64,000 bases of DNA from Hemiscyllium ocellatum (GCF_020745735.1 NW_026867447.1:496001-560000); one strand, 5' to 3'; positions 1 to 64,000 are shown, counted from the stretch's first letter. A program made the numbers and translations. Notes: generated by a model not told the origin, from the letters alone.

Positions 1-1204
1 TGCCCTCAGGTATTGAAGTGAAGCTGTTGACCCTATTCATCTATAGTATTGACCCTGACACTAACAGTGACCATATAGTATGTCCTTCCCAAAAAGGAAT
101 GGATAAATCCAGTCGGACCAAATCTGCCTCAGTGACTAACCACCACATTAACTAACTTAGCAACAGAAAATTAAACCTATGATCCATCAAGCCAGATTTG
201 ATTCTGGTCCAGTATTACCATTAGTTGGGGATCAGAACAAGTTTCATTGTCTATATGGAAGAGTAGATGTCTACGTGTTCTCTGGATTCAATGGAACTCA
301 AATCAAATGGGTCTATCATAAGTGGGTAAATTGTAGTCTGGGTGTTGAATGTGAAAACCAATGCCTTAGAATAATGTACATTTGATAAATTGAACAGTAT
401 GGGCTTGGATGGAAAGGAAATTCTTAAGTGTGCACAAGAAAATTTTCTGATTCAGAGTGTGGATATACCGAGTAGAGAAGGTGTAAAACATGATGTCTTT
501 TTGGGAAATAAGGCAGACTGAGATGACTGTGGTGTCAGTGGGGGAGCACTTTGGGGCAAATGAGCATAATTCTATTAGTTTTAAAATAGTGATGGGAAAG
601 CACTGACCTGATCTAAAGATTAAAGTTCTAAATTGGAGGAAGGCCAATTTTGATGGTATTAGGCAAGAACTTTCAAAAGTTGTTTGGGTTGGGACAGATG
701 TTTGCAGGTAAAGGGATGGCTGGAAAATAGGATGCCTTCAAAAATGAAATAATGGAACTCCAGAGAAGGTATGTTCCTGTGAGGGTGTAGGGCAAGGTGG
801 TAGGTGGAGGAAATGCTGGATGACTCGGGAAATAGAGGTTCTAGTCAAGAAAAAGAAGGAAGCAGATATCAGACATAAACGGCAGAGATCGGGTGAGTCC
901 TTAGAAGAGCATAACGGCTTATAGAATTATATTTAAGAGGAAAGTCAGGAGGACATAAAGGGAACATGAGATAGCTTTGGCAAATAGGGTTAAGGAAAAT
1001 CCAAAGGGGCTTTACAAATACATTAAGGACAAAAGGGTAACCAGGGAGACAATAGGGCCCCTCAAAGATCAGCAAGACAGCCTATGTGTGGAACCACGAG
1101 AGAAGGGGGAGATAATAAATTAGTGTTTAGCATCAGTGTTTACTGTGAAAAGGAACATGGAAAATATAGAACATGGGAAATAACTAGTGATATCTTGAAA
1201 CATG

Positions 1205-1342
1205 GAGGAGAAAGTGAGGTCTGCAGATGTTGGAGATCAGAGCTGAAAATGTGTTGCTTGAAAAGCCAGCAGGTCAGGCAGCATCCAAGGAACAGGAGAT
1301 TCGGGCTCATTCCTGAAGAAGGGCTTATGCCCGAAACGTCGA
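1205..1342. mobile_element. Short Penelope-like-element (PLE) tail insertion inside the CR1, with 15-bp TSD
   Basis: ATATCTTGAAACATG at 1190-1204 and 1343-1357 flanks it. The body is the reverse complement of the PLE 3' end seen at 20880-20978. Confidence 0.85.
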
Positions 1343-1344
1343 AT
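1309..1344 (+). ncRNA. Minimal hammerhead ribozyme motif (PLE type)
   Basis: ATTC-CTGAAGA-A-GGGC-TTAT-GCCC-GAAA-CGTC-GAAT: CUGANGA and GAAA cores, 4-bp stem II, 4-bp stem I, palindromic ACGT helix III. Confidence 0.7.
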
Positions 1345-3117
1345 ATCTTGAAACATGTCCATATCACAGAGGAGGAAGTGCTAGATGACTTAAAATCCTT
1401 AAAAGTGGACAACTCTCCAGGACCTGGTCAAGTGTACCCTAGACATCTGTGAGAATCTAGCGAAGTGATTGCTGGGCCCCTTGTTGAGATAAATGTATCA
1501 TCAAAGCTACAGGTGAGGTGCCGGAAGACTGGCTAATGTGGTGTTAGTATTTAAGAAAGGTGGTAAGGAAAAGCTGGGAAACTATAGACCAATAAGCCTG
1601 ACATTGGAGGTGAGCGAGTTGCTGGAAGGAATCCTGAAGGACAGGATTTACATATGTTTGGAAAGGCAAGGACTGATTAGGGATAGTCAATATGGCTTTG
1701 TGTGTGGAAAATCATATCTTACCTATTTGATTGAGTTATTTAAGAAGTAACGAAGAGGATCACTCAGTACAGAGCAGTGGACATGTTCTATATGAACTTC
1801 AGTAAGGTGTTTGACAAGGTTCCTCATAGTAGCCTGGTTAGCACAGTGAGTTCACATGGAATACAGGAAGAAGCCATTTGGATACAGAACTGTCTTGAAG
1901 GTGGAAGACAGAGGTAGTGGAGGGTTGTTTTTCAGACTGGAGGCCTGTGATGAGCAGTGTGCCACAGGGATTGGTGTTGGGTCCACTACCTTTTGTCATT
2001 TATATAAATGATTTGGACGTGAATATAGGAGATGTGTTCAGTCAGTTTACAATAACTACAAATTTGTAGGTGCAGTGGATAGTGAACAAGGTCACCTCAG
2101 AGTAAAGTGGGACCTTGATCAAATGGGCCAATAGGCTGAGGAGTGGCAGACGGAGTTTAGATAAATGGAGGTAGTGTGTTTTGGAAAGGCAAATCAGAGC
2201 AGGACTTATACACTTAATGGTAAAGTGCTGGAGTGTGTCCCTAAACAAATAGACCTTGGAGTGCAGGTTCATAGTTCCTTGAAAGTGGAGTTGCAGGTTG
2301 ACAGGATAGTGAAGAAAACATTTGGTATGCTTTCCTTTATTGGTCAGTGCAATGATTAGGAGTTGGGAGGTCATGGTGTGGCTGTACAGGACATTGGTTA
2401 GACCATTTTGAAGAGTTTAGAGGGATATGAGACAAATGCTAGCAAATGGGACTAGATGCGTTCAGGACATCTGGTCAACATGGACAATTCTGGTCTCTCT
2501 GCTATAGGAAGAATATTGTGAAACTTGAAAGAGTTCAGAAAAGATTTAGAAGGGTATTGCCAGAGTTGGTGGTTGGAGTGAAAGGGAGAGGCTGAATAGG
2601 CTGGAGCTGTTTTCCCTGGACAATCAGAGGCTGAGGAGTGACCTTATCGAGGTTTATAAAATCCTGAGGGGCCTGGATAGGGTAAATAGACAAGGTACTT
2701 ACCCTGGAGTGGGGGAGTCCAGAACTGGAGTGTATAGATTTATGGTTTGAGGGGAAACATTTAAAAGGGACCTAAGGGACAACTTTTTCATGGAAAGGTT
2801 GATGTGTGTATGCAATGAGCTGCTAGAGGAGGTGGTGGAGGCTGGTACAATTGCAACATTTAAATGCCATCTGAATGTGTATATGATTAGGAAGGGTTGA
2901 GAGGGATTTGGTGCTAATGCTGGCAAATGGACTAGATTAATTTATGACATCTGGTCAGCATGGACAAGTTGTACCATGTTGTACCACCCTATGACTCGCT
3001 GTCACCTTCCACCAGTGTGTATCTAATATGAGCTTCTCCCTCCCTTGTGCTGGAAGCAATTACTGTCTCTCTTTAGACTGACAGGGAGATCATTAATAGA
3101 GAACACAACTAAGACAA

Positions 3118-3605
3118 TTAGCAAAAGAATGATTCATAGTTCCTTGCAAGTGGGGCTATTTTGCCTGGAGCTTGGAGACTGGGGTGGGGGCGGTGGGGTG
3201 ACCTTATCGAGGTTTATAAAATCATGAGAGGCGTGGATATGGTGAATAGCCAAGATCCTTTCCCCAGGGTAGGGGAGTTGAAAACTGGAAGGCATAGTCG
3301 AGAGGGAAAAGGTTTAAAAGGGACCTAAAGAGCAACTTTTTCACACAAGTTGTTGCGTGTATGGAATGAGTTGCCAGAGAAAGTCGGGGGGGAGTGGGGG
3401 GGGAGGGGGTGGCTGGGGGAACAGTGCTCATGTAAATACACGTAAAAGGCATCTGGATGGGTCTATGTTTAGGAAGAGTTTAGAGGGATATGAGACAAAT
3501 GCTAGCAAATGGGACTAGATGCGTTCAGGACATCTGGTCAACATGGACAAATTGGAATTAAGGGTTTGTTTCCATCCTGGACATCTCTGTGACTCTATGC
3601 ATCCC
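3118..3605 (+). mobile_element. CR1 LINE 3'-end fragment
   Basis: Parallel to 2600-2997 (GGTGACCTTATCGAGGTTTATAAAATCATGAG ... GACTCTATG tail). Confidence 0.85.
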
Positions 3606-4099
3606 TTTATCCTCAACTGTTTCTCCTCCTCCACTCTGGTTAACAGGGCCCTCATTGATACACTCAATGAATTTACAAAAGACGCGATAAGGGTTCAGCT
3701 GAAATATTTTTAAAAAGGTGGCAGCCACACTGCTAGTAGTTTACAAGTGATGACCAAATCTTCTGAGGAAAACGGAAGAGTTGTATGTCAGACATTTTTG
3801 AATATTTTGAAGTAGTAGAGTATTTGGGAATTTCATCTCTCAAATATCTCGCAATATGAACAGTGTGAAAGACACTGAGAGCAAAAAGATTATTGTATCA
3901 TATTTAACTGGCCTCTTTAGAACATAAGGGCTCAGTGAGAGGAAAAGCAATTCAGGAATTGATCTTCTGAAATGAAGCTGATCTTCTGAATGAACTAAGA
4001 GAGAGGGATTATTTTTGAGCTGCTGACATTAATACATTTACATTGAGCATAAATATGGAACAAGACAAATACAACAAGATTAAAATGTTGATGTCTGGG

Positions 4100-4400
4100 G
4101 GAACAAATCTCATGAGTCTGCCACGAGGGGTCATAGTTTTAAGGTGTTAGGAGGAAGGTATAGAGGAGACGTCAGAGTTAGGTTCCTTACGCAGGGCGTT
4201 GTGAGCGCACAGAATACATTGCCAGAGGTGGTGGTGAAAGCAGATTCATTACAGACATTGAAGTGAATGCTGGACTTGTACGTGGACAACAGTGAATTGA
4301 GGGGTGTGTAGGTTAGTTTTCTTATTTGAAATTAGGATTAATCTTCGGCACAACATCTTGGGACAAAGGGCCTGTTCTGTGCTGTACGTTTCTATGTTCT
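4100..4400 (+). mobile_element. CR1 LINE 3'-end fragment
   Basis: GGTCATAGTTTTAAGGTG ... AAAGGGCCTGTTCTGTGCTGTAC ... CTATGTTCT tail, as in the copies at 6585 and 17790. Confidence 0.8.
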
Positions 4401-4605
4401 TAATTTGAGAGATAATCTGATGAAGTTGGACTGGATGCAGGTATTTGAAGATAAAGTAATGACAAATCAGTGGGAGGATCTCAAAAGTGAGATTCTAAAG
4501 AAACAGCGTAAACATGATCCAACAACAGATAACATTATATTTCCACATCTCGTGCTCCATGGGTGTCCCCAAGCATACGGGGTGACATGAAACAGTAAAA
4601 GAAAG

Positions 4606-4762
4606 TCATGATTTGGAGATGCCGGTGTTGGACTGGGGTGTACAAAGTTAAAAAATCACACAACACCAGGTTGTTCACCTGATGAAGGAGCATCGCTCCG
4701 AAAGCTAGTGTGCTTCCAATTAAACCTGTTGGACTATAACCTGGTGTTGTGTGATTTTTAAC
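4606..4762. mobile_element. Second PLE-type mini-element with partial fold-back and 14-bp TSD
   Basis: ACAGTAAAAGAAAG at 4592-4605 and 4763-4776. Internal inverted repeat AAAATCACACAACACCAGG / CCTGGTGTTGTGTGATTTT. Same family as 38762-38965. Confidence 0.8.
4676..4710 (+). ncRNA. Minimal hammerhead ribozyme motif (second family)
   Basis: CAC-CTGATGA-A-GGAGC-ATC-GCTCC-GAAA-GCTA-GTG: intact cores, 5-bp stem II, palindromic AGCT helix III, 3-bp stem I. Confidence 0.7.
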
Positions 4763-5569
4763 ACAGTAAAAGAAAGATACTGATCCTGACAAAACAATTC
4801 AAAAACGATGGGAAGCTTAGCCTAGAATCTAAATGGGTGAACTGAAAACTAAAAAAAACTTAGAAATGCCAAGGAAGTACAGAGAAATTGTTAATGGGTA
4901 AAATCGACAGGAAAAGAAATGTTTTATCTGTTGATGAGGACCAAAAAGATAACTATGAAAATGATAGGGGTGTCAAAGTAGTGCAAGATGATTAATGTTG
5001 CCTATGCACATTCGCACACTAATTCACATACACAAACCATGATAATCCAATGCATTGCTTATTGTATTATTACTTTAATCACAGTGAATCACGTCACTAT
5101 GTTTGTGATTTATTCCATTTTCATGAATATAAATCTGATGTGGTGAAGACCAATGTGAAAGATTTGTCTTGGGCATCATCCAGGTACTTCTTAAATGCTG
5201 TAATTGTACCAGCCTCCACCACTTCCTCTGGCAGCTCATTCCATACACACACCACCCTCCGTGGTATTGAAGTAGAAATTTACCTTAGATCAAAGATCTG
5301 CATTGAGAGAAGATAGATCAGAACATAAACACTGTATTGGGGAACTGTGTCCCATTGTTACTATGACCATTAAGATAAGGTATTTGGAAATAACAGCCCA
5401 GACAGCTGCACATATTTCTTCAACCACAACCTGAAAGTGGGGAGGAGGGAGATAGAATCTGGGGATGGCTTCAAACAGGACAGTGATGTCATTAAAACCA
5501 AAAAAAGGCCAATACTAGGAATTTCCTAACATGACAGTCATAGTAGAAGAAAGAGCATGAAGATCTAAC

Positions 5570-6195
5570 TTGGAACATAATCCCTGAAAGTTGCCACCCA
5601 GGTTGATAGGGTTGTTAAGAAGGCATATTGTGTGTGAGCTTTTATTGGTAGAGGGATTAAGTTTCGGAGCCATGAGGTAATGCTGCAGCTGTACAAAACT
5701 CTGGTGTGGCTACATTGGGGTATTGCATACTGTTCTGGTCACCGCATTACAGGCAGGATGTGGAAGCTTTGGAAAGGATTCAGAAGATTTACCAGGATGT
5801 TGGCTGGTATGGAGGGAAAGGTCTTATGAGGAAAGGCTGTTTTCATTAGAGAGAAGGTTGAGAGGTAACTTAATTGAGCCATATAACATAATTAGAGGAT
5901 TAGATAGGGTGGATAGTGAGAGTTTTCTTTCCTGGAAGGTGATGGCTAGCACGAGGGGACATAGCTTTAAACTGAGGGGTAAGACAGATGTCAGAGATAG
6001 TTCCGGGATAGGGACCTGGAATGCACTGCCTGCAACAGTAGTAGACTCGCCAGCTTTAAGGGCATTTGTATGGTCATTGGATAAACATGGATGAAAATGG
6101 ATTAGCGTCAGATAAATAGGCTTCAGATTAGTTCCACAGGTCGGCGCAACATCAAGGGCCGAAGGGCCTGTACTGCCCTGCAATGTTCTATGACT
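5570..6195 (+). mobile_element. CR1 LINE 3' portion
   Basis: ORF fragments RSYEERLFSLERRLRGNLIE, STRGHSFKLRG, WNALPATVV; tail GGCCGAAGGGCCTGTACTG...TTCTATG. Confidence 0.9.
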
Positions 6196-6214
6196 TGCTG
6201 CTGAAGCTGGGTAA

Positions 6215-6312
6215 ACCGCAGGCACAATTGCTAGAGAAACTTAGCAGGTCTGGCAACATCTGTGGAGAGAAAACAGAGTTAATATTTCAAGTCCAGTGAC
6301 TCTTCATCAGAA
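6215..6312 (-). mobile_element. PLE-type terminal fragment with decayed hammerhead motif
   Basis: Minus strand 6310-6281 reads CTGATGA-A-GAGTC-ACTG-GACTT-GAAA-TATT. A similar relic is at 7871-7898. Confidence 0.55.
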
Positions 6313-6584
6313 GTAGTGAGATCAGATACTCTAAAATCGAGCTCAATGATCTATTCATTAGAAAGATGGAAGGGGAGGCAAGAGAAGAGGGGGAGTGGCT
6401 ATTTTGATTCGGGAAAACAGCACAACAGGACTCAGAGAGGATATTCCTGATGGATCGCCCAGTGAAACAATGTGTATGGATCTGAGAAAAAAAGAAAGGT
6501 TTGATCACTTTGATGGGATCATACCATAGATTCCCCAGGAGTCAGCGGGAAACTGAGGAGCAAATTGATGACTGACTGGTATGA

Positions 6585-6840
6585 GAAGTCATAGTTTGAA
6601 GATATTAAGAGGAAAGTATAAAGGAGACATCAGAGGTTGGTTCTTTACGCAGAGAGTTGTGAATACATGGAATGCATTGCCAGTTGAGGTGGTGGAGGCG
6701 AAGTCATTGAGGACATTTAAGTGACTGCTGGACATGCACATGGATAGCAGTGAGTTGAGGGGTGCGTAGGTTAAGTTACTATATTTTACATTCGGATTAA
6801 ATCTTGGCACAACATCGTGGTCTAAGGGCCTGTTCTGTGA
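6585..6840 (+). mobile_element. CR1 LINE 3' fragment
   Basis: Same 3' end family as 4100-4400 and 17790-18525. Confidence 0.8.
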
Positions 6841-6851
6841 CGCACTTTTTT

Positions 6852-7170
6852 TTTGATTAGATGAGATTGCTTACAGTGTGGAAACAGGCCCTTCGGCCCA
6901 ACAAGTCCACACTGACTAGCCGAAGCACAACCGACTCAGACCCATTCCCCTACCTTTACCCCTTCACCTAACACTACGGGCAATTTAGCATGGCCAATTC
7001 ACCTAGCCTGCACATTTTTGGACTGTGGGAGGAACCCGGAGCACCCGGAGAAAACACACACAGACACTGGGAGAATGTGCAAACTCCACAGAGACAGTCG
7101 CCTGAGGTGGGAATAGAACCCAAGTCTCTGTGAGGCAGCAGTGCTAACTACTGAGATATCGTACCACCCA
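6852..7170 (-). mobile_element. HE1-type tRNA-derived SINE
   Basis: Minus strand: tRNA-like head (AGTAGTTAGCACTGCTGCCTCACAG...GGGTTCTATTCCC), body GGAGTTTGCACATTCTCCC, and CR1-like tail GGGCCGAAGGGCCTGTTTCCACACTGTAAG followed by ATCT-type repeats. Confidence 0.85.
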
Positions 7171-8092
7171 CCATGTGTCTATGTTCTAAATATGCAGGGA
7201 GGTCGCTGATAGCTGTAAGAATAATAAAGTTATAATAGAAAGAGATCTTAACTTTCCAAACATAGACTGGTAATGGATGGGAGGAATTTATTAAATTTAT
7301 TCAAGAAAACCTTCTCAATCGATATGTAGATGGCCTCCGAGAGAAGGGGCAAAATTTAATGTCCTCTAGGGGAATAAGGCAGGGCAAGTCACTGAGATAT
7401 TAGTGGGCAAACACTTACCACATCAGTTTTAAAATAGCTATGGAAAAGGATAAGCCTGATCCAAAAGTTAAAGATTTTCAAATTGACAATGGGAATAATT
7501 CAATCTCTGGACATTCCAGCCTGTAAATATAATATGTTGAGTTTGTTTCCCAGTCTTTGATATTGTACATGAAGTGAGACCACTCAGCACTGAGATCTCT
7601 GTTATTCTTTGTATGCCTGATGGATTATGTTCATATATTTAATGTTTATCTCCACATTTGTGTTTGTAATTGTATCTTTAATATTGTAAAGTACAAATAG
7701 ATTTCTGTCGTATATCAATCATACATAACCTGAACTCTGTGGGAATATCTGTTTTAATTAAATAACTTGTGTGCATTCTGAACATGGAGCGAACCTACAT
7801 GATGTAAAACAGAAAGTGCTGCAAATACTCAGCAGATCAAACAGCATCTGTGGAGAGAGAAATACAATGAATGTTTCTGGTCAATGACCTTTCATCAGAG
7901 AAAATGAGTGAGTATTTCTAGCAGTCTCTGTTTTTATTTAATGTTCACAGCATCTGGACAATACAGCTTTTCCAATTATAAACCTTCACAAAGTATTATT
8001 CAGTTGGTTGATGTGGGTAACTATTGAGAGATTAACGCCATCCTTTTTGATCTTATAGTCGCTGTGATTTGGAGGCTAGGATTTGTCTACAG

Positions 8093-8228
8093 CTTAAAAA
8101 TGTGTTGCTGGAAAAGTGCAGCAGGTCAGGCAGCATCAAAGGAGCAGGAGAATCGATGTTTCGGGCATATGCCCTTCTTCAGGAATGTTTCAGCTCTGAT
8201 CTCCAGCATCTGCAGTCCTCACTTTCTC
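8093..8228. mobile_element. Fold-back PLE mini-element with 17-bp TSD (1 mismatch)
   Basis: CTAGGATTT(G/C)TCTACAG at 8076-8092 and 8229-8245. A mutated hammerhead motif is on the minus strand. Confidence 0.8.
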
Positions 8229-9099
8229 CTAGGATTTCTCTACAGAATGGCGTGCAGAGAATTGGAAATGACTTATTTCTCTGTTGCTCTGTTTGAATGT
8301 TAGAATATAAATATGTCACTGGACTGTGAGATCGGAGTGGGACTGAACACAGTCTCTGTTTGAGCCTGTGGTTTGATGATCTCTGTGTATCTCTGTATCT
8401 CTGTATCTCTGTGAGTGATAATGTACCGACTACGGGAGCGAAGGAACCACCTGCATTATTCCTTGGATTGCAGGAGAAAGGTGGGAAGGAAAGCAGAAGG
8501 GAAAGTCTGTGATGGGTGGAGGGCAGGAGAGACTTCAATGACGGAATGACCAAAATGGTGCAAGGACTGGGGTGGGCAGAAGAAATCAATAAATGAAGAA
8601 ACAAAAGCTGAGGATCTTCAAAAGCTGTTGTCCAAAAGCAATCAAAATGAAAGAAAATGGTGACAGAAATAACAATTGGAGGTACTCTGTCATGACTTTG
8701 TTATTGTTTACAGGGTACACAGTTACTGAATGAATTCTGTCTGGTTTCTCATCACCAACTCGTGTATGGCCAGTTACTGTCAGTTTTCAAGTATCTTGTT
8801 TCAGCAAAAGGAGCTGGAGTCAAGCAGCCAATTCATTGTTGGACAGAAATTCCATTCCAGCCCAGCTTCAGTGGGAAGACACAGGGAAACGTCCTCTCCC
8901 TGTTGATGTGATGGCCCCTTCCTCACAGGGCACTGTTATATCCTGGCAAATCTGCATTAAACAAAGGCAGACTGTGTCTGTTGATGAGCAACCTTTGTGC
9001 ATGCGATGAGTCTCCTATTTGTGAACTGAATATTACAGACACAGTTTGCAGTGAAGGGGCTGGAGGAGGATACAGGGATAGGGAATGGGGATAGGACAG

Positions 9100-12000
9100 A
9101 ACATAGAACATGGAACATTACAGTGCAGTACAGGCCCTTTGGCCCTCGATGTGGCGAAGTGTAAAATCAACCTGAAACTCATCTCACCTTCACAATTCCA
9201 TTTTCATCCATGTTTATCCAATGAACATTTAAATGCCCTTAAAGTTGGTGAGTCTCCTACTGTTGCAGGCAGTGTGTTCCATGCCCCCTACTACATTCTG
9301 AGTAAAGAAACTATCCCTGAACATCTGTCCCATATCTATCATTCCTCAATTTAAAGCTATGTCCCCTTATGTTAACCATCACCATTCAAGAAAAAAAGGA
9401 TGCCCTCTGATTATCTAACCCTCTGATTATCTTACAGACCTCAATTAAGTCACCTCTCAACTTTCTACTCTCTGTCAAAAACAGCCTCAAGTCCTTCAGC
9501 TTTTCCTCATAACACCTTCCCTTCATACCAGGTCACATTCTAGTAAATCTCATCTGAACCCTTTCCAAAGCTTCGATATCCTTCCTATAATGCAGTCACC
9601 GGAACTTTACGCAGTACTCCAAAACCAGAGTTTTGGACAGCTGCAACATGACCTCATGGCTCCGAAGATCAATCCCTCCACCAATAAAAGCTAATACACC
9701 ATATGCTTTCTTAACAACCATATCACCCTGGGTGGAAACTTTCAGGGATCTATGTTTGGGGACACCGAGATCTCTCTGTTTATCTACACTGCCAAGAATC
9801 TTACCATTAACCCAGTACTCTGTATTCCTGTTCCTCCTTCCAAAGTGAATCACCTCACACTTTTCCACATTAAACTCCATTTGCCACTTCTCAGCCCAGC
9901 TGTGCAGCTTATCTATGTCCCTCTGTAACCTGCAACATCCTTCGGCAATATCCACAACCCCACCTACCTTAGTGTCATCCGCAAATTTACTAACCCATCC
10001 TTCTATGCCCTCATCCAGTTCATTTATAAAAATGACAAACAGAAATGGCCCCAAAACAGACCTTGCAGTACCCCACTAGTAACTGAACTCTAGGGTGAAC
10101 ATTTCCCATCAACCACCACCCTTTGTCTTCTTTCAGCTGGCCAATGTCTGATCCAAACTGTTAAATCACTGTCAATCCCATGCCTTCGTATTTTATGCAA
10201 TAGTCTACCTTGGGGAACCTTATCAAACCCCTTACTGAAATCCAAATGCACCACATCAACCACTTTACCCTCATCCAGCTGTTTGGTCACCTTCTCAAAG
10301 AACTCTATAAGGTTTGTGTGGCATGACCTACCCTTCACAAAACCATGTTGACTATCCCTAATCAACTTATTCCTTTTGAGCTGATTATAAATCCTATCTC
10401 TTTTAATCATTTCCAGCACTTTACCCACAACTGAAGTAAGGCTCACTTGGAGAAAATTACTAGGGTTGTCTCTACTCCCCTTCTTGTACAAGGGGACAAT
10501 ACTTGCTATCCTCCAGTCTCCTGGCACTATCCCTATTGACAATGACAACATAAAGTTCAAAGCCAATGGCTGTGCACTCTCCTCCCTGGCTTCCCAGAGA
10601 ATCCAAGGATAAATACCATCTGCCTTAAGAGACTTATTTATTTTCCTACTTTCCAGAATTGCTAACAACTCCTCTTTGCGAACCTCAATCCCGTCTAGTC
10701 TAGTCACCTGCATCTCAGTATTCTCTGAGACAACGTAGTCATTTTCCAATGCGAGTACATTGAAAAGAATTCAGTTAGCGCTTTTCCTGTCTCCTCGGAC
10801 TCCACGCACAACCTCCCACTACTGTCCTTGTTTGACCCTAAACTCACTCTAGTCATTCTTTTATTCTTGATATACCTGTAGAAACCTTTAGGTTTTTCCT
10901 TGATCTGACCTGCCAATGACTTTTCACATCCCCTCCTGGCTCTTCTTAGCTCTTTCTTTAGGTCTTTCCTGGCTAACCTATAACTCTCAAACACTCTAAC
11001 TGAGCCTTCACATCTCATCCTAACATATACCTTCTTCTTCCTCTTGACAAGAGATTCAACTTCTTTTGTGGACCACAACTCCCTTACTCAAACACTTCCT
11101 CCCTGCCTGACAGGTACATACTTATCAAGGACACGCAGTAGCTGTTCCATGAATAAGCTCCACATTTCAATTGTGCCCATCCCCTGAAGTTTCCTTTCCC
11201 ATCCTATGCATCCTAAATCTTTCCTAATTGCACCCTACTTGCAACAGTTATACCACTGCTATAACTCTTGCCCCTGGGATATACCTAACCCTTTCCATTG
11301 CTAAAATAAACACAACCAAATGTGGGCACTATCACCAAATGCTCACTAACCTCTGAATCTAATACCTGGCTAGGTTCCTTACCCAGTACCAAATCCAATA
11401 TGGTCTCGTCCATTGTTGGCCTGTCTACATACTGTGTCAGGAAAACTTTCTGCACACATTTGACAAAAACTGATCCATCTAAAGTACACGAACGATAGTA
11501 TTTCCAGTCAATATTTGGAAAGTTAAAGACCCCCATAACAACTACCCTGTTACTCTCGCTCCTATCCAGAATAATCTCTGCTCACCTATCCTCTCCACCT
11601 CTGGAACTATTTGGAGGCCAGCAGAAAAGTCCCAACAAGGTGACATCTCCTTTCCTGTTTCTAACCTCAGCCCATACTACCTTAGTAGACGAGTCCTCAA
11701 ATGTACCTCCTGCCACCGTAGTACTGTCCTGACAAACAATGCCACACCTCCCACTCTTTTACCATCTTCTCTGTTCTTACTGAACCATCTAAATCCCGGA
11801 ACGTGCTCAAACCATTCCTGTCCCTGCTCTATCCATGTCTCCGAAATGGCCATAACATCGAAGTTCCTGGTACCAACCCATGCTGCAAGGTCACCCACCT
11901 TATTCAGGATGCTCCTGACACTTCAAACCACTTCTTGCATGCCAATGCACTCTTGCAACCTTGAAACCATATTTCTGACCTCACCACTCTCAACCACTTG

Positions 12001-12830
12001 GACAGTGGAACTACAGTTCAGGTTCCCATCCCCCTGCTGAATTAGTTTACACCCTCCCGAAGAGCATTAGGAAATTTCCACACACCGCCCTCCTCCCCTG
12101 CCTAGGATATTGGTACCCCTCTGGTTCAGGTGGAGACCATCCTGTTTTCTCTAAATGATGTTGTTAGTGTTTATGTGGACCACCTTTGGGGGCTGCTACC
12201 CCTCCCCCTCAAGGATCCCAAAGACATGATCCGAGACATCCCAAACCTTGGCACCTGCGAGGTATCACACCAACTGTGAGTCTCTCTCCATTGGAACCTC
12301 CAATCTGTCCTCCTAGCTATGGAGTCCCCAGTGACGAATGCTCTGCTCATCTCCCTGTTTCCCTTCTGAGCAACAGGAACAGACTCTGTGCCAGGGATCT
12401 GTATCCCATGGCTTACCCTTGGTAAGTCGTTTTCCCCCCCCTCCAATAGTATCCAAAATTTTATACTTGTTATTGAGGGGAATGGCCACAAGAGTTCCCT
12501 GCACTGTCTGCCTGGTCCCTCTTCATCCCCTAAGAGTAATCCATCTGCCTCCTTCTTGTACCTGAGGATCAGGTACATCCCTGTAACTCCTCTCAATAAC
12601 TCCCACCACCTCCTGAATGATCCGAAGTTCAGCCAGCTCCAGCCTCAGTTCCCTGACGCAGTTTTCGAGATGCTGGAGTTGGGTGCACTTCCCGCAGATG
12701 CAGTCAGCAGGGACACTAGCGGTGACACTTACTGCCCACATTCTGCAGGAGGAACATTCAACTGCCCGAACCTCCATTCTCACTTATTCTAAATTCCCAG
12801 AGAGACGATTGAAAAAGAAACAATAAAAGA
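9100..12830 (-). mobile_element. Near full-length degenerate CR1 LINE: ORF1 (zinc finger/leucine zipper plus SGNH esterase remnant) and ORF2 (APE-RT)
   Basis: ORF1: CSSC...CGKC-TQLQHLENCVRELRLEL, VTGDSIARR, and DGLHLN near 12110. ORF2: FDVMAISETW, GVFNFPNIDW, IRDSQHGFVKGRSC, LDFSKGFDKVP, KFADDTKVGG. ATAGAAC-type tail near 9100. Confidence 0.92.
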
Positions 12831-12950
12831 AACGAGTGATCTGGACATGGTTGCAATGATAAGGTGGTGTTCTGGGGTTATACAGATACATGGAAGTGTA
12901 CAGGTCCTGGTGAAGATTATATTGATAGGGAAGTGTGTTATTATTACTTA

Positions 12951-13512
12951 TTTTCAGGGGCAGAGGGTGGAGCAGAACTGTAAGTATATAACTAACTGAC
13001 TGCGGGGATTCACGGCCTTGTTTTCAGGGACAGAGGGTGGAGCAGAGCTATAAATATATTACTAACTGACCTTGTTTTCAGAGATGGAGGGTAACGCACA
13101 GCTAAAAGTAAATGACTAACTGACCGTGGGGATTCACGGCCTTGTTTTCAGGGGTGGAGGGTAAAGTACAGCTAACAGTAAATAACTAACTGACCGTGGG
13201 GATTCACGGCCTTGTTTTCAGAGATGGAGGGTAACGCACAGCTAAAAGTATACAACTAACTGACCGCGGGGATTCACGGCCTTGTTTTCAGGGATGGAGG
13301 GTAACATACAGTTAAACGTAAATAACTAACTGACCCCGGGGATTCACGGTCTTGTTTTCAGGGGTGGAGGGTAATGCACATCTAAAGGTATATAACTGAC
13401 TGACTGCGGGGATTCACGGACATGTTTTCAGGTGTGGAGGGTAAAGTACAGCTAAAAGTAAATAACTAACTGACCGTGGGGATTCACGGCCTTGTTTTCA
13501 GGGGTGGAGGGT
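12951..13512. repeat. 70-bp minisatellite, 8 units plus a partial ninth
   Basis: TTTTCAG starts at 12951, 13021, 13075, 13145, 13215, 13285, 13355, 13425, 13495 (period 70; one unit has a 16-bp deletion). Confidence 0.97.
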
Positions 13513-14721
13513 GTTATAAGTGACTTCTGTCTAGGTATTCTAAATTTCCGGAGAATAGTCCCTGACACTCGGCTAACTACTCTACACTAGGGCCATGGTT
13601 CAGATCAACCGGGATCTGCCTCCACACCCTGCCGACCGCGGACTGTCCTTTAACCCTTGACTTCAAGGGAGACTGTCCACAAGGTCCCGTCCTAGGAGGT
13701 GAACTTCAAGCTGTCAGCACCAGCCCTTATCCCCTCCGGCTACCGCTTTTCCCGTGGCAAATCGAAATGCTGCGAGACACACAAATGGAGCAAAGGATGT
13801 TTATTCAAACTTGCAAGTTTGGACGTCTTCCAAAAGGACTTAGGAAGAATCGCGCGGAAAGGTTTTACAGCAGTAATATTTATACATTATTCTTACATTT
13901 GAAAACATTAGTGACAATTCCATTGGTTAAAACATTTCACGCTTTTCTCTGCCAATTCTTTAATTAAATGTTATATTGTTTTTAACAATTCTGCTGGTTA
14001 AAGCATTTCTTGGTTATCTGCATGTCATAAAAGGGCTTCTATTGTATTTTGCCCTCTGTGTCTAGTTAAAGCATTCCTTGGTATCTTGCCCAAGGTTACC
14101 ATGTTCCTGACATAACAGCGGTGACTTCTGGTTCATGTTCCCATATGGCCTAGTTGAATATCAGTCTCATAATTAGCCTTTACTCATTAAACCTCAGTTT
14201 TAGTACAGAAATTACCTTACNNNNNNNNNNNNNNNNNNNNNNNNNNNNNNNNNNNNNNNNNNNNNNNNNNNNNNNNNNNNNNNNNNNNNNNNNNNNNNNN
14301 NNNNNNNNNNNNNNNNNNNNNNNNNNNNNNNNNNNNNNNNNNNNNNNNNNNNNNNNNNNNNNNNNNNNNNNNNNNNNNNNNNNNNNNNNNNNNNNNNNNN
14401 NNNNNNNNNNNNNNNNNNNNNNNNNNNNNNNNNNNNNNNNNNNNNNNNNNNNNNNNNNNNNNNNNNNNNNNNNNNNNNNNNNNNNNNNNNNNNNNNNNNN
14501 NNNNNNNNNNNNNNNNNNNNNNNNNNNNNNNNNNNNNNNNNNNNNNNNNNNNNNNNNNNNNNNNNNNNNNNNNNNNNNNNNNNNNNNNNNNNNNNNNNNN
14601 NNNNNNNNNNNNNNNNNNNNNNNNNNNNNNNNNNNNNNNNNNNNNNNNNNNNNNNNNNNNNNNNNNNNNNNNNNNNNNNNNNNNNNNNNNNNNNNNNNCA
14701 GAAATTACATTAACCATATCA
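13512..14721 (-). mobile_element. Probable 3' LTR of the ERV (interrupted by assembly gap)
   Basis: Starts TGATAT right after the PPT and ends ATAACA at 13512. Minus strand has CCAAT (13922-13926), TATAAAT (13878-13884), AATAAA (13800-13805) and a downstream TTTGTGTGTCT element. Continuity across the gap is inferred. Confidence 0.6.
14221..14698. other. Assembly gap (478 N)
   Basis: Run of N. Confidence 1.
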
Positions 14722-14722
14722 A

Positions 14723-14736
14723 TCCCCCCTGTCTTT
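14723..14736 (-). promoter_or_regulatory. Retroviral polypurine tract
   Basis: AAAGACAGGGGGGA immediately after the env stop and 1 nt before TG. Confidence 0.8.
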
Positions 14737-15489
14737 TTATACAGTCTGTAATTTCTGCAGCATAATCATGGCCTGTCTATCCCAATCAGCCTCAGGATCG
14801 TCCGCATTAGTCTGGAGGTGAATGCCCACTACTGTACGCGGGTCGCCCTTCATCAGGGCCGTCTCAATAAGGCGGGTAATCAGGCCCCGCAGACAGGGAA
14901 TTATACAACAGCCCAAAGCGACTAAAACCCCTGTTACCACTAGAAGTGTAATCACTACTGAGACCACCACCCCCTTCCATTTACCGAACCACCGCTCTAG
15001 CCAGCCAGTCCAATCAGTATTTACACCTGAATTCTCAGCTATTTCCTCGGCCAGCGCCTGGAGACCCTCCAAGGCACGGGTGACCGAGCCGTCAGGGGCC
15101 GTATTGTTGGGAATAAAAGTGCAACATTGAGAGCCGATCATGGCACAAACACCCCCCTTTTCAGCTAGGAGCATATCCAAGGCCAGCCTATTTTCCCAAG
15201 CCATACGACTGGTGGCATCCAGTTGTTCCGCCAGGCCCTTTACTGCATCCCTAGTATGGTTAATAAATCGTGCTTGGTTATAATAAATGTAGTTTATCCA
15301 ATCGACATTCTTGTTAATAGTGACCCACCAGAACAGGGACGACTCAAAGCCTGCTGCAATTTGGTTACGAGCTTTGAACTCATCAGGCACCCACCTAGGG
15401 ACCCCTATTGAATCAAGATAAATCTTATCATCAAAAGAAGTGGGCAACAGCGACCTCCTATCCCTTCCCTTTCTCCCGACTATCTGTTC
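14737..15489 (-). mobile_element. env: Endogenous retrovirus env, TM subunit only (class I/gamma-type), open frame of 250 codons plus stop, no SU or signal peptide
   Basis: Furin site RDRR (15454-15465), fusion region GVPRWVPDEFKARNQIAAGFES, immunosuppressive domain ENRLALDMLLAEKGGVC, CX6CC (CAMIGSQCC), hydrophobic anchor VVVSVVITLLVVTGVLVALG. In-frame TGA at 15490-15492; upstream DNA is not recognisably viral. Confidence 0.93.
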
Positions 15490-17789
15490 TCACATTGGTG
15501 AGTTTCTGTATCCCATGAGGTAGATTCAATGCAGTCAGTAATGAGAAATAAAGCAGATCAAATATAATGTTGTTAATTATTATTAGGTCAATTAATAGGG
15601 ATAACTATATGCTGTTCTATGAGCCTCAGGATTTAAAAGCCTTTTCAGTGGAGCCACTGCTGATTTACCCAACGGGCTATCCTGGTGAACTCACTGATAC
15701 GGAAACCTCTATAATCTGGGACAATGATGAAATACAAACTGACTGGAACCGCAACTTAGCAGAAAAACTAGGGAACAGAGAGAGATTGGGGCCGAAGCTC
15801 AGAACACAGAGGCACTGCAAACCCACGCACCCACTGACACAGCTTCTCGAGATGGGTTATGATGTGGTTCTGCACTATTCAGTTCTGATCTATGATCGGA
15901 ACCAATGCTTCTCTGTCAAGCCGATGTGGTTTATGGATAAAAATAATGTCTGCTAAAAGGCAACTACAAAGCTCTCTTGCGATAATGTGACACAGAATCA
16001 AGTGAAATGTGGAGTATCTCCTTTTGGGGCTTCTTGCATCCTTTCAAGTGGCAGCTGAATTTGGTGATCAGGTATCAGTTACTATCGAATTGGATGAAAT
16101 CTTGTTAGTGGTTCATTTATTTACATTTCCCTATCTCTGAGGTTTGCCCCATTTCTTTATTAAAGAGCCAATGTGTGTGAGATCTCTTTAGGGCTGTCCA
16201 TAGGATAGCCGTACTCCTGCCACTGTGCAAATGCATATTGATATCTGCCTTTAAAAACAATCTGAATCTATGGTCACATACTGGTGTAGGAACTGAGTGG
16301 GGCCCAGAACAGAATGAGCAACTCTTCATCTGCTGCAAACCAATGTGGGCAGCTTTTCAAACTGTCATTATCACAAGGGTGTTTTTGGTGCCATATTCAC
16401 TATTCAGAATAACAATTAATTTTCCTGTTCGTGCAGCATTTCTCTCTATTACTTTACATAACAGTGTGCTGTGTGTATGTGCATGTAGTTCGTTTCTATT
16501 TATTCCTGTTCCTCAATGGCTTTGAAATTGTTGCTGTATAGGATCAAAGGTAAAGTAATGTCTCCACAAGGACATTGTTGCTGGTTTCCCTCTGAGACCA
16601 GTGCAGAACTTTACCAGTTCATTGTCGGCCTGATACATTATAGTGAAGTTTCACTCTGCCAGCTGGGACAACATGGACATTTGAGTATTGATGAAAATAA
16701 AGTGTTTTTTTATTGAAGTCTTTAGTATTGTACTTATCAGGACACTCTCAAGAATACCAATGGTAAGGGAGAAAGCATTTAATCTGTCTGGGTAATGAGT
16801 GCTGATTGGTAAAGGCATGGAGAATGGACCAGGTGATGATTGGCAGTTAACTGCCAATGCTTGTTGTGATTTGACTAAATTGGTGATGGCCATTCTCGGA
16901 CTCATTTGGCAGGGCAATACCTTGACCACTCAGGCAACCTGCCAATTGCAAACTTAACAAAGTTTAGCTGTTAACTGTCCGTCACCATCTGACCAGTCCA
17001 TTTCCACTGGGGACATCTCGATCAATCATTGTGCACTTTCCAAAGCATCAGAACTTGTTCAGTGTAAAATGTTGTTTCCCTTAATATCAAAATCCTTGCA
17101 GCTATCCTGATGTATGCAAGACAAAAAAAAAAGAGCATGTCCTATTTTATATCAATATCCAATTTCTATATTTGCAAACAACCGTTTGAATATGGGAACC
17201 TTTTGTTAATGGAGTATCCAACATCCAGTTGATATAATTAAAATGGAATCTAGTTTTCGAATTTGAAAAGATTTAACCCCCTGACAAGCCCACTTTGTAC
17301 ATGCAGATCCTTTTTGAATATTGTATCAGTCTGGCTGTTGAAAGACAGCTTTGGAAAGTTGTTTATTTCTGTTAACTTCTATTAAAGGAATTGCTGAAAC
17401 GGTGGATAATGCATTCTATTGCATTTACAAAACTGAGATATCTTGTGAAATCAGGAGATGTGCACAGTGCAAATAAAAATCCCATTTAATGCTGGCCTGG
17501 ACAAGACTGGTAAACTTAAACTTGTGCTTATAGAGAAAGGACTGAGATCTTAACTGGCTCATTATCATCGAATGTATTGAGTTTAAACTTATGTCTATCT
17601 CTAAATTCTTCAAGGCCTTGATCCACGCTGTCTCTTGTACCCCTTATATACACACTCTGTTCTTTGGTTCTCTGATTGCTTTATATCTTTTTGTCCATGA
17701 GTATGGTCAAGCCCCCTTAATTAGCTGTACTTTACTGATAAACTTCCTTACATGCCCTCTGGTACTCATTCTCACTCGAATGCTGAATA

Positions 17790-18525
17790 TAGGGTTAAAG
17801 GCAGGATTCTTGGCAGTGTGGAGGAACAGAGGGATCTGGGTGTGCAAGTACATAGATCCCTCAAAGTTGCCACCCAAGTGGATAGGGTTGTTAAGAAAGC
17901 ATATGGTGTTTAGGCTTTCATTTACAGGGGAATCGAGTTTGAGAGCAGCGAGGTTTTGCTACAGCTCTACAAGTCCCTGGTGAGACCACACCTGGAATAT
18001 TGTGTCCAGTTCTGGTCACCCTGCTGTAAGAAATAGATAGAGGCTTTGGAGAGGGTGCAAAGAAGGTTTGCCAGGATGCTGCCTGAACTGGAGGGCTTGC
18101 CTTATGAAGAAAGGTTGAATAAGCTCAGACTTTTCTCTCTGGAGAAGGAAGAAGAGAGGAGACCTGATTGAGGTATACAAAATAATGAGAGGAATAGATA
18201 AAGTCAATAGCTAGAGAATTTTCCCCAGGGCAGGATTGACTGGTACGAGGGGGGTCATAGTTTTAAGATATTAGGAGAAAGGTATAGAGGAGATATTAGA
18301 GTAGGTTCTTTACACAGAGAGTTGTGAATGCATGGAATACATTGCCAGCGGTGGTGGTGGAAGCAGAGTCATTAGGGACATTTAAGTGACTGCTGGACAT
18401 GCACATGTTTAGCAGTGAGTTGAGGGGTGTGTAGGTTGTTATATTTTACATTAGGATTAGACCTCGGCACACTGTTGTGGGCCAAAGGGCCTGTTCTGTG
18501 TTGTATCTTTCTATGTTCTATGTTA
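17790..18525 (+). mobile_element. CR1 LINE 3' portion
   Basis: CAGAGGGATCTGGGTGTGCAAGTACATAGATCCC ... CACCTGGAATATTGTGTCCAGTTCTGG ... TTCTATGTTCTATG tail. Confidence 0.9.
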
Positions 18526-20291
18526 AAGCATCTCATAAATGTGAGTATTAATATCCACTTTGGCAGATTTAATTGATTTTCATTGGAATGTATCTGCCAA
18601 ACCTTTAGCAAAACTGAATCAGCAAACAGCTTCAAACTGTGCATACGTCCAACTCAAAACATTGCTGCTCCTCATTAACTTTTTCAAATGCACTGCTCCA
18701 TTCCAAATAGCGGACCACCCGTTCCCATTCATAGAAATGTGTTTCTGACGGATGGAAGTGGTTGTTTCTGTACTTCTGCCATTTTTATTGAACTCATCTC
18801 AAGTTACACTTTAGAATTTGATGGTCAGGCCAAGACTGTTTGTGTTAAGCTTTAACAATTTTGACCAGGTTGCCAGCTCTTCATGTTCTTGAATATTGGA
18901 ATGGGACTGGGTTCTATCAGCCCTCTAGGGACAGGCTGCAAGGTCATTAGGTGGATAATAGGGTGGAAGATGATAAGGGAAGGAAGGAGTTTCCACCTCC
19001 GTAGTATGTTATTGATCCCAAATTCGGGAAAGGATGACCACTCAGGTGGTCAATGTAGAGTGTGTTCCAGCCAATGCTGGCAGTTTATTAGCAGTAAGGT
19101 CCTCCATTGTGTGGGAGACCTCCCCCTGCATCCTAGTGACACACCTGGAGGATGTCCCTCCTAATGAAGTACCTTGTGGCTCACAACAGGGTATCCCATC
19201 TGCACACTGGAACAGTCTCCTGTCCATGGTGGCGATCACTACGGGAACTGGAAATCAGAGTAAGTGAGTGAAAGAAGCCGTGAGGGCTAGAGTGTTCACA
19301 ACATTCCCAGGACCAGGTTGGCAGCTCCTACTGAGGCCATTAATAAGTCATTAAGATCCCCCAATTGGTGCAAGGACGATGGGTTAGTCCTACTCCTAGT
19401 AAGAGGACTGTGATTCCTGCTGTTTCAGTGCTATCAAGCAAATCGTGAAGTGTGGCCATGTGATAAAATCATTTACATTCAGTGCTGGATACTTGAGACT
19501 TTTTGTGAGAAACTTTATAATTCTTCTAAATGTTCTTAATGCACTTTTTGTTTCATGCAATGGTGATTTTCTACGTAGGATTACAGAGGAAAAACAGACC
19601 ATTTGGCACAATCAGTTTATGCCAGTGCTTATGTTCTACTCAAGGTGTTTCACATCTTTCCTCATCTAAATCGCCTGTTGCAATTCTCTATTCCCATCCC
19701 TTCCTAGTGCTCGCCTAGTTTCCTTGAAATACATCTAAACTATTGATTTCAACTATTCCGTCTGGTCACATATTCCCCATTCTCATCATTCTTTCAGTGA
19801 AGAGGTTTCTTCTGAATTCCCTTTTGGACTTCTTGAGGTACCGTCTTATATTGACAGCCTCGAGTTATATTCTATCCCACAGTGAAATGTTTTCTTTGTA
19901 CCTTCTCTTTTCAAAACCTTTCTTAATTTTCGAACTGTCAGCCTTCTTTTCAAGAGAGAAGTGAACAGCACAACAATTCTTCCTGGATATACACAGCCAG
20001 AAACTTGTGGAGCTTTCTCATAAATCATCTCTTTACTCTCTCTCATACATTCTATAATATGTCAACTCGAACTGCAAACAATACTCTTAATTATAGTCAA
20101 CCAAATTTTTATAGTGACCCTACTTTCAAATCTATCCCTTTAGAGATAAAACTTGGTACTTTGTTTGCATTTTTATGGCCTTTGGAACCTGTGGTGAAAT
20201 TGTTAGTGACTGATGTAATTGTCTGAAATCCCTTTGTTTGTCTCCCTCACTTAGACGTGCATCTTTGAATAAGTGACCTGCACATTATTCC

Positions 20292-20978
20292 AAGGCCCCA
20301 AGGGATCCTTCCATATCCACCACAAATTCACCTGCACCTCCACACACATCATCTATTGCATCCGCTGCACCCGATGTGGCCTCCTCTATATTGGGGAGAC
20401 GGGCCACCTACTTGCGGAACATTTCAGAGAACACCTCTGGGACACCGGACCAACCAACCCAACCACCCCGTGGCTCAACACTTTAACTCCCCCTCCCACT
20501 CCACCAAGGACATGCAGGTCCTTGGACTCCTCCATCGCCAGACCATAACAACACGACGGTTGGAGGAAGAGCACCTCATTTTCCGCCTGGGAACCCTCCA
20601 ACCACAAGGGATGAACTCAGATTTCTCCAGTTTCCTCATTTCCCTCCCCCCACTTTGTCTCAGTCGAATCCCTCGAACTCAGCACCCCCTTCCTAACCTG
20701 CAATCTTCTTCCTAACCTCTCCGCCCCCACCCCACTCCGGCCTATCACCCTCACCTTGACATCCTTCCACCTATCACATCTCCATCACCCCTCCCCCAAG
20801 TCCCTCCTCCCTACCTTTTATCTTAGCCTGCTGGACACACTTTCCTCATTCCTGATGAAGGGCTTATGCCCGAAACGTCGAATTTCCTGTTCCTTGGTTG
20901 CTGCCTGACCTGCTGCGCTTTTCCAGCAACACATTTTCAGCTCTGATACTCCAGCATCTGCAGACCTCACTTTCGCCT
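20292..20978 (+). mobile_element. 5'-truncated Penelope-like retroelement (GIY-YIG endonuclease and 3' end), 13-bp TSD
   Basis: IIYCIRCTRCGLLYIGETGHLLAEHFREH, then after a frameshift NHPVAQHFN...EEEHLIFRLGTLQPQGMNSDF. TGCACATTATTCC at 20279-20291 and 20979-20991. Confidence 0.92.
20848..20883 (+). ncRNA. Minimal hammerhead ribozyme motif, intact
   Basis: ATTC-CTGATGA-A-GGGC-TTAT-GCCC-GAAA-CGTC-GAAT in the PLE 3' region. Confidence 0.78.
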
Positions 20979-21559
20979 TGCACATTATTCCTACCAAGAT
21001 GTAATACCTTACCTTTATCTGTGTGGATCTTCATTTGCTAATTATTTGAACATACCGTAAATTAATTAATGATCTCTTGCAACTTCTTGTAGTCCTCAGA
21101 ATTGGCTACATTTCAACATTCCTTTCCAATTTCATGTCATTGTATTGCTAATTTTTTTGTCGTAATTAGATGCAATATTTAATTTGCAGTTTTACTTTAT
21201 TTTGTTTTGAAGTTTTAGAGAGGTGCAGTAATCCACACATTAACTACAACAACTAAATGTAGAATGACAGATAGATAAAAATTATTACAAACACAGGACT
21301 AATTAATAGACTCTATTAACTTCACGGTCAAAACAGGGAATTATTTTTTACACGAATGATATGGTGCACTATCTGTAGTACAATAACTTTTTGTCCATTT
21401 TTTTGTTGTAGTTTATTTTCCAGGTCTTTCCATACACACCATAAATTGAAAAGGCACCCATCCTCCATTTTAAACTAAATGATAATAAAAAAAACAACAT
21501 TTATATTAAATGCAACATGATTTATGAAGCCAATCCTCTAGGCTTATACATATTCACAG

Positions 21560-22015
21560 CCATGTAGAGTTATATAGGGAGAGGCTGAATAGGCTGGGGT
21601 TGATTTCTCTGGAGCGTTGGAAGCTGAGGGGTGACTTTATAAAGGCTTATAAAATCATCAGAGGCATGGATACAGTGAATAGGCAAGGTTTTTTCCCTGA
21701 GATGGGTGGAGTCTCATCTAAACCTACACTCATGAGTCTAGGTTTAGAGTGAGAGGGGAAAAAGTTGAAAGTACCTAAGGAGTAACTTTTTCATGCAGAG
21801 GGTGGTGTGTATGGAATGAACTGCCAGAGGAAGTGGTGGAGGCTGGTGCAATTTCAACATTTAAAAGGCATCTGAGTGTGTATAAGAATAGGAAGGGTTT
21901 AGAGGGATATGGGCCAAGTACTGGCAAATGGGACTAGATTAGTTTAGGATATCTGGTCAGCATGGGCAAGTGAGACTGAAAGATCTGTTTCCAAGTTGTA
22001 CATCTCTATGACTCT
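21560..22015 (+). mobile_element. CR1 LINE 3' fragment
   Basis: GAGAGGCTGAATAGGCTGGG...GGGACTAGATTAG...CTCTATGACTCT, as at 2580-2997. Confidence 0.85.
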
Positions 22016-22024
22016 GTGATCTAC

Positions 22025-22960
22025 CCCTTTGCTCTTAATGTACTAGTCGAATCTCTTTGGATTATCTTGAACATTATCTGCCAAGGCTATCTCATTTTCC
22101 TTTCTTGCCCTCCTCATTTCCCTCTTTAGAATGTCCCTGCCCCTCTTTTACTCTTCGAGATTCACTGAATCTCACTTATCTATATCTAATATATGATTCA
22201 TTCTTAATCTGAACCAGATTAAGAATGAATATCTTTATTCATTCTGAATATCTTTATTCCTCCAGTGTTCCCTCCTCTTACCAGCCTTATCTTCACACTA
22301 ACAGGAACATCATACCTCCGAACTCTCGTTATCTCACTTCTGAAAGCTTCACTCTTGCCGGCCGTCCCTTGAGCTGCAAACAGTCTACTCCAATCAACTC
22401 TTGAAAGTTTTTGTCTCATACTATCAAAATTTGCCCTAGTTCAATTAAGAACTTTAGCTTATATATAATGCCAATCCTTTCCATAGATATTTTAAACTAA
22501 TCGAAATATGACCCGGGCCCCAAAAAGCTCCCCTACTAACCATTCAGTCACTTGTCCTGCCTTATATCACAAGAGTAGGTCAGGTTTGCTCTTTCTGTGA
22601 GAGTTACATCTGCATATTAATGAAGAAAATTGACTTTAGCACTTACCAAATTCCTCACCATCCAAGCTCTTAAGATCATGACTGTCCCACTTTATGTTTG
22701 GAAGGTTAAAACTTGCGATTATTGCAATCCTATTATTCTTACATATAAATAAGATCTCTCCACATATTCATTACTCAATTTCACTCTGACTACTGGGGGG
22801 ACTATTACAATTGCATCAAAGTAACCATGCCCTTCTTATTTATGAGTTCCATCCACATAGCTTCAGTGGACCATCCCTCAGAAATACCTTGTGTTAGAAC
22901 AGCAGTAATGTATCACCACAAGAAAAAATGACTCCAATCTCCTTCTAGCTCTTCCTACTT
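22025..22960 (-). mobile_element. Old CR1 ORF2 (endonuclease region) fragment
   Basis: Reverse-complement similarity to 540-1050 and 10800-11600; heavily decayed. Confidence 0.6.
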
Positions 22961-24761
22961 CTGCCGTATCTTTGATGGTGGGAGGGGCTTTGAACATAAA
23001 TTATTCAATTTACTGGTGATGGTTAGTAGCAGAAAATAAAGAGACTGTGGGGGACTTGGGTGATGGGAAATAAAAGGTTACATTGTGTGGAAAGAAAATT
23101 CTGGATATAAACAAGAATTTTAAAAAACGAACTCCACTCTGTCTGCCCAGCTCTTGCCTTCACCTCTGTACCTCCAGAGTACTTTCCTTTTATTTTGATG
23201 AGTTCAAGTTAGTCTCACCCGCTGTTTTGTACTTGCCAACCATTTGTTAACGGGTGTTTGCTGTTACAGAATGTAGGCTGCCTTACTGTGTACGTTCTCA
23301 GAGTTCAGTGTTTGGAGTCCTTGTTGTTTCAACCTGTGCTTTGGTCCATCATGCAAAATTACAGAAAAATATTAACAGCAATTTAAGGTAAAATGTTAGG
23401 ATATTGGAAGAACAGCTAAGAGCATCAAGTTTGACAGAGGGGTTGTGGGAAAGGACATGGAAAGCAGCAGGGTTTCCAGAACTTCTGATCTTTGTCTTCT
23501 CTGATCGAAATCAACCTGTGATTGATCATTTTTGAGGATTGTTATTCATTAATATCGGTGTGTCAGATAGATCTCCGTCTCAGGGAGGGGTGACGTGCTT
23601 CTTTGTTTTGTGATGAACTCAGAGGAACATACAATAGTAAGGGGGTAAACCCAAAGGGGGTGAAGGAGCAGAGGATCCTCCATGTGTATGTGCACAAATC
23701 AGGGAATGTACCATGATACGTGGACAGAAGAGCAACTAAACCCTACTTCATCAATAACACCGTAGAGAACAAACACAAAGCAATTATGTTAAACTGAAAT
23801 CAAACAGTCTCTTGTCTCACCTGGAATGTTGCATCTAGTTTCAGGGGCCACGTTTTTGACAAAAGGCAAAATTATGAGATTGGGTGCGTGACTGATTCAC
23901 AACACTATTCCCGGGATGATGCACCTCACCAACTCTGAGAAATTGAGAATGTTCTCCTCTGCTGATAGTTTCCAGACTCTGTGAACAGTTGCTATGATTG
24001 GTTCCCAACTCCATCTTGCATCATATAGATCCCAATGGCTGAATATTTCAGGGACTCATGAGCTCTGACTTGCCTGATCAACATCGACCTCTGATTTATT
24101 ATTTTTGAGGGTTGCTGTTCAGTAATATCCCTGTATCAGATAGATCCCAGTCTCATTCCCTGGGATTTGACAGGTGTGGTGTGTCAAATAGATCCCAGGA
24201 ATAGTGCTCCATGAGATTTATGTGTGAGGAAAAACTCCAGTTCTGAGAATCCGCCCTTGGATTGTGCACGTGTTGTGTCTGACTACCTGACTGAACGTTG
24301 ACATTTTTGGCTGATCAATGCTTCGTTGGGCGCTTTAGGTGGCGATTTATGCATTACTAACCCAGGCTGTCCGGACATTGGGAGTACATGTAGTTTAGAC
24401 GGTGTAGAGTAAACTTTCAAACTCCTTTGCCTGCCTTTTATAGGCTTCTGGTGGAGCAAAGCTCCTCATTTGTATCATTACGTGACCCGAGGCCGTGACC
24501 TTTGGTGCATAAGAGGAAATGTTCTCTAATCATTCTGCCTCTGGAGTGTTCCATCAGGCATATCGTGTGAAAGATGCATTTACATTAGTGGGCGGCATGG
24601 CAGCGCAACATTAAACTAAATGACTGGATGAAACACAACCAAACAGAACAAGTGAAAGTATTTGGCTGGGAAAGGAGTAGGATGTGGGAAAATGTTTGAT
24701 TACTGACTGGCCTTGAAGAAAGAATTAAGCAAACTCAAGGTTAGTGCATATTCATTCGAGA

Positions 24762-24767
24762 TTTATT
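24762..24767 (-). terminator. Candidate poly(A) signal of the membrane-form IgM mRNA
   Basis: First AATAAA I found on the minus strand after the TM2 stop (~430 nt downstream). Confidence 0.45.
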
Positions 24768-25196
24768 AACCATTTCAGAAAGCATTTTTATCCAAAAAGT
24801 TGATGTAAAAGCTAACAGAAGTGAATATAATGGTTGGGTGCCACATTGAGATGAGAACACATGCGCTGTGAGGTGGGAATTTTCTGTACATCAGTAACAG
24901 TCACAAGAAAGGGAATACAAAGGCTCATCAGAAAGGGTAGGCAACCATTCTGAGTAAGGAACAAATAAAAACAAAACAAATGGGCTTCAAACAACAGGGA
25001 AGCTACAAATTCTTCCAACCACAACCATTTCAAAGATATCAAAGTAAAAACGAAAATCCATCAATTATTGTCTCAGTTACACACTGATAAACTGAAGTGA
25101 TCTCACTGTGAGAGTCAGCAACAGGACAGATTGTAGATTGGGAATTCAGAGACCTTGATAAGCAGATCAGGAAAATCAAAGGGGTCCACAACTCAT

Positions 25197-25205
25197 TCAC
25201 TTAAC
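25197..25205 (-). CDS. IGHM: IgM TM2 exon coding part (VK*)
   Basis: Pyrimidine tract CTCTCTTTTCCAG|GTT AAG TGA; 139-nt intron from TM1. Confidence 0.9.
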   Translation of the reverse strand, partial: VK

Positions 25206-25344
25206 CTGGAAAAGAGAGATAAAGCAATGACACAGATATTTATGATCAGGGACTTTCAGATTTAATGTTTATTCAATGGCACACTTAGAGATTTCACAAA
25301 ACATATTGGGCTGTTTGGCATGAGAAAGATGTGATTATTCTCAC

Positions 25345-25472
25345 CTTCACCAGAGTGACGGCAGCGCTGTAGAAAATACTCAGGAAGAACAAGGTGATGA
25401 ACGTGGAAGCAGTTGTCCAGATGTTGCTGTTATCATCCTCATAGTCTTCAATCCAAGTGCGATCTATTGAAT
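25345..25472 (-). CDS. IGHM: IgM TM1 exon
   Basis: CATAG|ATTCA ... GTGAAG|GTGAG. Encodes DSIDRTWIEDYEDDNSNIWTTASTFITLFFLSIFYSAAVTLVK, the conserved antigen-receptor TM motif. Confidence 0.97.
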
Positions 25473-25979
25473 CTATGAATATAAAGCCGAGAGAACGCAT
25501 TTAGATCGTTTATTGATCCAGATCGATCTATGTGTATCCAAGTCATGTAATTAGAGACCATTACATCTTCATAAAGCAGTCAGGTATTTCTCAAGTGTGA
25601 CTCTTATCTGTATCCATCAGTGCATTATTGACTCTCAGCAAGAAATTACAAATACTGACTGCACATGTTCTTTCTTCATTGTCCATGTCAGAATGTTTTA
25701 AATTAATTTTCTTTTAATCTATTATTTAAGGATATTATTATTTGAGGAATGCTTATTACGAATGATTATTTTAATTATATCATTATATTTTAAATATAGG
25801 CTGTGACAGCACTTTAGTTGAAAATTGTGGCCATCACTGAATAAAAGTTCAAATGTGATTCTCACCTTTATGTATTGGTGACCAATTGCTTGGCAAATCG
25901 TGAATATAAGTGACATCACAGTCAGGACATTGCTTCATATTTTTGTTTGTAGGATCTGTATATTTAGGAATAAGTTTTT

Positions 25980-27070
25980 GTACATGTGTCCCTTAATTTA
26001 TTTGACCTACTGCTTGGTGTGTTTGGTTTCCCTTTAATGGTTGTGTACGTGGTTGAGTGCCTCTTACTTCACTCTTGCCCATGTTGGAGTCTGTGCATGA
26101 ATAAACATATTCCTGTTCCTTTACTGCTAGTGTTCTCATGTGTTTGTGCACCGAAATTTTGGTCTTTTCACATTGTGTAAGCATCATTATGCGAGTATGC
26201 CACTTCATTGCTGCCTATGCTTATCTTGTAATGTCTTTGTGAGTGTTCACTTTTCATTAGTGCTATCTAAAATGTGTGCTTATGTGTCTGTTTCAGGTCC
26301 TACCTAAACTAGGTTATTTTCATGTTATGCTTAATAAATGTTAGCATGCAACGTCATGTTTTGATGGATGTTTATATTTATATGATGATGTCTGCTTGTG
26401 TGGCAATCTTTCCCAAACCATCTCCTGAGAAGCTTGTTTGTGTTAGTGTTTGTGGATGCTTGCTGATGCTTGTGCTCATTATCCTTATTTAATAAACGCC
26501 CCTCTATTTATTGATCTATGCACTTGTGTGTCTGCATGTGAGACTCGGAATTTGTGTGTACGTGTGACATTGTATACATGCTGATCAATGTGGTTTAAAA
26601 ATAACTAATTAAGCTGCCTCTGTCATCGTATGTTTGTGATTCTGAAAATGGGAAAATAATGATATTAATGTTTATCTCTGTGCACTTACGTGCCTGTATG
26701 AGTTGACATGTGGGAGGACATTTTTTGGAATTTGTATCTGTGTGTTCATGCGTGTATGTCTGTACGCATTGTGCTGTATGAATGTATATGTATTCATGCC
26801 CATTTGTGTGTTACCGTGTGTCTATATTTCTCATGGTTATGTGTGAGTACCCCTGATCATTTGTTCAAATAATTTTCTTTCGGTGTATGTGAGTTTTTGT
26901 ATGAGCTTAGGTGAGTGTTCAAGTACCACTTGCATGTGTGGCTCTGTGCGAGTATGCATGTGTGACATCTTATCTGTATGCACATTTGAGTGTGCACATC
27001 AATATGTGTCTTTAGGTGAGAGCCCATATATGTGTCATTCCGTGTGTATTTGCGATCATCTCTCTGTATC
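25980..27070. repeat. Degenerate (TG/CA)-rich low-complexity tract
   Basis: Dense TGTG/TATG/TGCA words on the plus strand with no fixed period. Confidence 0.7.
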
Positions 27071-28199
27071 TGTTCTTATACCAGACTGCAATTTTTATTA
27101 TTCTAATTTATTGTTCTAATTTTAATGGATTGCCTATAATTAGATTTGACCTTGGTGTTGTAGGAAACATTTCCCATCGTCGTGAAGAGATAAGCGTTTT
27201 ATGAGCAACTCTTCTGTTGCAGTGATAGAATTTCTGTCTCTGAGAGAAAAGGCGTGAGTTCAAATCCCCACTGCCCCAGAGATAACATTTCTGAATATGT
27301 TTATTAGAAAATGTCTACTTGTGTTCTGTATGTGAAACAAAATGATATCAGGTATTCGAATACCAGAATTGATCCCATGTGCTCCAGAAAACTGAGACAA
27401 AACTACAGAATTCAAACCGGGACAATGCAAACACCAGTTTTGGATTAGGGGAATCAATGTTAATCATTTGTTAACAGAGCCCAAGCATGTCCAACATGTT
27501 TCAAAGGTATTATTTTGCATGGAAATGTTAAATCTTTGGACAGTAAGCAAGAAGCTGACTGTTCCTGTTAGTAACGGGGTTACATTACAGAGGACATCTA
27601 CCATGAAAACTCTGCACAGGGAGCAAGAGGACAGACCATTCATCGTTCCCCTCCCCTCTGCTCCACGACAACTTATCTGTCGATTCTCTTTGGTGTGAAA
27701 GTGAAGCTACATTCTGTCAACTCATGCACTGGTGCAAGATCCCTGGCAGTTCCCCAGAAACAACGGTTACATTCAAACTGTTCTGCACTCTTTACGATTG
27801 GTATGTTCCAATCAAATTTAATTTTAAAGTGTCTTAAATTTACATTTCCAATTGGTGCAATGTGGCAGTTTAAAACTGACATGAATTTTATAAGAATGTC
27901 CAATCAGGGGAATCAAGAACACCAAGTTCAAAACTCATGCTCTACCCTTGACATAAAATGGACATTGTCAGATTTTGTCACAGAGGGATTTAGGATGGAT
28001 AAGGTACTTGGCGGAATCCTGCAATGAGTGAGCTTTACTCTGTCTCTGACCCAGGGTGTATCTGAGCAGAGAACATTAACTGCACAAGACACTTGTCCTA
28101 GACCTGTTAATAACCCACTTTAACTACACAGATGGAATGTAAGTCAGAGTGAGAAACAACTCATTCAGTATTTAACTCACAACTGGAGGAAAAAGAAAC

Positions 28200-28246
28200 T
28201 TTATTACTTCTGTTGAATTATTAAATGCAACTTTGAGATTTTTATT
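28200..28246 (-). terminator. Secretory-form poly(A) signals
   Basis: AATAAA overlapping the stop codon (28241-28246) and a second AATAAA at 28200-28205 followed by T/GT-rich sequence. Confidence 0.75.
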
Positions 28247-28633
28247 GACATGAATTAACAGTGTCCATCAGTGCAAGTGAAATGTTTACGAAACTCGGTT
28301 TACCGCTGGATTTATCGACTGTTCTGTTGATGATCTTCAATGGAATCGCTTCATGTCCCACCACACAGGAGTAAGAAGCACCGCTGGCCCACTCCTCCGC
28401 TGTAATGGATAACAGGCTGTAGATGAAGAAGGAAGTGTTGTCACTCTCTGCCATCACCTCGGTGTTCTTGTAGTTACTGGGATTCACCGGCTTGTCATTG
28501 TTTGTCCACTTGACGAAGATCTCTCGGGGGGAGAAACCTCTCACTAAACAGGTGAGGGAGAGAAACCTCTGAGCGGAGATTTCTTCTGTTGGTGGCAGGA
28601 GGACCGACACTGATGGCTCCAGCGGATTAATCA
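28242..28633 (-). CDS. IGHM: IgM Cmu4 exon with secretory tailpiece
   Basis: TGCAG|TGATT acceptor. [15 protein letters not shown]...[17 protein letters not shown]...[12 protein letters not shown]...DKSSG, tail [19 protein letters not shown] (N-glycan sequon, penultimate Cys). Internal donor G|GTAAA at 28304/28303 for the membrane form. Confidence 0.98.
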
Positions 28634-29080
28634 CTGCAGAATATTTGAGACAAATATAAATCAATCAAAAACATCCTGAACCAATATCACAATTTCACTC
28701 AATATTAAAATACGCCATTTTTAATTTGGGATTTATTCACTTTTGTTTTCTAAAAGAGTACACATTCTGTTCAGTAAAAAAAGTAAAGTTTAATGTGAAA
28801 GTTGCCTCCATGTTTCCAGCCCACAACAAGGGCATTCTGTCCAATTGTCATTGCTGATGGTGACATCACAACCCAGGTTTCTTCCCACCTTATCTGATTT
28901 AATCAGAATACAATATCCTTTGGTCCATCTTTTTCTTAATCAGCTACTTAGTTATCCTGCCTTCAGATGCATCATAAATGCTCCCAACGGTGTTTGTTCA
29001 TTCCCAATCAAAGCCTGCCATTGATGTAACTGGATCTGGATTACACATGGGATGCTTTGTGTTTTAATCTCACCGCTCAC

Positions 29081-29389
29081 CTTTCTCCTTGTGGATGGAG
29101 TCTCTCAGCGGAGTCGGTAGATTTTGATGGTTCACCACACATTCAAAAGTAACACCACTCAGCCAGGCTTCAGTAGAAATGTCTAATTTGCTGATCACGC
29201 TGTCGGGATTCTGTCCAGGCTGGTCAGCAATCTCTGAGCTCAGAGGCTTCTTATCTTGTTTCCAGGTCACGCTGACTCCAGGAAGAAAATTGGACACAAC
29301 GCAGGTTAACGTCACCGTCGCTTCCAGTAAGACTTGTTCGATTGGCGGTGGGAGGATTTTAACGGTGTGAGGGTGGCACTCGGTATCTT
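29081..29389 (-). CDS. IGHM: IgM Cmu3 exon
   Basis: CATAG|AAGAT ... AAAG|GTGAG; 309 nt, phase 1-1. [30 protein letters not shown]...W...FECVVNH. Confidence 0.97.
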
Positions 29390-30665
29390 CTATGAAACAA
29401 AAATCAAAGTCAATGAAAAATGCCCCTTTATGATACAAACACCTAATCTTCAGATTACTTCTTCACAGGGTGAAGACACCACCTTCAAAATGGCAACTCC
29501 AACCATTGCTGAAACAATGCTTACTCTTGTTGATGTATTTTGATTTGTGAAAGCATTTGTGATTACCTGTGACATACCCTGTGTAATTATTCCAAAAGAA
29601 CACTGGCTTTGTAACAAGTGAAAGCTGTGAAAAAAGTAAAATCATCGAAGATACCATGATGTAACCCATGGAATTACCTTTCTTTCAGAGTTTGTCTCTC
29701 ACTTAAGACCATCTATTGATACTTGTGACAAGAGTAATCTGAATATAATGAGTTCATTTCCATGTTCATAACCCTTAGGTGCAAGTGCTGCTGGTCACGC
29801 TGACTGCCAAATCACATCCCAAATTTTGGACAAATTATAAGAAATAATAATTATTCTCTTTGCAGAGTTCTAAAGTGCTACAGGAGCAGTGAATATCCAT
29901 GGAAATTCTGTTCATTATATTTAACGTGATCAAAAATACTTTGCGTTATTGGTGTGATGTCATTCTCTAATTTATGTCATTGTTCCTCGTGGGCTGAGTT
30001 TGGAGTAGATCTGAAAACAAGGCACTGAGTACAGCATTGGATATCGAGAAGGACACCCATCTCCTTAAGTCTTTCCCTCCATTCAGTTAGTTCATGACTG
30101 GTCTGTACTTTCACTTTATTTACCAAGCTGCATTTTTTAATTTCTTCATAGAGCAGGGGAGAAAAAAAACCAAACAAAAGCGTCTTAAATTAATCTACAA
30201 ACGTGATGGAAATGTACACTAATTTTATAGACATCCACTACCCACTGTGTAAACATCGCCACCCCAAACCAGGCTAAATCAGCCTGTCTCGAGTTCCTCG
30301 TTCATTCATCCCTATTGTAGCATTCTTACCAGAATTTATTCTCCTGCCTCATCCACTAATTACAGAGAGCATCTTAAAGAGGCTCAGTGAGATCACGTTT
30401 ATCCCAGTTCATCAAATGTGATACCCACTTGGTCTGTGGTCTGATCCCATAAATGAAATTAAAGAGCTCAGTACCAGATAAAAATCGATGTCGTACAATG
30501 TCCAAGGCCAACAGGTCATTCCTGAGCAGGGAGTGAAGCATTGAACGCATTTTGATTTATTTTCAAGTTAGGGTCACTGCATATTTTAACCACGTCATTT
30601 TGAGACCACAACATCATAAGATAGAGGATCAGAATAAGGCTGTTCGGCCAATCCAGAGTTTAGAT

Positions 30666-30752
30666 CAGAATGATGCTGGAAAAGCACAGCAGGTCAGGCA
30701 GCATCCGACGAGCAGGAAAATCGACATTTGGGCTAAAGCCATTCTATGGTCT
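30666..30752 (-). mobile_element. PLE tail fragment
   Basis: GCTGGAAAAGCACAGCAGGTCAGGCAGCATCC, same family as 1205-1342. Confidence 0.7.
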
Positions 30753-31369
30753 TCTCCCCACAATAAACAAGAACCGATCCATCTCTGGCTTGAATATACA
30801 CAATGGCCTGGTCTCCACAGCCCTCTGCAGCAACAAGTTCCACAGATTCATCACCCTCTGGCTGAAGAAATTCCTCCCCATCTCAGTTCTAAACAGTGCC
30901 CCTTTGACCCTGAGACTGTGCCCTTGGATCCTAGTCTCGCCTACCAGTCAAAACATCTATTTACATTCACTCGACCTCAGTCTCTCAGTATTTTCTATGT
31001 TTCAATTAGATATCTCTCCAATATCCCCCCTCCACCCCCAAACTTATCCTTGAAGCCACTACCAGGCAAGGATTCATCACTCTGAATGCCTCTCCCAGCA
31101 TGGTCAGGCAACAAACTATTTAACAAACTATTTAACAAAGCTCACTGTCTATATATCTACCTTCAACAGAGAGGAAACATGCTTTTCTGACTTGCCAAAA
31201 TGTTGAATTATGAGCAATGCTAATGTAACATTCAAACTGAAATGAGATACGTGACATGCTGGGAAATGAGAAGCTGTACCGTGCTGTTTACCACGCCTGA
31301 TAAATTAGTGTGTTTGATTCACATCAGAGTTCAGAGTGATTTGTAGCTCTCCCAGTATGTGTCTCTTAC

Positions 31370-31681
31370 CCTGGAGTGCGGTGATGTTTTTACTTTGAAT
31401 GTTCTCTTCGTGAGTGACCTGGCAGGTATAGACTGCGCTGTTGTACCATTCACCATAAGGGACCATCAGCCGACTCGTCACCGAGAAGTTCCCGTTCGCC
31501 TCACACACGGGAGACGTGAAGAAGCCAGAATCCAAGCGTCGGCCATTTTTCAACCAAGTCACGTTGATTGCCTTCGGATGGAAATCGATGATTGAACAAA
31601 CGACAGTTGCAAACTTGCTGCTTGCGATTTCTTCACTGGAGCTCACAGTTAGGAGAAGAGTTGGTGGGAGAGGACCTGTAC
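31370..31681 (-). CDS. IGHM: IgM Cmu2 exon
   Basis: TAAAG|GTACA ... CAGG|GTAAG; 312 nt. [19 protein letters not shown]...[17 protein letters not shown]...YTCQVTH. Confidence 0.97.
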
Positions 31682-31789
31682 CTTTAGGAAACACATCGCA
31701 TAAATTATCTGATGAATTTCATAACAAATACAATCAGTTCTCATATATCAAGGTTTCTTGTGATTAATGGATACAAGAATCATAATTGT

Positions 31790-34710
31790 GCAGAGTGCTG
31801 GAGAAGCTGGGATCCACACAGAAAGATCATCAGGACAATGTGAAAGGCTAAAATTATAGGACACAGCAAGGGAGTCAAGGAGGCATAGAAACTATAGGCC
31901 GGTAACATCAGAAGGGAGATAGCAACATTGGATGGTATTCGTTTTAATGACAGAGTCTGATGATCAAGGCAGATGAATTACCGGCATAAATGAGGAAATG
32001 ATGCTGTTGCTATCACGGAGACATATTGAGAGCGGGGCAGGAGTGGCTATTCAATTTTCCAGGATTTAGTGCCTTCAGGCGAGACAGGGAAAGATGGAAA
32101 AGGATGGGGGCAGGGGTTTGCGGCACGGAATGTTGCTTCTGTCACAATTCTGACAAGAGTATTTTAGGCTGTAAAGAGAAATGAAATCATAGATACCTCC
32201 TCGAACAAAGGCAAATGGACAGTACTTCAAAACCAAAATACAGCAAACATAACTACTGGGAGAGCACGATAGGCCTTACTATAGATCCAAAAGACCAAGT
32301 GCAAATACATGGATAAATTTCAGAGATATGTAAATTAAATAGGGGAATGAGAAAAGAGGTTTTTAACTTCCTCAGCATAGGCTTGGATATTCATTTTGTC
32401 TAACGTTTAGAGGGAGCACAATTCTGAAAATGCCCCCAGGAGAATATTTAAACAAAGTATGTGTTAATACAGAGAATTTTAATCCAGACCTTGCAAGAGA
32501 GGGGTGAACCTGAACTTAACTTTTGGGAATGAAGTCGACCCAGTGGGTAAAACATCAATGGTGGTGCACTTTGCAGACAGTGATCGTAAATCAGTTGGAT
32601 TTCAGATTGTACTGCAAAGGAATAGAAATTGGCCCAAAGTTCTGAAAAGGGGAAGGACAATTTTAGTAAGATCAGGTAATGACTTAACCAGAGTGGACTG
32701 GAAGCTGACACTTATTGGTAAATCTGAGTCAGAGCAGTGTGAAACATTTAAGAAAGAGACAGGAAAATCATAGGGAGGACATTTCCCAGGAAGCCACTGA
32801 ATGGGACCAAGAATGTAACGTGCTCTGGATACCAAAGGGCATGGAGGGTGAGATAAGGAGAAACAAGGGAGGCTTCCTGTCTATACTGAAATCTCAAAAC
32901 AATAGAAATTAGTATGGAGTACAGAACGCGCAAGGGGGAGTTTGAAAGACAAAGGAATTAGAAGAGCAAAAGGGACCATGAGAAAATAATAGGAGTCAAA
33001 ATAAAGGAAAATATTTTTAAAAGTTACAGGCTCATTCATAATAAAAGAATTATTCGGGAAACAGTAATGCCCATTAAGTGTTATTATTGGAGTGGAGCCG
33101 GAGGATTAGGTTGTGGTCAAAACGAATGTGTTGTGTCAGTGTTCACTAGTAAGAGGGACAATGTGGGGACAGAAATCATGGAGGAGTGTTGTGATGTACT
33201 TTCAGAAATTAGGGCACATGACGTGATGTTCTGTGTTGTCTTGCTAAATGAAAAGTGGTTATATTTCCAGGGCAGATGAAAAGTATACCAAGCGGTTGAG
33301 CGATGCAAGGGATGAAATAGTTGGGTCGCTAACAATAATTTAGAATTACTGTCTGGCCACAGCAGTTGTGCCAAGTGAGTGTAGATCAGCCAACGTTGCA
33401 CTGTTACGCAGGACAAAGGAAGGGATAAATAATGAAAACACAGATCTGTCAAGCTAGTCTCAGTGGTAGGGAAACTATTGAAAAGTGAAATTAGTCTTCA
33501 TTTGGAAGATAAATCAACAATTTTCAGCATAGTTTTATTGAGAGAAAGTCATGTGTAACAATTTGATAGTAGTTTTCAGAGAGATAACTCGATGTCCAGA
33601 TGATAGCAATAATCAGAGCCAATGGGATCCGAGTTAATTTGACAGATTGGATCGAGAACTGGCTGAGTGATGGGAGCAGGGGATAATAGTCATCGGGTGT
33701 CTGGGTGACTGGGAATCTATGTCTCCTGGTGTTCTGTAGGGATTGGGGTTGATTTCCACGTTATTTCTCTTACATACCAATGATTGAGACTCAAATTTAG
33801 GAGGATTAACCAGTGAATTCACAGATGAAATGAAAACTGTCATGTTGGTAAGTCATGAGCATTATGGCTTTAGATTGTAGGAGGATATAAAAGGGTTGGT
33901 TGTATGTGAAGAGAAGTTGCAAATGGAAATTATTCTGGATAAATGTAAGGTAATGTAATTCGGCAGAAGAATCTGTGAGGTATGACATTTTGAATGGTGG
34001 AACCCTGGAAAGGCCTGAGGATCTTTGGTGCATGTACCCACCGATCCCCTATAGTACTGTGTCGTCTGGATAAAGAGACTAAGGAGGTGGGAGGATATTT
34101 GCTTTTATTAGCCTAGACATTGACAATGAAGAATCGGGAGATGATACTGGAACTTGATAGAACACTGGTTAGGCCATACTGAAGCGTTGTGTGCATGTTA
34201 TCGAAGGAATGTGATTACACTGAAGGCAGTATTGATGAGATTTGCCAGGATCTTGCCTGGGTTGGAGGGTTTTAGTTATGAAACTAGATGAGATAGACAG
34301 GGGTTTTCCTTGGAGCAGAGGAGAATTAGGGAGAAGATTATCATGATGTCTAGAATTATTTTAGGCATAGACTGGGTAAACTGGATGAAACCTTTCCCCT
34401 TGATGGAGAGATCAATGCCTCAGGGGCACAGGGTGAAGGTAAGGCCAGGAGGTTCCAAGTGGATCTCAGGGGAAAACAAAATCAAACAGAGGGTGGTGTT
34501 AGCCTGGAGCTCAGCACCTATAAGTCATGTAGAGACTGAGCCCCTCATAATAAGTATGAAGTATTGAGATGCATCCTTGCAAGGGCAAGTCACACAAGGC
34601 AATGGATCATGTGCTGGCACATGAGACTGGAATAGTTAGGTGGCTGTTATTGATAGGCGTAAACTGGATGGATCAAAGGGCCTTTTTCCTGTACTGTATA
34701 AGGTGATTCT
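31790..34710 (+). mobile_element. Old, long CR1 LINE filling the Cmu1-Cmu2 intron (antisense to IgM)
   Basis: Collinear decayed matches to the endonuclease start (~31950), the RT QHGF/SC region (~33530) and the tail AAGGGCCTTTTTCCTGTACTG (~34680). Confidence 0.8.
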
Positions 34711-34787
34711 GTGAAAATGGTTATAAATAATGCCTTATTCATATTAATGCCAGATGCTCTGTTTATCTCAGTTCCCACAATACGTAC

Positions 34788-35096
34788 CTGGACATGGCAT
34801 TTCTTTGCTCTTGTGTGACCCGCTGTGTTGAACCTCACAGTAGATTTTGCTGGGGCAATCTACCGCTGACCCGGGCAGGGTTAACTGGCTGCTCAGGGTG
34901 TAGGTTCCCTTCTTGTTTCTCACTGATGGGTAAGTCTTCAATCCACCATTCGTGATTAGCACCCCACCTTTCTTCCAGGTTACCTTGGTGACGTCTGGGG
35001 AATAGTCCATCACCAAACAACCAAAGATTGTCGAACCGGTGCTGTGCTCCTCACAGGAGGAGACCAGGCCATAAAGCGTGGGGGGAGATGGTGTCT
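34788..35096 (-). CDS. IGHM: IgM Cmu1 exon
   Basis: TGTAG|AGACA ... CCAG|GTACG; 309 nt. [15 protein letters not shown]...[10 protein letters not shown]...W...[17 protein letters not shown]...IYCEVQH...MPCP. Confidence 0.97.
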
Positions 35097-35431
35097 CTAC
35101 AATAGAATGACCAATTGAGCATGTTAGTTTCTGTTAATTTGACCTTATCAGTTACTCAAATGTATCCTCAGCTGTAACCGTTTGCCAGTATGCTCCCGCT
35201 GAAGTCTACAGCATAACTGGAGTTTATTTTTGTTTCCTACCAGTTGCTGATCATGATCATTGGTTCCCTCTTGAGAAACATGCCCTCGACCTTGACCATT
35301 GCCATATAATTTAGGAAGAAGAACATCCTGATCCCACCCCAGTAACTGTTTGAAGATCTCACCAATTGACACTTTCATTGGATTGCTGTGAAGAGCAGAG
35401 AAGTTTCACAAAATACAAACCAAGGAAATGC

Positions 35432-35759
35432 AGATTCATCGAAATTCTACAGTGTGTGCAAACAGGCCATTTGGCCCAACAAGTCCACACCCACCCTCTG
35501 AAAAGAAACGCATCCAGACCCATTCCTCTACCCTATTATGCTACGGTTAACCCTGACTAATGCATCTAACCTCCCAATCACTGAACACAACATTTGCAAT
35601 TTCCCCAGCTTGTACAGATTTGGACTGTGGGAGGAAATGCACACAGATATGGGGAGAAAGTGCCAACTCCACACAGACAGTTACCCGAGGCTGGAATGGA
35701 GCCAGAGTCCCTAGCACTGTGAGGCAGCAGCGCTAACCATGGAACCAGCGTGCCGCCCC
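35432..35759 (-). mobile_element. HE1-type SINE
   Basis: Parallel to 6852-7170; head GGGCGGCACG...GGTTAGCGCTGCTGCCTCACAG. Confidence 0.85.
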
Positions 35760-35824
35760 ACTAGGTACCGTGCTGCTGGAAATACCCAACAGCTGGCAGT
35801 ACCCCCGGAGAGAAATCAGAGTGA

Positions 35825-36140
35825 ATCATAGAACATAGAACATCACAGTGCAGTGCAGGCCCTTCGGCCCTCGATGTTGCGCTGCCCTGACATACTAATA
35901 TGAAGCCCATCCCACCTACACTATTCCATGTACATGCATAGGCCTGTCCAATGACAACTTAAATGTACTTAAACTTGGCGAATCTACCACCATTGCAGGC
36001 AAAGCACTCCATACCCTTACTACTCAATGAGTAAAGAAACTACCTCTGCTATCTGTCTTATACCTATCTCTCCTCACTTTAAAGTTGTGTCCCCTCGTGT
36101 TTGCCATCCCCATACTTGGAAATCAGGTCCAGTGAGCCTT
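35825..36140 (-). mobile_element. CR1 3' fragment
   Basis: Same tail as 9100-9400 (ATAGAACATAGAACATCACAGTGCAGTGCAGGCCCTTCGGCCC). Confidence 0.85.
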
Positions 36141-36599
36141 CCTCACTTATCAATGCAAGACAGAATGTTCTCTCTGGGAGGAAGGTCACTGCAGCAGCAG
36201 CAGCAGCACAGGCAGGAGCTGTGCACTGGGACGGGGAGGATGGCTGCCACGGCTGAACTCAGGCCAATTGTCTGGAAGTTGAAACATCTAATTTACAATG
36301 ATCTGAATTCTGGAGGCCTCTGAAAAATGGAGGACCATTAAAGTTCAGAGACTTTGGAGTGTTACAGCTGAGTATTTATGTAAATATGATTTGAGAAATG
36401 AACAAGTAATCTTTAACTTTAATAACTATCAAACTGATACGCAGTTCACCACCAAACCTCATCTCTCAGACTAACCACTGCACTTACTCTGCCTAGACCT
36501 AAATTTCCACTCACATTGACAAACCCCACCCTGCTATACACCCATTCATGCCCGGAACACACAACCCCCTATCACACAAAACACATCCAAGGCAATCCA

Positions 36600-37265
36600 T
36601 ATTGACAGTGTAGCTGAGCAGAGAGATCTCGGTGCCCATGTACACAGATCCCTAAAAGTTGCCAGCCAGTTTGATAGAGTTGTTAAGAAGGCATACTTTG
36701 TGCTGGCTTTCATCGATAGAGGGACTGAGTTTCAGAACCACTAGGTTAGGTTGCAGCTGTACAAAACTCTGGTGTGGCTGCACTTGGAGTATTGTGTACT
36801 GTTCTGGTCGCCACATTATAGAGAGAATGTGGAAGCTTTGGAAGAGTTCAGAGGAGGTTTACCAGGATGTTGTTTGGTATGGCGGGAAGGTTTAATGAGG
36901 AAAGGATGAGGGTCTTGAGGCTGTTTTTGTTTGAGAGAAGAAGGTTGACTTAATTGAGACATAAAAGATAAACAGAGGGTGGACAGTGAAAGTCTTTTTC
37001 CTTGAATAGTGATGGCTAGCAGGAGAGGACATAGATGACAGATGTCAGAGGTTGTTTCTTAACTCAGAGAGTGGTAGGGGCATGGAACGCACTGCCTGCA
37101 ACAATAGTACACTCGCCCACTTTAAGGGCATTTAAAAGGTCATTGGATAAACATATGGATGAAAATGGAATAGTGTAGGATAGATAGGCTTCAGATTTTT
37201 ACACTGACCTGTGGAATCATCGAGGGCTGAAGGGCCTGTACTGCACAGTAATGTTCTATATTCTA
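36600..37265 (+). mobile_element. CR1 3' portion
   Basis: Parallel to 5570-6195. Confidence 0.88.
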
Positions 37266-37884
37266 TATTCCAGATGGACATATGATCTCAATTCCTTTCA
37301 GTCATTTACACTCCTGCCGCCCTGTACCTGGTCCATGGTGAACCTGGCCCTGACTGGACCTGACACCATCATTTCCACAACCTCTGACAAAAGCCCACTA
37401 CCCAAGACATGACCTCAGCCCTTGATCACTGACCTCTCACCTTACCCAAGACAACCTGTGCACATTGCATCCTAGCTCCTTTGGCATCTGTGCTTTACAA
37501 CCTACCATTTTGCCAGACTCTGAGCTTTGCATTTTGACAACACGTCCACCTGTCACTTCATTACAGTGACCTTCCACCCCCTGAAACATCCTGGCACCCT
37601 GCCCATCTCTACACTAACCAGCCTGGCATCCTGCCCACCTCTCCATAAACCAGCCTGGCAAAGACAGACCTCCTGCATTTCAGCTCAAACTACCCCTCAC
37701 CTACCAAGCACAATTCGACCAAATTATCCTGTGACCATTACCATTTCCCTTGATGCCACCTTGCCAGACAGAGTGCACGCAAGCTTACCCAGCAGCCAGC
37801 CTACCAGCCCAAACTTTCCCACATGCCCAATCTAGCCCCTCACTTGCTCACCACCTTCCAACTTTGAGCCTATCCACCATAAAG

Positions 37885-38200
37885 TCAGTGAGACATAAAG
37901 TCGTACAGCACCGAAACAGTTCCCTTGGTCCAGCCCATCCATGCTGACCAGAGTTCCCAAATTAAACTCATTCCACTTGCCTGCCTTTGGCCCATATCCA
38001 TCCAGACCTATCCAGTTCCTGTAGCTGTTCAAATGGCTTCTCAATGTGGGACCTAGCTCTGCATTTACCACTTCCTCTGGCAGTTCATTCCAATGTTTTG
38101 GACAATTACAACATGAAGCCCTAACTCCTGCACTCAGTGCTCTGACCAATGAAGGTACGTGCGCCAAACACCTTCAACACACTAGGTACTTGAGACAACG
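37885..38200 (-). mobile_element. CR1 3' fragment
   Basis: Minus-strand ORF piece KHWNELPEEVVNA...WIGLDGYGPKAGKW. Confidence 0.75.
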
Positions 38201-38761
38201 CTTTCAAGAATCTATGAGTCTTGAATCTATGAATTTCTGTGGTGGAGAATTCCAAACGAATTCACCATTCTTGTGTTGAACAGTAAACAATCAGGTTCAA
38301 TGTTATCAGTGTGTTGGGAAGATTGATGAGCAGCAAGATTAATGATGATCCCATGAATGGAATAGCCTTCTAGAGAGGCCGAGATGCCTTCTTCAGCTTC
38401 CATTTTGCATGCTGACATGTCCCTTCGGCAGCATATTCCAAAATTGTGATCCTTGAGGATAAGGGCACACATGCATGTGAAGCTTTCCTCCATATCAGAC
38501 TTCAACTTAACTCTCAACTATTTCCCTGCCCGTTTCCTCTTCCTCAATCACAGCCATGGGACTCACTTCCTAACAGCGCTGTGAATATGCTAATACCACA
38601 CAAACTTCAGCAATTCAAATAGACTGATGACAACTTGTTTCTCAAGGCGATATAAAAGTCTGACACTTCCACACCTGTCTCGAGATTCAAACAACCACTA
38701 GAAGAATTGAAAATTATTTGAGGCACTTGTGTGTCTACACAAGATGACATGATTTCCTTTT

Positions 38762-38965
38762 TTTAAAAATCACACAACACCAAGTTATAGTCCAACAGGT
38801 TTAATTGGAAGAAAACTAGCTTTCGGAGTGACGCTCCACTATCACCTGATAAAGGAGCGTCACTCCAAAAGCTAGTGTGCTTCCAATTAAACCTGTTGGA
38901 CTATAACCTGGGGTTGTGTGATTTTTAACTTTGTACACCCCAGTCCAACACCAGCATCTCCAAAT
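38762..38965. mobile_element. Fold-back PLE mini-element (75-bp arms, 16-nt loop), 14-bp TSD (1 mismatch)
   Basis: Arms 38763-38837 and 38854-38928. CATG(A/G)TTTCCTTTT at 38748-38761 and 38966-38979. Confidence 0.85.
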
Positions 38966-39064
38966 CATGGTTTCCTTTTGAGTGATTTGACTGTGTTTTC
39001 ACTGAATGAACAGAGCTATTTCTTAATCATATAATAGGAATGAAGCTTCCCTCATTTTTAGCAA

Positions 39065-39265
39065 CTGCTGAAAATGTATTGCTGGAAAAGCGCAGCAGGT
39101 CAGGCAGCATCCAAGGAGCAGGCAGCATCCAAGGAGCCCTTCCTGAAGAAGGGCTCATGCCCGAAACGTCGATTCTCCTGCTCCTTGGATGCTGCCTGAC
39201 CTGCTGTGCTTTTCCAGCAACACATTTTCAGCTCTGATCTCCAGCATCTGCAGTCCTCACTTTCT
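39065..39265. mobile_element. Fold-back PLE mini-element with hammerhead motif, 15-bp TSD
   Basis: CCTCATTTTTAGCAA at 39050-39064 and 39266-39280. CTGAAGA-A-GGGC-TCAT-GCCC-GAAA-CGTC at 39143-39170. Confidence 0.85.
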
Positions 39266-41984
39266 CCTCATTTTTAGCAAGGCAATCACACATTATATTT
39301 CTTGATTCCAGGGAAGTATAGTGTTAAATTAATGAAATATGATGATTGGGATGTTTCAATTGGAAATTGTCAGATATTTAAAGTTTACTTTCATGAGCAA
39401 TTAATCCCAGCCTCATTGTGTCACAGTACTCACAGGAATGTCTTTCAGAAATGGTGTCTCCCTTTGTTATGGGCAGTCAAATCAGTAAATCTGGGATAGT
39501 TTTTGCTTGTTAAACAAAGGTGTTAAAGAGCTTTAGCCAAAGGGAGACCTGTGGATTGAGCTCACAGATGCACCATGATCTAAGTAAGTGGGGGAACAAC
39601 TAGAGGGGCTGAGTGCCCTCCTCTTGTTCCTACCTTCCTATCATTGTGTCATTCATTAAGCTAGCACTGGCCGTGAATACTTTTTATTAAAATATTTCGA
39701 TAAATTAATTGTTTCACACATGCTTTAAAAAAAACTTCTGTTGATTATTTTGAACGGGATCACTGACATTCTCTATTTGAGTGATCAAAATAACTTCCAC
39801 CCAATTACAGCAGCCACTGCACTCTGCAGTGTGTTGTTACTTCATAATAGTTTCTTGTGAAACTACAGCTCGAGATCAGGGCACTCAAATTCAATAATAT
39901 CTCTGAACATTTGCAATTTGTTCAAATGCATCTTTCTCTGAAGAACGTGTTTAATCGAACAGAACGTTTTTCAATGAAACAACAAACTTTAAATGCTAGA
40001 AAACCAAAATAAAGACAGAAACTTCTGAAGAAACTCAGCAGGTCTAGCAGCTCCTGTGGAGAGAAGGCAAGGTTAACCTTTCCCATCCAGAGACCCCCTC
40101 TTCACCAAATTGTTTTCATGTTTTTGGCACAAGAGCTCACACCCGTTGAGATAAACAGTGATTCCGTTGGCTTGACTCCTGTTGGAAAAAGGATTCTTAG
40201 CAGAGGTACTGGATGGTCTGAGATAGCAATGGAAGACCAACTGAAAAGCTATCACCATCTGCTGCAAGTGTTGGATTCAACGGAAACCCCCACAGTACTG
40301 AACAATCAAATTCAGCTACAGCACTGGTTTAATATAAAGTAAAACAGCCTAAGCAAAATCTCATCAAATATACTTTGAAAATGTTTCATTCGGGATTATT
40401 TATAAATGATATTGTTAGAACAGCAAGTCAAAAGCTGGGATTTCTTTGAGCACTTACTCCATTAACCCCATCTAGCGATGCCCAAAAGCTTGTGAACAAA
40501 TATTGATCTGGAAAAAGCTGCTAACCACCAAAATTCTGTTTAATGTCTAAGAGACACAAGTCAGGACAGCGATTGAATAGATTTCACTGGCCTCTGTGAG
40601 TGGAATTCCAACAAACACCCAAACATCTCAATCTGCTTTCTTGTACTGAAGTAACCTGATAAGAGATGGTGTTACATACCTCTCTAACAGGTTGTAAGTG
40701 AACACAGGCCACCTGGCACAGAATCAGGGACCCTACCACAACATCACAACAGACCTGAACACAATGAGCTCGACACTATCACGGAGAACACAGCTCACCT
40801 GTTTTGACAGTTTATAAACCATGTTAGTTATTAACACCTTCCAACAACCAGGGATTGTTCCAGAATGTTTGTACAATGAAAGTAACATTTCAACATTTAT
40901 CCAAGAATACTTTGACAGCTGCTCCAAATTGTTCAAACTCGATGGGAACTACAGAGCAATAAAACTAGGAATTGCATTGCCATCAATTCACTGTCACTAG
41001 ATTCCAACCTCGAACTCCCTTCCTCTTTCCCCTGTGAATGTTGCTGCACCAGACGGTCTACTTAGTTTGAAAAAGATTAAAATGTTTTGAAGTGTAATAA
41101 GACCATTGCCAGTAACATTAAAAGCTGATAATAAGTTTTCAAATAATAAGATGCAAAAAAAATTCTGATTTTACATTGTGCCACGAAACATCTCCTGCAT
41201 AACTGAGGCACAAAGAAAATATGCAGCATATTTCCCTCTGCCTCGCTCAATCAAATATCTCTTGTTGTCAACAACCAATTTCAAAACTCTTGCTATCTGC
41301 CTTTTGTTCCTGAAACGTTCGTTCTGATTGGAACAACTTAGTCAGGGCTCTCAATTCTGAGGCACCTAATCAAATATTGTATTTCTGGCAGATAAAAGTG
41401 GTTTTGAAGCGCGAGATAAAATTGAACTGTCTGAGATTCAGGTATCCGAACTGGACAATTTATAAATGGTCAGGACCGTGGACAAGTTAGTCAGAGATAG
41501 CACTGAAACAAACTGTACAACAGACTTAATCCCAGAGGATACATTGCTCAACTCCTCACGTCAAATATATTCACTGTAATTGAATATTCATCAGAGGAAC
41601 TAACCAGTGGATTAATGTGAACGAGAATGTGTTCACAATGAACATAAATAACCACTGAGTTCATAAACTTAATAAGTCATTGTATTTAACAAAATTATTG
41701 AGGTGGGAAATATCGCCAATTAAAGCACAGATCTGGAGGAAATGGATTATTCTCTAAATTATTTTTACATATTCTTAAAACGTTCCTCGAATTGTGGAGA
41801 TTTTGCATGCACTGCATAAACAATACTGCATTCCAGTGTGGAAAGCATTTCTGTTGAAGGAATTAGGGCAAGGTTATTTTCTTGTTAACTGCTTGTAATG
41901 AACTAAAATGTTGAAAAAGGTATGAATTGAAAACATGCTTCTGTCTGGAGTTGCCCACTTTAACGGATGTCTAAGTAAATGTGG

Positions 41985-42270
41985 GCACTGCTGCCTCACA
42001 GATCCAGGTACCCAGGCTCGGTTCCAGCCTCGGGTGACGGCCTATGTGGAGTTTACACAATCTCCCCTGTGTCTGTGTGGATTTCCTCCCAAAATCCAAA
42101 GATGTGCAAGTCAGGTGAACTGGTCATGCTATATTGTCTATAGTGTTAGGTGCATCAGTCAGGGGTAAATATAGGGTAGGGGAATGGGTCTGGATGGGTT
42201 CCTCTTCAGAGGGTCGGTGTGGACTTGTTGGGCCAAATGGCCTGATACATACTGCAGGAAATCTAATCTA
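41985..42270 (+). mobile_element. HE1-type SINE (5' end clipped)
   Basis: GCACTGCTGCCTCACAG ... GGACTTGTTGGGCC ... ATCTAATCTA. Confidence 0.85.
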
Positions 42271-42512
42271 AATGATTGTCACACTGAACTAATGTGAGCA
42301 GATTCCTTCAGATCGCTACATTGCAATAAATCGATCAAGTATATTAATTAAAATAAATATTACTCTATTTTCAGTGTTTGAATAAACAATGTGCTCTGTT
42401 ATCCTCTAGTTCATGTCTTCTGCAAATTTGTGAACTCTGCATACGCCTGAACACATCGATGTAAAATGAATTTTCTGCGTTTGCAGCAAGTACTCCCATG
42501 GTTTTAAGAGGA

Positions 42513-42857
42513 GAGTTCCTACAGTATGGAAACAGGCCATTTGGCCCAACAATTCCACACTGACCCTCTGAACAGTAAGTAGCCCACCCAGACCCATTCC
42601 CCCTAATTTATATTTGTCCTTGACTAATGCACCCTAACCTAGACATCCCTGAACACTATGGCTGTGCTAAACTGCACAATCACCTGACCTGCACATCTTT
42701 TGGACTGTGGTAGGAAACCACAGCGCCCGAAGGAAACCCACACAGACACAGGGAGAATGTGCAAACTCCACACAGGCAGTCACCCGAGGGTGGAATCAAA
42801 TTTGGGACCCTGGCGCTGTGAGGCAGCAATGCCAATCACTGAGCCACCATGCTGCCC
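42513..42857 (-). mobile_element. HE1-type SINE
   Basis: Reverse-complement copy, tail-to-tail with 41985-42270. Confidence 0.85.
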
Positions 42858-44469
42858 TGGAGTTCATGAGTGGATTACTTTAATTAATTCGAAATTTGGT
42901 TGGTAACATAATTCACTATAGCAGTTGTTTCCCGAAGAATGACTCTTCAGTTGATATTTTGTTGTAAAATGTAACTATTTATTTAAAATGCACAGATTGG
43001 GAACACCGAAAGCACTGTGCAGGTTAAATAATTCAGTTAATGTTTTATTTTTATCCTGCAAATCCAGTTTAATCAGGGACATAACAATTAATTAACTCAA
43101 GTTATATGTGAAACTGATCAAAGCAGTGAAACTGATCTGTTCTTCATAGAATTGAGCAGAATTTCCAAATGGTCTTTGCCAATGATCTTTTCCAGCCAGA
43201 AAATATGTATGTAGTGTACAGCGGAATTGAAAGGTGTTTCTTGATCAATTATAGCACAGTCATGGTATTTTTGCTCAAGAGCAAGAACTATTAGAACATT
43301 AGACTTTTGAAGTTCTATTTATATTTCTCTATGACTTGTAAACTGTTTAAAGACAGACCTTGTGATTGAACTAGATAGTTGAGTTTCGAATTTGGATTGT
43401 AAAGCATGGATTAGATTAATCCTTAATTATTTATTTTAAGTAAAAATAGCACCTGAAGGTATCTGTTTTCCCTTCATTTCTAAAACCTGTGCGATTTGCC
43501 TTTCACTTTATAATAGACTTTATGAAATTTTAACTCGCATGCTGATTGCATTGAATGAGGAAAGAGCAGTTCACTGTCACCAACCGTGTTAACATTGCAA
43601 AAACAATGTAGAAACCAGAAACGGTTTCCCAAATATAACACATTTAATGTTACCCAAGCACAGTCCCTCCTCAACAGATCAACGATCACCAGATCACAAC
43701 ACGGTATGTTTGCAGCAGAACTAGCTCTGCAAACATTTTCAACAGAATCAAGAACATGATGTCACCTCACAAATAAAACCAAATTGAAGTCTAACAAAGC
43801 TGCTCAGAATCAAGCAAACTAATGATTAAATTGAATAGAAATAACAGGTCATAATAGCAACCTTGTTTGTGAGGGGACTTAACACTTAAAGCTGTAACGT
43901 TTCTGGCAATAGTTCAATTTATTTCTAACCTGCACACCCTTCCTGATCATGACAATCTTGTGCAGCGCACAGTAGAGTGGGGTTGAAGGCATATATTGAT
44001 TAATCACCTCATGGTCAAAACAAAATTACTGAATGGACAAATATTACCACATTATAATTTTAAGTTAGTTTCAATTACGTGATCTGATCAATTCTGCAGT
44101 TTCAGATTTAGGTCCCAAATTTTATTTTGAATGAGGCTACTCAAAACAAAAGTCAGTTAGTTTACAATTAGAACGGAGTTTTTTTTAAAAAGTCAATCCA
44201 TTAAAAACTCGTTTTTTTTCATTTCTCACACATCTGGGTTTCTGCCTTAAGTTGTTTTTCAGACCGTTACAAATGGATGTCCTGTTTTCAATCAAGCAGA
44301 GAAAAATGTGTCATATAAGTTTAACAAATGCAGAAATGATTCATGAAAAACAAAAGAACTTCACAAATATTGGTAATGAAAAGTATTCCAGAGAGTCAAT
44401 CTCCTCACCAGAAAGAAAACATCGATTCAGAAAGCATGAAAACGCAGATCAATTTCACAAACTGAATAA

Positions 44470-44755
44470 GAATCCAATCAACTCAATTCAACAGAATCAA
44501 GGAAAATAAAATCAGAATCCAATCAACTCAAAACAACAGATTTGAATGAAACATAATCAGAATCCAACCAATTCAATTCAACAGAATCAAATAAAACAAT
44601 TTCAAAAGTCAATCAACACAATTCAACAAAACCAAGTAAAAACAAAGTCAGAATCCAATCAACACAGTTCAACCCGAATCAACTAAAACAAAGCCAAAAT
44701 CCAATCAACTCAATTCAACAGTAAAACAAACTCCGAATCTAATCAACAGAATGCA
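44470..44755. repeat. Degenerate 45-46-bp minisatellite, ~6.5 units, in the J-C intron
   Basis: GAATCCAATCAACTCAATTCAACAGAATCAA-type units starting at 44470, 44515, 44560, 44605, 44651, 44697, 44735. Confidence 0.9.
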
Positions 44756-45265
44756 ATATAGCACCGCAAGAAACTTTGATGACAGTTTCTAACCTGCTTG
44801 TCATCAACAAAATTAACAAAATAAATGAGAAAATATAATCATGGTAAGAACATATATTCAAGAAATGAATAATGATATTTTAGCATATTTTAGTCATGTT
44901 TGGTAATATCTTGAACATTTTTGAATTTGTAGCATTTGTTGTTGATAATAAAACTCACAGTCAGGGTGTCACTGACATTAAACATTATTTATAGCTGACT
45001 GATTAAGAGACATTAGGTGTTTCAAGTGACCCAGCCACATAGAATGTCCATCTGATCAAAAAAAAGAGATACACTGAGCAAATGACTCCATCATCACCAT
45101 TTTAACTATTTGCTGAGCCTTAACTGAAGTCTATAATCAGTCTGAACAAAAATCAATCCGAACCAAACCAAACTCAGCACAGAATCTGAGTTTCATTTAA
45201 TTCAGAAATTAGTCACATGAATAGAAAGTTTTTAAAAAGTCACTAAGAATGGTCAAAGTTCTTAC

Positions 45266-45313
45266 CTGAAGTCACTGTCACCATGGTCCCTTGGCCCCAG
45301 TAGCCAAGATAGT
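45266..45313 (-). CDS. IGHJ: JH gene segment
   Basis: AC TAT CTT GGC TAC TGG GGC CAA GGG ACC ATG GTG ACA GTG ACT TCA G|GTAAG = YLGYWGQGTMVTVTS. Confidence 0.98.
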
Positions 45314-45352
45314 CACAGTGTTACATTCTCTGGACTGGATCACACAATAACT
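45314..45352. promoter_or_regulatory. JH 23-bp-spacer RSS
   Basis: CACAGTG (45314-45320), 23 nt, ACAATAACT (45344-45352). Confidence 0.95.
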
Positions 45353-45679
45353 AGCTCTGCATAAAACAAATCAAACATCTACCATCATTTTAAATTTTCA
45401 GAACCACAGGCAAAATAAAGTCACGATAAATCTTCATCACATAATTGCGCGAGTGAATTTTGATCATTCTTGATAAATTTTAATACTGTTTTATACTTCA
45501 CAGAGTAACCCATCAGCTGATTCTCAAAATCCCCAACTGGTGTATCAATAATTACCCAACACTTTTACAAATTAAATAGTGATACTGGCATAAAACCCCA
45601 CAGAACTAATACTGCACTGCAAGTAAAGACGGTTTGTAGAAGTAATCACTGACTAGTTTCAAACAATGGAGGCTGAATA

Positions 45680-45707
45680 GGTTTTTGTATTGATCATAAT
45701 TGCAGTG
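45680..45707. promoter_or_regulatory. D 3' 12-bp-spacer RSS
   Basis: Minus strand CACTGCA, 12 nt, ACAAAAACC (consensus nonamer). Confidence 0.92.
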
Positions 45708-45722
45708 TCACCCCAGCTATAT
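45708..45722 (-). CDS. DH gene segment (D2 type, 12/12), ATATAGCTGGGGTGA
   Basis: 15 nt between two 12-bp RSSs. Reading frames give I* (stop), YSWG and IAGV. Confidence 0.92.
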
Positions 45723-45750
45723 CACTGTGAGACACGTTGTGTCAAATACT
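45723..45750. promoter_or_regulatory. D 5' 12-bp-spacer RSS
   Basis: Plus strand CACTGTG, 12 nt, TCAAATACT. Confidence 0.85.
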
Positions 45751-46053
45751 ATGACAGACTGTAAACTGTAAAATGCAAATAATTTCTTCACTTCCTAGAA
45801 AGCAGTGGTTCAGACTCCTCGAAAAATGATTTGGTGCATTATTTCAGCTTTTACTATTCATTGTATTTTGAAAGCTTGGAATACTTTTCCAGGTTTGGTC
45901 TGCATTTAACTTGACAATCAACACGAAGAAGGTAGAAAACAATTATACATTTGTACAAACTAGCACGACTGGATTGTGTTTAAATTGCATCTCACATTAT
46001 TTCTCGCTCCTGCCACGGTAGAAATCACCAATTTGAGATAAATCCTTGTCAGT

Positions 46054-46091
46054 GGTTATTGTATGAGGATGTCGCTGTGCACAACACTGTG
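46054..46091. promoter_or_regulatory. 22-bp-spacer RSS 3' of V(D)
   Basis: Minus strand CACAGTG (46091-46085), 22 nt, ACAATAACC (46062-46054). Confidence 0.95.
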
Positions 46092-46401
46092 ACCCACTCT
46101 CTTGCACAGTAATAGATGGCGGTGTCTTCGATCTTCAGGTTAGTCATCTCCAACGCGAAAATGTTCTTTGAAGTGTCTTTGGACGCACTAAATCGATCCT
46201 TAATCGCTGGTGCATAGTTATTGCTGGATGAACTATAGTAGTACACCAGCCACTCCAGACCCTGGCCGGGAACCTGGCGGACCCAGCTCATGAAGCTGCT
46301 GCTGAGATCGAACCCGCTGGTTTTACAGGTCAGTTTCAGGCTGCCTTTGGAATGGCCAGTCTCTGCCTCTGGCTGGGTCAAAACAACCTCCGACTGGACA
46401 C
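46092..46401 (-). CDS. IGHV: VH exon (open), ending in a probable pre-joined D1 remnant
   Basis: TAAAG|GTGTC acceptor. [51 protein letters not shown]...RFSASKD...[12 protein letters not shown], with both Cys and the FR2 Trp present. Confidence 0.98.
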
Positions 46402-46530
46402 CTTTAAAAAAGACAAGAAATAAACCATGAGCGTTAATGCTGATGAAAGGATGGCTGTGCCTTTTACATTCCTGAGGTAGACTAACATTGAGACAGCAAC
46501 AAAGACAGACTTAAACAAAAAAACACTCAC

Positions 46531-46579
46531 ATGATAAGAAAGTCAGTAATAAACTGAGAAAAATTGTCGACACAATCAT
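46531..46579 (-). CDS. IGHV: VH leader exon
   Basis: ATG at 46579; MIVSTIFLSLLLTFLS-T|GTGAG donor, 129-nt intron; splices to give ...LSCVQS. Confidence 0.95.
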
Positions 46580-46665
46580 TCTGATAACTTCTGGGAAGCG
46601 GTTCTGTCAAGATCTTTCTAAACAAAGCCGATCCCGGAGTGTTGAATTACGGTCCAGTGCCTAGG

Positions 46666-46771
46666 ATTTATATGGCTATCGGAAAGGGCAGGCTCACAGC
46701 TTCCGCCTGTTGGTTTCCTGCTGGAGACTGAGACTGGATCCTGGTCTCAGCTTGCACAGCCCCAACACATG
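46666..46771 (-). promoter_or_regulatory. Putative VH promoter (TATA, ETS-like sites, E-box; no octamer)
   Basis: TATAAAT 46666-46672, GGAAG 46700-46704, CAGGAAA 46714-46720, CACATG 46766-46771. No ATGCAAAT seen in the proximal 300 bp. Confidence 0.6.
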
Positions 46772-46942
46772 GGCGCATGTCTTTACCAGGTTACGCTTAA
46801 ACATGGATATATACACATCTTGGGATATTTATTTTGCTGAGTAGCTTCTTTGGGAGTGTTTTTTTTTAAAATGGTGGAAGTAAAATTGAGTACCTTCAGG
46901 TCTATTTCACATGATAGTTGCAAGTATTTTGTTTTAAAATAA

Positions 46943-47397
46943 ATTCATTCGGAAGTTAGCTCCCTTTATTTCTACATTCATTCACAAACAGATAAAACTA
47001 AAATCGAAGTTCAAACGTATTACTAGCTAGTAAAACAATTGAGTTTTTATTTCCCAGGACACTGCCAGTCTCTGTCCCACTACAAAATAACACGTAATTC
47101 ATACTAAACATTTCAAAATTCAATTTAGGCAACTGAATACAGAGCATGTCCAAAGTGATTATATTCAGAATATTCAATTAGAAGTTAACTCCCTTTAATT
47201 CTACATTCCACCACAAGCAGATAAAGCTAAAAAGAACTTCAATCATATTATTAACCAACAAAATGAGTGACTTTATTTTTGCTGTCACTCAACGTCTCTC
47301 TCACTTTACAAAATAATATCCCATTTCTAATCTGCGTTTCTAAATTCCATTTAGGCAACCTAATATGGAGCAGGACTAAAGTGATTATGTTCAGAAT
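46943..47397. repeat. Old 229-bp tandem duplication upstream of the VH promoter
   Basis: Copies 46943-47171 and 47172-47397 share CTCCCTTTA-TTCTACATTC, CAGATAAA, ACAAAATAA, ATTTAGGCAAC, AAAGTGATTAT-TTCAGAAT. Confidence 0.85.
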
Positions 47398-48549
47398 GTG
47401 AGTGGATATCACTAAACAGTTTGGACCCGGAGATTAGAAGCACCTCCTGACATTGCAGAATGTCTCTCCTTGCATCTTTTTTTTCAAATTTTTTAAAATG
47501 CATAGTAAAGGAAAGCTGTGTGCCTGAGAAACAAAAAGTGAGTTGGCAGTGATACATAACACCGAGGTAAACTTTTGAAAGAGCATCTAATGAACTAGAA
47601 CAGGACAGTCCATACTTTTTTTTAAAAAATCCTCAACATCTAAACCATTGCAGGTAACTGTCTGGGTACATCAGGAGTGTTTGGTTAAATTAGAGAGTAT
47701 TACAATAATCATTACCACGAATGTAGGTTATAAACAGTACATTTCTCTGCTCACTGATAGCTCTGACAGGGGCAGTTAACTCATAAAAATAAGCAGAAAT
47801 TCGCTGTTACACGACACCAGTGTTAACCATGTATAAAGGGCCCACTCAGTTTTAATGAGATAAATGAATCAGAGAATGGTGTACCAAGTGATGTGAGTTT
47901 GAACCAATTCAAGTTTGTTAATTTACTTTGAGATGATAACAAATGTTACTGCAATGTGGGATTTTGGATCCATTAACTTCATATTCAGGACCTTTAAAGA
48001 TACTCAATAAACAGGCTGAACTAACCAGAATGTCACTGCATTCAATGTCCTGATTCTGATAGTCATACAGTGAATGCTGTATTCAGTGACTTTCCTTTTT
48101 AAAGAAGAAATGCCAAGTGAAATGTATCCATTGTGAGTAAATGGGAAAATATAGTTTGTTTGGTATGATTTTACTTTAGTTGATTCATTTTCCCTTTAAT
48201 CGGCCAGATACAATAGTTGGCAGCAATTAAGCTGACTGCAGAAAAGGTCCTTGAGTTTCCAGGTTCATTGACTGGAAGCAGGTGGAGTTTCTGCAGGGGA
48301 TCAAAGATATTTTGTCTCACTGTTGACCAGTTGGTGGAAAGCAAACTGCAGACCATAACCACTGCCTCTGCAGAAACAAATCTACTCAGCAACAATACTG
48401 GAGAAAAGTTTATTTTTCAGTTGTGAAACTTGGAGAACTAGTCCCTCCTCTCATTGAAGGAAATATTCGCAGAGTCTCAGACACAACCTAAACATCAACA
48501 GTTCATTCGAGGATCACTACAGCACTGTTTAATATTGAGAAAAATTGAT

Positions 48550-48862
48550 AAATAGTCATAGAGTCATGGAGTGATACAGCATGGAAACAGACACTTCAGT
48601 CCAACCAGTCCATGCCAGTCATAATCCCAAACTAAACTAATCCCACCTGCGTGTACTTGGCCCATATCCTTCCAAACATTTGATATTCATTTACTTATCC
48701 AAATGTCTTCTATAGGTTGTAAGTATCCACCACCAGATCATCCCACACACAAACCATTCTCTGTGTAAAAAGTTGTCTCTGATATCGTTTTAAAAATTTT
48801 TCTCCTCTCATTGTAAAACATGTTCCCTATTGTTGAAATCCCCCACCATAGGGAAAATACAA
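48550..48862 (-). mobile_element. CR1 3' fragment
   Basis: ATAGAGTCATGGAGTGATACAGCATGGAAACAG...TAATCCCACCTGC, the reverse complement of the CR1 tail. Confidence 0.75.
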
Positions 48863-51683
48863 CAATGTCTGGGTCAAAAATTGAAAACAATCCCAGCTCC
48901 AAACATTTACAAAATATTACTATGGATCTTCCTTGAGTCCAAAAAAGATTGTCCCCTTTGATCAATGATTTGTAAAATTTATTCGCGTATCTAATGTGAT
49001 GGACGTTTTCAAATAACTTCTGAAATGCAAGTGGTTCACATCAATCGTATTAAAGTGACATTTCGTGTGTGACCCCACACACAAAAAAAACAAGTTTGTT
49101 GACATGAGTTGCTCTGAGGAAGTCTACGATGAATTCTTTTATCAAACAAAATCATTTCCAGTGTTGTGAGGGCTTGTCTATCTTCTGTGCAATGGTCTGA
49201 ATTTTGAAGTTGTGTCTGACTGCAGATGAAACTGGCTGCTCTGGGTAAAAGTACAGTTGGCGCCTTTCACATTGTTAATGTATATTGCTGACTTTAGTTG
49301 AATAAAGGGATGTTGCCCCAGGCATCGTCTGGCACCATTAATTAGACCATTAATTTCCACATCATTCGCCAGAGGATCAGGTGGAGTTTATTGACATGTG
49401 ATATTTTTGAAACGAAAGCTTCGCACATTTCCAGGATGAATCATGTAAATTAGAGCCATTCACCTTTCCACTCATGGCTTTATAAACTTATATGAGGTCA
49501 CCCCCCGAACTCTCACCCTCCAGTGAAACAAGTTCCAGTCTATCTGGATTTCCAACGGTAACTTTGTTCCCTCACATTCTGCTGTTAAAGATCCTCCTGC
49601 CACCCCAGGTCCACAGAGAGTGTCCCTTGATACTAGTTCAAAGAAATGAAAGGAACTTGTCCCAGCATATTGTTCAATTTTATTTGGCTTCAAACACCAT
49701 AAAAAATAAATGTTCATGTCATTGCTGATTTATGGGAGAATTCCGTTTACACAGTATCTGCTGAAATACCTGCAGTACCATCCTGAATCTGGTTCACAGG
49801 TTCACCTGTTGCTCACAAATGCAACCAGACATCAGGGAACAGTGTGTGGGATAGAGGTAAAGTAGTGTTACTTCTGCAATTATAATTACTTATACAAAGT
49901 AAATGAACTCACACCAGTGTGTAATTGTTTCAGCCAAGAGCTGAGTCAACAAGAATGGAAACGTTGTGGAGGAAATACATAATTGTTTTTGTATTCACTA
50001 AAATTGTATGCAAGAATGAAACGTGACTGCAAAACAATGGTAGATATTACAGACGAATAGATAAGATGCTGTGAGGGGAGGGAGTTAAGCTAGATACGCC
50101 TGTACAAACAATAGGTATAAACATCTGTTTCCCACTTTTACTGAAACACAGGAACAAACCCCAATTGAAAGGGTCATAAGGATCAGTATTGTAGGGGAAG
50201 GCACAGATGGAGGGAATAGATAATAGTGAAGAAAGGATATGCCTAACAATGGGCCACAGCGGGATGAGGTCAAACAGCCTTGTGAGGCCAGAAATAAGCA
50301 TTTTGTCACAGACAAGGCTGGATAAGGCAGAGATAAACAGGAGTAATGGGTACCGGTCTTAGGGAATTGGAAGATGTAAACAGGGGAGGAGCAATGAAAT
50401 AAAAAAATAGAAACCAAATTACATAAATATTGTGTATTAGTTGAATTGAGTGTGTGTGTCCCTGCCTTGTGGACATGGACATCACACCATCTTGCAAGAG
50501 TAAAGTAAAGGGCACCACTGATTCAGATTTTGTCTCGGACTGAAATTATTGAAGTGTGTGAGCTTTGTTTCTCACAAGTGAACATCGTCCACACCCAGCC
50601 CTCCACCCTTCCCTTCTGTACGTTTCACTTTGTGAAATCCGTGTTGCCAATAATCAGTTAAAAGAAAGATTTTTTAAAACTTTCTTAATTCATCTTGCTG
50701 ATCTTGACTGAGTAAAGGTATGTTGCTGTCAGCATTTCTGGGGAACATGTCTACATTTTTTTCATGTCAGTTTACAATGATATTAAGTCAAGAATTGTCA
50801 AAACGTCCTGAGAAACAACGTTTAGAAATGGGCGTTCTGCCCCTACTTTTTTCCCCATAAGCCAGGATTTACAGTATTGGAGATCATATCTATGTTGATA
50901 ATGGATTAGACGCTACACAATGTTCCCGAATGTTTACTTCAAGTGCTATCACCTGCAGGGTTATGGACAACATGCTATAAAGTGGGTGTTGGCTGGAAGG
51001 TTCTGTTTTCACATGATACAGGTGTGATGGGCGAAGTGATCTCTCTCTGTCGTGAAAACTTCATCTTTCCTCAATTCATCTTTCCTACTTTGTCTCATTC
51101 AGAGGCTCTAATTCACATGATTCATACCGGAAATATTCCAAGCCTTCGGTTCAATGATATTAATAAACCCCACCTGACTCTCCGGCTAGCAATGTGGAAA
51201 TTAATGGTCTAATTAATGGTGCCAGACGATGCCTGGGACAACATCACTTTATTCAACTAAAGTCAGCAATGCACATTAACAATGTGAAAGGCACAAACTG
51301 TACTTTTACCCAGAGCAGCCAGTTACATCTGCATTCAGATACAAAATTCAGACCATTGCACAGAAGATAGACGAGCCCTCACAACGTTGGAAATGATTTT
51401 GTTTGATAAAACAGTCCATCCTAGACTTGCTTAGAACAACTCGTGATAACAAAATTGCTTAATTTTTTTTGTGTGGGGTAACACATGAAATGTTACTGTA
51501 TTCCGACTGATGTGAACCATTTGCACTTCAAGTTATTTGAAAACGTCCTTCAAAAAAAGATATGGGAACAAATTTTAGAAATCATTGATCAAAGGGATTT
51601 TTTTTGGACTCAAGGAAGATCCATAGTGATATTTTGTAAATGTTTGGAGCTGTGATTGCTTCAAATTTTTAACTAAGACATTG
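48863..51683. repeat. Long inverted repeat: ~500-bp arms (48863-49362 and 51192-51683), ~1.83-kb spacer
   Basis: For example CCCCAGGCATCGTCTGGCACCATTAATTAGACCATTAATTTCCACAT vs ATGTGGAAATTAATGGTCTAATTAATGGTGCCAGACGATGCCTGGG; collinear over the whole arm with scattered substitutions and indels. Confidence 0.92.
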
Positions 51684-52219
51684 GCATAGAGTGGACAACA
51701 TCACAATTTGCTGTAACATGAAACTCGCAACCACTGTGAACCATCGCCTGATGGTTCAGAATTTAACAAGGACCTAGCAAGGTTCGTGGAATGAACCGAC
51801 GAGTGATACATGAAAATTAACAAAGGCATTTCTGAAATGATTAATTTAGCTAGGAAGAATGTAGAGACTTCACATCTCTGTTTGCATTTCAATATACTAT
51901 AAATTACTTTTCTATTATATCCTAAAATACTCGAGTCTTTGTTCATATTTAATACACTCTATCTTGTTCCGGGGTTAAGATAGTTTCTTTATTTATTTCA
52001 CTCAAGACTGGATGCTGTACTTTTGCCTCAGTATTGACCAAACTCGGTTTGGTGCCAGCTTATATCACTTGAGCTGCTTTTTCAGGAAGTGAATTTCTCC
52101 ACCTGTTAAGTCAAAATAATCTGTTCATGCTTAGATTGAAATAAATCCTATTAATATCATCCCAAATTCAGACTCGGTTATTTTGTATTTATTCATTGGA
52201 ATTGAACAGGAATATGACC

Positions 52220-53265
52220 GGCTGTTCTTGGTGGAGTGGGAGGGGGAGTTAAAGTGTTCAGCCACGGGGCCGTGGGGTTGGTTGGCACGGGTGTCCCAGA
52301 GATGTTCTCTGAAATGATCCGCAAGTTAGTGTCCTGTCTCCCTGATGCAGAGGAGACCACATCAGGTGGAACAGACACAGTGGATGACATTTGTGGAAGT
52401 ATAGATAAGTTTCTGTGGGATGTGGAAGGATCATTTGGGGCCTTGTCGGAGGTGAGGGGGAGGTGTGGGCGCAGGTTTTGCACTTCCTGTGGTGACAGGG
52501 GAAGGTGACAGGGGTGGGGAGTGGGCTGGTGGGGGGCATGGACCTGACGAGGGAGTCGTGGAGGGAATGATGCCTTCGGAATGCAGATAGGTGTAGGGAG
52601 GGAAATATACCCCGAGTGATGGGGTCTGTTTACAGTGGTGGAAGCAGCAGAGGATGATATGATGTATGCAAGGTTGGTGCGGTGGAAGATGAGGACCAGG
52701 AGGGGTCCCTGTTGCGATTGGAGGGATGGGGTTCAAGGGCATCATCGACCACGTGGGAGGGGAAATTGCATTCTTTGATAAAGGATCTGGGATGTTTTAT
52801 GGTGGAACTGGACCTCCTGGGAGCAGATGCGGTGGAGGCAGAGGAATTGAGAATAAAGGATGGCATTTTTACCTGAGGTCGGGTGGGAGGAGGTGTAGTC
52901 CAGGTAGCTGTGGGAGTCAGTGGGCTTGTAGTAAATGTTTAGTTGGTCACTGGAGATAGAGATGGAGAGGTCTAGGAAAGGGAGGGAGGTGTCCGAGATG
53001 GTCCCTGTAAAGTTTAGGTCAGGGTGGAAGGTTTTAGTAAAGTTGATGAACTGTTCAACCTCCTAGTGGTTGCATGAGGTGGCATTGATACAGTCATCAA
53101 TGTAGCGGTGGTAAAGGTGGGCAATGATACCGGTGTAGCTGTGGAAGATTGACTGTCCCACATATCTGACGAAGAGGCAGGCATAGCTGGGGTCCATGGC
53201 TACCCCTTTGGTTTGGAGGAAGTGGGAGGATTGAAAGGAAATGTAGTTGAGGTTGAGCATGTACT
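52220..53265 (-). mobile_element. Degenerate Penelope-like element (RT core and GIY-YIG remnants)
   Basis: FLQTKGVAMDPSYACLF...RYIDD (53063-53260), HRKCKTCAHT, and nucleotide similarity to 20330-20510. Confidence 0.85.
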
Positions 53266-54419
53266 GCTTGGGTTGGCGTGACAGGAAGAAACTGAGGGCT
53301 TCGAGGCCTCCATCATGGCGTTTGGATGTGTACAGGGCCTGGACATTCTGTTCATTCTGGGGCTTATCAATAGCTTGCAGTTATTATGGAACTGCAAGGG
53401 CAGTGGCTGGGAACTCGGAGAAACCAATGGTTCAGTCTTCTGCTTGAAGCAAATTTTGACCAGAACATTTAAACACCACAAAGCTCACTGTAGGAAATGC
53501 CAGTGCTGCAACTTTTAATAATATTTGAAACTTGGTTAAAAATAGGGATTTTTAGTTATAGTTTCTGAAATAATCAAGACAAGAATTAACTGTTAGAACA
53601 AGCTCTATCAAAGAGAGAAGATTTGCAAGGTTTGAAACCACACAGTGCTGTGGTTTATTTGAATTCAATGTTGGTCAGATTTAGATACAGCCAAGGTGAT
53701 CTCTCCATATATTGATTCTGTTAATCGGACACACCAACATACCTGTCTGTACTAAACTGTATTATTTGTTTAGTTGATCAAAATTTAGGAAATAGATCAA
53801 ACAGAATGTATTTGGGTGGGAAGGTGATGGATACAGAAGACAGAATCAAAAGCTGGGAACATTAAATCTGAAGAGGGAGTAACAAGTAGTACAAGATCAA
53901 AGACATGAAAAGGTGCATGTCAATGTGTTCCAGACGTTAGTGAATCGAATGAGCTTGTTAGATCGTCGAGAGACTCGTCCAACGACATCCTGGAATCAGA
54001 CCGTGAAATAGAGATCGAAAGGTCGATTTGCAAATGTCACTTCAATGTAATCACTTCACACTCTGTGTCCTGATCTAGGCCACATTGGCAGATGTTTCTG
54101 CCAGATTGTATCCCCTGGGTTTATTTTCTGATCAGAAGTGAGATGTGTGGCTTGATGCTGGCACATAGAAACAGGAAGTTGCGCGCCAGCTGAGAATGAT
54201 ACACCAGGCGCTACTTTCCGTATTATCAGCACAAACAGTCTCCCTACCTCTGAGGGTGAACACACTGACAGTGTCAAGAACAAACGGACAGTTTGCTGTT
54301 GGTCTCAACATTGTATTCAATTCCATTCCCATTTTCCAGAATGAAGCAGAAGAGATTATTTCAGCTAGAGTAAATTATCTGTCAGAGAGATAAGAAGAGA
54401 TATCATCGGGTGAAAGGAG

Positions 54420-55100
54420 CGAAATGACAATATGTAGTTTCGCTCATAAACCTATGTTTAAGAGTAGAAAGCTTGAGGGAAGGTAATAAATAAATCTAAG
54501 AGACAGCATTCATTAAAAGTTGGAATTGTAAGGTTTAAGCAATAAAATTCAGCAGGGCTTTGGTGGAAGTGAGACCATCTGGGAAGTGGTTGATTCTGTT
54601 TTCCGCAGAGGCAATGAGATGTGCCATAAAGTGGATGTGATGCTTCTTGACTTCAATCAGGTTTTTGACCAGATCTTGCATCTTCAATATACTAAGGGTT
54701 CATGGGATCTGGTGCAGTTTGGCAAATGCATCGAAGGTTTATTTGTTGGCAGAAGGTAATGGTCGAAGGTAGTCATTGTGAAGACATCTTGTGTCCAGTG
54801 GCTTACTATACGACTTGGTGCTGGATCCTTTGCTGTTTGCAGCGTATATGAACGATCTAGTCAAGAATGTAGCAATTTTGATCAGTAAGTTCAAAGATGA
54901 GGTGAAAAACGTTTGGTTTTGCAATTAATGAGGAGGAAAGCCAGTGTGACATCGATGACCTTGCCTGTTGGAGAGAAGAATTGAAAACAGAACATTATAC
55001 CCTAAAGTCTGTGAAGTAAAGCATTTTCAAGACTAACAAATGAAGTGAATATACGATGCATTGTTGGAATCTACAAATACAAAGGATAAGCGATCTTCTG
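54420..55100 (+). mobile_element. Old CR1 RT fragment
   Basis: Decayed GACTTCAATCAGGTTTTTGAC, GGATCCTTTGCTGTTTGC...TATATGAACGAT, AGTAAGTTCAAAGATGA. Confidence 0.55.
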
Positions 55101-55800
55101 TTGTGCATATCCACATCATGGAGTGTGGGTTGGAGTTATAGTCTGGAGATATTGTGGCTAGACCATTACTTTAGGAAACTGGGGTTTGAGCCTGCAGTGC
55201 TGCCACATCAAGTCATGAACTAAAGTTGATAATTAAACAACTCATTGAAGGAATAAGCTCCACAGATATCCCCTTGCTCTGCTTTGGAGAGCACAACACA
55301 TCAGCGCAAAAGTTAAGGTTGAAGCATTCACAGCAATCGTCAGCCAGAAGTGCCAATTGTCTGATCCATCTCGGCATCTTCTATAGATCACCAATATTAC
55401 AGATACCTGTCTTCAGGGAATTCGCTTCTCTCCATGTGAAATCAAGGCACTGTTGGGCGGGGGGCACTGGTTACTGCAAATGCTATGGAGCCTGACAAAA
55501 TTCTGGCAATAATACTGCTGACTTGTGCTAGCCAAGCACTCCCAGTACAGCTACAATACTGGCATGGACAATGTGGAAAATAGGCCAGGCATGTCCTGTG
55601 CACAGAAAATAGGTCAAACCACCCTGGCGAATTACTGCTCCATCAGTCCATGCTCAATCATGAGTTAGGTGTAGGAAGGTGCTTTCAACAGTGCTATCAA
55701 GCAGCACTAGCTCAGTAATAACCTGCTCAGTGACATAAAATGTGGGTTACGCAAGGCCTACTCAGCTCATGACTGAATTACAGACTTGATTTAAACATGG

Positions 55801-56027
55801 CTTAAAAATGTGTTGCTGGAAAAGCGCAGCAGGTCAGGCAGCATCAAAGGAGCAGGAGAATCGACGTTTTGGGCATAAGCCCTTCTGAAGCCTGATTCCT
55901 GAAGAAGGGCTTATGCCCGAAACTTTGATTCTCCTGCTCCTTTGATGCTGCCTGACCTGCTGCGCTTTTCCAGCAACACATTTTTAAGCTCTGATCTCCA
56001 GCATCTGCGGTCCTCACTTTCTCCGAG
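55801..56027. mobile_element. Fold-back PLE mini-element (86-bp arms), 15-bp TSD
   Basis: Arms 55801-55886 and 55903-55988. TTGATTTAAACATGG at 55786-55800 and 56028-56042. Confidence 0.88.
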
Positions 56028-56861
56028 TTGATTTAAACATGGACAAAGAACTGAATTCCAGAAATGAGGGAAGAGTGACAGCCCTTCACATTAAGGTCAC
56101 ATTTGACAGAGTGTGATATTATGGAGTCCTAGCAAAACTGGATTCAATGGGTATCAGGTGACAACCTCCCTGCTGCCTGCAGTCAGACCTCACACATTGG
56201 AAGGTGGCTCTGCTTGTTAGAGGGCAGTCGTCTCAGCCAAAGCAAATCTCTGTTGGAGTTCCTAAAGAAAGTGTCCTTGGCCCAATCATGTTCAGCTGCT
56301 TCAGCAATGACTTTCCCTCCCTCTGAAGGTCAGAAGTGAAATCTGCATTGATCTAGCATTTTTTTTGTGACTGCTCAGTCCACATTCAAATGCAACAAAA
56401 TCTGGACAATTTCCAGACTTGAGCTGACAAGTGGCAAATAGCATTCACACCACAAACCTGCGAGACAATGACCATTGACAATAAGAGACAATCTAACCAA
56501 AACCCCTTGACATTCAATAGTGTTACCATCACGGAATCCCTCACCATCGACATCCTGGGTTTTATTGTTCATTAGAAATTGAGCTGGACACTCCATATAA
56601 ATACAGTGGTTGTAAGAGCAGGCCAGAGGCTAGGAATACTGCAGCGAGTAACTCACCCTCCTGACTTGCAAAGCCAACTGACTGTCTAAGAGACAGAAGT
56701 CAGGAGGGTAATAGCACAGCTCGCCCTTTGACTGGACAGGAGCACCTTCAACTGCACTCAAGAAGCTAGGCATTGTCCAGGACAAAGCATCCCACTTGAT
56801 CAGCAGCACATCCACAAGTGTTCATTGCCTCCAAATCTGATGCTTAGTACCTGCCATATGC

Positions 56862-56953
56862 TGAAAAACGTGTTGCTAGAAAAGCGCAGCAGGTCAGGCA
56901 GCATCCAAGGAGCAGGAGAATCGATGTTTCGGGCATAAGCCCTTCTTCAGGCA
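56862..56953 (-). mobile_element. PLE tail insertion, 14-bp TSD (1 mismatch)
   Basis: TACCTGCC(A/G)TATGC at 56848-56861 and 56954-56967. Confidence 0.8.
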
Positions 56954-57599
56954 TACCTGCCGTATGCACTATCTAAAATACTGCACTGCAGTAACTTAGC
57001 CACTTCCTTACACAGTACCTTCCCACTACCACTTGCATCTCGATGGATAAGAACAGCAGATACATGGGAACAGCACCACTGTAACCTCCTCTCTAAACTA
57101 CTCAGCATCCTGACATGGAAATATATCATCGATCTTTTACTGTAACTGGGTCAAAATCTGGAATTCCCTTCCTCAGGTCATTTTGGAACATGCTATTTCA
57201 GAAAGGCAGCTTTCTGCCATCTTCTGAAGGACACCTACCAACAACTAAAAGCAACCACCGTGTTCCATGAGTCAATAAAAAAATCATTGAAGCTAACATG
57301 ACAGTTTGAGAAAGTGGTTAAGGAGGCATTATGAGCATGTAATAAGCAATCGAAAGGTTTGGAGTAAAGTTCCAGAATCAAACTATACCATAGTAGCTTC
57401 AATTAATGAAAGAGTATGAAATGAAACTGCTGAAGTAACGAATGATAATCACAGACCTACCAAAGTTTTGAAGCATGTTACATGGTTCAGTATTGCCCTT
57501 CAGAGGAGGATGTGTGACTTTCCTACCTGGCCTGCCCTACCTGTTCAACAAAAAGGCGATGGTTCCTTTCCTATGCCGAACCTGACTAAGAAACCCATC

Positions 57600-57820
57600 A
57601 GGAGAAAGTGAGGACTGCAGGTGCTGGAGATCTGAGTTGAGAGTGTAGTGCTGGAAAAGCACAGCAGGTCAGGCAGCATCCAAGGAGCAGGAGAATCAAT
57701 GTTCCAGGCATAACAACTACATCAGGTATCTTAATAAAGGCCTTATGCCCAAAACGTCGATTCTCCTGCTCCTCGGACGCTGCCTGACCTGCTGTACTTT
57801 TCCAGCAACACAGTCTCGAC
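57600..57820. mobile_element. Fold-back PLE mini-element, more diverged
   Basis: GCTGGAAAAGCACAGCAGGTCAGGCAGC ... GCTGCCTGACCTGCTGTACTTTTCCAGC inverted arms. Confidence 0.8.
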
Positions 57821-60189
57821 TGAGAAGCCATTTGGTTGTAATAAAGCTTCTTAAGAAAGATCAACCATAATTAGCCGAGCAAGATGGCAGGCCTCAAAAA
57901 GGGAGCTGATGACCACCTTCTTGGGATATGTGACTAACGCTTTCATAATTCAGTGAAGAATTCAACAAATGCAAATGACGGTGAGTCAGGCTCTTCAGAC
58001 AGATTTTAGATTGGTGATTGGATGCAATGTGATGTTGCTGTGAACAGCAAGAGAGTTCTTGCCAGTATTCCGCTCCAATATTTGTTCATGATGTAAAGTG
58101 CCAGATTTCTTGCATTTCTGTGCTTTCTGTGCATTTCCAACATTCGGATCACAGTGATGATATCATGAGACCAGTATTCTCGAACTCCAGTTTGATGTTG
58201 AATGGCCAGGGTTTGGAATATCATCGTTTTGCATTTGAGTGAAATTTGAATTTAAAGAAATCCTGGAATCAGAAAGGAAGGCAAATGATGCCCATGTAAC
58301 CCGAGTCAATGGAAAAATACAAAAACAGCTGGTTCACGAATGACAAGGCATCTGTCACATCTACATGGTCTGGCTGACATGAGATTTCAGACCCACTGGG
58401 AAGTAATTGACTGTGTTCTGAAGTGGCTTTAGCAAGCTATTCAATGGGCAGTTGGGGATAGGGACTCATTGCTGACCCTTACCATTAAGTAATACGTGTA
58501 ACGAAACCTCGTAACAACTATATCAATTAAATGTAATTGTTGCGGCAGTTCCTGTATTTCACGTGAATATTCTAAATTTGCAGAATTTTCAGCACTGAAT
58601 TGTTAACCTAAATAAAAGTTTTAAATTATTTATCTTTCAGAAATAAATAAAATCTGTTGCAATTCGGCTTCATAAATTTTTATTCACTTCTGCAAATGGT
58701 CAACATTCTTAAAATAAACTTGTTTCGATTTGAAACTTACCAACAAATCACTTCATTCACCTGGCTTTGCTGCCATCATCACTTCCTTGAAGCCAATTAA
58801 GCATTTATGTAAATAAACACAGAAATAGAATTCTCAGAATAGATTACAGAACCACAAAACCCTCATTTATATTTCCCCACAAGCACAGCACACGAATTGT
58901 GGAAAAAATGCAAATAACTCAATGGATTCCAATACTAATTGATGTTAGGACTTTTTAATACATAAGTTGTATGATTGTTGAATGACAGAGGTATCAATTG
59001 TCATGTTTAGTCAAAAAACTATAATTAAGAGATACATTGGCACAGCTAATATTTCTGTGTCTCTTTTTCTCTCTTCCCCTCCTGCCTTCCCCCTTTTTTC
59101 TTTATCTCTGATGCCTTGTTTTGCCTCTCCACAATCGGACAATGTTTTCCCCAATAACATGAAGCCAACACCTCACCAACATTGCCTCTCAGCCAAATTC
59201 ATCCATTTCTTTCGAGAGATTTGAGTCAGGACAGCAAGATTTTCTCAAAAATCTGTCTGAGCATTGAGTGATCTGGAAATGCTTGATAGGAATGAGGCTG
59301 CAAGACTTTACTGCGTTAGTGTTTTCATTGTATCTTTGCACTATTATTCCTGTCTGAGGAATGTTTAATGGTTCAATGTAATGCATATTTAGTCTATAAT
59401 TAACCTTACGCTGCACATCTCATGGAAGGTTTAATATTATAGAGGTCAATTTATTCTGTATCAACTCTGGGAGGATTTCTTTTCGGGAATCCTGGATGCA
59501 GCTCTACTCTGTGTCTAAACCAAAATATATTTGACATGATTGCATTGGACAACACAATATAGAGGGAGATTTACCCAGCACATTACATGAGCTGTACAAT
59601 CACAGAAAACATTTGATGTAGCCGTGTAAAGGGGTTTGAACTCCTACCCACTGTCTTTCTGATTTTGAAATGCTTGACACCAGAATAAAAAGGGAACAAC
59701 ACTATGCATCGAAACTTTGTTATACAAGTAGACTATCATTTACAGGCACAGACATACGCACACACATAAGCAAATCATCTCTGAACAACCCTTGCAGTGT
59801 TTAATGGATGAGTACTGAGAGAGCTTTAATATGCAATGTGTGTGTATTCCATGCAACACATGCTGACAGTGTGCTTGATATGGTAGTTTAAATGTAGTTT
59901 TGATCTGTCTTTAACCTTTTCTGTGACAGATTTGGTTGTGTTTGACAAATATTTAACAGAACTGAAGGACTATAAATGTAGTCACTGCATTAGAGGCAGA
60001 ATGCAATGCCACCAAACAGTGAGAAAGATGATCCCTGTCTTTTTTCATGATGAGGAGGGATTGAAGCAGCTGGGCTTCAAACATGGAGGTTAATTTAGAT
60101 GAGACCTACATAATTCTGAAAAGACTAACTTAGAGCAAAGGTCAATGAGAGGGAACCAGAAGCGGTCTGTTCAGCCAATGGGGTTTGGG

Positions 60190-61500
60190 CTTCCAAACAA
60201 TGACATCACAGCTGAGCTGATAATCCTCACCTCCATTTTTTCAGCGTTTAACTGTAAGCATTGATTCAATTCCCAAATCAAAACCTGCCCATTTCAGCCT
60301 TCAGTGTTCTATGGAAACAAATTCCACAGATTCACTACATTCTGGGAGACAAAATTCTGTTCTGCCTGACATTTGTGACCTCTAATTCAGAGAGTTTACT
60401 CACTGGCCCGAACCTCTCCCACAAGGGGAAACTACATTTCTGCATTTACACCATCAAGTTTCCTGAAAATAATAGATGTTTCAGAATGTCACCACTGAAT
60501 CTTCTATGTTCTAATGAGTATAGGCCCAAACGACTCAGTCTCTACTCTCAAGACAGTCCCTCCATCCTCAGGATCAGTCGACTAAACCTCGTGTGGATTG
60601 TCTCACAGTCCAGTGTACCTTTTCTTTGTGAGATGAGTCCCAAGAACAGTCCATCGTATTTCAGCTGTGGTAAAAATAGAGCTTCTTTTCAGTTTTAACA
60701 AACATTATAGTCATACAGATATCAGGCACAGAAACAGACCCTTCGGTCCAACTGCACTGCCCAGATATCCCAACCTGACTGAGTACCATTTGCCAAACAT
60801 TTGGCCTGTCTTTCTCTAAATGTTCCCTGTTCATACACCCATCCAGGTGCCTTTTAAATGCACCCACCTCCACCACTATCACTGGCAACTGTTTCCAGTC
60901 ACACACGTGAAAAGGTTACCCCTCAGGTTCTTTTCAAACGTTTCTCCTCTCACCTTAATCTGCTGTCCTCTAGTTTTGGACTCTCCCACTCGAGGAAAAA
61001 GGCCTTGGCTATTCACCATATCAATGCCCTGCATGATTTTATAGGGTCTTGTTCAGGCCACTCCTCAGCCTCCTTTCCTCTCACTGTAGGGAAAAGAAAA
61101 GCCCCAGCCTATTCAGCTTCACCTGAAACCTTAAGCACTCCAGTTCCAGCATCATTCTTGGAAATCTTTTCTACATCCCCTCAAGTTTCACAAAATCCTT
61201 CATAGAAATGGTCAGCCAGATTTGTCTGTAATAATTCTAAACGTGGCCTCACAAATGTTCTGTACAGCTGAGAGATGACATCTCGACTCCTACACTTAAT
61301 GTTATGACCAATGAAGGAAAGCATGCCAAACACCTTCTTCCCCACCCTGTCTACCTGCAACTCCACTTTCAAGGAATGATGCATCTGCTCCCTTTGGTTT
61401 CTTTGCTCAGCAACACTCCCCAAGGCCCAGCCATTAATTGTATAAGTCTTGCCCTGGTTTGCCTTACAAAAATGCAGCACCTCACATTTATTTAATAAAG
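60190..61500 (-). mobile_element. Two nested or adjacent CR1 3' fragments
   Basis: LHFCKANQGKTYTINGW...HHSLKVELQVDRVGKKVFGML (61181-61480) and tail remnants near 60700 and 60250. Confidence 0.8.
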
Positions 61501-62740
61501 TTTGGGTTCATGAAAGGCAGGTCATGTTTAACTGATTAATTGGAATTCTTTGAGGTCATAATGAGCGTGGTAGACAATGGGGAACTGGTGAACGTGGTGG
61601 ATCTGGATTTCCAAATGGCATTCAGCAAGGTGCTGCACAAAAGGCTGCTGCATAAGATAAAGATGCACAGTGTTACAGGCAATGCATTAGCATGGACAGA
61701 AAACTGGCTAACTAACAGAATGCAAAACATGGGGATAAATGGGTGTTTTTCTGGTTGGCAATCAGTGGCGAGTGGTGTGTCTCAGGGATGAGTGTTGGGA
61801 CTGCAATTGTTTACAATTCAGGTCGATTGCTTCGAGTTAGAGATCCAAGTGTAGTGTGTTGTAGTTCGCAGAAGGCACTTAAATGAGTGATAGAGCAAAG
61901 TGTGCAGGAGGATATAGACAGGTTAAGTGAGTGGGCAAGAGTCTGGCAGATGGAGTACAATGTTAGTAAATGTGAGGTTCTCCATTTTGGGAGGAATAAT
62001 AACAAACAGAACGCTGCTGTGCAGGGGGACTTGGCTGTTCTTGTGCATGAAACACAAAAGTATGGTTTGCAAGTACAGTAGCTAATTAGGAAGACAAATG
62101 GAATAGTGTCCTTCATTGGCAGTGGATAGAGTTTAAAATTAGGACTTTCTGCTGCAGCTGTATAGGGCGCTGGTGTGACCATGCCTGGAGTACTCTGTAC
62201 ACTTTTCATCACCTTACATGAGATGGCATTGGGGTGGGAGTTTGCTGAGGAGGTTGATTATGTTGATTCTGGAAATGAGGGGGTTGGCTTGTGAGGAGAG
62301 ATTGAGCAGACTGGGATTGTACTCATAGGAATTCAGAACAATGTGGGAGGGGGGTTGTAAAATTATAAATGGGATAGATAAGACAGAAGCAGGGAGGCTA
62401 TTTCCACTGGTGGGTGAAATTAGAACGATGGGGCATAACCTCAAAATAAGGGCAACAGATTTAGGACTGAGTTGAGGATCAACATCTTCACCCAAAGGGT
62501 TGTGAAGCTGTGGAATCCCCTGCCTAGTGAAGCAGCTGAGGCCAACCTGTTGAATGTTTTAAAGGTAAAATAGATTTTTTAACAGTAAAGGAATGGAGGG
62601 TTATAGTGAGCGGGTGGGTAAGTGGAATCTTAGTCCATTGAAAGATGATCCATGATGATATTGAAAGGCAGAGCAGACTCGTGGGGTCAGATGGCCTACT
62701 CCTGATCGTATTTCTAATGTTTGGATGTTGTTATGTTCTA
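61500..62740 (+). mobile_element. CR1 RT and 3' end
   Basis: VDLDFQMAFSKVLHKRLLHK, WQMEYNVSKCEVLHFG; tail GATGGCCTACTCCTG...TATGTTCTA. Confidence 0.9.
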
Positions 62741-62879
62741 ACAGGCCTCCAATCCAAAACGTAATGCTCTCTGACTACTAAGTAAAAACTGAAAGAGCAG
62801 TGGATGCTGTGTATCAGAAACAAAAACGGAAACTGCTGGAAATGTTCAGAAGGTCTGGAAGCATCTCTGGCGTGAAAGG

Positions 62880-64000
62880 CTCACCAGTTTATGGTTCCCT
62901 GGCTTTTCCATACAACTTTCTTCAATAATGCTGCCACATTAGTCACTCTCCAGTCTTCTGGCATCTCATCTATGATTATCGATGATACAAATATCTCAGC
63001 AAGGGGTCCACGAATCTCTTCCCTCGCTTCCCACAAAGTTCTGAGAAATACCTAATCAGCTCTCCAGGATTTATTTCCATTTTTCTACTTTAAGACCCCC
63101 AACACCTCCTCTTCTGTAAGATGAACTCATTTGATCTTTAAGGGCTGTATTCTCTTCTTAGTTATTCTTTTAACCTTAAAATAATTTTAGAATCTTTTCG
63201 GATTCTCCTTAATTCTATTTGCCATGCAATTTCATGCCCCCTTTTTTCCCTCATGATTTCCTGGTGAAGTATACTCCGACTGCCCTTACACCCTTCTCAG
63301 GATTCACTCAATCCCAGCTGTCTATATCTGATGAATGCCCCCTTCGTTTTCTGGACAGGAGTTGCAATTTCCCTCATCATTGAGCTTTTCCCATGCCTTG
63401 CCCTTCACACAAACAGAAACATACCATCACTGAACTCTCATTGTCTCATTCTTAAAGGCCTCCCACTTGTCAGTCGTCCCTTTACCTGTGAATAACCTCC
63501 CCCAACCAACTTCTCAAAGTCTTATACCATCAAAACTGGCCACACTCCAATTTGAAACTTTCATTTTTAAATCAATTCTATCCTTTCTCATCATTATTAT
63601 TAAACCAATAGAATTATGATCACTTTCCCTGAAGCGTGCCCCTACAGACACCTCAGTCACTTGTCCTGCCTTGATTCCCAACAGAAGGTCAAGTATTGCG
63701 AACTGTCCAGTAGGTCCATCCACATATTGAATAACAATGTTTTCTTGTACAGACTTAACCAATTTCTCCACATTCCAAGATCTTAACACTACCCCAAACT
63801 CTGGTTGGAAAGTTAAAATTCCCTACCATTATCCTCTTTCCTTACAGATAGCAGAATCGCTTGTAATTTTCCCACTGACTATTAGGAGGCCCATTTTACA
63901 ATCCCAGCAAGGTCATCACCTCTTTCTTATTTTTAAGTTTCATCCATATAACTTCACTGGGCAGTCTCCAAGAAATATCCTCTCTACATCCAGCTGTAAT
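62880..64000 (-). mobile_element. CR1 ORF2 endonuclease-region fragment, running off the window
   Basis: QYVDGPTGQFAILDLLLG...SDHNSI (63514-63789). Confidence 0.8.

Follow-up and report, generated by a model that had tools for sequence, protein, structure and literature searches.

The window that we have analyzed is a stretch of 64,000 nt from the genome of Hemiscyllium ocellatum (GCF_020745735.1, NW_026867447.1:496001-560000); all coordinates are counted from its first letter. It contains a cluster-type IgM gene, in which a V-set exon, four C1-set exons, a secretory tail and a TM1 exon are found on one strand within about 21 kb. All the features of the cluster (leader, V, one D, J, four Cmu exons and a transmembrane exon) are on the minus strand, and all of them are open.

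A TATAAA motif is present at 46672-46667, 5' of the leader. Leader exon 1 (46531-46579) has its ATG at 46579-46577 and a GT donor at 46530, and its translation, MIVSTIFLSLLLTFLS(C), matches the leader of the Chiloscyllium punctatum protein P0001. It is followed by an intron of 129 nt (46402-46530) with GT..AG ends. The V exon extends from 46401 to 46092 and ends with TGT GCA AGA plus GAGTGGGT. Its V-derived part (46098-46401), which reads VQS EVVL...YYCAR plus GA, gives a Pfam V-set match with E=9.5e-18. This V has GHSKGS in FR1, SSSFMS as CDR1 and YYYSSSSNN as CDR2. The last six nucleotides of the exon, GTGGGT (46092-46097), are identical to the last 6 nt of a D1 segment of C. punctatum, ATACTACAGTGGGT, and are fused in frame (GAG TGG GT). 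This D1 remnant is followed at 46054-46091 by a recombination signal sequence (RSS) derived from the 3' side of D1: the heptamer CACAGTG (46091-46085), a spacer of 22 bp (46084-46063) and the nonamer ACAATAACC (46062-46054). It acts as a 23-type RSS.

Exactly 303 nt (45751-46053) separate this RSS from the next one, the 5' RSS of D2 (45723-45750), which is formed by the nonamer AGTATTTGA, a 12-bp spacer and CACAGTG. The D2 coding segment, ATATAGCTGGGGTGA (45708-45722), may be read as I*LG*, YSWG or IAGV in its three frames. The 3' RSS of D2 (45680-45707) contains CACTGCA, a 12-bp spacer and ACAAAAACC. Another interval, of exactly 327 nt (45679-45353), leads to the J RSS (45314-45352), with AGTTATTGT, a 23-bp spacer and CACTGTG; our RSS scan scored its heptamer 7/7 and its nonamer 7/9. 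The J segment, YLGYWGQGTMVTVTS, is found at 45266-45313 and has a GT donor at 45265. A previous reading, made from the sequence only, had described a single free D (12/12) with gaps of 303 and 327 bp, and a V followed by an RSS with a 22-bp spacer. Direct reading and the RSS scan agree with this description to the base.

The constant region exons are found about 10 kb downstream of J, so the intron between J and Cmu1 has roughly this size. Cmu1 (34788-35096, Pfam C1-set, E=1e-14) has been delimited by its AG/GT sites. Cmu2 (31370-31681, C1-set, E=1.5e-18) has an approximate acceptor, and the splice sites of Cmu3 (29081-29389, C1-set, E=8.8e-14) have been read directly. Cmu4, with the IgM secretory tail and its stop codon (28242-28633, C1-set, E=2.7e-22), has been placed from its ORF and acceptor. 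The stretch bearing the TM1 exon (25342-25491, ...NIWTTASTFITLFFLSIFYSAAVTLVKV) was found by a pattern search of the minus-strand translation; these limits are those of the stretch, not exon ends. The sequence-only reading had considered all exons to be intact, and the Pfam domains, the open frames and the AG/GT sites bear this out.

Some other features of the window should also be mentioned. A 45-bp tandem repeat with 5.7 copies and 76% matches is located at 44465-44721, about 0.5 kb into the J-Cmu1 intron; the matching region of one C. punctatum locus (L001, see below) is alignable. A run of 478 N at 14221-14698 is either an assembly gap or a masked stretch. Upstream of the cluster, a short ORF at 61540-61788 has a weak reverse-transcriptase match (RVT_1, E=0.0012, below the Pfam cut-off) and probably represents a retroelement in decay. 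The GC skew is strong, reaching +0.34 and -0.40 in 2-kb windows, at 1-6000, 10001-12000, 32001-34000 and 52001-54000; these stretches are probably strand-biased repeats.

In a canonical split IgM cluster, V has its own 23-RSS, and a free D1, with a 12-RSS on its 5' side and a 23-RSS on its 3' side, lies between V and D2. The cluster in the window departs from this V-D1-D2-J layout: a free D1 and a V-type RSS are both absent, and all that remains is the 3' end of D1 with its 3' RSS. The signals that are left still obey the 12/23 rule (VD1-22/23, 12-D2-12, 23-J). A scan of the whole 64-kb window for heptamer-spacer-nonamer combinations gave no second D, no 12/23 element of the D1 type and no other credible immunoglobulin RSS, and tblastn of the same window with its own Ig domains gave no second cluster. 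A hidden D1 or a second cluster elsewhere in the window may therefore be ruled out.

For comparison we have used four loci of C. punctatum, L001 to L004. They were reached through a protein search with the read-through ORF of the V exon, whose nearest matches were C. punctatum gene models (83% for the best one). Non-coding DNA of the window is 90-96% identical to the C. punctatum contigs. Two of the loci are split: L001 (BEZZ01001580) and L004 (BEZZ01002017). Both come from a different species and share about 91% identity with the window cluster, as its paralogues or orthologues; the exact V end and D1 that it had before the join are therefore deduced from them. In L004, the V segment has AGAGAC as its end and an RSS of the V type, whose spacer is 23 bp long; V is followed by D1, ATGCGACAGCGGGT, by D2, ATATAACTGGGGTGA, with 12/12 RSSs, and by J with a 23-RSS. 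D1 ends in CAGCGGGT, and its 3' flank consists of CACAGTG, the spacer TTGTGCATAGCGACATCCTCAT and the nonamer ACAATAACC. V and D1 have the same layout in L001, whose D1 is ATACTACAGTGGGT. The 5' RSS of D2 has the same sequence and place in both loci as in the window. Identity is about 90-94% across the upstream region, V, the D1-D2 interval, D2, J and the J-C intron; on the other hand, L001 and L004 keep what the window does not have: a 23-RSS after V, about 360-440 bp of spacer between V and D1, and D1 in full.

The position of the difference is clear from the alignment with L001, which consists of two blastn blocks. The first one (window 46857-46098, L001 3720-4482) covers V through AGAGA, and within it the two V segments are collinear and 91% identical. 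The second one (window 46098-45714, L001 4919-5304) starts at the A of ...AGTGGGT and covers the 3' RSS of D1, the D1-D2 interval and part of D2. The blocks are collinear and overlap by a single nucleotide, 46098: collinearity is lost precisely where the V coding sequence ends, and is recovered within D1. The window lacks 436-437 bp of L001 (362 bp of L004), which comprise the V RSS, the V-D1 spacer, the 5' 12-RSS of D1 and the first 7-8 nt of D1. The sequence-only reading had already proposed that V was joined to D1, and this break at the V end and inside D1, seen against both split loci, supports the proposal.

The sequence that follows V in the window is also of the D1 type. Its 38-nt RSS agrees with the 3' RSS of D1 at 36/38 positions in L001 and 37/38 in L004, and aligns with the V RSS of neither locus. 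The following 304 nt show 92.4% (L001) and 93.8% (L004) identity with the DNA that lies downstream of D1, while the D1-D2 interval of the window has no meaningful alignment with the sequence downstream of V in these two loci. The sequence-only reading had predicted that AGTGGGT should be the 3' end of D1, as is indeed seen in ATACTACAGTGGGT, and that the spacer TTGTGCACAGCGACATCCTCAT should be that of the 3' side of D1. In fact, this spacer differs from the D1 3' spacer by one mismatch and does not match the V spacer of L001 or L004. The same reading had considered the contrary case, in which the 303-bp interval would resemble V-D1 sequence; the interval is 92-94% identical to D1-D2 sequence. 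The RSS and the interval after V being of the D1 type, D1 was once present, and a one-D cluster or a simple deletion of D1 is rejected as an explanation. On these alignments, V is fused to the tail of D1 in the assembled genome, which would leave two cut-and-join steps instead of three.

The junction may be described base by base. V has been trimmed by 1 nt and D1 by 7-8 nt, and neither N nor P bases have been added. A46098 is ambiguous, as it may come from V or from D1 (a microhomology of 1 nt), so the D1 remnant is either the 6 nt GTGGGT or 7 nt if this A is counted. The sequence-only reading had counted 8 nt beyond the CAR codons. The sequence it gave, GAGTGGGT, is right; however, a split V of this subfamily already ends in AGA GAC, so only GTGGGT (6 nt, or 7 with the ambiguous A) goes beyond a normal V end. 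Two signals have been removed, the 23-type RSS of V and the 12-type 5' RSS of D1, and the third one, the 3' RSS of D1, is untouched. The two breakpoints fall on the coding side, no more than 1 and 8 nt away from a heptamer border, and the RSS pair obeys the 12/23 rule. We estimate that a random deletion in the V-J region, of about 1.5 kb, would place its endpoints in this way in about 1 in 10^4 cases. Such a placement therefore indicates a RAG-type deletional coding joint.

The layout might also have arisen without RAG, from an ordinary deletion in which D1 was lost by slippage or end-joining, or from an ancestral cluster which never had a D1. The 1-nt microhomology (A) at the junction would agree with an ordinary deletion, and an unrelated deletion does exist in the family: in L001, the 3' half of D2 is gone, together with its RSS. 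Nevertheless, an ordinary deletion would have to place both endpoints on the coding sides of two RSSs that form a legal 12/23 pair, removing two signals precisely and keeping the third, and the D1-type RSS and interval 3' of V, where V-type sequence is absent, do not agree with a cluster that had one D from the start. We consider explanations of this kind extremely improbable.

The deletion in L001 deserves a separate description. At L001 5270-5330, the 3' half of D2, the D2 3' RSS and about 190 bp have been lost. The sequence jumps from ATATAGCTG to ATGTGTTACTCTGTG, and AGCTG is found at both edges in the version present in the window. As D1 and J, both with 23-RSSs, could not then be linked, L001, otherwise a split locus, must be a dead cluster unless the assembly is wrong here. 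L004 is probably a pseudogene in spite of the intact appearance of its D1, D2 and J signals: its V heptamer is degenerate (CGCAGCG, L004:4463-4510), and the gene model P0017 is out of frame past ...KGRF. The two remaining loci are VDD-J germline-joined clusters. In them (L002:4445-4510 and L003:5670-5735), V continues through D1-like and D2-like bases into a 3' RSS of the D2 type, which consists of CACTGCA, a spacer of 12 bp and ACAAAAGCC or ACAAAAACA; next comes J, which is free and has a 23-RSS. The non-canonical heptamer CACTGCA, found at 45701-45707 in the window and also in L002, L003 and L004, is present in every cluster examined, and represents a conserved departure from CACAGTG. In the whale shark (Rhincodon typus), the V protein of gene model P0004 ends in ...YYCARDWGGSLHYWGQETMVTVTA, with V, D and J in a single exon; this is possibly a fully germline-joined VDJ gene.

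We have also compared the Logan contigs of four public runs with positions 45000-47000 of the window. Two of these runs (X3 and X6) come from the organism of the window, the other two (X12 and X14) from two other organisms. In all four of them, contigs stop at 46098 in two different ways. Those on the D1-RSS side continue, in reverse complement, into ...TACTGGTCTACATCATTGTG ATACTAC, which corresponds to the 5' part of an unjoined D1 and its heptamer (CATTGTG). Those on the V side continue with C CACAGCG AGAGGAACCAGGGCTG, and so represent a V which is unjoined and has an RSS of the V type. These contigs point to split paralogues with the same V end (AGAGAC) and the same D1 (ATACTAC+AGTGGGT) in the species of the window and in two other organisms. 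The contigs break at 46098 because both flanks are common to the split paralogues. In X6, total depth at 46097 equals the depth of a single contig, which continues into an unjoined D1.

Two contigs span the junction. One of them, record 14 of X14 (organism D), covers 45994-46139 with 9 mismatches and no gap. The other one is a contig of 129 nt from X3 (sample S3, same organism as the window), which spans the V-D1 junction (window 46094-46100), omits 4 nt of it and differs at 4 other places. It represents a second VD1-joined cluster or allele, with a shorter D1 remnant, and possibly an independent join. None of the contigs listed for X3 and X6 has the window's own junction, even though sample S4, from which X6 derives, contains junction words, so that absence elsewhere carries no weight. 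These words come from a test of 31-mers with a 66-nt query, in which only 4 words were sampled, so its power is low. Among five S4 libraries, X5 contains 4/4 of the junction-spanning words, and X6, X26, X27 and X10 contain 1/4 each. The runs of samples S1 to S3 gave 0/4 in this low-power test of 4 words, though about 55% of the words from the 1.5-kb stretch are present in them, as large a share as in S4. Run X25, from a further organism, contains 2/4, which may be the non-specific ones.

These results bear on whether the join is in the germ line at all. A lymphocyte clone with a somatic VD1 rearrangement might have found its way into the assembly, or V and a D1 flank might have been stitched together by mistake when the genome was assembled. 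In shark thymocytes, somatic VD-D-J intermediates are common (PMC2435157), and the junction words are found in one individual only, S4, in the 4-word test. Against this, somatic joins are polyclonal and would not form a contig consensus, and the junction has no N bases. Neither a somatic origin nor an assembly error agrees well with flanks that are collinear with the split clusters for kilobases on both sides, or with a contig of another organism that spans the same junction without a gap. We find both explanations very unlikely. The join is likely to be germline, judging from the assembly, the libraries of one individual and the bridging contig in another species.

The age of the join is a different matter. 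The join could be of recent origin and not yet fixed, so that the sequenced individual has it and others do not, and it could be one of several independent V-D1 joins in this V subfamily. The second junction, 4 nt shorter, in another sample is a pointer toward several joins, but we regard this proposal as a whole as rather unlikely. If it were true, germline recombination of the RAG type would be an ongoing and recurrent process in this lineage, not an ancient accident.

Taken together, the locus is very probably an IgM minilocus in which V and D1 were joined in the germ line by a RAG-type deletion, and which would complete its assembly in two RAG steps. Recombination of the V(D)J type in the germ line would have used the 23-RSS of V and the 5' 12-RSS of D1. 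The coding joint would fuse V, minus 1 nt, to the last 6-7 nt of D1 with no added bases; both signals and the V-D1 spacer, about 437 bp in all with the trimmed bases, would be lost, and the 3' RSS of D1, with its 22-bp spacer, would be left intact at the end of VD1. The resulting cluster is VD1(23)-(12)D2(12)-(23)J. B-cell precursors would then finish the gene with two joins, VD1 to D2 and D2 to J, in either order. A direct join of VD1 to J (23/23) would be barred by the 12/23 rule. Junctional diversity would arise at two borders, not three. CDR3 would have one junction fewer and a start biased to CAR-E-W. The sequence-only reading had suggested that an in-frame Glu-Trp is fixed at the start of CDR3. 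The frame is correct (GAG TGG GT), but the dipeptide is a bias and not a fixed feature, as trimming and N addition may still alter the coding end of VD1 during its join to D2.

A further question is whether the cluster is used. The join could be real and germline, and the cluster nevertheless an evolutionary relic, seldom or never rearranged or expressed, which adds nothing to the repertoire. Among the mixed split and joined heavy-chain genes of horned shark, no expression of those that are joined was detected (PMC2193156). None of the runs recorded as RNA contains the stretch, and no RNA specific to this cluster is found among the runs searched; X5 and X10 are guessed to be RNA. No octamer (ATGCAAAT or ATTTGCAT, with up to one mismatch) is present within 330 bp upstream of the leader, and a pN/pS of about 0.69 in the comparison with the V of L001 does not indicate clear constraint. 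On the other hand, decay would be expected in a long-dead gene, while here all exons, splice sites and the four remaining RSSs are intact: the joint reads ...YYCAR E W in frame without a stop, and leader, V, J, Cmu1-4, secretory tail and TM1 are open with AG/GT sites. The VD1 heptamer is perfect, the nonamer next to it is identical to the D1 nonamer of L004, and the region upstream of the cluster is about 90% conserved with respect to the split clusters. We therefore think it doubtful, on balance, that the cluster is a relic.

Transcripts of the V family appear to be present in another organism. Run X14 has a very high depth over the V exon, and in one of its contigs 129 nt are absent between 46398 and 46528 (cut +3), as they would be if the leader intron of this family had been spliced out. 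It also contains many J-to-V joints with diverse inserted letters (window 45301-46105). In these respects X14 behaves like lymphoid RNA, and the joints are somatic VDJ transcripts of the V family. Those listed end at 46097-46105 with longer D1 pieces, so their source is split family members of that organism. One joint, from 45707 to 46105, looks like a VDD-J form.

Germline-joined clusters are well known in cartilaginous fishes. Partly and fully joined IgH clusters have been attributed to the activity of RAG in germ cells (PMC2193156, PMC4279169, PMC5192425), and germline-joined antibody genes are standing evidence that the V(D)J recombinase acts in shark germ cells. VD-J, VD-DJ and VDJ forms have been described in horned shark, skates and ratfish (reviewed in PMC5192425 and PMC4279169). 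The cluster in the window shares with them the cluster-type IgM gene, a coding joint in the genome, the loss of signals, trimmed ends like those left by RAG, and remaining segments which keep their RSSs. It differs in having only the first of the three joins (VD-D-J). In the searchable literature, the term VD-D-J appears only as a somatic intermediate (PMC2435157).

The sequence-only reading had mentioned a nurse shark IgM group with pre-joined VD. Two papers do not support this: split V-D and D-J sequences were amplified from Groups 1-5 (PMC2435157), and no canonical IgM gene of this species is germline-joined apart from IgM1gj (PMC5192425). The nurse shark primer RSS-D1 corresponds to the sequence 3' of D1 (PMC2435157), and its reverse complement, ATACCGACATCCTCATTC (...CGACATCCTCAT...), contains a motif similar to the D1-type spacer of the window, an independent hint of the D1 origin of the latter. 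The somatic 1R VD-D-J intermediates of Group 2, found in thymocytes and B cells (PMC2435157), also result from recombination between the V 23-RSS and the D1 5' 12-RSS and keep the 3' RSS of D1. They are somatic, polyclonal and marked by N regions, whereas the join in the window belongs to an assembled genome and has no added bases.

A similar case is that of the germline-joined NS4 (kappa) light-chain genes of nurse shark, where joined and split genes of one family are also close in sequence; this closeness supports the derivation of joined genes from split ones by recombination in germ cells (PMC2193156). NS4 differs in that a complete VJ join of a light chain is found there, not a partial join of a heavy chain. 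In the heavy chains of horned shark, dissection of the junctions was considered difficult (PMC2193156). Heavy-chain junctions have long been judged too divergent for it, and in the window the event can be read base by base with the help of split relatives at 91-94% identity. This junction could contribute to a census of the frequency and order of germline joins, in which a single locus is an example and not a principle. In summary, the cluster is a further example of the pre-joined antibody genes known for a long time in sharks: Its germline VD-D-J form has seldom been spelled out, but the phenomenon is the same.
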